A stretch of DNA of 64,000 nt from a virus: the IMG/VR virus record IMGVR_UViG_3300027973_000044, positions 1 to 64,000 of that record. One strand, written 5' to 3'. The stretch's first letter is position 1. Every line of letters starts with the position of its first letter. Position numbers and translations under genes: made by a program. Below the pieces are notes generated by a model that was given only the letters and a program-made list of their open reading frames with translations, was not told the DNA's origin and ran no database searches. Positions 1-64,000 of the stretch are shown here, in pieces.

Positions 1-1
1 C

Positions 2-241
2 TATCTGTCTGGTCTTGACAAGTATAGCGGTCTACTAGAAATGGCTGTTAATCACGGTTTGATCATTCAAACTGGCGCAACATATACTAAGCCAGATGGC
101 ACGAAGCTCGGATATGCAAAGAACTTCACCAAAGATAAGAAGTTCTATGAAGATCTGATCCCACTTCTAGATAAAAAGCTTGAGGCTGCTTACAAATACG
201 GCAATACAACCGGTGAGGCGCCTAATGCTAAAGACGAATAA
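2..241 (+). CDS. uvsX: RecA-like recombinase UvsX, C-terminal fragment (runs off the window start)
   Basis: Frame is open from position 2: YLSGLDKYSGLLEMAVNHGLI.QTGATY, resembling the UvsX C-terminal G(I/L)DxYSGLL(D/E)MA motif; T4-like replication context. Confidence 0.7.
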   Translation, partial: YLSGLDKYSGLLEMAVNHGLIIQTGATYTKPDGTKLGYAKNFTKDKKFYEDLIPLLDKKLEAAYKYGNTTGEAPNAKDE

Positions 242-737
242 TCTTAAGATCGGGTTTAATTGCAGCTCTTTTGACTTGTTACACGCTGGGCATGTAACAA
301 TGCTGAAGATGGAGAAACAGTTATGCGATTATCTCGTGGCTGCTCTCCAGGTTGACCCCACAATTGACAGACCGGGTATAAAGAATAAACCAATTCAAAG
401 TGCTTATGAGCGGTATATACAGCTTCAAGCCTGCAAATATGTGGATGAGATTCTAGTTTATGAAACAGAATTTGATTTGCTTCAGCTTATCAAAACGCAG
501 ACCATACATATTCGATTCTTGAGTGAAGAGTATAAAGATAGAGACTTTACTGGTAAGCAGTATTGCTTGGATAACGGTATTGAAATACACTATCATAAGC
601 GGCAGCATGTATATTCTTCAAGCGAGCTTCGAAGCCGCACTGCTAAATTTGAAAATTTGAAGGATAGTAGTAGCAATATTGTAGTACCCCCTCAATACTC
701 CCCGGAGCTTACAGAGATTTCACATGAGCCGAAATAA
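225..737 (+). CDS. Cytidylyltransferase (TagD/glycerol-3-phosphate cytidylyltransferase-like, HxGH family)
   Basis: SSFDLLHAGHV (HxGH), KPIQSAYER, YVDEI and C-terminal SSSELR motifs; likely start ATG 225 overlapping the uvsX end. Confidence 0.85.
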   Translation: MLKTNNLKIGFNCSSFDLLHAGHVTMLKMEKQLCDYLVAALQVDPTIDRPGIKNKPIQSAYERYIQLQACKYVDEILVYETEFDLLQLIKTQTIHIRFLSEEYKDRDFTGKQYCLDNGIEIHYHKRQHVYSSSELRSRTAKFENLKDSSSNIVVPPQYSPELTEISHEPK

Positions 738-1470
738 GATTGTAGTACCTGTGTCAGGCGGAATGGATAGCGTGGTCCTTCTGCATAAGGCTATTGAGAA
801 GGTTGGGGTTGAAAATGTATTTTGCTTGACATTTAATTACCAGCAAAGACATAATCGAGAATTAGGTTGTGCATTAGATCAAATTCGAGAGGTAGGCTGT
901 CAGGGGCGCTCGCGAACAGTTGATGTTAGTTTCATTAGAGACCTAGCACCCACGAGTAGCTTAACCAATGACAATATTGATACCCCGGATATTCGTGAAA
1001 TTGCTGGTGAAGCTCAACCGAAATCTTATGTACCAAATAGAAACATGATGTTTTTGAGTATTGCTGCTTCTTATGCTGAAGCTGTTGGTGCAGTGACAGT
1101 ATATCATGGTGCAACGAAGGTAGATAGTCTTGCGGGCTATTGGGATGCAAGTCCAGAATTTTTACCAGCAATTAATGCAATTCTTTCTTTGAATCGCGAG
1201 ACACGTATTACTATTGAAGCACCGTTAATTGGGATGGATAAGGCAGATATTATTAAGGAGGGTGTGAGGTTGAAAGTTAAATTCAGCAAGACCTATACAT
1301 GCTACTCTGGGGAAGAACTTTGTGATTCTAATTCCCCAAGCAGTGCGCTAAGGATCAAGGGGTTTGCCAATGCTGGTTATATTGACCCGCTTCCATATAA
1401 ACAAGATTTATCACACATTTGGAAGAAATATAACTGTAGAAAAATAGAATACGACACTTATAATACATAA
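724..1470 (+). CDS. queC: QueC-like 7-cyano-7-deazaguanine synthase family PP-loop ATPase (divergent Zn site)
   Basis: SGGMDS PP-loop, FNYQQRH..E, YVPNRNMMFLSIA, APLI.MDKADI, TYTCY. Confidence 0.85.
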   Translation: MSRNKIVVPVSGGMDSVVLLHKAIEKVGVENVFCLTFNYQQRHNRELGCALDQIREVGCQGRSRTVDVSFIRDLAPTSSLTNDNIDTPDIREIAGEAQPKSYVPNRNMMFLSIAASYAEAVGAVTVYHGATKVDSLAGYWDASPEFLPAINAILSLNRETRITIEAPLIGMDKADIIKEGVRLKVKFSKTYTCYSGEELCDSNSPSSALRIKGFANAGYIDPLPYKQDLSHIWKKYNCRKIEYDTYNT

Positions 1471-2145
1471 ATGTGCGGTATATTTGGTGCCACAGAACGA
1501 GAACGGTTCCTTACGCTTTACAATTTAAATCGTGAGAGAGGAACATTTGCCACCACACTCTGTTTTGTCACACAAAAAGGAGACATGATCGTTCACCGGT
1601 GGAGTGGACCAGTAGATGCAAAGACTGTTGATAAAAAGTTTGATGAAGAAGGGGAGAAGGTCTTATTTTATGTAGGTCATACGCAAGCGCCTACGTCTGC
1701 AAAGAGAAAGTATTCAAAAGACACATCACACCCCTTCACTTCTGGTAATTTTACTGTAGCACATAATGGTGTGTTAACAAATTTTACAGATCTTATATCA
1801 AATTATAAACCGACGTGGAGCAACCCTGTAGATTCGAGCATCATCCCATACATGTTTGCACTGCATGAAGAAGAGCGCAATACAGAGAATAATATTGCTG
1901 CAATTACAACATCTTTAGGTCAACTTGAAGGTACTTTTGGATTATGGATTTACGATTCAAATCGAAGAACAATGTTTTTAGCGAGATGTGGCAGCACACT
2001 CTTTGCCAATGTCTTAACAAATGAATTTAGTAGTATAAAATTTAAGAATAGTGAACCGCTTGAAGAGGGTCATCTCTACCAGTTAACACCTGAAGGTGTA
2101 ACTTCAGTAGCGTTGTTTGACTTTAATAGTCCTTTTTTTACGTAA
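1471..2145 (+). CDS. Class II (Ntn) glutamine amidotransferase domain protein
   Basis: N-terminal MCGIFG (Cys2 nucleophile), RG, GHTQAPT, HPF, VAHNGVL, VDS, LEGTFGL. Confidence 0.85.
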   Translation: MCGIFGATERERFLTLYNLNRERGTFATTLCFVTQKGDMIVHRWSGPVDAKTVDKKFDEEGEKVLFYVGHTQAPTSAKRKYSKDTSHPFTSGNFTVAHNGVLTNFTDLISNYKPTWSNPVDSSIIPYMFALHEEERNTENNIAAITTSLGQLEGTFGLWIYDSNRRTMFLARCGSTLFANVLTNEFSSIKFKNSEPLEEGHLYQLTPEGVTSVALFDFNSPFFT

Positions 2146-3084
2146 TTAGACCGAGCTAAACTTATCGAAATCATCAAACCCGCTAGCACGGTTCCATGTG
2201 CCAAGATCTCTCAGAATATCTACCGGGGTTTGGTCCTCGCCACCATCAACAGTAGGTATTTCACCTGTTCCTTCACCTTCCTTGCTAGCAGCGGCATCCG
2301 ATTTAACAAAAGCGTTTTTAAATTTTAAACTGTCAACAAGGTCACCCACAAACTCTTTATCGCTAGCTTTTTGTGCATCATAAGCTTGCATTATGGCATC
2401 TCTTACTGCAGACACAAACTCTGGTGAAGAGTATAGATCTTTGCCTGCTATAACACTGATTTCATCAGGCATCTCTGCATAAACTTTTTGAAATTCGGGA
2501 ATAAATTTAGCAGCACCTCTCACGTAAGTATCTTCTGTTGAAGCAGCTGCAGGAGCGGCAGGTGCATCAGCTGTCTTCACAGCTTGTTTGACCTTAATAA
2601 CACTCTTCACAGGTGCAACAACACCTTTGCCACCCACTGCATAATCTCTATAAAACCCACCAAGATTGGCGATCACACGGGCTGTATAGCCTTTGAGTGC
2701 ATCACTGCTGGGAACCTTTAATTCAGGGTTACGAATCTTCAAATCATTCAGGGCCAATTTAACTGCATCTTTGATTTGCTGTCTGAATTGGTCTTCATTT
2801 GTTGAAGGGTTGACATAACCAACCTCTTTGCCGTTAATCACGGCCTGTTTCTGCTTGAAAAGCCGCGGAAAAATTGCCGCCGTCAACATATCTGCAGCTT
2901 CCTCTTTTGAAATGTTGAGACTATCCGCAATAGCACCAATCAAATAACCACCCCCGGGTGCTGTACCTATTTTCTTCCTAATTTCAGGCTCACCGCCACC
3001 TGCCCAATCTGTGCCAATATCGAGTTCATTGATAAGAATATTTTGCTTGTAAGCTTCAAAGATTAGTTTAGAGTCATTATTCAT
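2146..3084 (-). CDS. Hypothetical late protein, possible internal head protein
   Basis: 312 aa ORF; TATAAATA upstream; N-terminus MNNDSKLIFEAY..ILINE. Confidence 0.6.
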   Translation of the reverse strand: MNNDSKLIFEAYKQNILINELDIGTDWAGGGEPEIRKKIGTAPGGGYLIGAIADSLNISKEEAADMLTAAIFPRLFKQKQAVINGKEVGYVNPSTNEDQFRQQIKDAVKLALNDLKIRNPELKVPSSDALKGYTARVIANLGGFYRDYAVGGKGVVAPVKSVIKVKQAVKTADAPAAPAAASTEDTYVRGAAKFIPEFQKVYAEMPDEISVIAGKDLYSSPEFVSAVRDAIMQAYDAQKASDKEFVGDLVDSLKFKNAFVKSDAAASKEGEGTGEIPTVDGGEDQTPVDILRDLGTWNRASGFDDFDKFSSV

Positions 3085-3090
3085 AGATAC

Positions 3091-3118
3091 TTGATTATTT
3101 ATATGTTTCTAGTATAAT
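3091..3118 (+). promoter_or_regulatory. Sigma70-like early promoter
   Basis: TTGATT-N16-TATAAT, ATG 3128 nine nt downstream. Confidence 0.6.
3096..3103 (-). promoter_or_regulatory. T4-type late promoter TATAAATA
   Basis: Exact TATAAATA on the minus strand, 11 nt upstream of ATG 3084. Confidence 0.7.
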
Positions 3119-3127
3119 TTTAATGGT

Positions 3128-3778
3128 ATGATTGCTATATACTCCCTAAGTCCATTGAAATCTCGCTGTCTTCTAGAAGAAACTCTGCCACTCTCAGACG
3201 ATGTGGTGCTCAATGTAAAATACAATAATACTACCGTTGGCCTTTGTGAATATTATAATTCTATTATTGAAAATGAAGAGAATGACAAGTATGATGCGGT
3301 AATTTGCTGTCACCATGATATATCTCTGCGATATGCAAATTTCCAAACAGGGGTCACAGATGCTCTCAAGCTTTACGATGTTGTTGGAGTTGCTGGTGGC
3401 AGAGCTCCAAAAGTAATAGAAAAGAATTTATGGCATTGGATGACACCCAGAGAAGAATATCGCGGAATTGCTGCGCATGGTGATTCTATTCATAATATGT
3501 TTGTGACAAACTTTGGTGCAACACCAAGCCGGGTAACTGTACTTGACGGTGTGTTCCTGGCATTTAATACTAAAAAAATTCGTAGAACTAAAGCACGTTT
3601 TGATGAGAAATTTATGTGGCATCATTATGATATAGATTTTAGCTTGACTTGTAACGCAAATAAGCTTAAATTAGGTGTGTGGCCTATTCTAATCTATCAT
3701 CAAAGCCCGGGGCTTCGAGATATGAATAACGAGCACTGGAACAAGAGTAACGAGTATTTTAGGAATAAATGGAGCTGA
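3128..3778 (+). CDS. GT2-like glycosyltransferase (StrF-like)
   Basis: YNSII..., CCHHDI (DxD-like position), VVGVAG, VLDGVFLA, FDEKFMWHHYDIDFSL, H.SPG. Confidence 0.7.
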   Translation: MIAIYSLSPLKSRCLLEETLPLSDDVVLNVKYNNTTVGLCEYYNSIIENEENDKYDAVICCHHDISLRYANFQTGVTDALKLYDVVGVAGGRAPKVIEKNLWHWMTPREEYRGIAAHGDSIHNMFVTNFGATPSRVTVLDGVFLAFNTKKIRRTKARFDEKFMWHHYDIDFSLTCNANKLKLGVWPILIYHQSPGLRDMNNEHWNKSNEYFRNKWS

Positions 3779-5106
3779 ACGAAAAGAAAGTTTTAGATTT
3801 AGATTTCTATGAAACGGTTATTGCTTATAACTGTTTGCTGGACTCTACGTACCTATCTTCCATTGTAGATTACCTGGATGTACGGTTTTTTAAAAATCGA
3901 GATATTAAAAGTATTGTATCGATTATCATTAAATTTTTTAAAGAACGCGGCACAGTGCCAACACAAACTGAAATCAAAGCCTATCTTGTTTCAGATGATC
4001 TCAAAGAGAGTTTCAAGCGAATGGTCGGGCTGTTTATTGATATTGATAAAAAATTTGATAAGACAGAATTAACTGACAATACAGAGCTTTTCTTGAAAGA
4101 GAAAGCTGTCTATCATGCTTTGCTGGATGCTGCAGAAAAACTGGATTCCAAGCAACTCAATACAGCTGAATTGTTAACAAGAATTGAGAAAGCTGTTGGT
4201 GTTAATCTTTCGCAAAACATGGGCATAGAACTTTTTAGCGAGATTGATGATTTTATCAAAGATTTGCATAGTGAAGAGCCACATATTAAAACGGGGTGGA
4301 AATGGCTTGATAATAAACTGGGTGGTGGGTTTCTTGAAAACGGAAGATCGCTGTATGTCTTTGCCGGTGAAACGAATGTTGGAAAGAGTATCTTTCTCGG
4401 TAATATCGCCACCAATATAGCTCTCTGTGGAAAAACAGTGCTTCTAATCTCTCTTGAGATGAGTGAAATGATGTATGCGCGAAGACTTTCCTCCTCAATA
4501 ACAAGCATACCGCTGAGCCATCTTAAGGCAGAATCTGATAACCTCCGTCAACTGATTACACAGATAGCTCAAGGCAAAAAATCTAAAATTATTATTAAAG
4601 AGTTCCCACCATCAACACTCACACCGCATCAGCTCAAGAGTTATGTAAAAAAACTTATTCAAAGAGGCATCAAGCCAGATGCTATAGTTTTAGATTATTT
4701 GAACCTACTGCATAGCCCATTAGGTAATAACAGTTATGAGCGTGTATTGTATGCAGCACAACAGACTCGTGCTCTAAGCTACGAATTAAACTGTCCAATT
4801 ATTTCTGCCACTCAGTTGAACAGATCTGGATATAATGTTGATAATCCTGGTCTTGAGACAATTTCTGAGAGTATTGGTTTGGCTACAACATCAGATGCAA
4901 TTGTATCTATTTGGCAGAAAGATGAAGATAAGGAACTTGGCATTATTAACATAGGCATGTCAAAGAACCGCTTTGGTCCAAACTTCGGAAGCATAGCACT
5001 CAAGATTGACTACAACACTCTGCAAATTACAGAAGATGATACGATCAATGAGAGCGAAGAGGCACGTGAGTTCTCCAAAACATTAACCACTTTGAGTGAG
5101 ACATAA
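3769..5106 (+). CDS. gp41: Replicative DnaB-like helicase (T4 gp41-like)
   Basis: Walker A GETNVGKS, SLEMSE, IKEFPP, VLDYLNL, SATQLNRSGY, ISESIGL, KNRFG. Confidence 0.93.
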   Translation: MELNEKKVLDLDFYETVIAYNCLLDSTYLSSIVDYLDVRFFKNRDIKSIVSIIIKFFKERGTVPTQTEIKAYLVSDDLKESFKRMVGLFIDIDKKFDKTELTDNTELFLKEKAVYHALLDAAEKLDSKQLNTAELLTRIEKAVGVNLSQNMGIELFSEIDDFIKDLHSEEPHIKTGWKWLDNKLGGGFLENGRSLYVFAGETNVGKSIFLGNIATNIALCGKTVLLISLEMSEMMYARRLSSSITSIPLSHLKAESDNLRQLITQIAQGKKSKIIIKEFPPSTLTPHQLKSYVKKLIQRGIKPDAIVLDYLNLLHSPLGNNSYERVLYAAQQTRALSYELNCPIISATQLNRSGYNVDNPGLETISESIGLATTSDAIVSIWQKDEDKELGIINIGMSKNRFGPNFGSIALKIDYNTLQITEDDTINESEEAREFSKTLTTLSET

Positions 5107-5156
5107 AGTCACAATAGGCGGGATTTTGCATGTTAATGTGATAAATCCATTACGAT

Positions 5157-5423
5157 ATGAATTTCAACAACATACACCGCGAAGAAACAGATCACTTGTT
5201 TAGATCTTTTTGCAGCTTTGTGTGTATATCCTTCAATAAAAAATACAATCTTGCCAATATTCTATTGCTATATCTGCAAAACAAAAATATTAAGAACTTA
5301 TTCAAAGCAATATTAGATATTGAAAGTGATGTTCTAGCAGTTAAAATATTCTTAGAGTTTGACCCCTCGCTATGCAAAAGCAAATACATCATGAAGTACC
5401 TGAACAGTCACAGATCTAGATGA
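5157..5423 (+). CDS. Hypothetical protein
   Basis: 88 aa ORF with ATGA overlap into the next gene. Confidence 0.6.
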   Translation: MNFNNIHREETDHLFRSFCSFVCISFNKKYNLANILLLYLQNKNIKNLFKAILDIESDVLAVKIFLEFDPSLCKSKYIMKYLNSHRSR

Positions 5424-6064
5424 TTTCGGAAAAAATAATCTACAATACATTCTTAAGAATTTCTCGCACCCAGAGTGGGCTTCCGTTTAGGTTGAGAAAA
5501 CAGTGGCATGGCTTTGAAGAGACCCCTTACTATCCACAAGTTATAAGATTAAAAAACTTTTTCACCCGAAATAGGAGTGTTGATATTATGGAGTTTTTCA
5601 ATGCACCATATACTGTCTATCCAGGTGAGAGTGGATTTGATCTTACTTTTTATTCATCACCAAAAGCAATCAAAGTATACACAATAGCTCAAAAGAAAAA
5701 ATTATTGCTACCACCAGACGATACTTACCATCTGAACAATATTGCAAAAGGACTGAAATATATTCAGAGATTCTGCTCAGATAAAGGCACAGCTGTCACT
5801 GACTATATTAATCATAAGGAAGGCATTCAAAGCAGTTATATTGTCCATCTCAAGGAACGAAAGATCAGCATCTACAATCTATTTGCTTTTGGTGATTTCG
5901 AGCGAAACTTCAGCCAGCATGACCCAGATCTATTAAGATTTACATTAGGAGATATCTACGATAATATAGCAGTGTTCAGAACTAAATTCTTGACTAGTAA
6001 GTCGGCAAAACTGCTGGCCAAGCAAGGGCTAGAAAAAATTAAAAATAATAACAAAACTAGTTGA
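5420..6064 (+). CDS. Hypothetical protein; size and position (between helicase and SSB) compatible with a gp59-like helicase loader
   Basis: 214 aa basic, aromatic-rich ORF; functional guess from synteny only. Confidence 0.45.
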   Translation: MISEKIIYNTFLRISRTQSGLPFRLRKQWHGFEETPYYPQVIRLKNFFTRNRSVDIMEFFNAPYTVYPGESGFDLTFYSSPKAIKVYTIAQKKKLLLPPDDTYHLNNIAKGLKYIQRFCSDKGTAVTDYINHKEGIQSSYIVHLKERKISIYNLFAFGDFERNFSQHDPDLLRFTLGDIYDNIAVFRTKFLTSKSAKLLAKQGLEKIKNNNKTS

Positions 6065-6088
6065 TTATCTCTAAAAAGCCATTAGTAT
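6061..6088 (+). promoter_or_regulatory. Sigma70-like early promoter of the SSB gene
   Basis: TTGATT-N16-TAGTAT, ATG 6097 eight nt downstream. Confidence 0.5.
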
Positions 6089-6096
6089 TAATTAAT

Positions 6097-6957
6097 ATGA
6101 GTACAATTACCAAATCGATGTTCGAGAGTATTAAAACAGCTCTCGTTAAAAATAATCCGCAACAATCTCGCAATAAGGATATTCTGAAGTGCGAAGTGGG
6201 GAATACTTACACTGTTCGTCTTATTCCCAATACTGCTAATCCTGAGAAAACTTTCTTCCATTACTATACGTTTGGATGGACTAGTTTTTGCACAGGTCAA
6301 TATGTAGGCGCTGTGAGCCCGTCCAGCTTTGGTGGTCGTGATCCAATTGCTGAGTACCGCTATAAAATTCTTAAGACTGGCACAGAAGATGAGAAGCAAA
6401 AGGCTCGTGCTATTCTTCGCTCTGAGAAATGGCTTGTTAACGCCTATGTTATCAACGATCCTGTTACACCTGAGAATAACGGTAAAACCATGATTGTCCG
6501 GTATGGCAAACAGCTTCATAAGATTATCATGGATGCTATTGAAGGTGAAGGTGCTGAAGACTTTGGTCTCAAGATCTTTGATCTCTCTGAAAAAGGATGC
6601 AATCTCAAGATCAAGGTTGAGCAGCAAGGTGATTACCCAACCTACGTGAGTAGCAAGTTCACCATGCCCAAGGCAATCGAAGGATTGGATAAATCCAAAG
6701 TGGATGATCTCTACAAGAGTATCATTGATCTTGAGGCTGTATTACCTGCAAGAAGCTACGATGAATTGAATAATATGCTTGCCGAACATTACTTCTGTTC
6801 TGCAGAGGCTACAGCAGAAGCAAAGCCAGCTGCAAAAACTACAGCTGCGGCCAAGCCTAAGCAGGATGCACCTACTTCAGGAAAGAACGCTGAGGATTTG
6901 CTTGAAGATGATACTGTGAAGCAGCTTCTCGCAGGTCTGGACGGACCTAGTAGCTAA
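6097..6957 (+). CDS. gp32: Single-stranded DNA-binding protein (T4 gp32-like)
   Basis: VRLIP, DPIAE, NAYVINDPVTPENNGK..I.RYGKQL, IFDL...G.NLKIKV, YVSSKF, acidic C-terminal tail; start refined to ATG 6097. Confidence 0.88.
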   Translation: MSTITKSMFESIKTALVKNNPQQSRNKDILKCEVGNTYTVRLIPNTANPEKTFFHYYTFGWTSFCTGQYVGAVSPSSFGGRDPIAEYRYKILKTGTEDEKQKARAILRSEKWLVNAYVINDPVTPENNGKTMIVRYGKQLHKIIMDAIEGEGAEDFGLKIFDLSEKGCNLKIKVEQQGDYPTYVSSKFTMPKAIEGLDKSKVDDLYKSIIDLEAVLPARSYDELNNMLAEHYFCSAEATAEAKPAAKTTAAAKPKQDAPTSGKNAEDLLEDDTVKQLLAGLDGPSS

Positions 6958-7394
6958 TGGACGGCTTGGTAGATCTTTCACCTGACGATCCAAGAGCAAA
7001 AGAAGCTCTGATCGGTTTGATTGGCTCGACCTTTGCACAATTAAAGGAAATTGATAGCAATGTTGTTGGTGGTTCGAACAATATCAGAGCTTTAAAAACT
7101 GATGTTAAAGGCATGATTGAAAGCGTGGTGCGTCGGCCGCAACAACAACCTGCACCGATGCCTAACGTCCCGGCGGTGCAACTCACACCCACATATGTGT
7201 CTCCTGCCCCTACACATACCGTGGTTGCAGCAGGCATTAATGTACCTGTTCAATCAGCGCCACCGGTATCACAGGAAGATCCAAATCAACTTGTGTTTGA
7301 TTTTAGTAAAAAAATTACACCAGATACAGTTAATGATAAGTTGGATAGAATTATATCCAAGCTAGATAGAGTGATAGAACTGTTTAAGAATTAA
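6957..7394 (+). CDS. Hypothetical protein (Pro/Gln-rich middle, coiled-coil C-terminus)
   Basis: 145 aa; TAATG coupling to gp32; DPNQLVFDF motif. Confidence 0.65.
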   Translation: MDGLVDLSPDDPRAKEALIGLIGSTFAQLKEIDSNVVGGSNNIRALKTDVKGMIESVVRRPQQQPAPMPNVPAVQLTPTYVSPAPTHTVVAAGINVPVQSAPPVSQEDPNQLVFDFSKKITPDTVNDKLDRIISKLDRVIELFKN

Positions 7395-7422
7395 TTGCAT
7401 TCTATTGCCTTCTTACTATAAT
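7395..7422 (+). promoter_or_regulatory. Sigma70-like early promoter
   Basis: TTGCAT-N16-TATAAT, GTG 7429 six nt downstream. Confidence 0.6.
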
Positions 7423-7428
7423 AAGACT

Positions 7429-8157
7429 GTGAATGTTTTTATACCAGATAAAAAATTATTTATAAATAGCTTTTTATCACCTATCAGCAAGATCAATGAT
7501 AGCTGCGTAATTCATGTAAAAGATGTGGGGTTACAGTGTACTGTCTGTACAGCAGACTCCTCAGTCATACTTCATACGCATTATAAATTGCCACTCGACG
7601 TTGAAGAGCCCCTGTGTTTAAATATTGCTGATATTAAGAAAGTTGCTAAAGCTTTTGAATGTGTGAGCACTGATACTTTTACCTTTGCAATTGACCGTAA
7701 TAATATTAGCTACAGCGGGCCAGAGATTAAGTTTAAATACCATCTTTTAGAGAATGGAATTATTACGCAACCGAAAATTAATATTGATAAAATCGATAAT
7801 CTAGATTTTCCAATTAACTTCACTGTTCCATATAAAACTGTAATTGAGCTTCTCCGCGGTAGCACTTTCACAACTGAAAGTAATAAAGTTTATCTACATT
7901 CAAAGGACGGTAAAATTTACGGAGATTTAACTGACCGTGCAAGGCATAATGTTGACAGCATGTCAATTCCTCTGTGTGAATATGCGGGCCCAGAGCTACA
8001 AGATATTTGCTTGAACTTCGAATTGATCAGAATAATTAGTAGTGTGAGGGTGAAGCAGTTAGAATGTAAGATTAATCCAAAACTTGGAGTAATTCTATTC
8101 CAGGTTAATGATAATATTATAAAAACACGCTACATAGCCTCCTCTTTAATCAAATGA
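7429..8157 (+). CDS. gp45: DNA polymerase sliding clamp (T4 gp45-like)
   Basis: About 242 aa; PCNA/gp45-like pattern (LNIADIKK, IKFKYHL, LNFELIR, final Y(I)ASSL strand); replication context. Confidence 0.7.
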   Translation: MNVFIPDKKLFINSFLSPISKINDSCVIHVKDVGLQCTVCTADSSVILHTHYKLPLDVEEPLCLNIADIKKVAKAFECVSTDTFTFAIDRNNISYSGPEIKFKYHLLENGIITQPKINIDKIDNLDFPINFTVPYKTVIELLRGSTFTTESNKVYLHSKDGKIYGDLTDRARHNVDSMSIPLCEYAGPELQDICLNFELIRIISSVRVKQLECKINPKLGVILFQVNDNIIKTRYIASSLIK

Positions 8158-8525
8158 ACACACCTAAAAATAAAATAAAAACTCCAGGATATTTCATGAA
8201 ACGTCTACGCGATAACGGCTTCATTGTGTTGAAGGTGTTTAACGCGTACAGTACACATGATCCTCGTAGATGGACTGTGCTTGTTGATCCAGGCGGCTCA
8301 TCAGTCTTCATCACATGCTTTACAAATAAAGACTTTATGAATGATGTCATGTTTGAACTAAATGATGGTGGTCTTCTATTCAATAAAAACTATAGTATTA
8401 AAACGGATAGTATTGAGGTTATTATCAAGTATCTTTTGGAACGCGGCGTAAACAATGATCCAAGAAAAAGCCCGTTCTATGCAGAGAGACCTAAATATAA
8501 TCGTGAAGAACCCCAAAAAATCTAA
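8154..8525 (+). CDS. Hypothetical phage protein
   Basis: 123 aa, overlapping the clamp stop; YFMKRLRDNGF, DPRRWTVLVDPG. Confidence 0.65.
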   Translation: MNTPKNKIKTPGYFMKRLRDNGFIVLKVFNAYSTHDPRRWTVLVDPGGSSVFITCFTNKDFMNDVMFELNDGGLLFNKNYSIKTDSIEVIIKYLLERGVNNDPRKSPFYAERPKYNREEPQKI

Positions 8526-8844
8526 AGGTGATAACATGGATAATAGCAAAGCTCAGCACACACATAAACAAGACAAGAAGCAAGTCGAAGAGCTTATCAG
8601 ATCGGCAATGCAAGATTTTCTAGTTAGAAAATCTGGTTTAAATCTCGAAAAAACAAAAAATCTACAAAATCTTGTGTCTCTGATCTCTGAATACCTGAGT
8701 GCGTTTATTATTATTGGTTATGATGTTTCCGGTGAATCGGTAAACTTAGTACATGCTACAAACCAGATGGACGCTGATGCGCTTTCTGCAGCTATAAACA
8801 AGTTTCTCATTCATTCCACAAGCAATACACCTGAGGGTAAATGA
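8503..8844 (+). CDS. Hypothetical protein
   Basis: ORF 8455-8844; likely GTG start at 8503 just after CTAAATA (or ATG 8536). Confidence 0.55.
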   Translation: MKNPKKSKGDNMDNSKAQHTHKQDKKQVEELIRSAMQDFLVRKSGLNLEKTKNLQNLVSLISEYLSAFIIIGYDVSGESVNLVHATNQMDADALSAAINKFLIHSTSNTPEGK

Positions 8845-9707
8845 ATACAGTCTTATTGCTTGGCAAAGGATATATCGGGAACGGGTTAGAGCAGTATTTA
8901 AATTCAAAAAAAATTGCCGTTGAATCGCTTTCAAGATCGACGCTTGATTATACTGATCCAATCACGCTACAAAAATTTCTAGAAGAGCGTAGAGGTAAGT
9001 ACGAAATTGTTATAAATTGTGCTGGGTTTACAGGTGCACCTAACGTTGATGGTTGTGAGCTCAAGAAACAAGACTGCTGGTTTTGGAATGTAATTGTCCC
9101 ACGCAATGTGGTATTATCAGCAAATATGTTTGAACTGCCAGTATTACAGATTAATAGTGGTTGCATCTACACGGGGTATGAGAAAGAGTTTACTGAAGAA
9201 GACGAGCCAAATTTTGGATTGTTTAGCAACGAAAGTAGCTTTTATAGCAAATGTAAACATGCATGTGAAACAATTTTTCAAAATTGTTATGCATATAGTC
9301 TTCGTATAAGAATGCCGTTTGATAGTACCCCGCACAGAAAAAACTACCTGAACAAAATCTTTGCTTATAACAATCTTATTAGCGAACAAAACAGCTTAAC
9401 AAGTGTTGAGGATATGTATGAATTTATTATGAAATTTCTCTTCCTTAGAAAAGGCATTCACCCGGGGCCAATCAACGTAGTTAATACAGGGTCAATCAAT
9501 GCAAAGGAGATTGTCGAGATGATGCGTAAGCAAGGAATTAATAATCCTAATTGGAATTTTATTGACACAACAAATCTGAAGACGCAGGCTCGCAGGAGTA
9601 ATTGTGTTCTTAGTACAGATAAGATTAGGGCATACAACTTACAATTGCCATCGGTACATGAATCCCTTGAAAGAGATATATCGAAGCTTGCTACTTACCT
9701 TCAATAA
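8841..9707 (+). CDS. RmlD-like / NDP-sugar 3,5-epimerase-4-reductase (extended SDR)
   Basis: GKGYIG Rossmann motif, INCAGFTGAPNVDGCE, SGCIY, YSKCK (YxxxK), LRIRMPF, RSNCVLS. Confidence 0.85.
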   Translation: MNTVLLLGKGYIGNGLEQYLNSKKIAVESLSRSTLDYTDPITLQKFLEERRGKYEIVINCAGFTGAPNVDGCELKKQDCWFWNVIVPRNVVLSANMFELPVLQINSGCIYTGYEKEFTEEDEPNFGLFSNESSFYSKCKHACETIFQNCYAYSLRIRMPFDSTPHRKNYLNKIFAYNNLISEQNSLTSVEDMYEFIMKFLFLRKGIHPGPINVVNTGSINAKEIVEMMRKQGINNPNWNFIDTTNLKTQARRSNCVLSTDKIRAYNLQLPSVHESLERDISKLATYLQ

Positions 9708-10014
9708 GCTGTCAAAGCCTGTTGAATGCGGCGTGTATGCCGTAGAACATGGTGACTTTGTTGGCGAATTCTTTGTTTATATCAGAACGCAACCCAACGA
9801 CAGTTATGATTTTTTGAGTTTACCAAAAATGCTCTCCAGAAATGTACCGGCAGAGTCCTTTACTGCAGGAATAAAAAATAAGATCATATGTTTTGTCGAA
9901 AAGCTGCCGAGACCGATACACCAGCTCTGCGTTAAACAGTTTGATAATAAAGTGCCTAGAACACCTTTAACAGTGCATAGCTTAAAGAAGAACCACATTA
10001 AACAAAATTATTGA
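9658..10014 (+). CDS. Hypothetical protein
   Basis: ORF 9604-10014, probable start ATG 9658. Confidence 0.55.
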   Translation: MNPLKEIYRSLLLTFNKLSKPVECGVYAVEHGDFVGEFFVYIRTQPNDSYDFLSLPKMLSRNVPAESFTAGIKNKIICFVEKLPRPIHQLCVKQFDNKVPRTPLTVHSLKKNHIKQNY

Positions 10015-10033
10015 TTGAATTATCTAGATTTGA

Positions 10034-10041
10034 TATAAATA
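10034..10041 (+). promoter_or_regulatory. Late promoter TATAAATA
   Basis: Exact motif six nt before ATG 10048. Confidence 0.7.
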
Positions 10042-10047
10042 ACATAT

Positions 10048-10239
10048 ATGGAATTTGTAAGACCAGTTCAGATTACTAGCCCAATAAGTGGACAACCTGT
10101 GCAACCTAAAATTGTAGAGCGTATTTACCAAGGAAAAATATATAAAGAATGTCACTGGATTGACCCGGCTAGCGGAACCTTCATCCGCAAAGGACTTGTT
10201 AGTGTTGAAGATGTTGGCACATCTGAAAAAAAAGATTGA
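10048..10239 (+). CDS. Small hypothetical late protein
   Basis: 63 aa with its own late promoter; SPISG..., WIDPASGTFIRKG. Confidence 0.65.
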   Translation: MEFVRPVQITSPISGQPVQPKIVERIYQGKIYKECHWIDPASGTFIRKGLVSVEDVGTSEKKD

Positions 10240-10263
10240 TTAGCCCGTATATTCCTGTATTAT
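10236..10263 (+). promoter_or_regulatory. Sigma70-like early promoter of primase
   Basis: TTGATT-N16-TATTAT, GTG 10270 six nt downstream. Confidence 0.55.
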
Positions 10264-10269
10264 AAGTAA

Positions 10270-11295
10270 GTGCTGCTATCAGAAGACTATATTGTATCGA
10301 AGTTCTATCAATACGCAGGTTACCCCAAGTATAATAGACTCTCCAAAGCATATAATGGGTGCTGTCCAACATGTAGAGAAGGATCTTCATGGGGTAAGAA
10401 GAGAAGACTATATTTTGTTACACGAAAGAATTTAATTTTCTGTCATAACTGCGGCATAAGCATGCGACCTGCAAAATGGATTCAAAAAGTATCTAATCTA
10501 ACTTACCCGGAGATCTTAAAAGAGAATAGCGAGTTTCAACCTGAAATATTAAATGTTGTGCAGGTATCTCTTCCTGAAAAGCCTGTGGTTGTGGAGAGCT
10601 TACCAACAGATTCTATAAACCTATTTGATAAGGCTCAGACAGATTATTATAAAGATAATATTCATATAAAAGCGGCACTTGAGTTAATTAAGAAACGTAG
10701 ACTAGACACTGCAGTTAACCATCCCAAAACTCTCTGGATGAGCCTGTCAGACCCAGTTCATAAAAATAGACTAGTAATTCCTTTCTATGACGATTCTGAT
10801 AAAATTATACATTATCAATCTCGCACTGTGCTTGAATCTAAGTATAAAAAACTTCCAAAATATCTATCAAAACAAAATAGTGAAAAGGGCTTGTTTGGTG
10901 TCAATCAAGTGGATGCTTCAGCAAAATATTTATTTGCAACAGAAGGGCCAATTGATGCGTTTTTTCTCAAGAATGGTGTTGCAGTAGCTGGTATCACAGA
11001 AGGCCGTGGTGCACTCCTAACAGATAAGCAGCGCGAACAATTGAAAGCATTTCCGTTGCATGAAGTAATCTGGGTACTGGACAATCAATGGATTGATCGA
11101 GCCAGTAAAAATAAAACTAATATTCTAGCCAAACAAGGTTATAAAGTTTTTATATGGCCGGAGAAATTAAAAGGGTTTAAAGATTTGAATGAGGTGTGCA
11201 TTGCACATAAACTAGACGCAATATCAGATAAGTTTATTCTTAAGAATGTATACTCTGACGTAAAAGCGCGATTACTATTATCTCAAATTTCTTAG
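10270..11295 (+). CDS. gp61: DNA primase (T4 gp61-like)
   Basis: Zn finger CPTC...CHNC, RLVIPFY, YQSR, TOPRIM TEGPIDA, LDN, KDLNE. Confidence 0.92.
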   Translation: MLLSEDYIVSKFYQYAGYPKYNRLSKAYNGCCPTCREGSSWGKKRRLYFVTRKNLIFCHNCGISMRPAKWIQKVSNLTYPEILKENSEFQPEILNVVQVSLPEKPVVVESLPTDSINLFDKAQTDYYKDNIHIKAALELIKKRRLDTAVNHPKTLWMSLSDPVHKNRLVIPFYDDSDKIIHYQSRTVLESKYKKLPKYLSKQNSEKGLFGVNQVDASAKYLFATEGPIDAFFLKNGVAVAGITEGRGALLTDKQREQLKAFPLHEVIWVLDNQWIDRASKNKTNILAKQGYKVFIWPEKLKGFKDLNEVCIAHKLDAISDKFILKNVYSDVKARLLLSQIS

Positions 11296-11708
11296 GCTTC
11301 GTCGCCAGAAATTAGATAACCTTTGAGCGATTCGTTTAGTGAGCTGAGCTCCATTGCAACACGAGCAAGTCTCTTCTTTTCACTATTAGAGATTTTTTCA
11401 AACAAGGTATTGCAGCTGCTAGCAGCCAATTGCGATTGAATGCTGTTACCATCAACACCGTTGATAAAATTAATAAATCTGCCAATCTCTTCAATCCATG
11501 TTGCAAGAGTTTTCTTTTGAGCTGCATTGTGTGCACCAATGGCTTGGTCAACTTGTTGTGGCACTTCTGTGTCTAGAGCTGCAGGATCTGTACCTTTATC
11601 GAGTTGTGCTGCCATGGCCTGTGCATCTGTTGGCTGTGCTTCTGCGGCGGGTGCTTGTGGTTCATCAGCCTCTAAAATGTGTAAAAACCGTTTCTCGAAT
11701 AGACTCAT
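11292..11708 (-). CDS. Hypothetical late protein, possible internal head protein
   Basis: 138 aa; TATAAATA at 11721-11728 and AATAAATA at 11714-11721 (minus); N-terminus MSLFEKRFLHILEADE. Confidence 0.65.
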   Translation of the reverse strand: MSLFEKRFLHILEADEPQAPAAEAQPTDAQAMAAQLDKGTDPAALDTEVPQQVDQAIGAHNAAQKKTLATWIEEIGRFINFINGVDGNSIQSQLAASSCNTLFEKISNSEKKRLARVAMELSSLNESLKGYLISGDEA

Positions 11709-11761
11709 ATGGATATTTATTATTTATATGTTTATTTTACCTATTCCCATTAAATATATAT

Positions 11762-12136
11762 GTGAAGAAAAAGTATAGTGTGCTTAACGAAGACTCAAAA
11801 ATGCTTTATAATAAATGGGTTAGAGGTATAGCCACACGTGAGCTTCAGCCGGAAGTTATAACAGTTGACGATATTGTAAATCGTTTCAGAAATAACAACT
11901 CACAAGCCAGTCCCATTTACCCTTACCCCCTGGATAAAATGATGGATTTTATAGGTGACATATTCGTTAAATGTGCAGATCTTCGCAGAACACTTGCCAT
12001 GAGCGTTAGCAACCCCCTCATAAAAGACAAGGCCGACAAGATACAAGCTGTCAGAAAATTGAACGACAAGATACAGAAGATGCAGGAGCAGCTGTTCTCT
12101 TGTACTGAAGAGTTAAACAAAATAGTTGAAAAATAA
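11762..12136 (+). CDS. Hypothetical late protein
   Basis: 3' part of ORF 11498-12136; GTG 11762 lies five nt after ATTAAATA (11749-11756). Confidence 0.6.
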   Translation: MKKKYSVLNEDSKMLYNKWVRGIATRELQPEVITVDDIVNRFRNNNSQASPIYPYPLDKMMDFIGDIFVKCADLRRTLAMSVSNPLIKDKADKIQAVRKLNDKIQKMQEQLFSCTEELNKIVEK

Positions 12137-12159
12137 CGTATTGTAGTTTAATATTATAC

Positions 12160-12576
12160 ATGTTTAAAAGACTAGCGCAGAGCCTGTCAATTACTTTTGC
12201 TGTCAGCACGGTATTTGCTTGGCCGTTTGTGTACCTGGGTGTAAGCTTCATAAGTGGGTTTGCCTTTTTTACAATTCTACAGTTTGTTGGTTTTTATTTT
12301 TATAGTGAGCATGTGAAACGCAGAGTGATGATTGAAGAGCAAAAGATAATTGCCATGCGAGAAGCAGAATTAAGTAAGCAAGGAGCAGAAGTAGTCTGCC
12401 CATGTGACCGCAATGTAAGGGCGTTCGTACCCATTCTACTCAATGGCAGAAACGAGTACACATGCCCTGGCTGCAGCAAAGAAATTAATGTTGCCGTAAA
12501 CTTGAAAACGGCATTAATTACAACCCCCATTCTCGAAGATACCGACACAGTGATAAAGAATAACTTATTACAATAA
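12160..12576 (+). CDS. Membrane protein with two TM helices and a C-terminal Zn ribbon
   Basis: Hydrophobic N-terminal ~45 aa, then CPC...CPGC; TTGAAA-N17-TAATAT promoter upstream (12126-12154). Confidence 0.65.
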   Translation: MFKRLAQSLSITFAVSTVFAWPFVYLGVSFISGFAFFTILQFVGFYFYSEHVKRRVMIEEQKIIAMREAELSKQGAEVVCPCDRNVRAFVPILLNGRNEYTCPGCSKEINVAVNLKTALITTPILEDTDTVIKNNLLQ

Positions 12577-12577
12577 T

Positions 12578-12976
12578 ATGGAAGTTGAAATCATAACAGT
12601 ACCAGCAAGCCAGATTATGCCAGTATCTGGCTATGTTGCGCCACCTTCATATGCACGAGTAAAAGAAGAAGTGGAAGCTTTCTTCTTCTCCAAAGGTGCT
12701 CTAGCATATAAAATATACAAAAACGCTTACACAAGCTCTCTAGCAGATTCTGCTTCACCTGATGCATTTGTTGATGACTTTTTTACAGCTTTGGAGAATT
12801 CCATTAGACAACAGGTAAAAGAGAAGAATAATAGTGCCGAGCAATCCATTGTAATTAAAGAAGCTTTTAATATGCTGAGGAGTACTTTTGCGCTTCTACA
12901 CAATGCAGGCGTGCATTTCGACCCGCTGACCTTTTACGGCACACTTGTCGCCTTTGTTCTCAGTAAATTCAAATAA
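12578..12976 (+). CDS. Hypothetical protein
   Basis: 132 aa ORF directly following the previous gene. Confidence 0.6.
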   Translation: MEVEIITVPASQIMPVSGYVAPPSYARVKEEVEAFFFSKGALAYKIYKNAYTSSLADSASPDAFVDDFFTALENSIRQQVKEKNNSAEQSIVIKEAFNMLRSTFALLHNAGVHFDPLTFYGTLVAFVLSKFK

Positions 12977-13016
12977 ACTAGTTGCACAGTTTAAGAAAAG
13001 CTAATATATTAGCTGT

Positions 13017-13385
13017 ATGACAAATAAAGAAACTGTAACGATTCAAACCAAGAACGGGGATGTGAACATGAAGCGGATGGAATATGCAAGATGGCTCTGT
13101 TTACTGGAGGCCCTAGATTTAGTCAATAGAAAAGCACAAGAGCTAAGAGCTGATTTAAATTCTGACGATTTTTGGGTTAAACCATTATCTTTTCAGAAGT
13201 ATATTGATCAGAGACTTGAAACCATGGTTATTGATATTGACCGGGAAGAGTTCAATATGAGCATTGGTGCTTCAATTCAAGCCAATAAAGATCTGTTTAA
13301 GAAGCCAGAGGAAGTTGAAGAAGTAGAGGAAGAAGAGGACATTGAGGTAGGATCAGAAGCTTGGGAGCCGCTAACTCCCAATTAA
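13017..13385 (+). CDS. Hypothetical protein with acidic C-terminal tail
   Basis: 122 aa; TTGCAC-N17-TATATT upstream (12982-13010); EEVEEVEEEED tail. Confidence 0.65.
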   Translation: MTNKETVTIQTKNGDVNMKRMEYARWLCLLEALDLVNRKAQELRADLNSDDFWVKPLSFQKYIDQRLETMVIDIDREEFNMSIGASIQANKDLFKKPEEVEEVEEEEDIEVGSEAWEPLTPN

Positions 13386-14134
13386 TAGTAACCACCGTAA
13401 ATTTCTGTATTATTAATTGACATATCAAATACAGTGTTGACGCTTGCAGTATCTGCACTGCCCGGGTAGCTACTGGGACGTAAGCCAAAGGTTGTGTCGC
13501 TACTAATGGAACTTGTGATGGTACCATAGCGAACATCATCATGCACCTGAGCACTACCGCGTTCCGGTGTGATGTTGGGTTCAAATGAATAATCAAAGCG
13601 CTTAGCTTTCAATAACCAGACATAATGACCCATCAAGGGGTTAATTTCTGAGTTTTCTTGATCCAGGCGTTCTGTTATTTCGTAAAGCTTACCATTTCTT
13701 TCCCCAGGTCTGTCGCTGCCGTATTCAGTTAACTGGAACACGTCACCAGATTTGGGTTCATCTTCGGGTGGAAATACTGCATAGAAAGAACTGATATGCA
13801 TGTAAGCTGTACACTGCTCATCACTCATGTATCCAAATTTGCTCAAGATTAAAGCATTTTCAGATAGCTTTATAGCCATTATCACAGGGCGTGGGTTTTG
13901 AAATCTGGCTGTTGGTTGTTCGCCGTAAATGTTGTCTGCACAGAGTGTGCTGGTAGTGTTTTGATAGTACATGGCTTTTTGACCATACATATCAATCTGT
14001 TCTCTCCAGTAATTGCTAAAGAGATTTCTTTCACATTCATTATTCTCCTTATCAGTAAAACGCAACGTACTTGTGGTGTACTGCAGAGGGTATTTTCTGA
14101 TACAATTAGAGCCTGTATACTTGTCTACGCTCAT
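13382..14134 (-). CDS. gp14: Neck/head-closure protein (T4 gp14-like)
   Basis: REQIDMYGQ..YY, IYGE, LSKFG..SDE, EPKSGDVF, LYEITE, LKAKRFDYS. Confidence 0.8.
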   Translation of the reverse strand: MSVDKYTGSNCIRKYPLQYTTSTLRFTDKENNECERNLFSNYWREQIDMYGQKAMYYQNTTSTLCADNIYGEQPTARFQNPRPVIMAIKLSENALILSKFGYMSDEQCTAYMHISSFYAVFPPEDEPKSGDVFQLTEYGSDRPGERNGKLYEITERLDQENSEINPLMGHYVWLLKAKRFDYSFEPNITPERGSAQVHDDVRYGTITSSISSDTTFGLRPSSYPGSADTASVNTVFDMSINNTEIYGGYY

Positions 14135-14532
14135 TTTAGTAAAACATATCCGTTAAGAGTGGGATCAAACTTCAATAAAATGCCAGTGTTGCCTAATTTT
14201 TTTGGTTCTTTGGCATTTAACCTGCTTATGCTGAACTGTTTGCAGAGCTTCTGCACTTCATCCTGGCTCAATGCTTTGCGGCCATTTGTTGAAGATTTTA
14301 AGGCATCAAACGATTGAATAGCTTTGGGATCTGGACGATGCATATCAGGTACTGTTTGTGCGTACTTTCTAAATCCCGGATCTTTGATAATCTTTCTATG
14401 TCTCTCTGTAGGTTTAAGGAAATTGGGACCAATATTAGTTGATAATGTACCAGAGTTCCATGTGGTAAATTCAACCATAGACTCAAGCTCTTCATTTAAC
14501 ACCCTATTAAAGATAGTGGAGAAGATATTCAC
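14131..14532 (-). CDS. Hypothetical late protein
   Basis: 133 aa; GTG start five nt after TATAAATA (14538-14545, minus). Confidence 0.65.
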   Translation of the reverse strand: MNIFSTIFNRVLNEELESMVEFTTWNSGTLSTNIGPNFLKPTERHRKIIKDPGFRKYAQTVPDMHRPDPKAIQSFDALKSSTNGRKALSQDEVQKLCKQFSISRLNAKEPKKLGNTGILLKFDPTLNGYVLLK

Positions 14533-14544
14533 AGTATTATTTAT

Positions 14545-14574
14545 AAAAAAAAAGCCGTCATTAAGACGGCTTTT
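14545..14574 (-). terminator. Rho-independent terminator (possibly bidirectional)
   Basis: AAAAGCCGTC-ATTAA-GACGGCTTTT hairpin; on the minus strand followed by a T9 run, downstream of gene 14599-15543. Confidence 0.8.
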
Positions 14575-14598
14575 AAAAATTGATTTTTTTAAATTAGC

Positions 14599-15543
14599 TT
14601 ATTGAAAGAAGCTTTGGTCGCCTTTTCCGCCACCCTTAATGACACCGCTAACAACGTTAGCTTTGCCTTTAACAGGTGTTGGTGCACCACCTTTGACACC
14701 AGAACCAACTAGTGCGTGGCCTTTGTCACCATCATTGCCAACTTTATCTGTAACCTTGCCGTCGCCACCTTTACCGTGACCAGCTTTTGTTACTGTGGAG
14801 TGAACCTTGTTATTCTTGCTTGTTAAGGCTTGGCCTTTGCTGTCTGGGAGCTCTTCAATTGCTGTGGCTTCACCAGCAACTTCGGCAACTTCAGCATTTT
14901 GAATTTCATCTTCTTCACCAGCATCTCCGCCGAGATCTTCACCGCCAAGATCCTCTTCACCCTTGTCTTCGACTTCAGCGCCGAGAACATTCATGAGCAT
15001 GTCATGTAGCTTTTGTGCGACATCACGAGGAAGGGTCAGAGTTACCTCATCACCACCTTCCACTTTATCGCCGGCTACATCACCAGCTTCACCTTCGGGA
15101 CCAGCTTGGATGCCAAGATCCAAGGCGTCGTCCTTCATTACATCTTCGTATAGTTTATCAAAAATTGATTTGCTCATACCATTATTTATATCCTCTGCTT
15201 CTGTTTTTTCAAGGGCTGAAGAAAATTTTTGTGGTGTATAATGATTGTCTTCCTTGGCTTTTTTAGGATCAATAGCATTCTTGTTGAACCCACTAGCAGC
15301 TGCGGGGCCAGAATCCTTATGAACAAAAGCTTTTGCATCAGATCCCTTGGCTGTAATCTTCTTTACATCAATTTTCTTGTCTTTTGCCTCAGGGAAGAAT
15401 GGTAGCTTTGCGCCAGCCTTTTCTTCAACAACATCTGTGGGTTTCTCTGCAGTAACTTCTGTAGCTTTTGCCTTTTCATTGGCTGCTTGCTTCATGGAAG
15501 CGTAAACTGCACCTATATCTTTGATACTATTAACTCTTGTCAT
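14599..15543 (-). CDS. Low-complexity (G/K/D/E-rich) late protein, possible head/internal protein
   Basis: 314 aa; TATAAATA at 15551-15558; second in-frame promoter and ATG inside the gene (15183-15190 / 15177). Confidence 0.7.
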   Translation of the reverse strand: MTRVNSIKDIGAVYASMKQAANEKAKATEVTAEKPTDVVEEKAGAKLPFFPEAKDKKIDVKKITAKGSDAKAFVHKDSGPAAASGFNKNAIDPKKAKEDNHYTPQKFSSALEKTEAEDINNGMSKSIFDKLYEDVMKDDALDLGIQAGPEGEAGDVAGDKVEGGDEVTLTLPRDVAQKLHDMLMNVLGAEVEDKGEEDLGGEDLGGDAGEEDEIQNAEVAEVAGEATAIEELPDSKGQALTSKNNKVHSTVTKAGHGKGGDGKVTDKVGNDGDKGHALVGSGVKGGAPTPVKGKANVVSGVIKGGGKGDQSFFQ

Positions 15544-15550
15544 ATATATG

Positions 15551-15572
15551 TATTTATACTAATTGATAAATA
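15551..15572. promoter_or_regulatory. Back-to-back divergent late promoters
   Basis: TATAAATA on minus (15551-15558) and GATAAATA on plus (15565-15572, five nt before ATG 15578). Confidence 0.65.
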
Positions 15573-15577
15573 AAAAT

Positions 15578-17284
15578 ATGGCAGACAAGGAAAAATATTA
15601 TCTCGGCAATGAGAGACTGCCCACTCTGGATACCAAGTTTGAGTATACACCAGAGATGATCAGCGAGATAAAGAAATGTAAGAAAAATCTTCTACATTTT
15701 GCAGAAAACTACTTCTTTATCATTAACTTAGATAGGGGAAAAGAGAAGATCAAGCTGTACTCATGTCAAAAACGTGTTCTGAGAAATCTTCGCGACAATC
15801 GATTTATCATATTGTTGTCCAGTCGTCAGAGTGGAAAAACGACACAAATGACAATATATTGTTTGTGGAACGCATGCTTCAATGAAGACCAGCGCATATT
15901 GATTGTGGCAAACAAAGAGCAGACTGCAAAAAATATTTTTAAGAGGGTCAGATTGGCTTATGAAATGTTGCCGAACTTCTTGAAACCTGGTGTGGTGGAG
16001 TATGGGCAGACAAGCATGACACTGACAAATGGGAGTAGCATTGGAATTAGTACAACCAGCAGTGATGCAGGCAGAGGTGATAGTTGCAACTGTCTTGTGT
16101 TGGATGAGTTGGCCTTTATTGATACACACATTGTGGAGAAGTTTTGGGAATCTGTTTATCCTATCATTAGTAGTTCCAAGAAAAGTAAAATTTTTATTGC
16201 AAGCACACCCAACGGTACAGATAATTTGTTTTATCGTCTCTACAAAGGCGCAGAAGAGGGAGACAATAATTGGAAAGCAGAACGAATTGATTGGTGGGAA
16301 ATTCCTGGTCGTGATGAAAAATGGAAAAATGACACAATTAAGACTCTAGGCAGCACGGAAACTTTTGCTCAAGAATTTGGTAATGAATTTTTACATGGTG
16401 GGGAAAGCTCGATCAACGAGTCACTTTACAATACTGCGCTGCGTGACTGTAGAGAACCAGAATTTGTTTTTGATAATGGAAAATATCTGGTGTGGGAAGA
16501 GCCAAAAGAAAATAGATTGTATGCTGCAGGGGTGGACATTAGTGAAGGTGTAAATGAAGCTGCAAGTGTGGTTCAGATTTTAGATATTACCGATCTAACC
16601 AATATTGAACAAGTTGCTGTGTATCACACTCGTGACACAGCTCCATTTGCATTTACTACAAAACTTCTGGAGATTTTGAATCAATGGGGAAGACCGCCAG
16701 TGTGTATCGAGCGAAACAGCTGTGGTGCACAAGTTGTGGAGCAATTGAAATTTACACATGGTTACGAAAATATTGTTTCTTGGGGAGCTAAAGCTGGGGA
16801 TAAAACAGAATTTAAGCGCATTGGCATTTTATCACATACAAACACCAAATATAGAGGCATCACCAATATGCGTTACTGGATCAATGAACTCAAAGTATTT
16901 AAATTTCGTGATATCAACACACTCAAGGAATTCAAAAGTTTCATTCGATATCCAAACAATACATGGGGGGCCCGGCCAGGGAGTGATAGTTGGGATGACC
17001 GCGTCATGTCTTTGGTGTGGGCATTAATTATCCTTGAAAATGAAATCTGTAGCAGATATTATGATGTTATAAAATTGGATGATTGTGATCGACCTCAAGT
17101 GATTAAACCTCTCGATTATGGTATTCGCGGTGTGGTGAGTCCCTTTAGTGTATATTCAAACGAAAAAAATACTGGCATGGAGACTGTGCTCCCTACATTA
17201 TTTGACGGAGAAACTGCAGAAGATGAAATTGAGACTTTGAAGGAGCAGGGCTGGAAGATGCCTGAAGATCCTTTCACAAGATAA
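15578..17284 (+). CDS. gp17: Terminase large subunit (T4 gp17-like)
   Basis: SRQSGKTT Walker A, ANK, LVLDELAF Walker B, STPNG, QEFGNEF, GVDISEG, IERNSCG, DDRVMS nuclease motif. Confidence 0.95.
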   Translation: MADKEKYYLGNERLPTLDTKFEYTPEMISEIKKCKKNLLHFAENYFFIINLDRGKEKIKLYSCQKRVLRNLRDNRFIILLSSRQSGKTTQMTIYCLWNACFNEDQRILIVANKEQTAKNIFKRVRLAYEMLPNFLKPGVVEYGQTSMTLTNGSSIGISTTSSDAGRGDSCNCLVLDELAFIDTHIVEKFWESVYPIISSSKKSKIFIASTPNGTDNLFYRLYKGAEEGDNNWKAERIDWWEIPGRDEKWKNDTIKTLGSTETFAQEFGNEFLHGGESSINESLYNTALRDCREPEFVFDNGKYLVWEEPKENRLYAAGVDISEGVNEAASVVQILDITDLTNIEQVAVYHTRDTAPFAFTTKLLEILNQWGRPPVCIERNSCGAQVVEQLKFTHGYENIVSWGAKAGDKTEFKRIGILSHTNTKYRGITNMRYWINELKVFKFRDINTLKEFKSFIRYPNNTWGARPGSDSWDDRVMSLVWALIILENEICSRYYDVIKLDDCDRPQVIKPLDYGIRGVVSPFSVYSNEKNTGMETVLPTLFDGETAEDEIETLKEQGWKMPEDPFTR

Positions 17285-17291
17285 ATAACAT

Positions 17292-17879
17292 ATGGCAACC
17301 CCGGTAAACCAAACACCAGTTTTTCAGAGTCCCCTCAACAAGCAGAGGCGGGATAAATTTATATGTGTCTTAACAATACCCAATGTATTGAGAGATGATG
17401 TACGAGCCATAACGAGAAGAAATTCTTCAATTAATTTTGATGCACTACAATTCAGTATATTTGGGGCTGTTGCGCCACCTGTTGAAATACCCCCTGTACA
17501 GATACCATTTTCTGGTCAAACACTCAAGGTCACCTCATACAATAGACCTTCTTTTCCAAGTCTCAAGATAGATTTTACTGTAGACAATCAATTCAACAAT
17601 TATTGGGTCATATACAAATGGCTTGAAGTGTTCAATAATCCCACAATAGGGGTGTTTAGCCCCACTGATCCTGTTGCAGATTCTAGAGCAAATGAATACA
17701 TGACAAATATTACCATATTTGGTTTAGATGAATACAATGAAAAGACAATACAGTTTGACTATATTCGGGCATTTCCAACCACACTTGAAGGTATAAATTA
17801 TAGTGATCGAGATAGTGGCGAGATGGAGTGTAGCTTTCAATTTGCATATCATCAGCTAAAAGTGACACTATTATCATAA
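17292..17879 (+). CDS. gp3: Tail tube terminator / sheath stabiliser (T4 gp3-like)
   Basis: LKIDFTVDNQFNNYWVIYKWL and AFPTTLEGINYS...FQFAY match the gp3 pattern; GATAAATA at 17280-17287. Confidence 0.7.
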   Translation: MATPVNQTPVFQSPLNKQRRDKFICVLTIPNVLRDDVRAITRRNSSINFDALQFSIFGAVAPPVEIPPVQIPFSGQTLKVTSYNRPSFPSLKIDFTVDNQFNNYWVIYKWLEVFNNPTIGVFSPTDPVADSRANEYMTNITIFGLDEYNEKTIQFDYIRAFPTTLEGINYSDRDSGEMECSFQFAYHQLKVTLLS

Positions 17880-17914
17880 AAATTATTTTTTTAGTAAAAG
17901 TTAGGTACGACAGA

Positions 17915-17922
17915 TATAAATA
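17915..17922 (+). promoter_or_regulatory. Late promoter of the sheath operon
   Basis: Exact TATAAATA; GGAGGT SD at 17952-17957. Confidence 0.7.
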
Positions 17923-17967
17923 TAAACGATATGAGTCAAATTTTCCCTGTTGGAGGTACTAGATAAA

Positions 17968-20385
17968 ATGGCCAGAACTATTCAAAGTCCAGGAGTTGAG
18001 ATTAGAGAAGTCGATCTTACACTGCGACCAGTTGTCAATCAGGGTACTAGTATTTTCATCACTGGGTTTTCCAATCAAGGACCAGTTGACGAAGTTTTAG
18101 AGCCAACAAGCATTAGCGATTTTGAGCAAATATACGGTCTGCCCACCAATGCTGCAGAGCGTTATTTTTATTATACAGTCAAAGCAGCGCTGCAAGCTCC
18201 AATTCAATTGAAACTAACCAGATTGCCTTATGGTGAAGCAAAAGGTGAAGGATTTGAAGCCTGGAGATATAGTGCACTGGCTTATCCTGTTATTGGTCTC
18301 ACTACAAACACAACAGCATTAACATCGAACTACAGCTACTCATTATCTGCTGCCAGTACATATATTCTTGGCAACCCAACACATTTGGAGTTAGATCTCG
18401 ATCAATACCAAGAACTGTTAAACAACAACATCGATTGGTCCAACAACCCATCACTCACAGGTGGCGCTGCTGGTACGAAGTTTAGTTATGATACACTAGG
18501 TCAAGCCGGTTTGGTCATCCTGAATCGTGCACAAACAACTGTCAACAATCGTTTTGAAGGCTATTATGTTGGCTTAACTGACAACAATAACAATAATCCT
18601 GCAACACCTTTTGATGGCATCCTTGGTGTTAATGCCATTGGCAACAGTTCTACTGCTATTAATAGCTACATTGAAGTGCCAACAACTCGCTTGAACTTCA
18701 CATTGAGCGCTACAAAGTTTGGTGATGGGTCAAGTGTCAGTGAGGTGATGGAGAATATTACCAATTATGATCTTGGTAATGCTACATTCTCTGATACACT
18801 CACTCTGGGTATTTTCAAACTACGTCAAAGCGTATTTTCACCAGATGTTATTTCATTGGATTACGTTCTTTCTGAGCGCCATGTGGGTTCGTTAGATTAT
18901 CACAGACAGATTGCCACGGAGACTGGTGGACCTGCAGTCAGCTTCTACCTAGGCACAAATGCTGCTGTATCGCCCAATATCCGTATCCTAGGCAATCCAT
19001 ACGTCACAAACCGTTATCTTGATACATGGTTAGGCAATGATGGCTTACCTGCAAAGAAGGTGAGAATGGCTTCCAACAGTCTTGCTCAACCATTCAGGAC
19101 ACAGGGTTACGTGGACAATCATACCTCTTATGTGACTCGTGTAGGTGCAGCTTCTGGTATGGTAGGGCAAGCAGTTGCTAGACTCGGTACTACAAGCACT
19201 CTTACCCCACTTGGTATCTATACTGATACAATTGTTACAAACAAGAATATCGGCAACTTACCTTCAAAATTAGAGCGTGCATTTGAACTTGTTGAAAACC
19301 CTGATCTATATCCAATTAATCTTGCTCTCGAAGCCGGTTTAGGATCAATCTATGTTGGTGTAACAGAAGAAGCAAACAGAACTGGTACACCTCTATCCGC
19401 TTGTGGTCCTTACATTGATACAACACCGATTAATACATTGAGCGGCTTCTTCACTACAAATAATGAACTGCTCGACAATGATGGATTGCGCATTCGTGCC
19501 AATTACAACGCTGTTGCTAGCATATTTGTCAATCAAGCTCAAAACCAACGCAAAGACTTCATGGTAATTCTTGATGCGTTGAGACACATCTTTGTGCAAG
19601 GTGACAATAACAAAGTCATTACGTCAAAGAAATTGTGGAGTCCCAACGCTGGTGTTGATCCAAATCCTTTTGCACCTGGTTATGTTAATACAAACTTTAG
19701 CCAACACATCTACTGGCCCTTGAGACATCAATACAGCTTATTGAATACCAGCTACGCTTGTACATATGCTACAGTTGCTCAAGTGTTAGATACAGTGAGC
19801 AATCGCCAAGTCTGGGTACCATTCTCTGGATTTGCAGCAGCTGCCATGGGTAATACTGATGCTAACTTCCAGCCTTGGTTTGCACCAGCTGGATTTACAA
19901 GGGGCACTCTGGTTGGTGTGAATGACGTTGGCATCTATCCTAAGATGAAGCAACGTGATCAGCTCTATAAGATCGGGTTGAATCCAGTTCCATTCTTCCC
20001 TGTTGAAGGTTTTGTAATCTTTGGACAAAAGACACTACTAAAGAAACCAAGCGCATTCGATCGTATTAATGTACGCAGATTGTTCTTGAATCTTGAAGTA
20101 GCAACTCGCGATACTGTTAAGTTCTTTATATTTGAACCTAACACATTGTTCACCAGAACGCAAGTTGTAAATGTCTTGACACCTATCTTTGAGAACGCAA
20201 AGAATACTGAAGGGGTTTATGATTACCTCATCATTTGTGATGAGCGCAACAATACACCTGAAGTGATCGATAATAATGAAATGAAGGTAGATATCTATCT
20301 CAAGCCTGTACGTGCTGCAGAGTTTATCTTGGTAAGCTTCTATGCAACTCGCACAAGTCAAAACTTCCAGGAGTTAGTCTCATAA
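17968..20385 (+). CDS. gp18: Contractile tail sheath protein (gp18-like)
   Basis: SPGVEIREVDLT N-terminus, PWFAPAGFTRG, RDQLYKIGLNP, GQKTL, FDRINVRRLFL, FEPN, ICDERNNT, KPVRAAEFI. Confidence 0.96.
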   Translation: MARTIQSPGVEIREVDLTLRPVVNQGTSIFITGFSNQGPVDEVLEPTSISDFEQIYGLPTNAAERYFYYTVKAALQAPIQLKLTRLPYGEAKGEGFEAWRYSALAYPVIGLTTNTTALTSNYSYSLSAASTYILGNPTHLELDLDQYQELLNNNIDWSNNPSLTGGAAGTKFSYDTLGQAGLVILNRAQTTVNNRFEGYYVGLTDNNNNNPATPFDGILGVNAIGNSSTAINSYIEVPTTRLNFTLSATKFGDGSSVSEVMENITNYDLGNATFSDTLTLGIFKLRQSVFSPDVISLDYVLSERHVGSLDYHRQIATETGGPAVSFYLGTNAAVSPNIRILGNPYVTNRYLDTWLGNDGLPAKKVRMASNSLAQPFRTQGYVDNHTSYVTRVGAASGMVGQAVARLGTTSTLTPLGIYTDTIVTNKNIGNLPSKLERAFELVENPDLYPINLALEAGLGSIYVGVTEEANRTGTPLSACGPYIDTTPINTLSGFFTTNNELLDNDGLRIRANYNAVASIFVNQAQNQRKDFMVILDALRHIFVQGDNNKVITSKKLWSPNAGVDPNPFAPGYVNTNFSQHIYWPLRHQYSLLNTSYACTYATVAQVLDTVSNRQVWVPFSGFAAAAMGNTDANFQPWFAPAGFTRGTLVGVNDVGIYPKMKQRDQLYKIGLNPVPFFPVEGFVIFGQKTLLKKPSAFDRINVRRLFLNLEVATRDTVKFFIFEPNTLFTRTQVVNVLTPIFENAKNTEGVYDYLIICDERNNTPEVIDNNEMKVDIYLKPVRAAEFILVSFYATRTSQNFQELVS

Positions 20386-20411
20386 TTAAACCGGAGAATA
20401 AATAATACATC

Positions 20412-20966
20412 ATGGCTGACGTAAAACAATTAATTTCCGACTTTTATAGAGTAGCTTCCGCGAGAGACTTTCAACGCGATTTTCAATTTCGTGTTCTGAG
20501 CATCACACCCGCAGGCACAACTGTAACATTTGATGAGAATGATCTTGTATATGCAAAAGCAGCAACATTACCTGCTCGTGCCATCAACAATGTTCAAGCC
20601 CGTTACATGGGATTGAATTTCAATCTACCTGGCACAGTCAATTATCCAAACAGTGAAAATTACACATTAACATTCTACAACGATTCTAAGAATAATCTTA
20701 GACAAAAGTTTGAAGATTGGACACGCGATACATTTAATGATGCCAATAGTACTGGTAATTATTTTACACCAACACAAGCTAGCACCATTGATTTGGTTCA
20801 GCTCGACACACAAATGAACAGAGTTGCTCAATATCAACTTGTGGGTGTCAGTATTCGTAATGTTGGTGCAATTGAGTATCCAATCAGTGAAGGCACTGGA
20901 ACAATTATCAGCTTCCCTGTTGGTTTGGCTTATCACTATTTCACACGCAAAGAAGTCAACGATTAA
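20412..20966 (+). CDS. gp19: Tail tube protein (gp19-like)
   Basis: Follows sheath; AATLPA, YMG...LPG, LTFYND....RQKFEDW, QLD, YQLVG, F.V..AYHYF. Confidence 0.85.
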   Translation: MADVKQLISDFYRVASARDFQRDFQFRVLSITPAGTTVTFDENDLVYAKAATLPARAINNVQARYMGLNFNLPGTVNYPNSENYTLTFYNDSKNNLRQKFEDWTRDTFNDANSTGNYFTPTQASTIDLVQLDTQMNRVAQYQLVGVSIRNVGAIEYPISEGTGTIISFPVGLAYHYFTRKEVND

Positions 20967-21003
20967 GATAATCGATTCTCCTAACCAGCCATAAATATAT
21001 CAA

Positions 21004-21957
21004 ATGGCCGGTCTCAATAATCCAATTACTAATGCCTTTCAAGGGCTTACCGATAATGTTATAGGCATTGGCAGAGGTACAAATCCCCTCAGTCAACCGC
21101 AGATAACTAATTTACTTGGATTTAATATACCTGGTGTACCGCTGATCAGTACACGTGATTACTTCTTACTTCAACTTCAAAGCTGGCTGACATCAATACC
21201 ATTGCAAACACAATGGATTGCCATAGTCGATAGCTTTCCCTATGCCTTGAGAAGTGATATTATTCAAGGGCTCGAAAGAACAGATGGTGGCAAGAAAGGT
21301 TTTGATATTGACCAAGCTAAAACATTACTAACGAGTTATCCTTTTCAAAAAGTCATTGGATGTGTATTTGCACAAGGTGCTCAAATCCCCGGTGAAACTT
21401 ATGATACTGCTGATGTGCCAATTGATAATAATAGGGGGTTTGTGCCAGGTATAGTTTCAGGAAATCGCCGCGGATATGCACAAGTACCATTGCAATTGAG
21501 TTTTCTTGAAACCAACACAAGCATTGTTGATTTCGTTTTCCGCCCATGGGTAATGCTGGCCAGCCATTATGGGTTGGTCGCCCGGCCTGGCGATCTTCCT
21601 GGTAGTAAAGATTATTTCAATGTAAAAAGTAACATAACTTTATTGTGTTACACACGTAGCTATCAAAATATAAGTCAGATACCGCGCAAAGTTTTTACCT
21701 TTTATAATGTTACACCCACTCTTATTAACAATATTAATCTTGACTATCAGGATGAACCCACACAGGCAACAGCATATTCTGTCAACTTTACATACACCAA
21801 TTATACCATTCAAAATAGCATGTATTTCCCGTTAGCAGATATCATACAAACAGTTGGCAACGTGACCAATGGCAAATACACACCTGTGGTATCACCATTG
21901 CAGACAACAAACGCTACAAATAGCAATCCACCTCCCAATGTGGCTGGTTTCTTTTAA
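21004..21957 (+). CDS. Tube-fold baseplate protein (gp54-like tail tube initiator)
   Basis: AQIPGE, LQLSFLETN...FRPWV, FTFYNVTP, VNFTYTNY; CATAAATA upstream. Confidence 0.6.
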   Translation: MAGLNNPITNAFQGLTDNVIGIGRGTNPLSQPQITNLLGFNIPGVPLISTRDYFLLQLQSWLTSIPLQTQWIAIVDSFPYALRSDIIQGLERTDGGKKGFDIDQAKTLLTSYPFQKVIGCVFAQGAQIPGETYDTADVPIDNNRGFVPGIVSGNRRGYAQVPLQLSFLETNTSIVDFVFRPWVMLASHYGLVARPGDLPGSKDYFNVKSNITLLCYTRSYQNISQIPRKVFTFYNVTPTLINNINLDYQDEPTQATAYSVNFTYTNYTIQNSMYFPLADIIQTVGNVTNGKYTPVVSPLQTTNATNSNPPPNVAGFF

Positions 21958-21977
21958 TTTTTTTTCTAAATTATTAC

Positions 21978-22811
21978 ATGGATTTTTATCTCAATTGTTG
22001 GGTTCCAACGCTCAGTGGATATGCACGAATTTCTGAATTAAAAAATTCACAATTACAAGTATTGTCAAAGTATATTCTTAATGAAGATCATGCAGGCACA
22101 AGCGATTGTTTTGATTTGATATTACAAGACAACTTACAGGACAAAGATGTAATTAAAAATCTTACTAGGTTTGATAAATGGTTTATATTTTGTTTTTTAA
22201 GAGCTACAAATATTTCTCCTGTTGTTTACATTCAATCCGCAACCAAGGACGGGGCACCGTGCAACATTGAATTGCAATTGTTTGATTTGCTTACAAAGCT
22301 TTCTGAGGCTACTCTCTCCTATAGGTCTATTGTGACGATTGAAGATCTAGATTTTAATATCCAAGCATCAAAAAATCTTTTCTCTGGAAATACACTTGCA
22401 GATTCAATTGAATCCATACATGTAAAAGATACAAACACAGTGATTAATGATAAGACTTCATTGCTGCAAGTGGTGAGTGACAACCATGGTATTGCAATTT
22501 TAATTAAAGACCATCTGGCAAAACTGGATCAACAGTCCAATTTTAAGTTAATAGAAAATAGAAACAAGGATATAACCATCAAAGATATACCTGTGAGGCT
22601 ATACGATAATACATTGTTTCTCTTTCTTAGATCAATTTATCTCCCGTTTTGCAGAGGGGTATACGTGAAGCAGTACGATTTAATGAAAAAGTTAAATATT
22701 GATTTTAAGAGCATAAAAGATCTTACTCCTCTAGAAGGAGAAATACTTCTCAATCTTCATAACGAAGCAGAAGCTGACAAGAAATCCAAAAGAAATACAG
22801 ATCGGCATTAA
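21978..22811 (+). CDS. Baseplate hub assembly protein (gp26/gp51-like)
   Basis: LTRFDKWFIFCFLRA, C-terminal IKDLTPLEGEILL motif; synteny. Confidence 0.55.
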   Translation: MDFYLNCWVPTLSGYARISELKNSQLQVLSKYILNEDHAGTSDCFDLILQDNLQDKDVIKNLTRFDKWFIFCFLRATNISPVVYIQSATKDGAPCNIELQLFDLLTKLSEATLSYRSIVTIEDLDFNIQASKNLFSGNTLADSIESIHVKDTNTVINDKTSLLQVVSDNHGIAILIKDHLAKLDQQSNFKLIENRNKDITIKDIPVRLYDNTLFLFLRSIYLPFCRGVYVKQYDLMKKLNIDFKSIKDLTPLEGEILLNLHNEAEADKKSKRNTDRH

Positions 22812-22836
22812 TAGAATTACTGTATAAATATAGTAT

Positions 22837-24237
22837 ATGGCTGATGTACAGTTAGACAATAAAGGCGATATTACTCTTTTAAGTATTACTGACAAAATTA
22901 AGAAGGCAGATCAGACTGCCAGAGAAATGTACACCAGGTTGGATAGGTTCATGGAGGCTTCAGCTAGAAAAGAAAAAAACGCTAAAGACGAAGCTAGTTT
23001 GGCCAAATCAAAAGAATCTAAGGATAATGAACAAACTCAGAAAGAACCTGTAGCAAAGCAAGAAATTGCTGAAACTGCTAAGAGCACGGATACTGATGAA
23101 TTGATGAATAGTGTCATGGGTGAGGTTTCTGACCAACTAAGCAAAGCCAATTTACAAGCAGATACACTGGAGCTGCAAGAAGATTTAAACACAAAAACTA
23201 TTTTAAATGCTGTCAGTGAGCAAAACAAACAAACACCACCTCCAGTAGTACCGACTGAAGTCAAGACCTCTGAGCCTACCAAACCACAACAGCCTGCAGA
23301 TCAGAAAGAATCATTCAAAGCTAGTCCTGTTGAGCCTATCAAGATCGAGGTGACAGCGGAACCAAAGCAACCCACAGAACCAGATCAAACAGAGCCACTC
23401 AAGGCTACAGAACCTGTAGAAATGTTGACAACCACTGCACCAGTAGCAAGCAAAACATTTGAAGAGGCAAAATTAGATATGCCTGTGGTTTCACAAACAC
23501 CGGTGATGGAGGTTTCTCCTGCACAGGAACTGCCTGTTGCTGCAACATCACCTGCACCTGAATTGCAAGAAAATACCAAAACCTTGAAACCAGAGATTGC
23601 AAAAACAGAACTCCCCACAGTAATAGAAAAGCCATTAGAGGTTGAAACATCCAAAGAACCTGTTGTAGCTGTTACTGAAGCAGTCAATTCACCAGAACCT
23701 GCATTGCCTGATGTATTTGAAGCACCACAAGTACTCAAAATGCCACCCACATCCAATAACATAGAAGATTTTCTCAATACACCTCAGGATGTAATACCTG
23801 AAATAAGCATGCCTGAGACAGCAGAGACACCAGTCGAGCCGTTTGTTGCAAGTAGAGAATCTACATCTACACAAGAATTTCCAAACATAGTAGCTTCTAC
23901 ACAGGCAACAGAGCGAGAAGCTTCCTTAAATTTAACTGATGAGAGTTTGGTGACGATTGGAAAAAGTCTTGATAATATGTCACAGCAAATGAAGCAAAAT
24001 CAAGAAAAAATTGCTACTTCGCTGAGCAATCTCAACAGTACTGCGGTAGAAATTTTAAAATTACTACCCACGCTACAGCAACGTAGCAGTGACCAACCAA
24101 TGAGAGGTGCCTCTAATAGTCGAGTAAACACCATTGATTCAAGTAATATGATAGGAAATTTTCGTGATTCTCTTAACCTAACAACAAAGGGATACAACAG
24201 GAATACTGTGTTCCCTGGAAATAATAGTATCACATGA
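22837..24237 (+). CDS. Pro/Glu/Thr-rich low-complexity protein at the tape-measure/gp29 position
   Basis: 466 aa; helical termini and a PEST-like middle; TATAAATA at 22823-22830. Confidence 0.55.
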   Translation: MADVQLDNKGDITLLSITDKIKKADQTAREMYTRLDRFMEASARKEKNAKDEASLAKSKESKDNEQTQKEPVAKQEIAETAKSTDTDELMNSVMGEVSDQLSKANLQADTLELQEDLNTKTILNAVSEQNKQTPPPVVPTEVKTSEPTKPQQPADQKESFKASPVEPIKIEVTAEPKQPTEPDQTEPLKATEPVEMLTTTAPVASKTFEEAKLDMPVVSQTPVMEVSPAQELPVAATSPAPELQENTKTLKPEIAKTELPTVIEKPLEVETSKEPVVAVTEAVNSPEPALPDVFEAPQVLKMPPTSNNIEDFLNTPQDVIPEISMPETAETPVEPFVASRESTSTQEFPNIVASTQATEREASLNLTDESLVTIGKSLDNMSQQMKQNQEKIATSLSNLNSTAVEILKLLPTLQQRSSDQPMRGASNSRVNTIDSSNMIGNFRDSLNLTTKGYNRNTVFPGNNSIT

Positions 24238-25685
24238 GTCTGTATGCATTTACAAATTTTGAACAACCGTTTCCGCGGTTGCAAGGTGCACCCAGACTAG
24301 TACCCGCCGGTGCTGTTGGCGGATCAGGATCCAACTTTCTTAGTCAAGATAGTCCAGGCTATAGTTTGATTGATGTTATTAACGACTTTCAATGGACAAC
24401 TTCTCCCAAATCTGGCAGACAGGAAGTACCAGCTTTGTTCTTGAAAGAGAAAAGATTAAAGACAAACGCCATGATGGCTCAAGTTGCTTATTATGGTCTT
24501 GCCTTGGGCAATGTTATTGCTGGTTCAATCGCTGGGTTTAATAATTTACCAGCCAATCTGCAGCCCTTGATAACGGGGGCCGTTGGTGGCTTGGTTGGAA
24601 ATAAATTTGGGCAAATATTTCAAGGCGGTGCCACAGGGCTTGGGTCCTTTTTATCTGGCTTGGCCGGGAGCAGACCAGAGCTAGCTGCCGCTTTCAATGT
24701 ATTTGGTGGTGCCACTGGTACCATTGGGAGAACTGGTGCAATTGCTGCAGGTACTGCGATTGGTTACGGTGTTGATAGTAGTCTGCCTTCAGCAGGCTTG
24801 AATGCACTATATCAGGCTATACCACAATTAAACAAATATATTCCACAGAGATTTAATATTGACAGCCTGGGAAGTGATATTCTTGGTCCATATGAAGGTC
24901 TTTATATAACAGAAGATACCAAATTTCTTTATAGTTTTCCTTACTTTAGTGATGAGCAGAACTCAATATCAAATTCTTTTGGAGAGTCGGATGGGGTTTT
25001 TACGGGCATCGATCCTTTGAATATAAATGCTCTTGCTCAAAGTATGAGGGGAGCAGCAGGCTATATATCAGGCATATCCAACTTCGATGCTCCAGGAATT
25101 TATATAGAAAAGCCAAAGTTCTTTAACTTCAAAGAAGAAGGAGAACGTATTAGATTTAGATTCCCATTAATCAATACAGGTTGGTCCACATTTGAAGATG
25201 TCTCTAGGCATTGGCAGCTTCTTTATTTGCTTGCATATCAGAATCGCCCCAACAGAAGAAGTCGCGATCTAATTGACCCTGCAGTAATATATGAAGTAAC
25301 TATTCCTGGTGTTCGCTTCTATCCCTTCTGTTATATTAGCGATATGAGTATAAATTTTGTTGGAGCAAGACGTAGAATGAATATTACAGCACCTGTTGGC
25401 GGCGGGTCATCAACAGTTAATACTATTGTGCCTGATGCATATTTGATAGATATTACTTTGACAACACTTGTATCGGAAACTCAAAACTTCTTATATTCCA
25501 TGCTACAGGACAGGCAGAATATTGTAACGGTCACAGATAATAATCCTGCACTAGATATCTTACAGCGAGAAATGAAAAGATCATACAATCAAGTTAACCT
25601 CACAAGTCAAACGACAACTGATCCATCGGGGGCACAAGCATTTGGTCGTGCTGCTAGTGATATAGCCACGAGGTTGGGATTATAA
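24234..25685 (+). CDS. Baseplate tube-cap-like protein (gp48-like) with a Gly/Ala-rich insert
   Basis: IYEVTIPGVRFYPFCYISDMSINFVG..., PDAYLIDITLT tube-fold motifs; directly upstream of the gp53-like gene. Confidence 0.5.
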   Translation: MSLYAFTNFEQPFPRLQGAPRLVPAGAVGGSGSNFLSQDSPGYSLIDVINDFQWTTSPKSGRQEVPALFLKEKRLKTNAMMAQVAYYGLALGNVIAGSIAGFNNLPANLQPLITGAVGGLVGNKFGQIFQGGATGLGSFLSGLAGSRPELAAAFNVFGGATGTIGRTGAIAAGTAIGYGVDSSLPSAGLNALYQAIPQLNKYIPQRFNIDSLGSDILGPYEGLYITEDTKFLYSFPYFSDEQNSISNSFGESDGVFTGIDPLNINALAQSMRGAAGYISGISNFDAPGIYIEKPKFFNFKEEGERIRFRFPLINTGWSTFEDVSRHWQLLYLLAYQNRPNRRSRDLIDPAVIYEVTIPGVRFYPFCYISDMSINFVGARRRMNITAPVGGGSSTVNTIVPDAYLIDITLTTLVSETQNFLYSMLQDRQNIVTVTDNNPALDILQREMKRSYNQVNLTSQTTTDPSGAQAFGRAASDIATRLGL

Positions 25686-25686
25686 T

Positions 25687-26079
25687 ATGATTGGTTTAAG
25701 TGCACTTGGATCGTTTAGACGAGACCTTAGAGTTCTTGGAGAAAACCCTGAAGTTAGCTATGAAAATATCTTCAGAATGTATAGTACTGAAAATACAGAT
25801 CAAGGAAATTTTCTATACTATAATTTACTCAATAGCGTGTATCTTCCTGATACATTGAGTCCAACAACATACTATACAATAACTCTCAATCGTCGATTGC
25901 CCTGGACAGCCATAAGCTACAATGAATATAGAACCATTGAGCTGTGGTGGTTGATAGCTTTGACTAATAAAGTGTTTAACCCTGTTCTGTATCCAGCGCC
26001 CGGTACAAAGCTTAATATAATTAAGCCCGAGCTAGTAAAAACAGTAATCAATGATATTACTACACAACTTAAGGGGTAG
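25687..26079 (+). CDS. gp53: Baseplate wedge protein (gp53-like, LysM-like)
   Basis: WTAISYNEYRTIELWWLIALTNKVFNP...PGTKLNI. Confidence 0.75.
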   Translation: MIGLSALGSFRRDLRVLGENPEVSYENIFRMYSTENTDQGNFLYYNLLNSVYLPDTLSPTTYYTITLNRRLPWTAISYNEYRTIELWWLIALTNKVFNPVLYPAPGTKLNIIKPELVKTVINDITTQLKG

Positions 26080-26081
26080 TC

Positions 26082-27659
26082 ATGAGTAATGCGGTAATCG
26101 ATAATTTATCTTTTGAAACAGGGTCAGAGCAGGTATACATTGGTGATACATACTATACATTTAACATGCAGCTAGTCAATAGTGATGGCAATAATGTTGG
26201 AATCAAATTTGGTAGTATTGTAGATTTTGGTATAACTGATAGTATTACTAATTTTTTTGCAGAAGGTTATCTTATATTTCGAAATGATCTGGATGCTCTA
26301 GAGAGTGTTCAGAGCGTCTCGACTGATGTTCGTGGAATGCCAGAAAATGCTTTTTCTCCATATGTTTTTCGTGGTGATGGTAGAGATTTGTTGGTGGTTA
26401 ATATAAAACCAGCTATATCTGTGGATGACGGTGACCCTGTCAATACTATGGGTCAAAATACAAACAATAATTTTGCATTGAATTATATTTTCTCTATACA
26501 CAACACTGAGGATATTATTTCTGAAAATAAAGATATGAAGCTCAAAAAGCTATACATACACGAGCAAAGTTTTCAAGTTTTAAATGAAAAAAATGCTTAT
26601 TTTACAACAGGCAAGGTAAGAAGTGGTGGCAATTCTCCTGTAGGCACAAGTAATGGTGAAAGAAGTGTTGAAACAGGTGAAGCAATACGCACTTTACTAT
26701 CTGAGGTACTTTCTAGAGACACAGATACGCAGCAAACTTTTGCAGCTGACTGGGATGTGGGTAGTAGCAAGATCTTCTATAGTAGCCCTGCAAACAACAA
26801 AGCAATCGATGATCTCTATTACCTATTAGATTATCATGTGAGTAGTAAAGAAAACGACTACTCTCCAGCTTTATTAAGAAAAGAAAAAAATAACACATGG
26901 TATTTGATACCCTTGACCAAGCTCTTTAAGACCGCTTACTATAAAGGCAATGAAAGCATGGGAAATCTAGGTGGAAGCAATCTTACAGAAAATTTTATAA
27001 TTGCAAAGCCTAATAGTGGTGATAGTCCACCGCTCACTGGTCCTGAAAGAAATCCCCAAGCTTCTCTATTTGCTAATAATTTTCCTGATTATTCCTATGC
27101 AGAGAATTTTGAAAATGCAGGCATGATGTCTGATGCTAGCACCTTCGGAGTAACAACTCACATGGTTCACAATTATGATCCCAGTACCAAGACTTTTTCT
27201 ATAGATATAACGGATAATAATATTAATGATTCTATGAAGCTATACAAAAGAAATTTTGTTCAAACACAAAAAGGGATTGCTGGAAACTCTCCAGGTCAAA
27301 ATTTTCCTCTGAATCAAATAAAATCTCAAAATAAAAATATTAATCATGTGTTTAATCCTAATCCTGATCAAAATATTAGATTAAATTCTGGACGAAACAA
27401 GATACTACTCAACACAGTTTTTAATAATAACACAATAGCATTTAGAACCAGAGGTAATACTGTGAGACAACCTGGTAAGTTTATTACTCTTGAGCGGAAA
27501 GATTTTGCAAATAACTCTACGTATGATAATAAAATATACGGCACGTATCTTGTAGTTAGGGTTGATCATGTGTTTAAGAATGATCAATATTATAACTATA
27601 TGGTGTGTACGAAGAGCTATTCTGCCGAACCCACAAGCAGCTCTAGCGACGTGATATGA
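26082..27659 (+). CDS. Baseplate hub protein (gp27/VgrG-N-like)
   Basis: ITDSITNFFAEGYL N-terminal part; RGNTVRQPGKFI, GTYLVVRVDHVF C-terminal motif. Confidence 0.65.
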   Translation: MSNAVIDNLSFETGSEQVYIGDTYYTFNMQLVNSDGNNVGIKFGSIVDFGITDSITNFFAEGYLIFRNDLDALESVQSVSTDVRGMPENAFSPYVFRGDGRDLLVVNIKPAISVDDGDPVNTMGQNTNNNFALNYIFSIHNTEDIISENKDMKLKKLYIHEQSFQVLNEKNAYFTTGKVRSGGNSPVGTSNGERSVETGEAIRTLLSEVLSRDTDTQQTFAADWDVGSSKIFYSSPANNKAIDDLYYLLDYHVSSKENDYSPALLRKEKNNTWYLIPLTKLFKTAYYKGNESMGNLGGSNLTENFIIAKPNSGDSPPLTGPERNPQASLFANNFPDYSYAENFENAGMMSDASTFGVTTHMVHNYDPSTKTFSIDITDNNINDSMKLYKRNFVQTQKGIAGNSPGQNFPLNQIKSQNKNINHVFNPNPDQNIRLNSGRNKILLNTVFNNNTIAFRTRGNTVRQPGKFITLERKDFANNSTYDNKIYGTYLVVRVDHVFKNDQYYNYMVCTKSYSAEPTSSSSDVI

Positions 27660-28504
27660 ACAACAAGACAACCACAGACCCACAACTCACACAAATTAAT
27701 CTTTTTTATAAGAAAGATTTCTATCAAAAAGCTTCTAATTTTTTAAGTACCATACAGGATTACTCATCAGAACTAGAAACAGCTATTAATTTCAACAAGT
27801 CAAAAGTACAGAACGATCCAATCACAGCACAAGCGGATTTCTTTGCAAATCTGGATAATCAAATGAAGAGCATGCAGCCACAGTTTGCTAGCTACTGGAT
27901 TAATGCCTTTAATACAAGCTTAGATCAAGTCAGAAACGAGGTACGTACGAAAATTGGTGACGGAACTTTCTTTAAGCCGTTTAGTGATAGCATTGGAAGT
28001 ATTGCACGTGCAGAAAATTATTTTGATGATTCCACGCAATTGATTAGCGATATTCAGGGAAGTCAAATGATGACGCCATTGCGATATGGCTCTTCTTTGA
28101 CGAACAAAATACACCCTGCAACCCTTTTGTTACACGGAGAAATGAGTAAAAAGACTAATTTAGTTTTCAGAAAAAATCTTCAAAATATTCAATCCAAGGT
28201 ATCGTCGAGCACAAAAGCCCATGGCGATAACCTTGTTCCAGATACTGAACATTTCAAGAGAATGCAAGGAATCGTGAGTACATTGAACCAGAAAATTCAA
28301 AGTGAATATAAGGAACTCTACAGTGTAATAGATTTTTATTGTAAATATAATCCACGTGCTGCAACAAACAACTTACAATATGTACCGAATTATAATATTA
28401 CAGTAAGTGTTGAGGGTAACCCAATTAATCAAGATATTCTCTTTAATCAATTGCAAGACATCCAGAGTACACTTACGACGAAGAAAGTGTTGGGTGTAGG
28501 GTAA
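27656..28504 (+). CDS. Hypothetical protein in the baseplate operon
   Basis: 282 aa, ATGA-coupled to the hub gene. Confidence 0.6.
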   Translation: MNNKTTTDPQLTQINLFYKKDFYQKASNFLSTIQDYSSELETAINFNKSKVQNDPITAQADFFANLDNQMKSMQPQFASYWINAFNTSLDQVRNEVRTKIGDGTFFKPFSDSIGSIARAENYFDDSTQLISDIQGSQMMTPLRYGSSLTNKIHPATLLLHGEMSKKTNLVFRKNLQNIQSKVSSSTKAHGDNLVPDTEHFKRMQGIVSTLNQKIQSEYKELYSVIDFYCKYNPRAATNNLQYVPNYNITVSVEGNPINQDILFNQLQDIQSTLTTKKVLGVG

Positions 28505-28967
28505 CCGTCACTGCTTCGGCCTCAGCTTCAATTACCTTAGCATCTTCTAATATCTTTTTGAACACTTCATCCCTGGTTAAGAGCAATTTCTCATCTTTCT
28601 TGCTATCTTCTTTGAGCATTTTACGCGATTCAATATCCATCACTTTTAAATCCTTGGCACTATCCCGCTTCATTTGTGTTATGTGAATATCTTTGATTAT
28701 GGATAGAGCGCTAGAAACAGCCTTAAGCGCTTCCGATAGAGCTTCAACTTCTCGGCTCTCAGGATTACTCATGACGTATTCTTTCACACCTTCAACAATA
28801 TCTAACCCCTGTGTAACAAGTTTACCCGTACTGTTGAGTACGAAGTTTTCAAGATTTTCTCTTGGCAGATTGAAATCTGCCTTTTCAGCGACTTCTTTGC
28901 TTGTATTAGAACTTATCTTAAGTTGTTCAATCAGATCGTTTACGCTAAATTCTTTGTCATCAGCCAT
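28473..28967 (-). CDS. gp16: Terminase small subunit (T4 gp16-like)
   Basis: GLDIVEGV..YVMSNPESREVEALSEALKAV resembles the gp16 (S/H)PR.YEV helix region; start ATG 28967 four nt after GATAAATA (28972-28979, minus). Confidence 0.6.
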   Translation of the reverse strand: MADDKEFSVNDLIEQLKISSNTSKEVAEKADFNLPRENLENFVLNSTGKLVTQGLDIVEGVKEYVMSNPESREVEALSEALKAVSSALSIIKDIHITQMKRDSAKDLKVMDIESRKMLKEDSKKDEKLLLTRDEVFKKILEDAKVIEAEAEAVTVTLHPTLSSS

Positions 28968-28981
28968 ACTATATTTATCAC

Positions 28982-29009
28982 TTGAAATCAAAGTACCATA
29001 AGATATAAT
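28982..29009 (+). promoter_or_regulatory. Sigma70-like early promoter of dut-gp44
   Basis: TTGAAA-N16-TATAAT, ATG 29016 six nt downstream. Confidence 0.65.
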
Positions 29010-29015
29010 CTTATT

Positions 29016-29459
29016 ATGAGCTTACCTAACTACGTACCTTCAATAAGATTTGAGAAATTTCACCCAGATGCACAGCTACCCAAAAAGAACTTTGACACAG
29101 ATTCAGGTTGGGATTTATTTGCTGTAGAGAGCATATCGATTCCACCTAGGAGCAGATTGGTCGTCCCAGCGGGCTTGAAGCTTGCTTACCTGGAGCCAGG
29201 ATACTGGTTGAGTGTTGAATCTAGATCAGGATTAAGCTTCAAGAGCGGGGTGCTTGCCCACCCAGGTGTTATCGATCAAAATTATCGAGGAGATTTAGGT
29301 GTATTGCTCTATAATCATAATGAACAGCCCTATCAAGTTAATAAGGGAGATAGAATTGCACAATTAGTTGTACACTATAATATTCACATGCAGGTTGATT
29401 GGGGCACGGTGCAAGCAACGGATCGTGGAGCGAGTGGGTTTGGCAGTAGCGGTAAATAA
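29016..29459 (+). CDS. dut: Trimeric dUTPase
   Basis: SGWDL, SRSGLS, GVIDQNYRG, GDRIAQL, RGASGFGSSG. Confidence 0.95.
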   Translation: MSLPNYVPSIRFEKFHPDAQLPKKNFDTDSGWDLFAVESISIPPRSRLVVPAGLKLAYLEPGYWLSVESRSGLSFKSGVLAHPGVIDQNYRGDLGVLLYNHNEQPYQVNKGDRIAQLVVHYNIHMQVDWGTVQATDRGASGFGSSGK

Positions 29460-29460
29460 G

Positions 29461-30393
29461 ATGGACGTAGACAAGATCTGGACAGAGAAATACCGGCCAC
29501 AAACCCTGGATGATATTGTACTCTCAGGTGGGACCAGAGAAATACTTGAATCATTTGTAAAGAATGATGAGATCCCTAATTTATTATTCTGTGGACATGC
29601 AGGTATAGGTAAAACGACCACTTCCAAGGTACTGATCAATTTACTGGACGCAGAAAATATATATCAGAATTGTTCTGAAGTAGGTATTGATGCAGTCCGA
29701 AATGATATTACTGGATTCAGCAGAACAAAGAGTTTCAATGGAAAGAAGAAGATTGTTTTGTTAGATGAGGTTGATGGAATGGCATCGATAGATGCTCAGA
29801 GATCTCTTAGAAACGTTCTGGAAGAATATGCAGGTCATTGTAGGTTTATTTTAACCTGCAATTATAAACACCGTGTTATTGTACCTCTGCAAAGCAGATG
29901 CCAGTCGATTGATTTAGATCCCAAGATTGCTGATGTTGTTAAGAGGTGTTATAATATATTAAAAATCGAGAAAATTAATATTGAAGAAGAGAATAAGACC
30001 AAATTAATCAATTTAATTAGAAAATATTTTCCTGATATACGCAAGTGTATTAATGAAATGCAGAAGTTTAGCTCAACAGGGTCTTTGTTGATTCCAGATT
30101 TAAATATTCAAGATCAATTCTCCGAAAAGATCATTCAACTCGTTTTAACCAAGAAAGTATTGCAAGCTCGCAAATTTATCATCGAGAATGAAACTTCGTT
30201 TAATGGTGATTACCCTGTGCTCATGAAGTTTGTCTTTGATAATATTTGCAATGGCAATTACGCATTAACAGAAAATCAGAAAAGACTCTGGCTTGTTACT
30301 ATTGGTGAATACATGTATAGATCTGCTCTTGTTTTGGATCAAGAGATTAATTTTTATTGCTTACTATTAGCGTTGTCTGAGATTAGCGCTTAG
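29461..30393 (+). CDS. gp44: Clamp loader large subunit (T4 gp44 / RFC-like AAA+)
   Basis: WTEKYRP, GHAGIGKTT, LLDEVDG, LTCNY, LQSRC, FPDIRK, DQEIN; start ATG 29461. Confidence 0.93.
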   Translation: MDVDKIWTEKYRPQTLDDIVLSGGTREILESFVKNDEIPNLLFCGHAGIGKTTTSKVLINLLDAENIYQNCSEVGIDAVRNDITGFSRTKSFNGKKKIVLLDEVDGMASIDAQRSLRNVLEEYAGHCRFILTCNYKHRVIVPLQSRCQSIDLDPKIADVVKRCYNILKIEKINIEEENKTKLINLIRKYFPDIRKCINEMQKFSSTGSLLIPDLNIQDQFSEKIIQLVLTKKVLQARKFIIENETSFNGDYPVLMKFVFDNICNGNYALTENQKRLWLVTIGEYMYRSALVLDQEINFYCLLLALSEISA

Positions 30394-30985
30394 GTAGATA
30401 ACGGGCTGTGCCCTTGGAAACGGCAGGATCCTTGACACCTTCTGCAGGAGAGCTAGGAATCTTAACATTTACATTATTAAGCTTGCGATCACCCTCAGAG
30501 TCCTTCTTATCACCCAGATCGCTTGTGCCTGTCTGTCGGTGCGGGGAAGTCATAATCTCGTCTTCATCCTTAATATCCACAGGCTTTGGTTCAATGTTTA
30601 TGTCACCTTTTCTTTTTAAACTATCTGGTACTGGGGCAAGATTTGGATAGGTATCAATATATGTCAAGAGATGTGCAGGTATTGTTAAAAATTCCTTATA
30701 TATGCCTGGTGCAATCTCTAGAGTAACGTCAACCAAGAAAGATTCAGCTTCGTTCTGCACGTCACCTGAATGAATAGTGGGGCGAACAGCTTTGATAGCA
30801 CTTACACGCATGTTTAAACCGCTATCATTAAAATATTTGGCTCTTTCAACGTAGTTTTGACCTTGTTTACTGAAGAATTCGTCTTTAAATGCACCCTCGA
30901 TAAACTTAACAAGATCCCCTGTTAGAAAGCCACCACGTGTAAACCGTTGAATAGAGGACTCATATAATTTGACGAACTTGTTCAT
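30383..30985 (-). CDS. Hypothetical late protein
   Basis: 200 aa; TATAAATA at 30992-30999 (minus); N-terminus MNKFVKLYES. Confidence 0.65.
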   Translation of the reverse strand: MNKFVKLYESSIQRFTRGGFLTGDLVKFIEGAFKDEFFSKQGQNYVERAKYFNDSGLNMRVSAIKAVRPTIHSGDVQNEAESFLVDVTLEIAPGIYKEFLTIPAHLLTYIDTYPNLAPVPDSLKRKGDINIEPKPVDIKDEDEIMTSPHRQTGTSDLGDKKDSEGDRKLNNVNVKIPSSPAEGVKDPAVSKGTARYLPKR

Positions 30986-30991
30986 ATTACA

Positions 30992-31040
30992 TATTTATAG
31001 TTTCATAACCACTTTTAGAACAAATATCCATGTATAAATA
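30992..31040. promoter_or_regulatory. Divergent late promoter pair
   Basis: TATAAATA on minus (30992-30999) and on plus (31033-31040, five nt before ATG 31046). Confidence 0.7.
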
Positions 31041-31045
31041 ATTTT

Positions 31046-31513
31046 ATGGCAGCGATCGTTGTTAATGCTTTTAGCTTACCTGTTTCAGGGGCAATATATA
31101 CGGATCTACTTTTGGATCTAAAGCTTAATTACACTCAAAACAAGCAACTAGGGAAAAGACGCGAGATCAAGGATTTACAGCGATCTGAGGATATTGGGGC
31201 TATTCAAAATAGCTTGTTCAATCTTTTTACAACTATGCCAGGTCAGAAAATACTTAACCCTATTTTTGGGTTGAACCTTGCACAATATCTATTTGTTCCG
31301 ATATCTGTGACTCAAGCTAGAATCATTGGTGAATCGATTTTTACAGGTATTAAGAAATTTGAACCTCGAGTACTTTTACGAAATATAAACGTTGAAACTG
31401 ATTATGATAATAATCAATATAATATCTTCATGATAATTGATGTTCCTACGTTAAATATCCAAGGAGTAGGACTAAAAGGAGTATTAAACGATTCAGGATA
31501 TTATTTTAATTAA
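31046..31513 (+). CDS. gp25: Baseplate wedge protein (gp25-like)
   Basis: YTDLLLDL, AIQNSLFNLFTTMPGQKILNPIFG, LF.P, FEPRV. Confidence 0.88.
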   Translation: MAAIVVNAFSLPVSGAIYTDLLLDLKLNYTQNKQLGKRREIKDLQRSEDIGAIQNSLFNLFTTMPGQKILNPIFGLNLAQYLFVPISVTQARIIGESIFTGIKKFEPRVLLRNINVETDYDNNQYNIFMIIDVPTLNIQGVGLKGVLNDSGYYFN

Positions 31514-31515
31514 TT

Positions 31516-33390
31516 ATGAGCGACATCACATCAAACCCATTTAATTTGCCTTTTAACGCCTATGCTGCGTTTGATGCAACAAATTTAAAAACACTCATGA
31601 TACAGCGCCTCAATGAGGGCAATGTATTTACAGATCAAATTTATGAGGGTAGTAATTTTAATAGCTTACTCGACGTGATTGCGTATAGCTATAATGTTCT
31701 ACTTTTTTATCTCAACAAGACAGCGAGTGAGAGTATGTTTAGTCAAGCTCAGCTGTACGAGAACATGAACCGTATTGTTAAAGCACTTAATTATAATCCA
31801 ATTGGATTTCAATCGAGTGTAGTTGCCTTTGAGGCTACAGCACCAACAACTCTTCCTGCAGGGGTATATACAATTCCAAGATATTCTTATTTCACTGTGA
31901 ACGGTATACCATATTCTTTTGTACAGGATGCAACGTTCATTAAAACAACAGACGCAAGAGAAGTACTTACTCAATTCAATAACTCGACTCTGTTATATCA
32001 AGGAATTTTTATACCATACCCTCTGTATGTTGCTAATGGCTCACCGTTTGAGGAATTTTCACTAGCAGCAGTTTCTGAGCAAGGTTCAAATGAATTGATA
32101 GATCATACAAATATCTATGTGTATGTAACGAACGATGCAGGTCAATATGAACAATGGAATAGAGTTAATAGTCTATATCTAGAAGATCCAAATAGTAAGA
32201 GTTTTGAATGCAGGTTCAATGAAAACCAGAGATACACTATTAAGTTTGGAAATAATGTTAATGGCAAGCAGTTGAAACCAACTAGTGTTGTGTCTATTTT
32301 TTATCTCAAGAGCGATGGAACAGCGGGAGAAATTGGCCCTAATGTTCTTGACAATAATAAGTTATTCTTGTTTAACGAGCCACAATTCAACACAATTTTT
32401 AATGACATTAAGTCAAATCTAACTTATGTAAATGCAGATCAAGCTGCAAATCTAACCTTCATAAATCCTGCAGCAAGTACAGCATTTACAAATGTAGAAG
32501 ATGCATTAAGCATCAGAAGTAATGCTGCTAACACATTCAAAACGCAGTACAGACTCATTACCACGAGTGACTTCGAAACTTTTATTAAAAATAATTTCAG
32601 CAATGTACTCAACGATGTTAAGGTAGTGAACAACTGGGAATATCTAGCTGAACACGTTAGATACCTTTACAATATTGGGCTTGAAGTACCTAATAACGAT
32701 AGCCGGGTATTATTTAACCAAGTGACATTTGCTGATAGTTGTGACTTCAACAACATATATGTTTACGCTGTGCCAAAATTACAAAATAGTAATATGAATA
32801 GTACTAAATTAAGAAATAATTTTCTTGGAACAGGGTTAAAGGATAAGATCATTAATGAACTACTGGACGTAAAGATGACTACTTCGGAAATTGTTATTAT
32901 GGATCCAGTGTATGTTGCAGTTGGTCTGGGTGTTGCTAGCAATGAAGAAATAAGCAACGACCTTCTGACATCAGATATTATTTCTGAAACCAAGCTAGTT
33001 ATTGGAAGGTCTCCCAACAGTCGCTATTCTGAAAACGAGGTGAAAAACCAAGCGGTCAATATTCTCAAGGATTACTTTAGTGTGGAAAATGCTAAGCTTG
33101 GACAATTCATTAATCTTGATTTTCTTACAACTAAGATCTTCAACATCCCAGGGGTCACTTCTGTGAGCTGTACCCGGTCAGTGAATGGGCAACAAATTAC
33201 AAGGAGTGGTCTCAGTTTATTAGTTTTTAACCCCGTCTATAGTGAGCCTGGAGAGGATATAAATGTAATCAATCAGAGTATTACCTTACCATATTTTAAG
33301 ATTCCCTATATCTACAATCCGGATGCTATCTTTGGCAATATCGAAATAGTTACACCTGATTCGCAGGAAGCTAGCTTACGGGAGTACTAA
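31516..33390 (+). CDS. gp6: Baseplate wedge protein (gp6-like)
   Basis: FTDQIYEGSN...LLDVIAY, ESMFSQAQL, IKFGNNVNGK, YLKSDG.AG, QYRLITTSDFE. Confidence 0.88.
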   Translation: MSDITSNPFNLPFNAYAAFDATNLKTLMIQRLNEGNVFTDQIYEGSNFNSLLDVIAYSYNVLLFYLNKTASESMFSQAQLYENMNRIVKALNYNPIGFQSSVVAFEATAPTTLPAGVYTIPRYSYFTVNGIPYSFVQDATFIKTTDAREVLTQFNNSTLLYQGIFIPYPLYVANGSPFEEFSLAAVSEQGSNELIDHTNIYVYVTNDAGQYEQWNRVNSLYLEDPNSKSFECRFNENQRYTIKFGNNVNGKQLKPTSVVSIFYLKSDGTAGEIGPNVLDNNKLFLFNEPQFNTIFNDIKSNLTYVNADQAANLTFINPAASTAFTNVEDALSIRSNAANTFKTQYRLITTSDFETFIKNNFSNVLNDVKVVNNWEYLAEHVRYLYNIGLEVPNNDSRVLFNQVTFADSCDFNNIYVYAVPKLQNSNMNSTKLRNNFLGTGLKDKIINELLDVKMTTSEIVIMDPVYVAVGLGVASNEEISNDLLTSDIISETKLVIGRSPNSRYSENEVKNQAVNILKDYFSVENAKLGQFINLDFLTTKIFNIPGVTSVSCTRSVNGQQITRSGLSLLVFNPVYSEPGEDINVINQSITLPYFKIPYIYNPDAIFGNIEIVTPDSQEASLREY

Positions 33391-33393
33391 TCT

Positions 33394-36300
33394 ATGCCGA
33401 CGTTAACGGCAGTACAGATTAAAGTCACTGTATTTGATGTGGCTGATGCTGCACCTACATATACGAGTTATACGCTTGAAAATACACCTTTTCTTATCAC
33501 GCCAAATTGGATAGATAGTATAGAGCAACTAAACTATAGTCAGTATGAGATAATATGGGATCTGGGTGATGGTACTTATATTACTGGAGCAAGTGCCAGA
33601 CATACATACAAATACCCGGGTATCTATAATGTAACAGCAACGTTTTTTGATAGTCAGGGTGAAGCTTATACACTAGCGGCTCCGGCGAGCTTAACAGCTT
33701 TCAATGCAGTACCCGATACAATTGTCTTTAGTAACCTTTTACCTACAGAAAATGATGGTATATATTTGTTACCAGCGGGAAAAAGAAGTAAATCTCTTGA
33801 AGTATTTCGTTTTAATAGTTGGCAGAATGATCAATTTTTAGCAGAAGATAATTACACTATTAATTTTTACGCATCTGGTAGTAATAGTAGCTTTTTATCA
33901 GTATCATCCTACTACACAGACAAATACGCACATCTTAGAACATATTTTGGCTTTGTTGAAGCTACTGTCAATGCTGATGGAATCATTGATACAAAATTAG
34001 TTGACTCCACATCGACTTCTTCGGTCAGTGTCTACGCAGTTCCAACAAAGCGTCCATTTTCATGGGATATCGATCTTTCTTTCTATAGCATGCCTGTCGA
34101 TGGTTCAGCTTTCGCTGGTACTTCCGGGTCCACGCTTGACGGTCATATTGTTAGTTATGTTGACCAAACACCTAGCGATTCTTCTAGAAATGATTTAATT
34201 TTCTTATTTGCTCAACCAAGAACTACCAGATTTTATGATTATGGAAATATCAATAATAACTACTATCCAAGTATAAATTTTCCTACCTATGGCTACATTA
34301 ACGTGCCCTGGAAGGTGCAGTTTCTAAAATCTGTCTTTAACCCTGCAGCAAGCGTTGCTATTACCAGCAACGGAATTACAGCTGAAGGTGTGCAAGACAC
34401 AGTCGGTCCACTCACAGGTGAATATTTGCACTCTTTTAACATTTACCCAACCAAATGGACAGATACAGATATTGCATTTTGTTGCACATTCAAGGATAGT
34501 GAGAATTATACAACAAAATGTTATCCACCAATAACCGGTTTTAGGTTTGATGGGCAAGATCCAACACAAGTTAATACGATTAGTATTGGACTATACAAAT
34601 ATGTGCCGCTCGACCCGTTGAATTTTACTAACACTTCTCCAACCAGTACAATTCAAGTAACCGGGGCAACATTTACCCGTAATCCATCACCGCCTTTCTT
34701 TGAAAAGAGTGGTAGTTATTTTTGTGGTTTGTTAAACTGCAGCGAAGAAGCTCGTACTGCAGTTATTAGTGCAGCTGTTCTAATTCAGGACAGTCCACCT
34801 CTCAATTTGGGCATCACATATGGCTTTGCAGCTCAACCTGGCAGAGGTGATTTTAAAAGATTCAGAAAACGAGCTATCTTTAGTAACTGTGATGTTGAAG
34901 CACTATCATTTGATATTGTGGGTGAATCAACAACATATTCGGATGATCAAACTTCGAATGTAGGCATATCGTATGCCCCTTTGGAGGATTATAATGTTGG
35001 TCAAAATAGAGTCTATATAACAGATTCTGACAATGATAAGATTTTTGTCTACACGGTTTCAGGTGCTCCTGTTGCAACAATTGATCTTGCTGCCGCGGCA
35101 ACATATCGCGGTGTCGATGTTGCACCAGATTTAGCTAGCTACAAAGGCAGTCTGGATAGCGCTAGCCCTTCGAATGTCACCATTGATAGCACCGGAAACG
35201 CTTGGATAAGTCTTTATGATGCCATCTCTGCAATAAAGCTAGATGCCAGTACATTGAATGTTGTGGCACATGCAGAGCCAAATTTACAGAATATTGCATA
35301 TACAGACTACAGACTTTATGTCACACTCAAGAATCAATTGAGCGGATTTGTTGGTGAAAACTCTCTTCTGCCTACATGTGTTGATGCAGGTGTTGATGAC
35401 ACTGTATTTGTGGGGTACAGTCATCCAGTGAGCGGCTTTATCTTTAAATACTCTTCCACAGGGGAGTATCTGAGTGCAGTGCCACTAAGCCCACTTTACT
35501 CTGTGCAAGAAATTATAGTTGACAGAGAGAACAACATATGGGCTGCAGTTAAGAATCTACAATCAAATCGAAGTGCGAATCCATTTCAAAATACTGATTT
35601 AATATATAAATGGGATAGCAATTTTAATCTGCAACCTAACTTCCCAATAAGCTCGCTCGCTAATATTGGAAATATAACTATTGATTTGAACCAAAATCTT
35701 TGGGTGAACAATGGAGTATCAAAAGTCACAAAGATATCTCCAGCAGGGCAGCTAGCCGATATTATTATTGGTAGTCAAGTCAATAGTGCTAGGTATTATC
35801 AGCCCATAGGCGGCATTGCCTGTGACAATGAAGGCTTTCTCTGGGTTCTACACAATTATAATGCACAAATATATTTCTATCCTATTACGGATCTACAACA
35901 ACTTCCGCTTTCGGCCATTTATAGCGGCGTGTTACCTGATACACAGTACACAGTGGCCGATGGTTCACGAGCCTTTTACAGTGTGTTTGGCGACTGGACT
36001 GGCATAAGATGGATTAACAAATACGTTAGTCCTATTAATCCGTTTCCAAGAATTATCCGGGGAAGTAGTAACCTTTTCGATATTCTCAAGAGATCTCCAA
36101 TCGTTAATAAAATTAATGAGAATTTCGATCAAGCAGCAGCTTACAAGAGTTACATATTGCAAGAATCTCTATTTGATAGGACTAAATTGCTAGATGATTT
36201 CCTGGGTCAAATAGTTGGCAATGTTGATAGCCCACCGGAAACTCTTGGTAAAGAAATTTATGAGAAAATAGCTAATTTTGTTGGCAATATATCTGATCCC

Positions 36301-36918
36301 GATACATGTAATATTTCCGCACTCAAAAGTTTATTTGAGCAGTATGGTCTAAATTTTTATGACTTTTGTTCGCAATATCCTTCAGAGCTAACCCGTGCTA
36401 TGGATATCTTGAGTATTAATCAACGAAAACTGTTTGGTAGTCCAAATACATTCAGTGCAAATTTCGGGATAAGTGCTTATGATTATGGTGCTGGAAAAAA
36501 TTTAGGCGAGCAAATTGATATTTTAACTGGAACATTTAATGTGGGTACCCCAATTGTAATATATGAAAAATTTAGCGGAATATACAAAAAAGTTTATAAC
36601 ACTGTTGTACCTGTAACAAATGGTCTATCTGCAGTCATTGGCCAGGAGTACCCGCTGAGTGGTGTCAATTACAATTGGGGCTGGGGATTGGTCACTGGTA
36701 ACAATGCACAGTCAGGAATCGATATTGCACCATACTATAATTTTTATAAATACAAGGCATATATGCCTTTAGAAATGGTTGACGGGGTTATTGATTTCAA
36801 AAATAATCTCACCACAGTAACACCAGCTCAGAGTAGTTATGAAAATTGGACTCAGTATGGTGGCACAATGGAGGCCATACTCTCTCGAGCGCTATACAAT
36901 GGATTGGAGATGTTGTGA
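33394..36918 (+). CDS. Large baseplate/tail protein: PKD domain, beta-propeller and gp7/P2-gpI-like C-terminal region
   Basis: WDLGDG...HTYKYPGIYNVT (PKD); repeated (I)D..GN.W(V/I) blades; NFVGNISDPDTCNISALKSL; follows gp6. Confidence 0.65.
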   Translation: MPTLTAVQIKVTVFDVADAAPTYTSYTLENTPFLITPNWIDSIEQLNYSQYEIIWDLGDGTYITGASARHTYKYPGIYNVTATFFDSQGEAYTLAAPASLTAFNAVPDTIVFSNLLPTENDGIYLLPAGKRSKSLEVFRFNSWQNDQFLAEDNYTINFYASGSNSSFLSVSSYYTDKYAHLRTYFGFVEATVNADGIIDTKLVDSTSTSSVSVYAVPTKRPFSWDIDLSFYSMPVDGSAFAGTSGSTLDGHIVSYVDQTPSDSSRNDLIFLFAQPRTTRFYDYGNINNNYYPSINFPTYGYINVPWKVQFLKSVFNPAASVAITSNGITAEGVQDTVGPLTGEYLHSFNIYPTKWTDTDIAFCCTFKDSENYTTKCYPPITGFRFDGQDPTQVNTISIGLYKYVPLDPLNFTNTSPTSTIQVTGATFTRNPSPPFFEKSGSYFCGLLNCSEEARTAVISAAVLIQDSPPLNLGITYGFAAQPGRGDFKRFRKRAIFSNCDVEALSFDIVGESTTYSDDQTSNVGISYAPLEDYNVGQNRVYITDSDNDKIFVYTVSGAPVATIDLAAAATYRGVDVAPDLASYKGSLDSASPSNVTIDSTGNAWISLYDAISAIKLDASTLNVVAHAEPNLQNIAYTDYRLYVTLKNQLSGFVGENSLLPTCVDAGVDDTVFVGYSHPVSGFIFKYSSTGEYLSAVPLSPLYSVQEIIVDRENNIWAAVKNLQSNRSANPFQNTDLIYKWDSNFNLQPNFPISSLANIGNITIDLNQNLWVNNGVSKVTKISPAGQLADIIIGSQVNSARYYQPIGGIACDNEGFLWVLHNYNAQIYFYPITDLQQLPLSAIYSGVLPDTQYTVADGSRAFYSVFGDWTGIRWINKYVSPINPFPRIIRGSSNLFDILKRSPIVNKINENFDQAAAYKSYILQESLFDRTKLLDDFLGQIVGNVDSPPETLGKEIYEKIANFVGNISDPDTCNISALKSLFEQYGLNFYDFCSQYPSELTRAMDILSINQRKLFGSPNTFSANFGISAYDYGAGKNLGEQIDILTGTFNVGTPIVIYEKFSGIYKKVYNTVVPVTNGLSAVIGQEYPLSGVNYNWGWGLVTGNNAQSGIDIAPYYNFYKYKAYMPLEMVDGVIDFKNNLTTVTPAQSSYENWTQYGGTMEAILSRALYNGLEML

Positions 36919-39900
36919 GTAATCTATATACATTTCAAAATAGTATTATTGAAGGGTCCTTAACACCACTAGATACCTACGCACCAGTTAGCTTTCTAAC
37001 TTGGTTTAATCAGAAAAATTACACAACAGTAGATCTAGATGCACTGTTTCTTCAGTATAAGCAGTATATTATTGAATGGGGCAGAACAAAAAAAGTAAAT
37101 GCAGCTAAAGTAAACGAAACAATCAGAGACTCTTATATTCAGGTATTGCGGGAGCTAATAATTGATTATAGTACTGAAGAAGAGAAACGCTTCATTACAA
37201 ATGCTGATCTTTCAGATCCCAGTGATCTTGATATCGTATTGCCTTTTTTTATTAACAAGATTAAGCAGGTTTGCTTGTATTACGCCAATACAAGAGAAAA
37301 TCTTAAAACAGCTCAAATACAACATAATCTTCGTGGCAGTAATTACGGCATAGAGAACCTTGTCAAGCAGTTAATTTTTGATGCTGCACAGACAAATCAA
37401 GTTTTGTTTGCACAGACCACTTGCAATTTTCCTCCCATTTCAGCTATTGCAAGACAACTTAGCATTTATATTGAAGAATTATATGATCTCAAATCGGATT
37501 ACTATAATCAAGGAACTCCTTCACCCACCAAGAGTACTGATATCGTCAATCTTGCCACACCAAATAAAGCATATGAGAGGTTGTATATTGATTTTAAGCA
37601 AGCAATTATAGATGCAATACGACAGTATCCATTTTATATCACATCTCTTGGGATTAATAATTTTACTGTTAACCCTTATCTCTCTGGTACTGAGTTAAAC
37701 TATTTAAAAAATCGTGACTTCATAACCTATCTAAGCGGTGGTACTGAAGATCTTAAATTAAATTTATATAAGCGGCTTGCTCCAAAATATCTTGGCAACG
37801 ATTTCTATTACCTTAGCACTGGTAGCACGCGCACTGATTTTGTTTCTGGTCTTCTGTTTTCTATAAAACCATTGACTGGTGCACCTACCTTGAATCTTTT
37901 AAACAGACAGACACCATCGGTTGCATCAGTACCAAGCCTTGAAAATCTTTACACAGAATATGAAATAGGAAGATTTTTCCTACCACAGCATCAAGGATTA
38001 TTAATACATAATACTCCGCAGAAAAAATATGCCATCGACGTTGCCCAGCTTCAATCTAATACTGTGTATGCTTTTCCAGATCCTGATATTGTTGGTAACA
38101 CCTCATACAACAACACTCAAGATAATTTTCTTGCCCCTATAGCATACACGGTGGATGTTTCATGGAACAAAAGATCCAGAAGCAATCAATTTGCGTTTGG
38201 TGATGTGCTGTCAACAAGCTACAATCAATTGTATTACGGTTATGAAAGCCGGGAGCAGGATTTGCAGCTGGATGTTTCAGGTCTCTCGCGAACATATGAT
38301 AATGTGCAGTTTTGGGAAGGCGCTCGTCAAGAACAATGGGCCAATCCTGACATATGGCCAGGTCTTAGCAGACAAGAAGCACTACCTTTAGCAGATCGTC
38401 AAGCAGCTTTATTGGTTAACGACTATACCCCCGTATACTGGGGAAGCGATATCTATAATAACGAGTACGGTCTCTTAAAAAAAGTAAGTGCACTCAAGGC
38501 TGCTTCTGCTACAACAGATAGTAACGGCATAATGCCTAATAGAAATACTACACTCGCTACTGGTGATGCTGTCACAGATCAATCCATTGCAGCAAAGAAA
38601 GTCTTGATACCGGGCAAACTTTACTTTAGAAATAGTATTACAAATACTGTATCACCGGCTAGTGCGGCCCTTAGCGCTGTGTTCTTCAAGTACCCTGCTG
38701 TCGTTAAACAGGAAATTAATGAAAGCTTGTATTATTTCAACATGTATTATGATACTTTTGTATTGGAAACCAAGAATTATGTTGTTGTTGATACTATCAT
38801 TTTTGACTATGATACACAACAAATTACTATTAATAGCAACCCTGGAACTTTCTTTGAAAAATCGCTACTTAATCCTAAGCTAGAGAAATTTGCTGGAGAA
38901 TGGTATTCTGAGTACGATAAGAGCTTGTATCTGTGTTTTCTCACTCTTGGCAATAGGTTATCAAGTTCAAATTACAAGCTACTTTATCCAAAAATATATA
39001 GAACACCGCTTACTAATATAAAACTATCTGTTGTGTATCCTGATCCAAGAAATGATATAACTGATATGTATTCTATCAGTGCAGGCTTTATAGAACCTCC
39101 ACAAATAGATTTATACGAAATTGATGGTGTGTCTTTCAGCCGTCTTGAGAAGAACAATCTATTTAATTTAACATATCTAGCTAAAAACACTAATAGTATG
39201 CCGTTTTTTGTTAACGAGCAAATTCAAAAAAATGATCCATACTATTCCTCGTATGAGCCAGAAATATTTAAACCATTTTATTTCATTTACGATAACAACT
39301 ATTCAAATCCCACGCTACCGTTCATGGTTAAGTATAATGCATCTTCAACAGGTACAATGGGTGCACATTTACCTGGAGAAAAGATTCTCGATGTTGGTCA
39401 AGAGAATATCTACAATACAACCTATCTCTATTGTGATGGTGTCAAACCTCTTCAAATCAATAACATTGGAAGATATATTATTCAATTTGATTGGGAGTCA
39501 TATAGTGAGACATCTATCTTCTTGGGTTGCAATTATTATAAAGTACGCAACATTGGTAATGATTTAATTTGGAATGCCGATACTAATGATGCACAATTAC
39601 TTGATACATATAACATTGATTATTTTGGCTCATACAGAGAAGAAATTCGGTCCACAACACAAATATTCAGCACATTTGCTTTTGGAACATCTGGACTAGA
39701 TACCACGCTATATGTTAATTCAGGCTATTTAACAGCGCCATTCTTGTCAGGTCAAAGAACATTTACCATGGATTTAAAATGGTCTCCAAGTCTAACCGCA
39801 GCACATACACCTGATTCATATATAGCTCGAGGTCTTCCCTGGGAACCGCGGGTAATACCGCCCTTCTCTAAGTTAGCACTAGAATTCTCTTTATTATCTG

Positions 39901-41699
39901 GGGAAACTGTTTACTTTGTAGATAGCTTCACGAACGATACAACTGCAACAGTAACTTTGTGTTCTCCTGTGGGTCGAGATTACCCTGCAGGTCAAACAGT
40001 TTATTTTTACAACTGGCTAGAGCGAATTGAAAATATTAATTATCAAATTCTTATTGGTACACTTTCTGCTATGGTCAAAAGACCAGTGTATCCAGATCCA
40101 AGTGTTCTTGAGATTAATCTAACAACAAGTATACCTGGGTTTACCGGGTTAATATGTGATGCACCTGAGTCAATCTACAGACCAGTGATCATAACAAAGG
40201 CAGGAACCGGAAATGGTATAGTTTTCTCTGATCCATTCTGTGTGAATTGTGGTGATCTATGCACAGAGAGCTTTGGGTACGGTACAACTTTAACTCTTAT
40301 CGCTAGCGCAGATTACTTTAGCGCATTCAATAGATGGGAAGGGGGTACTTGCAATATGCTCAACACAGATTGCATCTTCACTGTAACAACTGCAGAAAGT
40401 ATTACAGCTTATTTTGACGCTTTACCGTTTTATTTTGTAACTGTAACGACCCCAGCAGGTAGAGTGATCTCTCAAGATTTAAAATTTATTATTGATGGCC
40501 CTGGTTCAGTAACTAATCCATATCTCGTTGGGTCTGTACTCACACTTTCAGCCTTGAAACCTGTTTCTGGTTGGGCCATGTTTGGATATGAGGGGGCAAG
40601 TACTTGTGTTGATCAGACAGAGTTTTGTAGCTTCTCTATAAACTCTGATGTCAATATTGATGTGCTGTACATACGCTATTATGAATACCAAGTAGCCGTA
40701 ACAACAGTCCCGGTAAATTCCGCATACGGCTATCTAGGCGATATTAGTGTCACAACTAATTATCCATGGTTTTATTACATTTGTTCAAGCAGTTGTACAT
40801 ATACATTTACCGGTACAAACACACTGGAGTGGGGCAATCAAATCATCACTCTCAGCGGCATGCCTAGACCTGGTTATAAATTAAAATATTGGCGCGGAGC
40901 ACCTTGTGGAGAAACAGAATTTTATACTAGCACATATGTTGATCTGCCAACAAATCTTGTTAACGCGGGTGATCAATGTATTTTTGAAGCTACAGAAAAT
41001 AGAAGCATTACAGGGGTCTTTGATATTGGGTACTATAGTCTTAACATTACTATTTCAGGCTTTGGAATTGGTAGAGTCTTCACAAGCGACGAAGGCATAA
41101 ATTATTTGAATGAAGACGGTAGCTTTACTAAATCATATGCCGTCTTGAGCGGCACAACATTTACATTATATGCAAGTGCGTTCGCTGGGAGCAGTATGTT
41201 GGGTCTATCAAGCAGGTACTGTTCTCCTGTATTCGGTGTATCCACATGCAACATCACAATGGATAGGGATGTGGATGTTATTGTTGAAATGTTTGCAAGC
41301 AACTTCTATACTTTGACTATGAATCTATGCACATGCGGCGTAAGTGTTACTTCGTTCCCAACAAGCCTTGGTGGTTCGTTGAGCTGTCCTTCCATATGCA
41401 CAGCCACTTACCCAGCTGGTAGAATAGTAAACCTGGATCAATTTAATGAAACAGAATCGTGTAATATACGTGCATTTACGGGTGACGGTGTGTACTATCA
41501 ATATACGCCTGGGGTTGGCGTCACTATTGCTGGAGCAGGTGCAACATTTAACAGTGGTGATGTGTTTGGATTAATTGATAGCACAGTGATCTTGAGCCCT
41601 GAAGGCGCACCATATACAACAGGTGCCGGTATTATAATAACACCGGATGCCTTTGTCTCCATGACAGAAAATAGGAGTGTAACCGCGGTACTGGTTTAA
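36915..41699 (+). CDS. Very large structural protein with C-terminal Cys-rich InlB-B-like (bacterial repeat) domains
   Basis: GTG start in a GTGA overlap; units such as GTGNGIV.SDP..VNCG..C...F..GTTLTLIA....F..WEG.C.....C.FTV....ITA.F repeated at ~40.2-41.5 kb. Confidence 0.7.
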   Translation: MSNLYTFQNSIIEGSLTPLDTYAPVSFLTWFNQKNYTTVDLDALFLQYKQYIIEWGRTKKVNAAKVNETIRDSYIQVLRELIIDYSTEEEKRFITNADLSDPSDLDIVLPFFINKIKQVCLYYANTRENLKTAQIQHNLRGSNYGIENLVKQLIFDAAQTNQVLFAQTTCNFPPISAIARQLSIYIEELYDLKSDYYNQGTPSPTKSTDIVNLATPNKAYERLYIDFKQAIIDAIRQYPFYITSLGINNFTVNPYLSGTELNYLKNRDFITYLSGGTEDLKLNLYKRLAPKYLGNDFYYLSTGSTRTDFVSGLLFSIKPLTGAPTLNLLNRQTPSVASVPSLENLYTEYEIGRFFLPQHQGLLIHNTPQKKYAIDVAQLQSNTVYAFPDPDIVGNTSYNNTQDNFLAPIAYTVDVSWNKRSRSNQFAFGDVLSTSYNQLYYGYESREQDLQLDVSGLSRTYDNVQFWEGARQEQWANPDIWPGLSRQEALPLADRQAALLVNDYTPVYWGSDIYNNEYGLLKKVSALKAASATTDSNGIMPNRNTTLATGDAVTDQSIAAKKVLIPGKLYFRNSITNTVSPASAALSAVFFKYPAVVKQEINESLYYFNMYYDTFVLETKNYVVVDTIIFDYDTQQITINSNPGTFFEKSLLNPKLEKFAGEWYSEYDKSLYLCFLTLGNRLSSSNYKLLYPKIYRTPLTNIKLSVVYPDPRNDITDMYSISAGFIEPPQIDLYEIDGVSFSRLEKNNLFNLTYLAKNTNSMPFFVNEQIQKNDPYYSSYEPEIFKPFYFIYDNNYSNPTLPFMVKYNASSTGTMGAHLPGEKILDVGQENIYNTTYLYCDGVKPLQINNIGRYIIQFDWESYSETSIFLGCNYYKVRNIGNDLIWNADTNDAQLLDTYNIDYFGSYREEIRSTTQIFSTFAFGTSGLDTTLYVNSGYLTAPFLSGQRTFTMDLKWSPSLTAAHTPDSYIARGLPWEPRVIPPFSKLALEFSLLSGETVYFVDSFTNDTTATVTLCSPVGRDYPAGQTVYFYNWLERIENINYQILIGTLSAMVKRPVYPDPSVLEINLTTSIPGFTGLICDAPESIYRPVIITKAGTGNGIVFSDPFCVNCGDLCTESFGYGTTLTLIASADYFSAFNRWEGGTCNMLNTDCIFTVTTAESITAYFDALPFYFVTVTTPAGRVISQDLKFIIDGPGSVTNPYLVGSVLTLSALKPVSGWAMFGYEGASTCVDQTEFCSFSINSDVNIDVLYIRYYEYQVAVTTVPVNSAYGYLGDISVTTNYPWFYYICSSSCTYTFTGTNTLEWGNQIITLSGMPRPGYKLKYWRGAPCGETEFYTSTYVDLPTNLVNAGDQCIFEATENRSITGVFDIGYYSLNITISGFGIGRVFTSDEGINYLNEDGSFTKSYAVLSGTTFTLYASAFAGSSMLGLSSRYCSPVFGVSTCNITMDRDVDVIVEMFASNFYTLTMNLCTCGVSVTSFPTSLGGSLSCPSICTATYPAGRIVNLDQFNETESCNIRAFTGDGVYYQYTPGVGVTIAGAGATFNSGDVFGLIDSTVILSPEGAPYTTGAGIIITPDAFVSMTENRSVTAVLV

Positions 41700-41709
41700 A
41701 TAATTACAG

Positions 41710-43659
41710 ATGAACCAACCTTTTGACGATAAAAATATTGCGATCTGGAACGACCAGCCATTAGATCTTTGGAGTGATATTGTTGTTAGTTTTGACTATT
41801 CTCGATACGCACTCAACTTCACACCAACAGGTGGTTTTGCTGTAGTTTTTTTTGATAGTATCGTTAATAGTCCGCGCAGAGGGGGACGGGATTATAGCTT
41901 AGGTTACATATCCAATGATACTCGTGATTACTGCTTGCAAGATGGTTACACCGGCTTGGGTGCAGCATTTGTAGGTGTGGGGTTTGATCCATATGGTTAT
42001 TTTGCACTTAATACATATGCACCAGGCATACCTCTTTCTGCGTTTACAGAATCACCTTCGATCATGGTTCGCAGTGGAGCATCAGAACAATATACCCTCT
42101 TGAGCAGATTAACGCTAACAAATTTTCTTTCTACAATGCCAGCTGTATCAGGTTTTACTATAGATCAAAATGTATCAGCTTCAAGCATGGCTGAATATAG
42201 ATCTGTTCGTGTTATTTTGAGCAAAGCAGGCACAGAGCTAAAGGTTCAAATTAAGCAGAGCTCAACTGATGATGAGTATGCAACAGTAATGATTCAATCG
42301 CTACCTAAAAAACGAAGAACAGCATTAAAGGTTGCACTCACCAATACAACACAAGAGGGATTGACACAATTTAAAATAAGAAACTTTAATGTGGCTGGTT
42401 ATCCAGGGTTTCCTGGTACTCAGAGAATTGCCGGTTGTGAGCAGCGCATCACACAAAATGAACCTGGCAATACAGGGAGTGTTTTATGTGTTGGTAGTGA
42501 ATACATATCCAATGTATTACCCGGGAGAGTTGTTACATATGCAACAGACACAACTCAATTTACCTTGAGAAATAACTTGTATTACGGTACAGGTATAACG
42601 TTGTTTGGTCAAGATGCAGATACAATTATTGGCAAATATAACGGTTCATCCACAGTTGCTGTGTTTGACTACCTTGGTGAAAAAATATTTCGTACTGCAA
42701 GTATTGTGACACCAGATAATGCAGAAGCCACAGCTGCAGATATTGATGGTGATACTCTGGCCATCTGCACAGGTACTCTCTCCGGTAGTGTTTACATTTA
42801 CACGTACAATAGAGATATAACCAACCCTTCAACGTTAGGAACGTGGCAACTATATCAAACAATAACATCAACTCAAGTCTCGAGTGGTGCAGGCATGGGT
42901 AATTTTGCTCAGGTTTATGGCGATAACATGCTTATTAGTAATAGTAATGAGACTGTGCATGCGTTTAGAAAAAATATCAATCAAAGATGGGACTTTATTC
43001 AAACAATTGTATCTCCCATAACAAGTGTGACGAATTTTGGAGCCACAGTAGCTGTAGACATTGATGATATGATTATTGGTGCACCTGTTTCACAGAAATT
43101 TCAATATCCTGAACCAGCACAAGGTGAAGCATATCACTATGTATTTGATGGTGCTCTCAATCGATGGAGACTAGCAATGGCAATTGGTAGTTTTTATAAT
43201 TTAAATACACCCAACGGTAATTTTGGCAATTCTGTGGCTCTGCAAAATAATTACGCCCTCATTGGCTGCCCAGGTGAAGAATACAGATACACACCTGAAT
43301 CTGCACCAATTGTTAATGTCGGGAGGGTTTATGTATTTCAAAAAACTACTGGCGGGGTTTTCTCACAGGCTACTGTGATAGCACCAGCGTCTGGTACTAT
43401 TGAACCGTACATGAATTTTGGTAATAAAGTGGGCCTATTCAACAATATTGCCGCAATATTATCACCATTTACTCTAGCATATGCAAAGTCATATATTTCG
43501 ATATATAATTTGGATTGCTCTTTCCCACTACCACCAGAAAATATTCCAATACCTGCGTGTGCTCTTCAGCTTATAGATTATAGCGGCTTTGTTCTTGATA
43601 CTATCTCCAACACATATATGTTATCTTATACATGTCAACTAGTAGGACCATTGCCATGA
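41710..43659 (+). CDS. Adhesin-like structural protein: L-type lectin-like domain plus FG-GAP beta-propeller
   Basis: GGFAVVFFD...SLGY...GVGFD lectin signature; FGATVAVD.D.MIIGAP, FGNSVAL....LIGCP...GRVYVF, FGNKVG repeats. Confidence 0.7.
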   Translation: MNQPFDDKNIAIWNDQPLDLWSDIVVSFDYSRYALNFTPTGGFAVVFFDSIVNSPRRGGRDYSLGYISNDTRDYCLQDGYTGLGAAFVGVGFDPYGYFALNTYAPGIPLSAFTESPSIMVRSGASEQYTLLSRLTLTNFLSTMPAVSGFTIDQNVSASSMAEYRSVRVILSKAGTELKVQIKQSSTDDEYATVMIQSLPKKRRTALKVALTNTTQEGLTQFKIRNFNVAGYPGFPGTQRIAGCEQRITQNEPGNTGSVLCVGSEYISNVLPGRVVTYATDTTQFTLRNNLYYGTGITLFGQDADTIIGKYNGSSTVAVFDYLGEKIFRTASIVTPDNAEATAADIDGDTLAICTGTLSGSVYIYTYNRDITNPSTLGTWQLYQTITSTQVSSGAGMGNFAQVYGDNMLISNSNETVHAFRKNINQRWDFIQTIVSPITSVTNFGATVAVDIDDMIIGAPVSQKFQYPEPAQGEAYHYVFDGALNRWRLAMAIGSFYNLNTPNGNFGNSVALQNNYALIGCPGEEYRYTPESAPIVNVGRVYVFQKTTGGVFSQATVIAPASGTIEPYMNFGNKVGLFNNIAAILSPFTLAYAKSYISIYNLDCSFPLPPENIPIPACALQLIDYSGFVLDTISNTYMLSYTCQLVGPLP

Positions 43660-44612
43660 ATACAAGTCAATTTCTAATTCCATCTAATACTGCAGAATTA
43701 TCGACATACGATTTCTGCTCGTGGCTGGATCACCACATCTTCAAAGACACAAGCCTGAGCCCAACAGGTTATGATTTTCTGTACCCATTAACAGCATATG
43801 GTGGACCGTTGAGTGCAAATACACCCATTGTATATAGTGCATCTGCTGTTGGAGGTCCTCTGTATGAAATCTGTTATCAAGATTTTTGTTACAAGCAAAC
43901 AATTCTTAATGCTTTTGAGATCTACTGTGTAACCACAGTGAACTTCATTTTATCTGCCTTGGATGAATCTGTGGCTAATATTATGAAGATTGTGTACGAC
44001 TTTAACGATGGAAGCGAGGTCATATACAATGACTACAAGTTCACAAACAATCCTCCAGTGTCACCTAAAGACATAGTTGTGTCACATGTATATTACCCTC
44101 AAAACAAAACATTAACCACATACAATCCATCTATTAGTGTAGTGTTTAGTGATTGCTGTGTTAATACATATACAGCAACAATTTGCTCTTACCGTTGTGG
44201 TATTCTAGATATATACGAAGACACTTTTCTTTTGGATGCTGCACAGTCAAAAGATTCGTTTAATATTATATTGACCCTGGAGGATCAGGATCGTCGACAA
44301 ATATTTGGTAATTTACTTGACCTAAATGAACCATTACCATTTTTATCTGCTCTGCCTGGTGAGGTGCAGCCTGTGCCTCAAGTTGAAGCTTCAACGGTAG
44401 TTAGATCAAACACGGCACGTCGTCTGCGTCGTAATCCTATTGCTGCGTCTGTCTCACAATATGATTATATTGAAGGAGCAGGCATTGACTTAATACCGGA
44501 TGCGGCAACTCTCGATACACTTGAGCCTCTTCAAACATCAAACCTCTCTATACAATTGAGCGGTACCGGTGCCCCGTACGCTGGCGGTACCGGAATAACT
44601 ATAAGTGCTTAA
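43656..44612 (+). CDS. Structural protein with a PKD-like domain
   Basis: ATGA-coupled start 43656; IVYDFNDGS...VSHVY; C-terminal GAPYAGGTGITI module. Confidence 0.55.
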   Translation: MNTSQFLIPSNTAELSTYDFCSWLDHHIFKDTSLSPTGYDFLYPLTAYGGPLSANTPIVYSASAVGGPLYEICYQDFCYKQTILNAFEIYCVTTVNFILSALDESVANIMKIVYDFNDGSEVIYNDYKFTNNPPVSPKDIVVSHVYYPQNKTLTTYNPSISVVFSDCCVNTYTATICSYRCGILDIYEDTFLLDAAQSKDSFNIILTLEDQDRRQIFGNLLDLNEPLPFLSALPGEVQPVPQVEASTVVRSNTARRLRRNPIAASVSQYDYIEGAGIDLIPDAATLDTLEPLQTSNLSIQLSGTGAPYAGGTGITISA

Positions 44613-44619
44613 ATAATAT

Positions 44620-47600
44620 ATGTTCACCAGCTATATAACATCTAAGAATTATATAGGGCTAAGTGCCTCATATGCTTACGATAACCAATTAAATTTTCTT
44701 AATAAGAATATTGCCATTGATGGTGCACTAACCACCAGCTTTTCACCAGCTTTTTCAGGTACTAATGATTTTATCAAGAGTAACTACAGCTTGTTGCATG
44801 TGACTAAGCCCATAAGCTTGGTTGAGATTACTGATTTTAATAGACCATTTCAAGCCAGTAAAAATTATTTTTGTAACATTTTCAATCAAGTCAGCGGCAC
44901 AGAAGTCTACTTAACTTTTACTAATGCTCTGGATGAACAGCTTCTCTTCACAGTAAATTATGATCAAACTATTAACAGTCTAATATCTGGTTTAAATGAT
45001 TTCTACTATTTTAACTTTGATTTCACCAAGCCTCAGATCTGCACCATATCTCATCTGTATAACAACAATGAATACTTTCTTACATTCAACCCTGCAACAT
45101 TAAATCTAAATTTCGTCATTCTTTCAGCATTTACACCACTCACAGTATATAACAAAGATTTCTTCTATACGTTTAATAAAGAAGATTTAACACTTTCTCT
45201 ACAGGCAAGAATCGGTGGTCAAGCTTACCAGGTAGTTCGTGATAATGCAACCAAGCGTTTGGCACTTAGCAGTACTGATGAAATTAGCTTCACAGATACA
45301 CGAGCCATATTTTATTTAACTGCTTTCTTTGACCCCAATCTTCCAGAAGTTACTATTGATTGGGGAAGTTATCTGCGCTCCTTCAATCAAAATAATATTA
45401 CCATTGATAATACTAAGAGCGTATTTGATGTTAAGACAAATTTCTTAATATATGGGCAGTACTTTAATCTTGAGAGAAGTGGACTCATTACAAATCTACT
45501 ACCACTCAAGACGCAACTCAATACACAAAATCAGCAAGGCAGAGGCAATGTTTTTCTAAATGAAGAGCCTGTAAACTATAGAAATTATGTTTCTATTTTC
45601 GGTGGTCCCCGACAAGAGAAAGGATACGAAAAATTACACCTGCAGTATGAGTCATACTCTACCCCTTTTACTTTTAATCAAGGCAAAACGACCTGGTTTC
45701 ATATGCCTCAAAATATGTATCCTTATAGTCGTCTCAATATTAAAGATACAAAATTAATTGAGGCTGGCGCCATTGGTGGTGATCATCCATTGAGAAGTGA
45801 TAAGGTTTTCAAGAAAATAGCTAATTATAAAAATACCAGCAATCAAGGTGATAGCAGCGGAGAGCTCACCGGTCAATGGCTATGCAGTTGGCTGTCAGCA
45901 GCCCCTGACATATCTGTACGACCAGTTTGGGTTGACCGGTATTATAATCCAAAACTCAACACACCATTTGAAGCGCTCAGCGCATCCCCGGGCAGTGTAA
46001 CATATATACCTTCATTTGATTGTTATGATCTTAGCGTTGGTATCACAGACGTTCCATCCAGCCTAACGTTTGAGCCAGGTGTGTGGTATGCGTATTCTCA
46101 TATTGGAAAATCAGATGCTGAACAAAATATCAAAGCGTTGACTATAAATCAGCAGCAAAAAAATCTTTCTTTTTATGAAAGGGTTAACGGTAGAATGCTT
46201 GATCCGTATCTTGATGAAGATAATACTGATACATATATTTTTGACGGTACCTCTTATGGTTTGATTGACGCTCGGTTTCTTCAATTCCCGCTAAATAATT
46301 TCACCATTAGTTTCTGGGCAAGTCGAGAGGATTGGACTGTACCCACAGGATATCAGCTTGGTGGTAACTTTACCGATTACGGGTTGGGAATATATAACTA
46401 TGAATTAGTTACCCCTTTGCTCTTTTACCCCTATCAAGGCAATATACTTGCATACAATCAAAATCTTGAGTTGGTTGATTATTATGAGGCACCTTTCAAT
46501 CGAGGAGAACGAATTGAGTTTTTCTCAAGAAGAGACCCTCTGAACTCTTTCCATATATTCACAGACGACCAGACAATAGCCGAACTCAATTTACAAGAAA
46601 CTATTATTGACGGGGTCACAGGATTGATCACCAGGCCCATCAAAGATGTGACAAACGATGCAACAAATAGCTATTTGTTGCTCGACAATAATACATTGAG
46701 TGGTATCAATCTGGTTTCAAATCTTGCGTTCCCAGTTGTAGCTGACTACAATGTGTCAACAAGAGGAGTTTATCAAACGATACGAAAAACAAACAATAAT
46801 AAGATTGTACGTGTGGATGGTGTACAGACTATAGTTCGTGGGAATAGTATATATTTCTTGAGTGGCGGTGAAATAAAAGTTTGGGGAACTGAAAGTAATA
46901 CCATAAGCTCATACATAGCTGGTCCAGTTGAACGCTTCAATATTGACAAGTACAATAATACCTGGACATCAAGCGCAAACAGGATTAACGTATATGGAAA
47001 GTTTACTGCCCCTCTTAATACATTTACTCTGACTGCAGATTCATCACTCTCTCAATCCAGTCTAACTGCTCTTAATATTACATTTATTGAGAATTTTAAT
47101 AACGGCACGCTACAGTCGAGTGTAGTAATTGCTGCAAGTGGGTCTCGAGCAAACAAGCTTGTATTGACTAAATTAAATTACGACGGAGAGATACAGAAGC
47201 AGGTTTTAATTAATGCGGATCTATCTCTCAGCTTAAATATTGATCCATCCAATCATAATTACAATTATAGCAATGTTTATGATACTGTTAGTGGCAACAA
47301 CAACTATACTTTCAAAATAAGATTATACAATCAATTTAATACTGAAGATATAGAAATTCCAAGGGCAACAGTATATGCCGACGATTTGAATCCAGGTTAT
47401 CATCATTTCTCAATTGCTGTTAATACAGTTAAGGGATACACCAAGCTATATCTTGATGGTGAACTATATGAGACAATTAATTTTACACCAAGCAAATATT
47501 CATTTACACCTCTGGTTGTGGATGACATTGTTGTTGGCGCATGTCCGTTTTATAATGGATCGCTATTTGATACTTTCCTGAGTAACAATAACCCCAAGGG

Positions 47601-47988
47601 TTCATACTTTGCAAAGGACATTCAATTGCAAAATCTGTATATTCATAATACAGAGTTAAATTATTTTGATATTAATATGCTCTACAAGGAAAAAAATGTA
47701 CCGCAGGATCTTGTATGGGATGTACCATCAGGTAGACGCAATTACATGGAAACAGTTTCCAGATACTTTACCCAACAAGTGCCTGGTGCCAAGAGTACAC
47801 TTTTCAATGTTTATATAAATGATAGTATTCTCAATCAAGAATGCAGAGATTACTTGCAAACTGCAATTACAAAGAAAATAAAAGACATTGTACCGGGTTA
47901 TAGCAAATTAAACAAGCTGCAGTGGGTTACAAACTTGCCTGCGCAGAGTGCAGAGTATTTTCAGCCATATTTCCCAGGCAACCCCTAA
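44620..47988 (+). CDS. Large tail/baseplate protein with a split LamG/ConA-like domain
   Basis: FDGTSY...FTISFW, and later YHHFSI...KLYLDG...IVVG...IQLQNLYIHN..L; propeller-like segment in between. Confidence 0.6.
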   Translation: MFTSYITSKNYIGLSASYAYDNQLNFLNKNIAIDGALTTSFSPAFSGTNDFIKSNYSLLHVTKPISLVEITDFNRPFQASKNYFCNIFNQVSGTEVYLTFTNALDEQLLFTVNYDQTINSLISGLNDFYYFNFDFTKPQICTISHLYNNNEYFLTFNPATLNLNFVILSAFTPLTVYNKDFFYTFNKEDLTLSLQARIGGQAYQVVRDNATKRLALSSTDEISFTDTRAIFYLTAFFDPNLPEVTIDWGSYLRSFNQNNITIDNTKSVFDVKTNFLIYGQYFNLERSGLITNLLPLKTQLNTQNQQGRGNVFLNEEPVNYRNYVSIFGGPRQEKGYEKLHLQYESYSTPFTFNQGKTTWFHMPQNMYPYSRLNIKDTKLIEAGAIGGDHPLRSDKVFKKIANYKNTSNQGDSSGELTGQWLCSWLSAAPDISVRPVWVDRYYNPKLNTPFEALSASPGSVTYIPSFDCYDLSVGITDVPSSLTFEPGVWYAYSHIGKSDAEQNIKALTINQQQKNLSFYERVNGRMLDPYLDEDNTDTYIFDGTSYGLIDARFLQFPLNNFTISFWASREDWTVPTGYQLGGNFTDYGLGIYNYELVTPLLFYPYQGNILAYNQNLELVDYYEAPFNRGERIEFFSRRDPLNSFHIFTDDQTIAELNLQETIIDGVTGLITRPIKDVTNDATNSYLLLDNNTLSGINLVSNLAFPVVADYNVSTRGVYQTIRKTNNNKIVRVDGVQTIVRGNSIYFLSGGEIKVWGTESNTISSYIAGPVERFNIDKYNNTWTSSANRINVYGKFTAPLNTFTLTADSSLSQSSLTALNITFIENFNNGTLQSSVVIAASGSRANKLVLTKLNYDGEIQKQVLINADLSLSLNIDPSNHNYNYSNVYDTVSGNNNYTFKIRLYNQFNTEDIEIPRATVYADDLNPGYHHFSIAVNTVKGYTKLYLDGELYETINFTPSKYSFTPLVVDDIVVGACPFYNGSLFDTFLSNNNPKGSYFAKDIQLQNLYIHNTELNYFDINMLYKEKNVPQDLVWDVPSGRRNYMETVSRYFTQQVPGAKSTLFNVYINDSILNQECRDYLQTAITKKIKDIVPGYSKLNKLQWVTNLPAQSAEYFQPYFPGNP

Positions 47989-48007
47989 CTAATGCAGGAC
48001 TCACACC

Positions 48008-49636
48008 ATGAATGCCATAGATACAGAATTTCAAAAAATAGATCTAAATTATGATCGCACAGTAACAGATGTGTTTCAACTGCCATATAGCTTGGATACT
48101 ATATTATTACAACCAAACGAATTGGCTGTTTCACAATCCTTCAATCTCAAAATACAGAAACTGTATGATAATTTTTTATATCTGTATGGTTTGTGCAATG
48201 TGGCTGATTTTAAGATTCCACGCAGATATGAGGGTTGGGTTGGTTATACCAACCTCGAAAAACAAATTCTTTATCTGTACGACGATAGTACAACGAACGC
48301 TGTTGCAGTCTTATCCTCAGTTCTTTTTGCAAGCAACCAAGCCTTAGCCTTCTATAGCACAGATAGTCGATATGAGCAGAATTTAATATTTACAAATGGT
48401 CAGTTTATCTCTCTCAATGGAATCAATCAGCGTGATGGTGACTATAGTCCTGTAAACCTAATACAACAAAGCAGTGTTGATCCACTCTCCGGTTCAATTA
48501 ATTTTTTCAATATAACAGGCATAGCACAATACAAAGCAGAGCAGCTCTTCATAAGTGATGCAACTTATAATAATCTTTATTCTTATAATCTTGGTGGCGC
48601 TGTGAGTGATGATAATATAAGAAATAGACAACTGTTTCAATTGAATGTTGTTGGTGGCCGGGGCACTTCTCAAGATAGAATTAAGTTTAACAACATTGGA
48701 AAAATTGCTGTTGCTGGTGATGTGGTGATAGTTGAAGACAAGGGTAACAAGACATTCAAAGTGTACGATAGAAATCTTAACTGGCTCAATTCAACCATAA
48801 CACCAACGCTGTTCAATGCAATTTCAACCATCAATGCCATGGTGTATAGTGAGAAAGATAACAGACTGTACATTGCAAGCAACACTGCATTATTTTTACT
48901 CGATATATCCACAGATTATAATCTCACGTCTGCAAAGAGTTACGATTTTAGCAGCATACTAACTGGCAATGAATACTTTGTGGATATTAAATTTGCAAAT
49001 TATGATAAAGATGTTTTCTATCTACTATCAACTAGAAATTTATATAAGAAATGGATAACCAAGCCTGAGAAAAATATTGGCATGTTGAAGAATAGCGTCT
49101 TCAATGATGACAATTTCAGATGGATAACAACATCACCTGGTGTGTCAGGGGACGATGTCTTGATATATGCTGTTTCGCAAGACTTGACCAGAAGCTACAT
49201 TGCAGTGTATCGAGACAATTTGAGTCTTACAACGCTCTTTAAAACAGATAATCCTCTCATAGTGTACTCCAAGCAAGATGTTCTAATAGACCCAGAGGAG
49301 TACAATTGTTCATGGGTATACAACAAGAGCATCAAGAAGATGCTCTACAACATGAGCTTGCTTGTGAATAATATTGGATATCGTTTCTTTACAGATGAAG
49401 ATAACACCGGTACGCCAGTGTTCTTATATCGTGGTTACAATAATTTCTTTAGATATAATGCACCTCTGGATACAAACAAACATTCCAATGTGTTTATTAA
49501 TGAAAACTTTCAAGCTGAAACAGTAAACAGGTGCTTCAAACAAATATATGATTATCAACAATTGGTGCTTCAAACTATCATAACCAATGACTCTGTCGTG
49601 ACAGATTTAACCCCATATAGCATCAGTAATGTCTGA
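48008..49636 (+). CDS. Structural protein with an NHL-like beta-propeller
   Basis: LFISDA, VGGRG...IKFN, VEDKGN..FKVYD.NLNW; C-terminal FINENFQAETVNRC. Confidence 0.55.
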   Translation: MNAIDTEFQKIDLNYDRTVTDVFQLPYSLDTILLQPNELAVSQSFNLKIQKLYDNFLYLYGLCNVADFKIPRRYEGWVGYTNLEKQILYLYDDSTTNAVAVLSSVLFASNQALAFYSTDSRYEQNLIFTNGQFISLNGINQRDGDYSPVNLIQQSSVDPLSGSINFFNITGIAQYKAEQLFISDATYNNLYSYNLGGAVSDDNIRNRQLFQLNVVGGRGTSQDRIKFNNIGKIAVAGDVVIVEDKGNKTFKVYDRNLNWLNSTITPTLFNAISTINAMVYSEKDNRLYIASNTALFLLDISTDYNLTSAKSYDFSSILTGNEYFVDIKFANYDKDVFYLLSTRNLYKKWITKPEKNIGMLKNSVFNDDNFRWITTSPGVSGDDVLIYAVSQDLTRSYIAVYRDNLSLTTLFKTDNPLIVYSKQDVLIDPEEYNCSWVYNKSIKKMLYNMSLLVNNIGYRFFTDEDNTGTPVFLYRGYNNFFRYNAPLDTNKHSNVFINENFQAETVNRCFKQIYDYQQLVLQTIITNDSVVTDLTPYSISNV

Positions 49637-49668
49637 CCATATGAATAACTATTATATAGAGACATAAT

Positions 49669-50424
49669 ATGGCTGGAACATACACATTTCATAGCAAATT
49701 GCACAGGGCAAGCCACCATACAATCTCTGGTACTACTCTACCAGATGCAGGGTTGGATCCTATTGCATCTCAAACACAACCATTTATTGGCGTATTCTTC
49801 AATACCATTCCAGATTCATTGGGATTCTTGACCATCGACACCAACAGCTATCAATGGTGGACAGCATATGCATCTGTGAGTACTTTGTCAGGTATCTGGG
49901 CACCTTCTCTGTCACTTTATAACACTGTTAATACATTGTCTACCAATTGGAATTTAGGTTATGTGGGTTATTCCAACTACTCACAAATCAGTAGTTTGTA
50001 CGTTTCAGTGTACACCACAGTGAGCACATTCAGTGCTGATTGGAATGCACCGTTCATAATGTTTACCAATCTAGCGCAAGAGTATACTGCAGCCAAGACA
50101 TTCTCTGGAACAGATCTCAGGATTAACAGTGGCACAAACACAGTAATTTGGGATGTGTCTTCCAATCAAGTGACCTTCATTACACTTTCCAGCAACTTAA
50201 ACTTTGCAAATCCTCTCAATCATAAAAAAGGTGGCAACTATACATTGAATGTAATTCAAAGCGGTGCAGGGGGGTATGATATCAGATTTAGCACTGCATA
50301 CAGATTTAACGATACAATTGCATTGTCTGGTGTAATTAGTACACTGTCTGGCAGCCGTACAATAATTAATTTTATGTCAGACGGAACACTACTGTACGGG
50401 GATAGGGTAGTGTTCCGCGGATGA
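49669..50424 (+). CDS. Short tail-fibre-like protein, paralogue of the next gene
   Basis: FHSKLHRASHHT N-terminus; Y.TV.T.S..W repeats; C-terminal KKGGNYTL.VIQ...F.SDG..LYG domain. Confidence 0.6.
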   Translation: MAGTYTFHSKLHRASHHTISGTTLPDAGLDPIASQTQPFIGVFFNTIPDSLGFLTIDTNSYQWWTAYASVSTLSGIWAPSLSLYNTVNTLSTNWNLGYVGYSNYSQISSLYVSVYTTVSTFSADWNAPFIMFTNLAQEYTAAKTFSGTDLRINSGTNTVIWDVSSNQVTFITLSSNLNFANPLNHKKGGNYTLNVIQSGAGGYDIRFSTAYRFNDTIALSGVISTLSGSRTIINFMSDGTLLYGDRVVFRG

Positions 50425-52550
50425 GCAATTTTCTTTTTCATAACAAGTTTCACCAGGCAAACCATCATACCATTGCCACTCCTGGTCTTCCAGATAGTGC
50501 AACAGATCCCATTGCATCTCAGTCTGAACCATTTCAAGGAATATTCTACAATTACTTAAATGCTCTTGTGAATCTTTCTGCAATTGATGTTTCATATCTG
50601 GAAACATTCTTAACAGATTCTATCACCACATTTGATGGATTATCAGTCAACACAATTCAGAGCATATATGCTGCAATCACAGCTAATGTATTTACAAACA
50701 GTCAGCAGTGGTTTGAGATGTACACTAATATCAATGCATTGAGTACCATATATGGTCTGTATCCAACTGTTTCAACCACTGTGAACACATACAGTGGCAA
50801 CTGGAACTTGGGTTATGATTTTTATAGCAGTCTCAATGCATTGAGCGCAAATTATTTCTCCACATACACCATGGTTAACACTTATAGCGCCAATTGGCCG
50901 TTCATCGATACAACTCTGAGACTTAATTTGATGCAACAGAATACGCGTTCCAAGAATTTCAGCGGCGTTAATATTACCAGCATAAGTGTTAATACTGCTG
51001 GTGTTTCGGCATATTGGAATTTGAGTGCAGCACAGTGTGCATTTTTCAGGCTCACAGGTACTACAGTATTTAAGAATATAGTTAATTCCAATAACAAGAA
51101 AAAAGGTGGTGAGTATACCCTTGTGCTGCAGCAAGACGGGTTTGGAAGCAGAAGTGTTACATTTGAAAGTGATTATGTATTTCCAACTGTGTATTTGGGC
51201 ACAGTGTCTGCAGCCTCACTATATGGCACAGGGTACAACACTTCTGGTCAACTGGGCTTAGGAAATACTAGCAATAGAAATGTATTTACTGCATTAACTG
51301 GCAATTGGTCACAGGTGATTTGTAGTACTGCTCATACCATGGCTCAGAGTGCCGGTACCACCAATTGGTTTGGTACAGGGTATAATGGCTTTGGACAATT
51401 AGGCTTGAATGATAATAGCAACAGAAATGTATTTACTGCATTAACAGGCAATTGGTCACAGATGGTGTGTGGTGGTGCTTATACCATGGCTCAGAGTGCC
51501 GGTACCACCAATTGGTTTGGTGCGGGTTTTAATTTTAACGGTGCATTGGGCCTTGGGGATAATAGCGATAGAAATGCACTCACACCGCTCACAGGCAATT
51601 GGTCACAGATGGTGTGTGGTGGTGCTCATACCATGGCTCAGAGCGCTGGCACCACCAAATGGTTTGGCACAGGTAGTAATAGCCAAGGTCAATTGGGACT
51701 AGGCGATGATGGCGCTGGTACCAATAGAAATGTATTCACACCACTCACAGGCAATTGGTCACAGATGATATGTGGCAGGGCACACACCATGGCATTGTCT
51801 GCTGGTACCACCAAATGGTTTGGCACAGGTGCAAATGGTTACGGTCAACTGGGTCTAGATGATACTATCATCAGAAATGTATTTACTGCATTAACTGGCA
51901 ATTGGTCGCAGATGGTTTGTGGTGCAGAGCATACTATGGCGCTAAGTGCTAATAACAAGTGGTTCAGTACTGGTAGGAATGTTGAAGGTCAACTAGGTCT
52001 AAATGATAATAGCGATAGAAATGTATTTACTGCATTAACTGGCGATTGGTCGCAGATGGTGTGTGGTTATTCTCATACCATGACCCAGAGTGCAGGTACT
52101 ATCAAATGGTTTGGCACAGGACAAAATTTTTATGGTGAATTGGGTCTTAGTGACAATAGCAATAGAGATGTATTTACAATATTAACTGGTGATTGGTTAC
52201 AAATGGCAAGCTCTTGTAATTGTATTCATACTATGGCTTTTGATCTGACTACTACAGACTCATACAGGACCAATGTTGTTGCTCCAACTGCTCTGAGTGT
52301 GACTGTGATTCGCTTCACATGTGATGGGAGCAAGTTGTATGGCAAGCCAACACCTTATTATTATGAGAGAGACACAATTTGGACGTATTTTGCAGGCCCT
52401 GGTGATCTTCACACCCCCAGCCCGGCTGAATTCTATATCAATGATTACTTCATACCCATCAATGGACTCACAGTCGCAGGTGTGGTGGTCCCAGCACAAG
52501 GGTATTCTGATGGTGGTGGCATAACTGTAGTAGAGGGGCTTCCATCCTAA
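50421..52550 (+). CDS. Tail-fibre-like protein carrying a 7-blade RCC1/BLIP-II repeat propeller (candidate receptor-binding protein)
   Basis: Seven G.N..GQLGL....RNVFT.LTG.WSQ..CG..HTMA units; N- and C-terminal parts paralogous to 49669-50424. Confidence 0.8.
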   Translation: MSNFLFHNKFHQANHHTIATPGLPDSATDPIASQSEPFQGIFYNYLNALVNLSAIDVSYLETFLTDSITTFDGLSVNTIQSIYAAITANVFTNSQQWFEMYTNINALSTIYGLYPTVSTTVNTYSGNWNLGYDFYSSLNALSANYFSTYTMVNTYSANWPFIDTTLRLNLMQQNTRSKNFSGVNITSISVNTAGVSAYWNLSAAQCAFFRLTGTTVFKNIVNSNNKKKGGEYTLVLQQDGFGSRSVTFESDYVFPTVYLGTVSAASLYGTGYNTSGQLGLGNTSNRNVFTALTGNWSQVICSTAHTMAQSAGTTNWFGTGYNGFGQLGLNDNSNRNVFTALTGNWSQMVCGGAYTMAQSAGTTNWFGAGFNFNGALGLGDNSDRNALTPLTGNWSQMVCGGAHTMAQSAGTTKWFGTGSNSQGQLGLGDDGAGTNRNVFTPLTGNWSQMICGRAHTMALSAGTTKWFGTGANGYGQLGLDDTIIRNVFTALTGNWSQMVCGAEHTMALSANNKWFSTGRNVEGQLGLNDNSDRNVFTALTGDWSQMVCGYSHTMTQSAGTIKWFGTGQNFYGELGLSDNSNRDVFTILTGDWLQMASSCNCIHTMAFDLTTTDSYRTNVVAPTALSVTVIRFTCDGSKLYGKPTPYYYERDTIWTYFAGPGDLHTPSPAEFYINDYFIPINGLTVAGVVVPAQGYSDGGGITVVEGLPS
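51220..52240 (+). repeat. Seven tandem ~147-bp coding repeats (RCC1 blades)
   Basis: GG(C/T)(A/G)ATTGGT anchor at 51300, 51447, 51594, 51750, 51897, 52041, 52188; a 41-nt exact duplicate at 51334-51374 and 51481-51521. Confidence 0.9.
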
Positions 52551-52560
52551 ATAATAACAT

Positions 52561-53550
52561 ATGATGTCATGCAGCAATGTGGAACCAGTGAGTGCTTTTT
52601 ATAGCACCAATCTTCAATCCAAGATTGAAAGTTACGACAGATTGGGTGCACGCATTTGTCGTGCTCTTGGTGCACCATTGATCAACATTGAAATTCATGC
52701 AGATCAATTGAATGAGTTTATTAGCATTGCTTGTGAAATGTACACAAAGTTTGCAGGATACACACAAGAGTATCTGGTGTTTGATAGCAAGCTGTACGAC
52801 CCAGGTGCAGGCTTGCGACTGGATGTTCTTTTCAGTCTAACAAAAGATTTTAATTTTAGAGCCAGGTTTGAGAATGTTTCCAATGATATCAGAGCACTAT
52901 ACAACGTTGGAAGAATGGTCATTGGTGATCCAAAAAACCCATACTTGTATCAAGTGTTTGATCAAAACAAACCCAGAGAATTGGAATTGCTGAACAGCTA
53001 CGATTATTTGATTGATAGTTACCGCAAGGTAACAGATGTGTTGGATTTTGAAGAAGGAAGTTCAGATGGCATTAACACCCTGTTCACAATTGAACAATCT
53101 TTGGCGCAACAAACCTACTTCAGCTACTCTCTAGGCAATTATGGGTTTGATTTGATCAGTTGGTACACATTGAAAAATTGGCTTGATACCCGTGAAAAGG
53201 TTTTAGCATTGCGTCGTGATGTGCGCTTTGATCCACGCACACAATACATGCAAATGTTCCCTGAACCCCGCAACACACATTTCTATGGCATTGTGACTTG
53301 CTATGTGGAAAGACCTTTAACAGACATTATCAAAGAGCAGTGGGTGTATCAATATGCACTTGCATTGACTAAAATAGCCATTGGCACAGTGCGTGGCAAA
53401 TATCAAGGCACACAATTGTTTGGTGGTGGCATTATTAATGCTGCAATTCTGGAAGATGGTAAAACAGAAAGAACAGAATTGGAGAGAAAATTATACGAAA
53501 GTGCACCAGGATTCGGGGATGCAGCACCCCCAGAATTCTTTGTAGGTTAA
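52561..53550 (+). CDS. gp13: Neck protein (T4 gp13-like)
   Basis: RALGAPLINIEIHADQL, WVYQYALALTK...G.VRGKY...LFGGG.IN, PPEFFVG. Confidence 0.88.
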   Translation: MMSCSNVEPVSAFYSTNLQSKIESYDRLGARICRALGAPLINIEIHADQLNEFISIACEMYTKFAGYTQEYLVFDSKLYDPGAGLRLDVLFSLTKDFNFRARFENVSNDIRALYNVGRMVIGDPKNPYLYQVFDQNKPRELELLNSYDYLIDSYRKVTDVLDFEEGSSDGINTLFTIEQSLAQQTYFSYSLGNYGFDLISWYTLKNWLDTREKVLALRRDVRFDPRTQYMQMFPEPRNTHFYGIVTCYVERPLTDIIKEQWVYQYALALTKIAIGTVRGKYQGTQLFGGGIINAAILEDGKTERTELERKLYESAPGFGDAAPPEFFVG

Positions 53551-53551
53551 C

Positions 53552-54007
53552 TTGAAACTCACAGTCAAAAATACCAAGTATGTGCAAGGCATTTTCAAGC
53601 CCACACACATGGAGAAATACAAAGGCCATGATTTGCCCAGATATCTGAGCAGTTGGGAATTGAAATTGTTTCGCTGGTGTGATATGAATCCCAATGTGTT
53701 GGAATGGGGCAGTGAATCCATTGTTATTCCATATGAAAGTCCTATTGATAGAAAAGTGCACAGATACATTGTGGATGCAGTGGTGAAACTCAAGACTGCC
53801 ACCGGCATAAAGAAGTATCTCATAGAGGTAAAGCCCTACAAACAGACCATAAAACCAGAGCAAACCCCTGGCAAACACAAGAAGACGTTGCTTTATGAGC
53901 AATTGACCTATATACAGAATCAGGCGAAATGGGAAGCGGCTAAATTCTATGCAAAGAAATATGGCTTCGAATTCACCATTTTAACTGAAAAGGAACTCAG
54001 GAAATAA
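53552..54007 (+). CDS. gp4: Head completion nuclease (T4 gp4-like, TnsA-N fold)
   Basis: GIFKP...KYKG, YLSSWE, WCD.NPNVLEWGSE..IPY, HRY.VD, LIEVKP, NQAKWEAA, F.ILTEKEL. Confidence 0.9.
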   Translation: MKLTVKNTKYVQGIFKPTHMEKYKGHDLPRYLSSWELKLFRWCDMNPNVLEWGSESIVIPYESPIDRKVHRYIVDAVVKLKTATGIKKYLIEVKPYKQTIKPEQTPGKHKKTLLYEQLTYIQNQAKWEAAKFYAKKYGFEFTILTEKELRK

Positions 54008-54031
54008 GTGAAATCTGATATAAATAATAAT

Positions 54032-54706
54032 ATGGCCTTACGCTTATTAGTTGAGACACCAGCACCTGAAGACCAATACGAATACGTGGTCGAAGAAAAA
54101 AGTGGCAATCAACCCAGCACCATGTACATCAAGGGACCATACATGCAGTGTGAAGAGGTTAACAAGAACAAGAGAGTTTATGATTCCGGTGAAATGGACA
54201 AAGAAGTTAACCGTTACATCAATGAAATGGTGAGAACAAACCGTTCCATGGGCGAATTGAACCATCCCACGCAGGCTGAAGTTAACCTGGAGCGTGCCTG
54301 TCATTTGGTAACTGAACTCAACCGCAGTGGCAATGTTTATTATGGCAAATCCAAAGTGCTCACCACACCCATGGGACAGATTGTTAGAAGCTTGATCAAT
54401 GATGGTGTGCGTGTAGGCATGAGTTCTCGTGCCCTGGGAAAACTGGAAGAGTGTGGCAATGGTGTGAACCGCGTCAAGGACTTTCGTTTGGTTGCAGTGG
54501 ATTGTGTTGCTGATCCAAGTTTTCCCAAAGCTTTCGTCAATGGCATTCTTGAATCCAAGCAATTTGTAGTAACCCAAGATGGTCACTACGAAGAATATTA
54601 TGATTCATTTTCCGACAGACTTCGCAACCTGCCTCGCAGAGATGTTGAAGGTTATCTCAAAGAACAAATTCTGGAGTTCTTTGGCAAGATCAGCAAAGTG
54701 CTCTAA
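54032..54706 (+). CDS. gp21: Prohead core protease (T4 gp21-like)
   Basis: IKGPYMQ...NKNKRVY, GELNHP, TPMGQIV, GMSSRALG, DCVADPS; start ATG 54032 five nt after TATAAATA (54019-54026). Confidence 0.95.
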   Translation: MALRLLVETPAPEDQYEYVVEEKSGNQPSTMYIKGPYMQCEEVNKNKRVYDSGEMDKEVNRYINEMVRTNRSMGELNHPTQAEVNLERACHLVTELNRSGNVYYGKSKVLTTPMGQIVRSLINDGVRVGMSSRALGKLEECGNGVNRVKDFRLVAVDCVADPSFPKAFVNGILESKQFVVTQDGHYEEYYDSFSDRLRNLPRRDVEGYLKEQILEFFGKISKVL

Positions 54707-55080
54707 TGAATATCTCCCAGCCATTCACACCTGCTGTTATTTCGGTTGGTTCAACCCAACAAAAGCCTGAATTGGCTGCCCAACTGGCCATGAAGTCACA
54801 GAAGAAGATGAAACCTGCCATGGTTGTTGCGAAAGATGAAGAATGCTATGAAGATGAAACAGGTTATGTCAACATGTGCAAAAAATGTCGTAAAGATTCA
54901 CAGAATTTCGTAGGCGCGCACTATAAATATAACAGTATGCAAGAGAGAGTTAATATTGTCAACTTTTTAAAGTTTTTGAACGAGAAAAATTATGCTGAGG
55001 CGCATAAATATTTAAAGAAAGTTATGGAAATGAAATTAGCTAAGCGCATTGCACTAAATAAAAATGTGAGGTTATTTTAA
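54706..55080 (+). CDS. Small prohead-core-type protein (gp67/gp68 position); internal promoter and start at 54937
   Basis: TAATG coupling to gp21; internal TATAAATA at 54922-54929 then ATG 54937 giving a 47 aa helical product. Confidence 0.55.
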   Translation: MNISQPFTPAVISVGSTQQKPELAAQLAMKSQKKMKPAMVVAKDEECYEDETGYVNMCKKCRKDSQNFVGAHYKYNSMQERVNIVNFLKFLNEKNYAEAHKYLKKVMEMKLAKRIALNKNVRLF

Positions 55081-55083
55081 TTT

Positions 55084-55953
55084 ATGACAAAAGACATCAA
55101 AACTATTCTAAAAGAAGCAACACAAGATCTTCTCTCTGAGGAAGTTCTTAAGGAAATCGAAGCAGCATTTAATTCTGCTATTTCTGAAAAAGTGCAACTT
55201 CACGTTACAAAAGCTCTTACCGAACAAGATGAAGATTACAGCAGCAAGCTAGAGCATCTTCTGGAAACCATCGATGCAGATCATACATCCAAGCTCGAAA
55301 AAGTTGTTGAAGCCATTGATGCTAACCACACAGAGAAATTAAAAGCTCTTGTGGAGAAGTATAGCAACGCTCTCAGCAAAGAAGCCAAAGCTTTCAAAGA
55401 CAGCACCATTGACAATATTAGCACATACCTTGAAGCGTATATCGACGAGACATTGCCTGCTAATGAAATTAAGGATGCTGTTAAGAATCGCAGAGCCTTG
55501 GAGGTTCTCGATCAACTAAGATCCATTTTGGGCGTTGATGCCGCCCTGGCGAAAGAAAGTGTTCGCGAAGCCATCGTAGATGGAAAGCGTCAATTACAAG
55601 AAGCTTCTGAGAAGCTTGAAGCCGCTAACAAAGAGTTAGCTCAGGTTAAGGCACAACTCGCCACGCGTAATGCGGAACTTACACTCGAAAAGAAGACTGT
55701 AGGTTTATCCGCTCGCAAGAAAGAGTATGTGAACAAGGTGATGAAGACCAAGAGTAGCGAATTCATTACTGAGAACATTGATTATGCCTTGAGCTTATTC
55801 GATAAGACAGAAAAAGAGCGGCTTCAAAATATTAAAGAGGAAGCGGTGCAAGATGCAGCTGCAACACAAGTGGATCGTCCAGTAATGGAAGAGACAGAAG
55901 TTGTTGCTGAATCAGTCACCAACCCTTACCTCAAAGAACTTTCTAAGTACTAA
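55084..55953 (+). CDS. gp22: Prohead core scaffold protein (gp22-like)
   Basis: Acidic coiled-coil between protease and capsid; LSEE....I..AF, ISTYLEAYI.E, NPYLKEL end. Confidence 0.8.
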   Translation: MTKDIKTILKEATQDLLSEEVLKEIEAAFNSAISEKVQLHVTKALTEQDEDYSSKLEHLLETIDADHTSKLEKVVEAIDANHTEKLKALVEKYSNALSKEAKAFKDSTIDNISTYLEAYIDETLPANEIKDAVKNRRALEVLDQLRSILGVDAALAKESVREAIVDGKRQLQEASEKLEAANKELAQVKAQLATRNAELTLEKKTVGLSARKKEYVNKVMKTKSSEFITENIDYALSLFDKTEKERLQNIKEEAVQDAAATQVDRPVMEETEVVAESVTNPYLKELSKY

Positions 55954-56048
55954 TTAGTACTAGTAAAGAAGTTAAAGAGGCGCAAGCCTGATTTATATTG
56001 TAGATTTTATATATTCTACAGGTCGAAAATAAAGGAGAACTAATAATT

Positions 56049-57527
56049 ATGAAATCAATCAGACCTACACAGTCTTACATTGATGAGTCTCGCGCACAAG
56101 CGTTGCTCGAAAAGTGGAAACCAGTTTTGGATTACACTTCGGCCAACGTTAAAGCCATCGAAGATGATCATACTCGTTTGAACACAGCCATGCTCTTGGA
56201 AAACCAAGAAGCTTGGTGCGTCAATGAGGCTAATCAATCGGGTGGTGGTGCCGCTGGCACAGGTTCTGTCTTCGGCTCCAACGCCACAGGTAACTACGGG
56301 AACCAAATTCCCAATAGCTCACCTCAAGGTGATTGGTATGCTCAAGGCGATGCTCGTTTGCCTAAGATTCTCATTCCAATGATTCGTAGAACGTTCCCCG
56401 AGTTAATCACCAATGAAATTGTAGGCGTACAGCCCATGGGTGGACCAGTTGGTCTAGCCTTTGCTTTACGTTACAAGTATTCTCCATATCAGCTTGGCAA
56501 CGATGGCATCGATGGTTCCGGCACAAATGCTGGCAATCTTCTTGCCAATCCCCAACAAGCATCGCTTAACAAGGAGCTTGGTTACCAATACCTCGACACC
56601 CGCTACACTGGTACATCCAGCACCACCCTAACCGGTGGCGCACCTGGGACAGACGCCGCAAGCCTCTTCCCTTGGATCAACCAAGATAACGGTGTGGCTC
56701 AACTTCTCAGCCAGTTCGAATTGACGGGCAAAATCCCTCAGATCGAAGTCAGCTTTGAAAAGACAGCCGTCGAAGCCGGTACCCGCAGACTCGCTGCTCG
56801 CTGGTCGGTAGAACTCGAACAGGATCTTAAGAACATGAACGGTATTGATATCGATACTGAGCTCACCAACGCTATGTCGTATGAGCTACAGGCCGAAATC
56901 GACCGTGAAATGATCGCTCGCATGATCCAAGTCTCACTCAACGCTGGTGCTGGCACAGGATACTCCGTATGGAGCCCTGCTTCCGCAGACGGCCGTTGGT
57001 TGGTAGAGCGCAATCGCGATTTCTATCAGAGACTCATCATCGAGGCTAACAGAATTGCTGTTCGCAATCGTCGTGGTGCTGCCAACTTTATTGTTGCCAC
57101 ACCTCGCGTTTGCGCGATCCTCGAGATGCTTCCTGAGTTTCAATGGGTGCCAGTCCAAGGCAATGTCAACACTCAACCTGTTGGCGTAGCTAAGGTTGGT
57201 AACCTTGGTGGCAGATTCAACGTTTACCGTGATACACGTACAGAGGCCCAATATGAGGGTGGCTTACGTTCCGGTTACCGCGTTGAGTACGCTCTACTCG
57301 GATACAAAGGTCCGGAGTTTTATGACACTGGTATCATCTATTGCCCTTACATCCCTGTAATGGTACAGAGAACCATTGGTCCTAATGACTTCTCGCCACG
57401 CGTTGGCTTGCTAACTCGTTATGGCGTTGTTGACAATATCTTCGGTGCTAATCTATATTATCACACGATTCTATTGTCCGGACTTGGTCAAGCGTTCACA
57501 CCTGCAAGTGCTTCAGTTTATTTCTAA
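56049..57527 (+). CDS. gp23: Major capsid protein (T4 gp23-like)
   Basis: KWKPVL, LLENQ, LIPMIRR..P.LI...IVGVQPM.GP.GL.FALR, RRLAARWSVELEQDLK, EIDREMI, GYKG...YD.G..YCPY, GLLTRYG; AAGGAG SD. Confidence 0.97.
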   Translation: MKSIRPTQSYIDESRAQALLEKWKPVLDYTSANVKAIEDDHTRLNTAMLLENQEAWCVNEANQSGGGAAGTGSVFGSNATGNYGNQIPNSSPQGDWYAQGDARLPKILIPMIRRTFPELITNEIVGVQPMGGPVGLAFALRYKYSPYQLGNDGIDGSGTNAGNLLANPQQASLNKELGYQYLDTRYTGTSSTTLTGGAPGTDAASLFPWINQDNGVAQLLSQFELTGKIPQIEVSFEKTAVEAGTRRLAARWSVELEQDLKNMNGIDIDTELTNAMSYELQAEIDREMIARMIQVSLNAGAGTGYSVWSPASADGRWLVERNRDFYQRLIIEANRIAVRNRRGAANFIVATPRVCAILEMLPEFQWVPVQGNVNTQPVGVAKVGNLGGRFNVYRDTRTEAQYEGGLRSGYRVEYALLGYKGPEFYDTGIIYCPYIPVMVQRTIGPNDFSPRVGLLTRYGVVDNIFGANLYYHTILLSGLGQAFTPASASVYF

Positions 57528-57576
57528 AGCATTTGTTGGCAGCGAATAAGAAAAAATTCCCGGTACGTCCCGGTTT

Positions 57577-57606
57577 AAAAAGAGGCCTTTCGGGGCCTCT
57601 TTTTTT
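57577..57606 (+). terminator. Rho-independent terminator after the capsid gene
   Basis: AAAAAGAGGCCT-TTCG-GGGCCTC followed by a T run. Confidence 0.9.
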
Positions 57607-57626
57607 GTATTAAGCCAGTCAAAATA

Positions 57627-57634
57627 TATAAATA
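57627..57634 (+). promoter_or_regulatory. Late promoter TATAAATA
   Basis: Exact motif six nt before ATG 57641. Confidence 0.75.
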
Positions 57635-57640
57635 ATACAT

Positions 57641-58726
57641 ATGGCCATTATACCGGTATCCGCTTTGAAGGATGCATTTGCAGATGGAGACACACCTGAC
57701 TCAAATGATTTTATCAATTTAATTGACACCACATGTGCTCTGCCTTCTGCAACCAACAGTAACATTGGATCCACTTACACAACAAACTTGACTCTCGTGC
57801 AAGGCATGACCGGGATCCCTGTGGTAATAAACGGTAGCACCTACTATCTTCCTGTGTTCACCACTTATGTGGCTCCAGATCAAGCAGCTTATACAGCCAC
57901 TGTGAGGCAGACCTATTCAAATGCAGTCTTGGCAGAAACTGTGGGTGCAAGATGTGCCACATTCATACAGAGCGTTTGCGGATATGCGCCAGGTGATGTT
58001 GTCACAGCAGCCTGCATATGTTCAGATGATAAAAATGCTCCCATCTTCCCCAACAATACATTTGGTCAATACCCCACATCATTGCAACAATTTTCTGGAC
58101 CATTTTTTGCTGGTGGCATTGGTGGTTATCCCTTCCCAGGCATTGTGGGTCTGTTTGCATGGATGAGCCATGTGACCACACCAGGTGCATTGTTTATCTA
58201 TGTGCATCCCCACATTGGCATTACTCAGAGTGGACAAGTGGGATTCATGAAGCGCAGAGGGCAGCAGGGCAATCTGTCTCAAACTTGTGGTGCAGTTAAT
58301 GCAGCACAAGCCAGAATTGTTGGTACACTTAGTGCGACTCCTCCAACTTTTCCAAGTGCAGAATTCACCATCAATGATTTCCAACAATTCACCTTGGTGA
58401 ATGCACTGTATTCTAACCGAACCACCCGCAATGCATTGACAGCAGCTGCTCCGTTGCAGGGTGGCACATATGGCCAGAGAATGAAGATAGCCACTGATGC
58501 CATTCTGGTTGCAGCATTGAGTGCAGTGGAAACAATTTTACCCATATCTTATGGTGCTTTCTTTCAAGGTGAAAACACAGTGGATGTGTTTGTGCATGCA
58601 GGCACATTCATCAATGTGGACGATGGGTACAGTGCTTACATAGACACCATTGCATTCAAGAAATACAATCCAGTCACACAGACATTCACCACCCTCACCA
58701 GCGCTTTCACAGCAGCTTTTGCCTAG
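57641..58726 (+). CDS. LCIB/LCIC-family (theta-class) carbonic anhydrase domain fused to a structural-type N-terminal segment
   Basis: CICSDD, F.AGGIGGYPFPG..G..A..SHV, LFIYVHPHIGI...GQVG...RRGQ....S.TCGA (Cys/His/Cys Zn ligands of the LCIB family); N-terminus LKDAFADGDTPDSNDFINLIDT. Confidence 0.75.
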   Translation: MAIIPVSALKDAFADGDTPDSNDFINLIDTTCALPSATNSNIGSTYTTNLTLVQGMTGIPVVINGSTYYLPVFTTYVAPDQAAYTATVRQTYSNAVLAETVGARCATFIQSVCGYAPGDVVTAACICSDDKNAPIFPNNTFGQYPTSLQQFSGPFFAGGIGGYPFPGIVGLFAWMSHVTTPGALFIYVHPHIGITQSGQVGFMKRRGQQGNLSQTCGAVNAAQARIVGTLSATPPTFPSAEFTINDFQQFTLVNALYSNRTTRNALTAAAPLQGGTYGQRMKIATDAILVAALSAVETILPISYGAFFQGENTVDVFVHAGTFINVDDGYSAYIDTIAFKKYNPVTQTFTTLTSAFTAAFA

Positions 58727-58785
58727 TCCGCATAATCTAGATCCCCAGCAGTAGCAGATTGTATGTATTGAGCTAAATTATTGTA

Positions 58786-59394
58786 TTGAAATTTAAAGAT
58801 ATATTTGTATTTGAAAAGCGGTTGGCAGAGTTCGCCGGTGCACCATTTGCTGTTTCCACATGTTGTTGTACACATGCACTAGAACTATGCTTCCGTATTC
58901 TAAAACCCAATTATGTAGAGTTTTCATGTCATACCTACATGGGAATCATCATGATGCTCAAAAATTTACATGTTCCCTTTCGAATGATTAACGATCAATG
59001 GCAGGGTGAATATAATTTTCGCAATAGCCCCATATGGGACTGTGCCAGGAAGTTTGTACCTAACATGTATGTGTCAGGATCTTACAAATGCGTTAGTTTT
59101 GGTGAAAACAAACCTCTTGATCTTGGCCGTGGGGGTGCAATTCTCCTGGATAATGAACAACACTACAAGCTTCTAACCATGTTAAAATTTGATGGCAAAG
59201 ATGTACAATATGAGCCATGGATAGATCAACAATATTTTGATGTGGGGTATCACTACAAGATGAATAACCGCGAATGCATTGTTGGTTTAGACAAACTTAA
59301 TGAATTCATAACCAAAGGTGACTTCTCTTATTCCCATACACCATATAGAGACTGTCGCAGAATGATAGTCAAAGGCATGCCACTGTTTACATGA
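58786..59394 (+). CDS. Short DegT/DnrJ-family PLP-dependent sugar aminotransferase-like protein
   Basis: FEKRLAEF.GAPFAV...CTHALEL, WDCA, SFGENKPL..GRGGAIL (PLP Lys), GYHYKM; about 200 aa, lacks the usual C-terminal domain. Confidence 0.7.
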   Translation: MKFKDIFVFEKRLAEFAGAPFAVSTCCCTHALELCFRILKPNYVEFSCHTYMGIIMMLKNLHVPFRMINDQWQGEYNFRNSPIWDCARKFVPNMYVSGSYKCVSFGENKPLDLGRGGAILLDNEQHYKLLTMLKFDGKDVQYEPWIDQQYFDVGYHYKMNNRECIVGLDKLNEFITKGDFSYSHTPYRDCRRMIVKGMPLFT

Positions 59395-60260
59395 AGATAG
59401 ATTACGTATTTTCGTTTGCTAATCATTTTTATAAAGAGCTCTACAAGCAGCATTTTGATTGCGCTCTTATTAATCCGCGCAATGTTCATGAGCTACAGTC
59501 TGTGGATACAGCAAAGAATATTATATTTTTATTTGGAGACCCATACACTCTCAACTATATCAATAGGAGCAATCTTTCTGGCAAGAATATAATGTTTTTA
59601 AGACGGCATGAGTTCTATGAAAATAATTTTGCATTGCTTCAAAAAAACCGTGTTAAGATTCAGCATTTTTTTACTTTAAATTCTTTCTTTCAAAACAAAT
59701 TAAGAGACTCATACGGTATTGAGTCCACCATAGAGAAAAATTATCTGGATGAACAGCTATGGACATACAAAGGAAGAGGCCATGGCAAAGAGATTGCTTG
59801 GGTGGGTGAATTTCAGCAACGCAAATCACCAGATTATTTGAGTGAATTATTGTCTTGTTTGCCGGATTATAACATCCATTGTGCCATTTCACCAGGTCCC
59901 TCGAAACAACTGTATGTAGATTTTCTACAAAACCATAATCATAGCAATTTATTCCTGCATGATGATATTAATACTCAAGAGAAAATGAACAAATGGTTGG
60001 ATGATAAAAACTATTTGGTAACCACATCCATATCAGAGGGCTTGCCTAATAATGTCCTGGAGGCTCTGGCCAAAGGTATTAAGCCCGTAGTAAGAGATTA
60101 CCCTGGCAATATATTTCATAAATTTGCATATGAAAATATTTCTCAATTGAAATTGCACTTATCCGGTGAATACAATTCACTAGAATATCGGCACATGATT
60201 GAAGAGCATTATGGATTAAAGCATTTTCTAGACTTTAGAGACAAGGTTATTGAGCTCTAA
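59391..60260 (+). CDS. GT-B (GT4/GT1-like) glycosyltransferase
   Basis: IAWVG.FQQRK, TSISEGLPNNVLEALAKGIKPV (EX7E motif). Confidence 0.8.
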   Translation: MKIDYVFSFANHFYKELYKQHFDCALINPRNVHELQSVDTAKNIIFLFGDPYTLNYINRSNLSGKNIMFLRRHEFYENNFALLQKNRVKIQHFFTLNSFFQNKLRDSYGIESTIEKNYLDEQLWTYKGRGHGKEIAWVGEFQQRKSPDYLSELLSCLPDYNIHCAISPGPSKQLYVDFLQNHNHSNLFLHDDINTQEKMNKWLDDKNYLVTTSISEGLPNNVLEALAKGIKPVVRDYPGNIFHKFAYENISQLKLHLSGEYNSLEYRHMIEEHYGLKHFLDFRDKVIEL

Positions 60261-61215
60261 CAAAGGACTTTTGTATCTTCATGTCAAAGAGGTGCGGGCA
60301 TGCAGTCTTGGGGCATACAATTGGTGAATCAAATAGTTTGATTCTTAGGTTTGGATTCTCTTGAAGATTGCCAAAATATCTCTGTCGGCAACAAGCGCCC
60401 CAGATGGAACCATCTTCTTTGATGTTAAGAGCATTTTTGCCTGCGTTACAGAAAATGCCTCTGAAGTTGTGAAAGTTATTTGCTAATATCTCCTGGCCGT
60501 CAAATGGGGTCTTTCTGCCATCAAAATATTCAACCTCTATTCTATCATTTTCAAAATTATATTTTCTATTGGATGGATTGTGCTTGATGAAATCTATTTG
60601 CTCTTGATTGTAAAGTGGAGTAAAGTGTCTTTTGTAATCATTAACATCAAGAACTCCTTTGTTATTGACAGTGATACCGTCTATTTTGAAGAACTCTTTT
60701 GATGCCTCTATTGCTACGTCCCAATGTTCAGGGTCCATCAACACATGCAATTCAATATGCTTTTTCTTTTTTAAAAATATTTCAAAGATGCTTTTGAAGT
60801 GATCTATGTTTGCATACCTTGGGTGAAAGCTTGGATACAGAATATCAATCAAATCTACAGCTTTAGACCAGAATTCTAAATTATTACCCAGATTTGTATT
60901 CATTGCCACCAGAAAGTTAATGGATCTCAGGTATGACATCACTTCTTCAACTCCTTTATAGAAACTGGGCTCACCTCCAGTGAGGGTTATCTTTCTTTGA
61001 GGCTTGGATTGTATGCAGGGGTTATCTTTATATAAGTTATCAAAGAAATTTATATATATTTCAGAAGAAATATGCGGAAACATACCTTTGTGAAGAACAG
61101 GGGGGCAGTAATTGCATCGTTGATTGCATAGATTATTAATTACAAAATTAATTGCAAAGATGTCATTGGTGATGCCTTTGATGATGGGTTGGTTAATATG
61201 GTTTTGCATGTTCAC
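60247..61215 (-). CDS. Radical SAM protein with a SPASM/twitch-like C-terminus
   Basis: CNQRCNYC, LTGGEP, NTNL, SFHP, CNAG...I.EDG.I..ACC, CPKTACP. Confidence 0.88.
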   Translation of the reverse strand: MNMQNHINQPIIKGITNDIFAINFVINNLCNQRCNYCPPVLHKGMFPHISSEIYINFFDNLYKDNPCIQSKPQRKITLTGGEPSFYKGVEEVMSYLRSINFLVAMNTNLGNNLEFWSKAVDLIDILYPSFHPRYANIDHFKSIFEIFLKKKKHIELHVLMDPEHWDVAIEASKEFFKIDGITVNNKGVLDVNDYKRHFTPLYNQEQIDFIKHNPSNRKYNFENDRIEVEYFDGRKTPFDGQEILANNFHNFRGIFCNAGKNALNIKEDGSIWGACCRQRYFGNLQENPNLRIKLFDSPIVCPKTACPHLFDMKIQKSFVRAQ

Positions 61216-61999
61216 ACTTCCAGCACAATGTATTGGATTTATTGTTACTCAATGAATTTACGATATGTTTATAAGTTTCAGAATTAACAACTTCTTCGTA
61301 GGAGCTTTCTATTAGATTGCCTATCTTATGCTCCAAACTCCAGTCCATGCAACAAAGATACACATCTCCATTTGGTAATAAAACGTGTTGTTTGATTTTG
61401 TTTGTAGAGCATCTTATGGCCATATTTGCGGTGTTATCTATTTTTTTAAAGCTATCAACATTACCAGCTCTACTATTCCATCTGAAGTAATCAGGGGTTA
61501 GAAAGGAGATTTTTGCTCGGGTTTTTACTAGTAAGGGTTGTATTGAAGGGTGTGGCTCTTTTCCAAAGAAAACTATTGCATCGCTATTCTCTAGGATTTG
61601 CAGACATTTTTCAACATTATGAATATAATTATCATCAATTACTAAGTTCATTGAATTATCATTAACCGGCAAATGCAAGATAATGTTATCATACTCTCGA
61701 TTCAGAATTGTATTAATATTATCCTGGGACGCTTTATAGAGGGTTGTAGATATTCTTGTGTAATGCCCTCTGCTTCTGCAGAGGGCCACCATCTTGAAAC
61801 AATCTTTATGAAAGAAAGGTTCAGAGAACCCTGTAAAATGTATTCTTGTAGAGATTGGCAGTTTGGTTAAAACGTGACTAAAATTTTCTAAAGATAGCTT
61901 CTTTATATGAGAATTGTATTTAAATAAAAAAGAATCTTGTGGGCAATAAGAGCATTTTATGCTGCACCCCGCTATAGTGGTTATCTCTAATGCATCCAT
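61193..61999 (-). CDS. Radical SAM / SPASM protein
   Basis: CSIKCSYCPQ, FTGFSEP, SRAGN, C...LPNGDVYLCCMDW...IGNL, C.KCE; start refined to ATG 61999. Confidence 0.88.
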   Translation of the reverse strand: MDALEITTIAGCSIKCSYCPQDSFLFKYNSHIKKLSLENFSHVLTKLPISTRIHFTGFSEPFFHKDCFKMVALCRSRGHYTRISTTLYKASQDNINTILNREYDNIILHLPVNDNSMNLVIDDNYIHNVEKCLQILENSDAIVFFGKEPHPSIQPLLVKTRAKISFLTPDYFRWNSRAGNVDSFKKIDNTANMAIRCSTNKIKQHVLLPNGDVYLCCMDWSLEHKIGNLIESSYEEVVNSETYKHIVNSLSNNKSNTLCWKCEHAKPY

Positions 62000-62013
62000 A
62001 TATAATATGATAT

Positions 62014-62709
62014 ATGCCCAATATTGTTTTACTAGCAATTAGTTACCGATCTGGTTCTAATTGTCTTAGATCAATATTGGACCAGAATAACGACATATCT
62101 GCTAAAGGTGAAATATTTAGGCCTTATTTTAAGTTGAACAATGTTAATCGTGACAGTCTTCTGGGTGAGATTGACACACGTCTGAATAGATTTAGACACA
62201 GGGAAGACAAAAATAAAGTTTTCTTATATACCAGTGTTGTTGATGAGATATTGAAGCTAGAAGAATATGACTTGATCCGCAGCATTTTACCTGACAAATC
62301 AATCTTTCTATATCGGGAAGATCTCTTGGAACAGTACTGTTCAGTCAAGGTGGGGAGTGTGACAGGTGTATACCAGGACACAGAGCAATCCAAACAAGAA
62401 AAACAAAAAATAAGAATAGAGTTTAATCTTAATGAATATTTGAATTTTGTTGCCAGAATGAATCGTCATAGAGACTTCTTTGTTGCCTTTTATAAGAAAT
62501 ATAAGATAAACTATATTACTGTAGAATACAAGAGCATATTGAAGCGAATAGAGGAAATATTTAAATTTTTAGGTTTAGACTATAAAGGCGAATTACCGAC
62601 TACTATTAAATCTGAAAGTCGATCATTGCACGAAATTATAATTAATTTTAAAGATGTTCCTACTAATATGAATCATAAGCTAGTAGTTGATGACATTATT
62701 CCTGCTTAA
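62014..62709 (+). CDS. Sulfotransferase (Stf0/LpsS-like)
   Basis: 5'-PSB RSGSN.L...LDQ...I...GEIF, LYREDLLEQYCS, VEY, F.FLGL, I.NF. Confidence 0.75.
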   Translation: MPNIVLLAISYRSGSNCLRSILDQNNDISAKGEIFRPYFKLNNVNRDSLLGEIDTRLNRFRHREDKNKVFLYTSVVDEILKLEEYDLIRSILPDKSIFLYREDLLEQYCSVKVGSVTGVYQDTEQSKQEKQKIRIEFNLNEYLNFVARMNRHRDFFVAFYKKYKINYITVEYKSILKRIEEIFKFLGLDYKGELPTTIKSESRSLHEIIINFKDVPTNMNHKLVVDDIIPA

Positions 62710-63588
62710 TGTTCTTCTGTCAATGGGGCAAACCTTGCAGATATCGTTTTGCTTTCTGTTTGCTAGAATTTTAGCAAAAAAATCTTTTGATTTTTCTGAA
62801 TTGAATATCTCACTAATAGTTTGTTTGTTTGCGTTGCCTATTATTACTTGTCCTTGGTAATCATGGCAACATGGATTACATTCACCATTCCAATTTATAA
62901 CAAATGAACCAGAAAAAATTGAGCAACTATTGGGTATTTCTTCGGTAACTTTTTGTTGTGTTTGTTTATTAATTTGTTCTGTTTCAGTATATTCTGCCAT
63001 ATTAAAATTAGGCAGCTTGTAATATATGTTATCGTATAACCCTGAGAATTTATTTTTAATATTGATCAGATCTTGTGTATTGTAAGAAAATAAAACTGTT
63101 TGTATCTTTATTTTGGGTCGAGAAGGCATGTCACCATATTTGTCGAAATAGTATTTCATTCCTTCGTGTATCTTGTCTAGATCTACACCCTTTCTGTATG
63201 TTGCATTTAATTCTTTGGTTGACCCATCAATACTAACAACACACTCATTCAGCTTGCTCTTGGCTAGTAAGTCTATATCTTCTTGTTTGTAGAAGACTAA
63301 CCCGTTTGTGGATGTCCTGTGGTACACATTCTCTGGGATCATTTGATAGAGCTGGGACCACCTGGGGTGCAGAAAAGGCTCTCCATAATTGAAAGAGACT
63401 ATTTGCACCTTGTGATTCAATTCTCTTACCTCATTCATTATTTTTTGAAATAATTCATTGGAAATGAACCCTTTTTTTCTATCCAAAGAATCAGAGCCTG
63501 TAGGACATAGGGGGCATTTGGCATTACACGTGTTGGTAAGCTCTATCATTATGGAGCTAAGATGTCTATTCATATACGGGATGAACAA
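62680..63588 (-). CDS. Radical SAM / SPASM protein
   Basis: IELTNTCNAKCPLC, YGEPFLHP, STNG, SIDG, C.....INWNGECNPCCHD...IGN, CKVC. Confidence 0.9.
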   Translation of the reverse strand: MFIPYMNRHLSSIMIELTNTCNAKCPLCPTGSDSLDRKKGFISNELFQKIMNEVRELNHKVQIVSFNYGEPFLHPRWSQLYQMIPENVYHRTSTNGLVFYKQEDIDLLAKSKLNECVVSIDGSTKELNATYRKGVDLDKIHEGMKYYFDKYGDMPSRPKIKIQTVLFSYNTQDLINIKNKFSGLYDNIYYKLPNFNMAEYTETEQINKQTQQKVTEEIPNSCSIFSGSFVINWNGECNPCCHDYQGQVIIGNANKQTISEIFNSEKSKDFFAKILANRKQNDICKVCPIDRRTLSRNNVINY

Positions 63589-64000
63589 ATTTATGTTCTT
63601 TTAATTTTAGTTTTGCTTCTTTTTCATCTATAAATTCATCATAAAAATAACGAGCCCTTCCTTTCATATAAATTATAGAATAAAATTCAGCATGATCATA
63701 TAGCTCTATGTTGAGATCTTGGCAAGCTATGCCCATGAGCAATTCCGTTGACAGCATATATTCACCAGGTAGCCCTCTCGCTAGAAAACTGCTTATTCTA
63801 CTTGTTAGAAATTTATCGTCTTCAAAGTACTTTGCCGTTTTAAATGTCTGTATCACATTGGATCCAATTCCAAAGATTCCATTTTGTATGAATTTGGGTC
63901 GTATTAAATTTATGGGCACCTCACCATCGTAAATCCTTCTATCAAGAGTAGATTTGAATAGAGTTCCAAACACAGTATTCTTTAACTCATTATGTAGCTT
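63566..64000 (-). CDS. Hypothetical protein, partial (frame open to the window end)
   Basis: No stop codon between 63973 and 64000 in this frame. Confidence 0.55.
   Translation of the reverse strand, partial: KLHNELKNTVFGTLFKSTLDRRIYDGEVPINLIRPKFIQNGIFGIGSNVIQTFKTAKYFEDDKFLTSRISSFLARGLPGEYMLSTELLMGIACQDLNIELYDHAEFYSIIYMKGRARYFYDEFIDEKEAKLKLKEHKFVHPVYE

Follow-up and report, generated by a model that had tools for sequence, protein, structure and literature searches.

A predicted LCIB/theta-type carbonic anhydrase of a freshwater T4-like phage, with an N-terminal tag that may dock it on the virion

Among virus-encoded carbonic anhydrases (CAs), only scattered auxiliary genes of the alpha, beta or gamma class have been known so far. 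We therefore wondered what an LCIB/theta-type CA, which belongs to a class associated with the CO2-concentrating mechanisms of algae, might be doing next to the major capsid gene of an uncultured freshwater T4-like phage, and whether its product is mounted on the phage particle or serves as a soluble enzyme inside the host. The stretch analyzed, called "the window" below, comprises positions 1 to 64,000 of the IMG/VR record IMGVR_UViG_3300027973_000044. An earlier note, made from the DNA letters, had described the gene as a late-expressed CA fusion that may be displayed on or packaged in the virion. The locus is organized as follows:

56049..57527, + strand: gp23-type major capsid protein gene, the upstream neighbor, 492 aa (identified by tblastn)
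57577..57604, + strand: intrinsic-terminator-like hairpin of 12 pairs with a loop of 4, followed by a T-run
57627..57634, + strand: TATAAATA, a T4-type late-promoter-like box 6 nt 5' of the ATG
57641..58726, + strand: LCIB-type CA gene, N-terminal module plus CA domain (ORF of 361 aa)

The 492-aa neighbor is 31-34% identical to cyanophage gp23/major head proteins (best tblastn E 4e-59), and the terminator-like hairpin is positioned 3' of its stop at 57527, so that the CA gene indeed lies just past the gp23 terminator, as had been claimed. The ATG at 57641 is the earliest possible start, since an in-frame TAA stop lies within the TATAAATA box. We take this box to be the T4 late -10 element. The gap of 6 nt to the ATG has no space for a Shine-Dalgarno sequence, and a transcript starting from the gene's own late box would be leaderless or near-leaderless. 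Judged by number alone, the box is mildly enriched in the window (16 copies versus 6.6 +/- 2.6 in shuffles, with 1 of 100 shuffles reaching 16). Its placement relative to ORFs is far from chance: 10 of the 16 boxes are followed by an ATG after 4-8 nt, and seven stand at the head of an ORF of 70 aa or more, compared with a background fraction of 0.012. The box of the CA gene sits at the spacing shared with other ORFs of the same phage, and the box that the earlier note had called an exact late promoter is confirmed as present. An ATAAATA box also lies 4-7 nt 5' of the ATG of the homologues in all group A and B loci listed and in L020-L022, which are part of group C, and, in group D, likewise precedes the first copy of the gene at L024, L025, and L029. 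These promoter-like sequences make it very likely that the gene is expressed late.

Contigs from four RNA runs, which stem from one year, one habitat, and maybe one campaign, show neither start, strand, nor level of a transcript and may include DNA carry-over. Contigs without differing letters cover 57653-58023, 58267-58422, and 58406-58734 in library X4 and 58095-58360 and 58578-58772 in library X5; zero contigs fall on the CA gene in X11 and X13, where holes in contig cover prove nothing. The stretch 58953-62100 is uncovered in all four runs, bar one partly fitting X4 contig near 60700, and 53500-54058 and 57549-57652 are likewise free of RNA contigs. In X4, X5, and X11, the gp22/gp23 contigs end at 57544-57548, at best a hint, drawn from RNA contigs alone, of a capsid message that stops close to the terminator. 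Mean word depth in two RNA libraries was 2.7-4.2 for the CA-gene contigs versus 115-420 for the gp22/gp23 contigs; contig depth is unfit for ranking genes, and this ratio of about 1/100 to gp23 can do no more than hint that the product is not a capsid protein of high copy number.

To which family does the protein belong? The Pfam HMM search proposed in the earlier note returned PF18599 (LCIB_C_CA) over residues 109-273 (82.7 bits versus a cut-off of 25, E 3e-23; profile positions 14-166 of 223) as the sole Pfam family at E <= 1, which upholds the note's assignment; the same match scored 83.4 bits in the genome search, while NCBIfam gave a chance-level match only (E 0.05). The AlphaFold2 (AF2) model has a mean pLDDT of 87, reaching 93-99 in nearly all 10-residue blocks of the CA part (one block at 85, the last at 80). 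Foldseek aligned it with 6kfs (E 5.6e-16, TMt 0.85) and with 5b5y, the diatom protein PtLCIB4 (E 1.8e-15, TMt 0.81), both at a probability of 1.00, and the top 8 PDB matches are all LCIB-family chains. A profile search agreed, with E 2.2e-30 for 6kfs and 4.7e-29 for PtLCIB4. Canonical beta-CAs of the Pro_CA type were considered and rejected, since the matches to their chains did not go beyond E 4e-4 to 2e-2 and TMt 0.36-0.53; they share the superfold but form a different family. Among viral resources, tblastn of the whole protein against INPHARED gave zero matches, and no LCIB-type viral structure was found in BFVD, where the best hits were giant-virus CAs (E 3e-3, TM 0.27-0.42). By sequence and model, residues ~81-361 are thus predicted to form an LCIB/theta-type CA domain with a complete site, encoded by the following features:

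57881..58723, + strand: LCIB/theta-type CA domain, residues 81-361 (AF2, Foldseek, profile search)
58019..58027, + strand: codons of C127-S128-D129, that is, the first Zn ligand, the equivalent of PtLCIB4 S47, and the catalytic Asp
58169..58171, + strand: codon of H177, the equivalent of PtLCIB4 H88, invariant in 136/136
58211..58213, + strand: codon of H191, the second Zn ligand, in the PH[IV]G motif, invariant in 136/136
58253..58255, + strand: codon of R205 in the RRG motif, invariant in 136/136, at the modeled dimer interface
58286..58288, + strand: codon of C216, the third Zn ligand, in the TCGA motif, invariant in 136/136

The four motifs on which the earlier note had built its reading are all present (CICSDD at 125-130, GGIGGYPFPG at 158-167, HPHIGI at 189-194, and TCGA at 215-218). 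C127, H191, and C216 align with the matching motifs of 6kfs and PtLCIB4, where Cys-His-Cys are the Zn-binding residues of the LCIB crystal structures. All three ligands are intact and, together with D129, H177, and R205, invariant across the 136 aligned homologues, in line with the note's view of the zinc site. The mapping onto PtLCIB4 was fixed by its S47R chain and its H88A chain (5b5z), and the residue roles that we assume for PtLCIB4 are partly deduced from such PDB chain names. On this mapping, H177 aligns with the residue altered in the H88A chain, and position 128 is Ser in 122 of the 136 sequences, being Ser or Ala as in the wild-type PtLCIB4 chain and not Arg as in the S47R chain. We also considered whether the phage protein had lost a catalytic Arg, as the residue six positions after the first Cys (algal C-S-D-E-V-N-R) is Ala here. 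Arg occupies this position in only 4 of 136 members, so that it does not define the family and the idea was dropped.

The conserved site residues come to lie at a subunit interface when the protein is modeled as a homodimer. This model reached an ipSAE of 0.91, compared with 0.00 for the best of three controls. The mark is attained by 20 out of 30 proteins that were solved as one-chain pairs and by one of 23 single-chain ones; since LCIB dimers have already been solved, the score may reflect memory. Agreement of contacts between runs was at least 96%, with a partner pLDDT of at least 85. The modeled interface comprises residues 128-134, 152-160, 164-170, 176-177, and 205-209, with H177 contacting R205 and residues 130-131 of the other copy, and the N-terminal module stays outside the contact. 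The modeling suggests that the protein probably works as a homodimer, and the conserved residues argue that it likely catalyzes the interconversion of CO2 and bicarbonate.

We then turned to the distribution of the gene. It was found at 39 viral loci, and 17 representatives of 50%-identity clusters matched at E <= 1e-30. For an unrooted tree made with a quick method, 24 of 35 non-redundant viral proteins (less than 93% alike) and 29 of 76 cellular domains (less than 75% alike) were kept. All 24 viral rows and one 1.5-kb contig of a metagenome-assembled genome (MAG) fall into one clade (SH-aLRT 99, stem 1.28), which is of sizeable extent in lake viromes; going by these sequences, this CA clade is known from phage contigs only. 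Its sister row, L042, is a gene with cellular neighbors in a Chitinophagaceae MAG, a position that is tentative because long branches converge on the viral stem. The cellular relatives were collected with one peptide pattern over genome contigs, and their taxonomic spread is biased by this single search pattern. Two traits mark the phage proteins, namely, ~12 clade-specific residues inserted after C-S-D-D and a C-terminal GTFINVDDGY motif, which is strongly conserved but missing in short cellular homologues. The host is rather probably a member of the Bacteroidota; a tRNA scan found no tRNA genes in the window, which therefore gives no host clue of this kind.

If the catalytic part is that of a familiar enzyme, what is the remainder of the protein for? 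The first 80 residues contain two features:

57653..57733, + strand: portable N-terminal tag, residues 5-31, a helix, a G-D-x-P loop, and a helix
57812..57853, + strand: predicted beta-hairpin of the N-terminal module, residues 58-71 (low-confidence AF2)

This N-terminus is not CA-like, as the earlier note had seen, and the motifs named there are again present (LKDAF.DGD.P...DF.NLIDT at 9-30 and GIPVVINGSTYYLPVF at 58-73). A Thr/Ala/Pro-rich linker follows the hairpin to about residue 80. Structure prediction, which the note had envisaged for both parts, was confident for the CA domain (93-99) but low for the N-terminal module, with pLDDT 40-68 in the full-protein model and 54 when modeled alone, a value that makes the isolated model unfit for fold search; residues 1-80 against the ESM Atlas gave a best score of 0.78, under the noise level.

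Candidate relatives of the tag lie at the starts of other proteins. Residues 3-31 match positions 4-32 of the profile phrog_22781 (E 0.0013), and hhalign pairs the tag with residues 1-35 of P0262 (probability 88%) and residues 4-31 of lotta8-2 gp046 (probability 82%), in both cases N-end to N-end. The hhalign P values of 1e-5 to 3e-6 apply to single pairs, and the database-level statistics of the tag are non-significant (tblastn E = 10; P0262 E 9.9). Six N-termini aligned side by side share the tag. P0262 is a pectate-lyase/beta-helix protein of putative phage origin, in which the tag leads straight into PF12708, beginning at residue 36. The module of lotta8-2 gp046, which also has a hairpin-like segment, occurs in 15 phage records, 13 from Flavobacterium phages and 2 from one crAss-like phage under two accessions; three further records code for proteins with lengths of 623, 130, and 179 aa, and in each the match begins within the first 9 annotated codons. 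The matching Flavobacterium-phage proteins are annotated as "structural," a label that in the case of lotta8-2 gp046 comes from similarity only, with mass spectrometry going unmentioned in the portion of the source consulted (PMC7077304). Taken together, the alignments suggest, with modest statistics, that the tag is common to Bacteroidota-phage proteins, N-end to N-end.

The resemblance to attachment segments of fiber and decoration proteins suspected earlier is therefore borne out in part: the first ~30 residues match the starts of beta-helix and "structural" proteins, but no likeness to Hoc or Soc was found in PHROG or BFVD. Similarly, the expectation that the segment would be fused to other cargo holds for the ~30-aa tag and not for the whole 80-aa module, which was seen on LCIB domains only. 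A single-sequence search with the 80-aa module among longer proteins gave seven matches, every one an LCIB fusion, and its profile search retrieved 14 LCIB fusions and, at E 9.9, P0262, with no other significant long protein. Nothing besides the LCIB genes came under E 0.09 when the module HMM was run on all ORFs that a six-frame translation yields for the window and 40 loci, and its profile found, in four whole viral records, the LCIB genes and one weak match at 41535-41630 (E 0.0047). Capsid targeting in the manner of T4, which follows the rule of an L-x-E cleavage site, was also considered and rejected, because residues 1-98 contain no Glu and the first L-A-E (97-99) already belongs to the CA domain, where it is part of the initial helix.

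The genomic neighborhoods of the homologues vary. The slot right after gp23 is occupied in the window and in L001-L004 and L008 (5 of the 39 related loci), where the hairpin upstream of the CA gene is kept as well. In group B, relatives that are 77-81% identical and have the same N-terminal module lie 14 nt behind a portal gene instead, and the idea of a conserved post-capsid slot for decoration proteins did not survive this comparison. Other homologues have fiber-like genes or non-structural genes as neighbors or belong to crAss-like head modules. Blocks of head or fiber genes host homologues in four of the five context groups, with N-extensions that differ by lineage. Group D (6 loci) has genes for an HNH endonuclease, an ATPase, and an RNA ligase as neighbors, and its second tandem copies are without an N-extension, a setting which indicates that the CA domain can manage without an anchor.

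How could these observations be reconciled? In the explanation that we favor, the gene encodes a late protein of two parts, in which residues 1-80 with the tag would precede a zinc CA at ~81-361, whose Cys127-His191-Cys216 site, joined by Asp129, His177, and Arg205 at the subunit interface, would interconvert CO2 and bicarbonate. Unrelated proteins of Bacteroidota phages, a tailspike-type one among them, would begin with this ~27-residue tag, and the tag would dock such cargo onto the particle. If so, the CA would be a low-copy, virion-attached protein, which we put forward as a proposal. Attachment to the virion, for which the shared N-terminal tag speaks, is a serious possibility that stops just short of probable, and the same grade applies to the overall picture, in which a CA that is made late, forms dimers, and is probably active may be present in the virion in few copies. 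It is tempting to speculate further, if somewhat more tentatively, that T4-like and crAss-like Bacteroidota phages of several lineages carry a CA on or in their particles, each lineage having joined one phage-only CA type to a virion adaptor of its own. Such a particle could deliver a CO2/bicarbonate-equilibrating enzyme to the surface of its host, a freshwater member of the Bacteroidota, or into the cell at infection, where it could alter local pH or carbonate chemistry while the phage adsorbs, or make bicarbonate-dependent anaplerosis ready ahead of any phage gene expression.

The main alternative, which we regard as plausible although on balance doubtful, is a soluble auxiliary metabolic enzyme that is made late and speeds CO2/bicarbonate equilibration in the cytoplasm, so that bicarbonate feeds anaplerosis and carbamoyl phosphate, purine, and fatty-acid synthesis in the late phase with its heavy biosynthesis, while the N-terminal module merely tunes solubility, assembly, or localization. 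The intact and invariant catalytic set would suit such an enzyme, as would the group D copies amid non-structural genes with their tandem partners lacking the N-extension, the IMPDH/GMP-reductase-type gene that is also present in a group B locus, and, as a weak measure, the low RNA contig depth relative to gp23; moreover, the available part of a preprint describes viral alpha, beta, and gamma CAs as auxiliary genes (10.64898/2026.01.21.700432). However, this reading sits less easily with a late-type box that is conserved across T4-like groups, with homologues inside head or fiber blocks in four of five context groups, with lineage-specific N-extensions and a tag common to a tailspike-type protein, and with a clade that stands on a long stem apart from the cellular enzymes. 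The late box and the proximity to gp23 in the window, L001-L004, and L008 could instead be taken to indicate a stoichiometric capsid decoration protein like Hoc or Soc. We consider this very improbable, given that the slot is not conserved and the 77-81% identical type follows the portal gene in group B, that neither PHROG nor BFVD shows decoration-protein likeness, that the modeled dimer forms without the N-terminal module, and that, as a hint only, RNA contig depth is ~1/100 of that of gp23.

A different objection concerns the chemistry itself. The LCIB fold might have been retained for another job, either as a binding or structural module with a structural zinc or as a hydrolase of small linear molecules. 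COS and CS2 hydrolases have the beta-CA fold, and a structural-only zinc site has reportedly been proposed for Chlamydomonas LCIB/LCIC. The long stem branch of the phage clade (1.28), the restriction of the Pfam match to profile positions 14-166 of 223, and the clade-specific insertion after C-S-D-D together with the conserved C-terminal GTFINVDDGY would all be compatible with a change of function, and LCIB homologues without measurable CA activity in vitro are described in the portion seen of one review (PMC5876011). Nevertheless, Asp129, His177, and Arg205 are invariant beside the three ligands in 136 of 136 sequences, and position 128 is Ser/Ala as in wild-type PtLCIB4 rather than the Arg of S47R, which leads us to regard such a change as improbable.

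What would follow for phage biology depends on where the enzyme acts. In either case, an LCIB/theta-type CA here forms a phage-only clade, which retains the full catalytic set, has the late box in T4-like lineages, and is found mostly among virion genes with lineage-specific N-termini. On the particle, the protein would extend the repertoire of virion enzymes past depolymerases and lysins and would be the first to act on inorganic carbon and not on a polymer; in the cytoplasm, it would point to inorganic-carbon supply as a bottleneck of late infection in freshwater Bacteroidota. The tag, for its part, may be of practical use when virion proteins are to be predicted in Bacteroidota phages.

Compared with known systems, the phage CA is closest to the solved LCIB_C_CA proteins, that is, PtLCIB4 and PtLCIB3 of Phaeodactylum tricornutum and others (5b5y, 6kfs, 9vzj), with which it has PF18599 in common at TMt 0.81-0.85. 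It shares with them the Cys-His-Cys set, the Asp two positions after the first Cys, the H88-equivalent His, the Arg of RRG, and, in the model, a homodimer with the site at the interface. PtLCIB3 and PtLCIB4 are said to be active as CAs. The phage-encoded protein differs in that it is only 18-22% identical to the solved proteins in structural alignment, and it departs from the algal ones by the ~12-residue insertion, a distinct conserved C-terminal hairpin motif, the 80-residue N-terminal module, and the replacement of the algal Arg six after the first Cys by Ala. Chlamydomonas LCIB and LCIC (5k5w, 5b5x) have the same family and fold with a weaker match (E 2e-9 to 4e-7, TMt 0.69-0.76). They are chloroplast components of the CO2-concentrating mechanism with no CA activity reported in vitro, as far as the consulted part of PMC5876011 goes. 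Bacterial LCIB-like proteins from Bacteroidota, Balneolota, and Planctomycetota belong to the same Pfam family and are 25-36% identical, but they are shorter (about 230-275 aa), are without the N-terminal module, and stand in cellular gene contexts; L042, for example, matches PF18599 at 121 bits over profile positions 10-213. Among the matches listed for LCIB together with phages or viruses, the literature held no phage or viral LCIB, and PF18599 led to diatom work only. Viral CAs of the alpha, beta, and gamma classes, including the giant-virus beta-CAs in BFVD, are CO2/bicarbonate enzymes too, albeit of another class, and neither a late position within a structural module nor a tag of virion type is among the properties reported for them in the accessible part of the preprint (10.64898/2026.01.21.700432). 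In architecture, the nearest parallel is found in the tailspike depolymerases with a right-handed beta-helix. Tailspikes are typically trimeric, compared with the modeled dimer of the phage CA, and their cargo cleaves glycans whereas here it is a CA whose attachment is putative; yet both place a short N-terminal adaptor ahead of an enzymatic cargo, and P0262, in which the tag precedes PF12708/PF13229, is a tailspike-type bearer of the very tag with which the phage CA begins.

The C-terminal 280 residues of the 361-aa protein under study, which follow an 80-residue N-terminal module (N-module), form an LCIB-family domain with a complete and strongly conserved catalytic set. The source phage is a divergent T4-like myovirus; its IMG/VR record spans 81,923 bases (CheckV completeness, 39%), of which the window is the first 64 kb, and PHROG or Pfam searches identified a large terminase, tail sheath, baseplate wedge, clamp loader, head-closure protein, head-tail adaptor, and RCC1-repeat protein. 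Two ORFs, one protease sized and one scaffold sized, lie directly 5' of the gp23-type gene, at which the region of interest begins:

56049-57527, plus strand, gp23-type capsid protein gene (31 to 34% identity at most to that of any isolate)
57577-57604, plus strand, hairpin of 12 pairs and then a T-run, 3' of the gp23 stop codon
57627-57634, plus strand, exact TATAAATA box, 6 nt before the ATG of the 361-aa ORF
57641-58726, plus strand, 361-aa ORF with its ATG at 57641, encoding the N-module and the LCIB-type carbonic anhydrase (CA) domain

Every sequence motif named in the earlier note was found in this ORF, and the proposed LCIB/theta-type assignment held at the levels of both profile and fold. 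The Pfam model PF18599 (LCIB_C_CA) scored 82.7 bits against a cutoff of 25, and phmmer retrieved the solved structures 6kfs, 9vzj, and PtLCIB4 (from Phaeodactylum tricornutum), with Chlamydomonas LCIB/LCIC matched weakly, while a profile built from 22 phage-type sequences covered nearly the full domain of 6kfs (E value, 2.2e-30) and PtLCIB4 (4.7e-29). An AF2 model based on a 136-row alignment reached a mean pLDDT of 87, with 93 to 99 in nearly all 10-residue blocks of the CA part, and in a Foldseek search of the PDB LCIB-family chains filled all eight top places (TMt, 0.85 for 6kfs and 0.81 for 5b5y), canonical beta-CAs ranking far below. The Cys-His-Cys zinc ligands, said to be intact, are C127, H191, and C216, which are invariant across the 136 rows, as are D129, H177, and R205. 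Chains of PtLCIB4 carrying S47R and H88A set the residue mapping (S47 aligns with S128 and H88 with H177); position 128 is Ser in 122 of the 136 rows and Ala in 9, and thus in the wild-type PtLCIB4 state. A homodimer model passed with an ipSAE of 0.91 (best of three controls, 0.00); the pass mark was cleared by 20 of 30 proteins known from structures to pair with themselves and by 1 of 23 known as single chains. Because LCIB dimers have already been solved, this pass reflects likeness to them and is not proof of binding. Contacts agreed to at least 96% between runs, with partner pLDDT of at least 85, and the modeled interface comprises residues 128-134, 152-160, 164-170, 176-177, and 205-209, with no contribution from the N-module.

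A word-indexed protein search returned 136 relatives at E ≤ 0.001, with PF18599 in all 120 matches listed, and an exhaustive search gave 563 representatives at the same cutoff, of which 131 also passed E ≤ 1e-10 and 17 passed E ≤ 1e-30. IMG/VR held 39 related loci; no relative was found among INPHARED isolates, and no LCIB-type viral structure was found in BFVD. A quick maximum-likelihood tree, built from 24 viral rows and 29 cellular ones, placed every viral row in a single, phage-only clade (SH-aLRT, 99; stem, 1.28). The LCIB gene of a 1571-base contig from a bacterial MAG bin (JBAXKR010000165.1) is nested within the crAss-like phage group, and this contig is probably a mis-binned phage contig. 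The sister row of the viral clade comes from a Chitinophagaceae MAG, where the gene lies in a cellular context (OsmC, L,D-transpeptidase, and outer-membrane beta-barrel genes); this relationship is tentative, because long branches meet there and the cellular sample is pattern biased.

Clustering the neighbors of the 39 loci gave five settings and one fragment (L039). Neighbor identity was checked in one or two members of each group and otherwise taken from cluster membership.

Gene neighborhoods of the related loci (L, locus)
Group A: the window, L001-L004, and L008; gene 3' of gp23
Group B: L005-L007, L009-L017, and partial L023; 14 nt 3' of a T4-type portal gene
Group C: L018-L022; short, different N-terminus, neighbors with tail-fiber-connector or RCC1 matches
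Group D: L024-L029; tandem pairs on contigs up to 217 kb, with HNH endonuclease, ATPase, and RNA ligase neighbors
Group E: L030-L038; crAss-like, in the order portal, unknown protein, Crass_capsid MCP (PF23898), unknown protein, LCIB, "virion structural protein"

Group B proteins share 77 to 81% identity and the same 80-aa N-module with the window's protein, and their portal gene (PF07230; E value, 8e-105) is preceded by a gp15-type gene. The first copy of each group D pair carries an N-extension of 100 to 130 aa and the second none (for instance, L026 7602-8807 and 8811-9668; L028 6859-7980 and 7989-8921). Two features do recur: genes of late or virion type as neighbors (four of five groups) and a lineage-specific N-terminus joined to a conserved enzyme domain. 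Since the neighborhood itself is not conserved, the slot after the capsid gene, on which the earlier note had leaned, carries no weight. Several other genes lie near these loci. RCC1-repeat proteins (PF25390 and PF00415) are encoded at 50421-52550 of the window and at 4012-6555 of L022, the latter with a tail-fiber-connector-like C-terminus and two genes before the LCIB homologue, and the phages of group B have an IMPDH/GMP-reductase-type gene (L007 1806-2798; PF00478; E value, 4.5e-51) a few genes 5' of their portal-LCIB pair. Directly 3' of the CA gene, an island at 58786-62709 encodes a DegT-like protein (PF01041) that is truncated, a glycosyltransferase of the GT1 family (PF00534), and two radical SAM enzymes, of which one has a SPASM domain, and also contains a 231-aa ORF that matches no Pfam family. 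L003 and L008 have this island in rearranged form and L002 and L004 lack it, so it is not linked to the CA gene.

A late-type box at conserved spacing precedes the CA gene. The octamer TATAAATA occurs 16 times in the window compared with 6.6 ± 2.6 times in shuffles, 1 of 100 of which reached 16; this count alone is raised only mildly, but the placement is not random, as 10 of the 16 boxes are followed by an ATG at a gap of 4 to 8 nt and 7 lead into an ORF of 70 aa or more (the fraction for random positions is 0.012). Examples start at 22823, 31033, 54019, and 57627 on the plus strand and at 30999, 15558, and 15190 on the minus strand. The gap of 4 to 8 nt has no space for a Shine-Dalgarno sequence, which would imply leaderless or near-leaderless late messages. 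Every group A or group B locus whose sequence was compared has an ATAAATA box 5 to 6 nt before the homologue's ATG, and in group B this box comes directly after the portal stop codon. L020-L022 have the box too, as do the first copies of the tandem pairs in L024, L025, and L029; ATAAGTA takes its place in L018, L019, L026, and L027. No box of this kind was found upstream of the LCIB homologue in the crAss-like loci. Within group D, the late-type box is seen at the first copy and not at the second. The CA gene's own promoter-like box was recovered exactly as first described. TATAAATA is the T4 late −10 element, and late expression of the CA gene is probable.

The N-module, for which the earlier note proposed a search for fusions to other cargo, behaved differently as a whole and in part. 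Protein, profile, locus, and whole-record searches found the complete 80-aa module on no cargo other than LCIB; a 71-aa protein or fragment (P0199) consists of the module alone (53% identity to residues 1-75). Structure prediction, confident for the CA part, gave pLDDT values of only 40 to 68 for residues 1-78. The first ~30 residues, in turn, do recur as a tag. A PHROGs search gave a borderline match, N-end to N-end, to phrog_22781, whose function is unassigned (E value, 0.0013). The database protein P0262, not significant alone in the profile search (E value, 9.9), aligns over residues 1-35 with module residues 1-35 (hhalign probability, 88%; P value, 2.8e-6) and continues from residue 36 as a pectate-lyase-like right-handed beta-helix (PF12708, 57.3 bits; PF13229). 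Likewise, tblastn matched the N-terminal end of gp046 from Flavobacterium phage lotta8-2 (E value, 10; hhalign probability, 82%), a 635-aa protein annotated as structural, whose gene closes the tail-gene block, with a hairpin-like segment similar to residues 58-73 of the phage CA protein; the label was assigned by similarity, and the available part of PMC7077304 mentions no mass spectrometry. With the gp046 module as query, 15 phage records were retrieved (13 Flavobacterium phages and two accessions of one crAss-like gut phage), and in three further records inspected (proteins of 623, 130, and 179 aa) the match starts within the first 9 codons. Taken singly, the tag matches are weak at the scale of a database. 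The ~27-residue tag is portable: at least six proteins with no other relationship carry it at their extreme N-terminus. All carriers of known origin are from Bacteroidota phages, and one is of tailspike type. Separately, an own-genome search gave a weak match to N-module profile positions 15-46 at 41535-41630 (E value, 0.0047; 13.7 bits), within the last ~50 residues of a 1617-aa ORF (36846-41699) that has no PHROG match and is probably a fiber protein; this could be chance or a common docking element.

The tag distribution among phages, the Chitinophagaceae sister row, the crAss-like carriers in the clade, and the lack of Shine-Dalgarno room lead us to favor, with moderate confidence, a freshwater Bacteroidota host. 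Lake metagenomes from 18 studies contain the stretch, as do six runs recorded as RNA. Four metatranscriptome runs, of one year and habitat and possibly one campaign, were checked as contigs: gp22 and gp23 were covered without differing letters, and so was most of the LCIB gene in runs X4 (57653-58023, 58267-58422, and 58406-58734) and X5 (58095-58360 and 58578-58772). Mean word depth was 2.7 to 4.2 for LCIB-gene contigs versus 115 to 420 for gp22/gp23 contigs, and since contig depth cannot rank genes and an RNA library may contain DNA, we read the difference as no more than a hint that production of the CA protein does not reach capsid-like amounts. In three runs, the gp22-gp23 contigs (54944-57548) end at 57544-57548, ~30 nt before the terminator stem, and the one from X5 continues into adaptor-like letters.

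Taken together, the mechanism we tentatively rank first is that the protein would be a dimeric zinc CA, made late in infection and docked by its tag to the particle as a low-copy virion protein, and it might act on CO2/bicarbonate at or in a Bacteroidota host. The tag supplies the best, if indirect, argument for such a virion anchor. The main rival, somewhat less likely, is a soluble late metabolic enzyme supplying bicarbonate-dependent carboxylations, which is favored by the tandem copies that lack an anchor and lie among nonstructural genes. Both of these readings are more likely than the remaining two: that the LCIB fold serves a role other than CA we consider improbable, the catalytic set being complete, and that the protein decorates the capsid stoichiometrically seems very improbable, alongside the hint from contig depth.

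As to known systems, viral alpha, beta, and gamma CAs are reported as auxiliary genes in the available part of a preprint (10.64898/2026.01.21.700432), and our literature search found no description of a phage or other viral LCIB-type CA. Algal proteins carry an Arg six residues after the first Cys, whereas the phage protein has Ala there; we rejected this as a catalytic defect, that Arg being present in only 4 of 136 members. By analogy, the tandem arrangement in group D resembles the LCIB/LCIC pair and suggests that these copies may form a hetero-oligomer.
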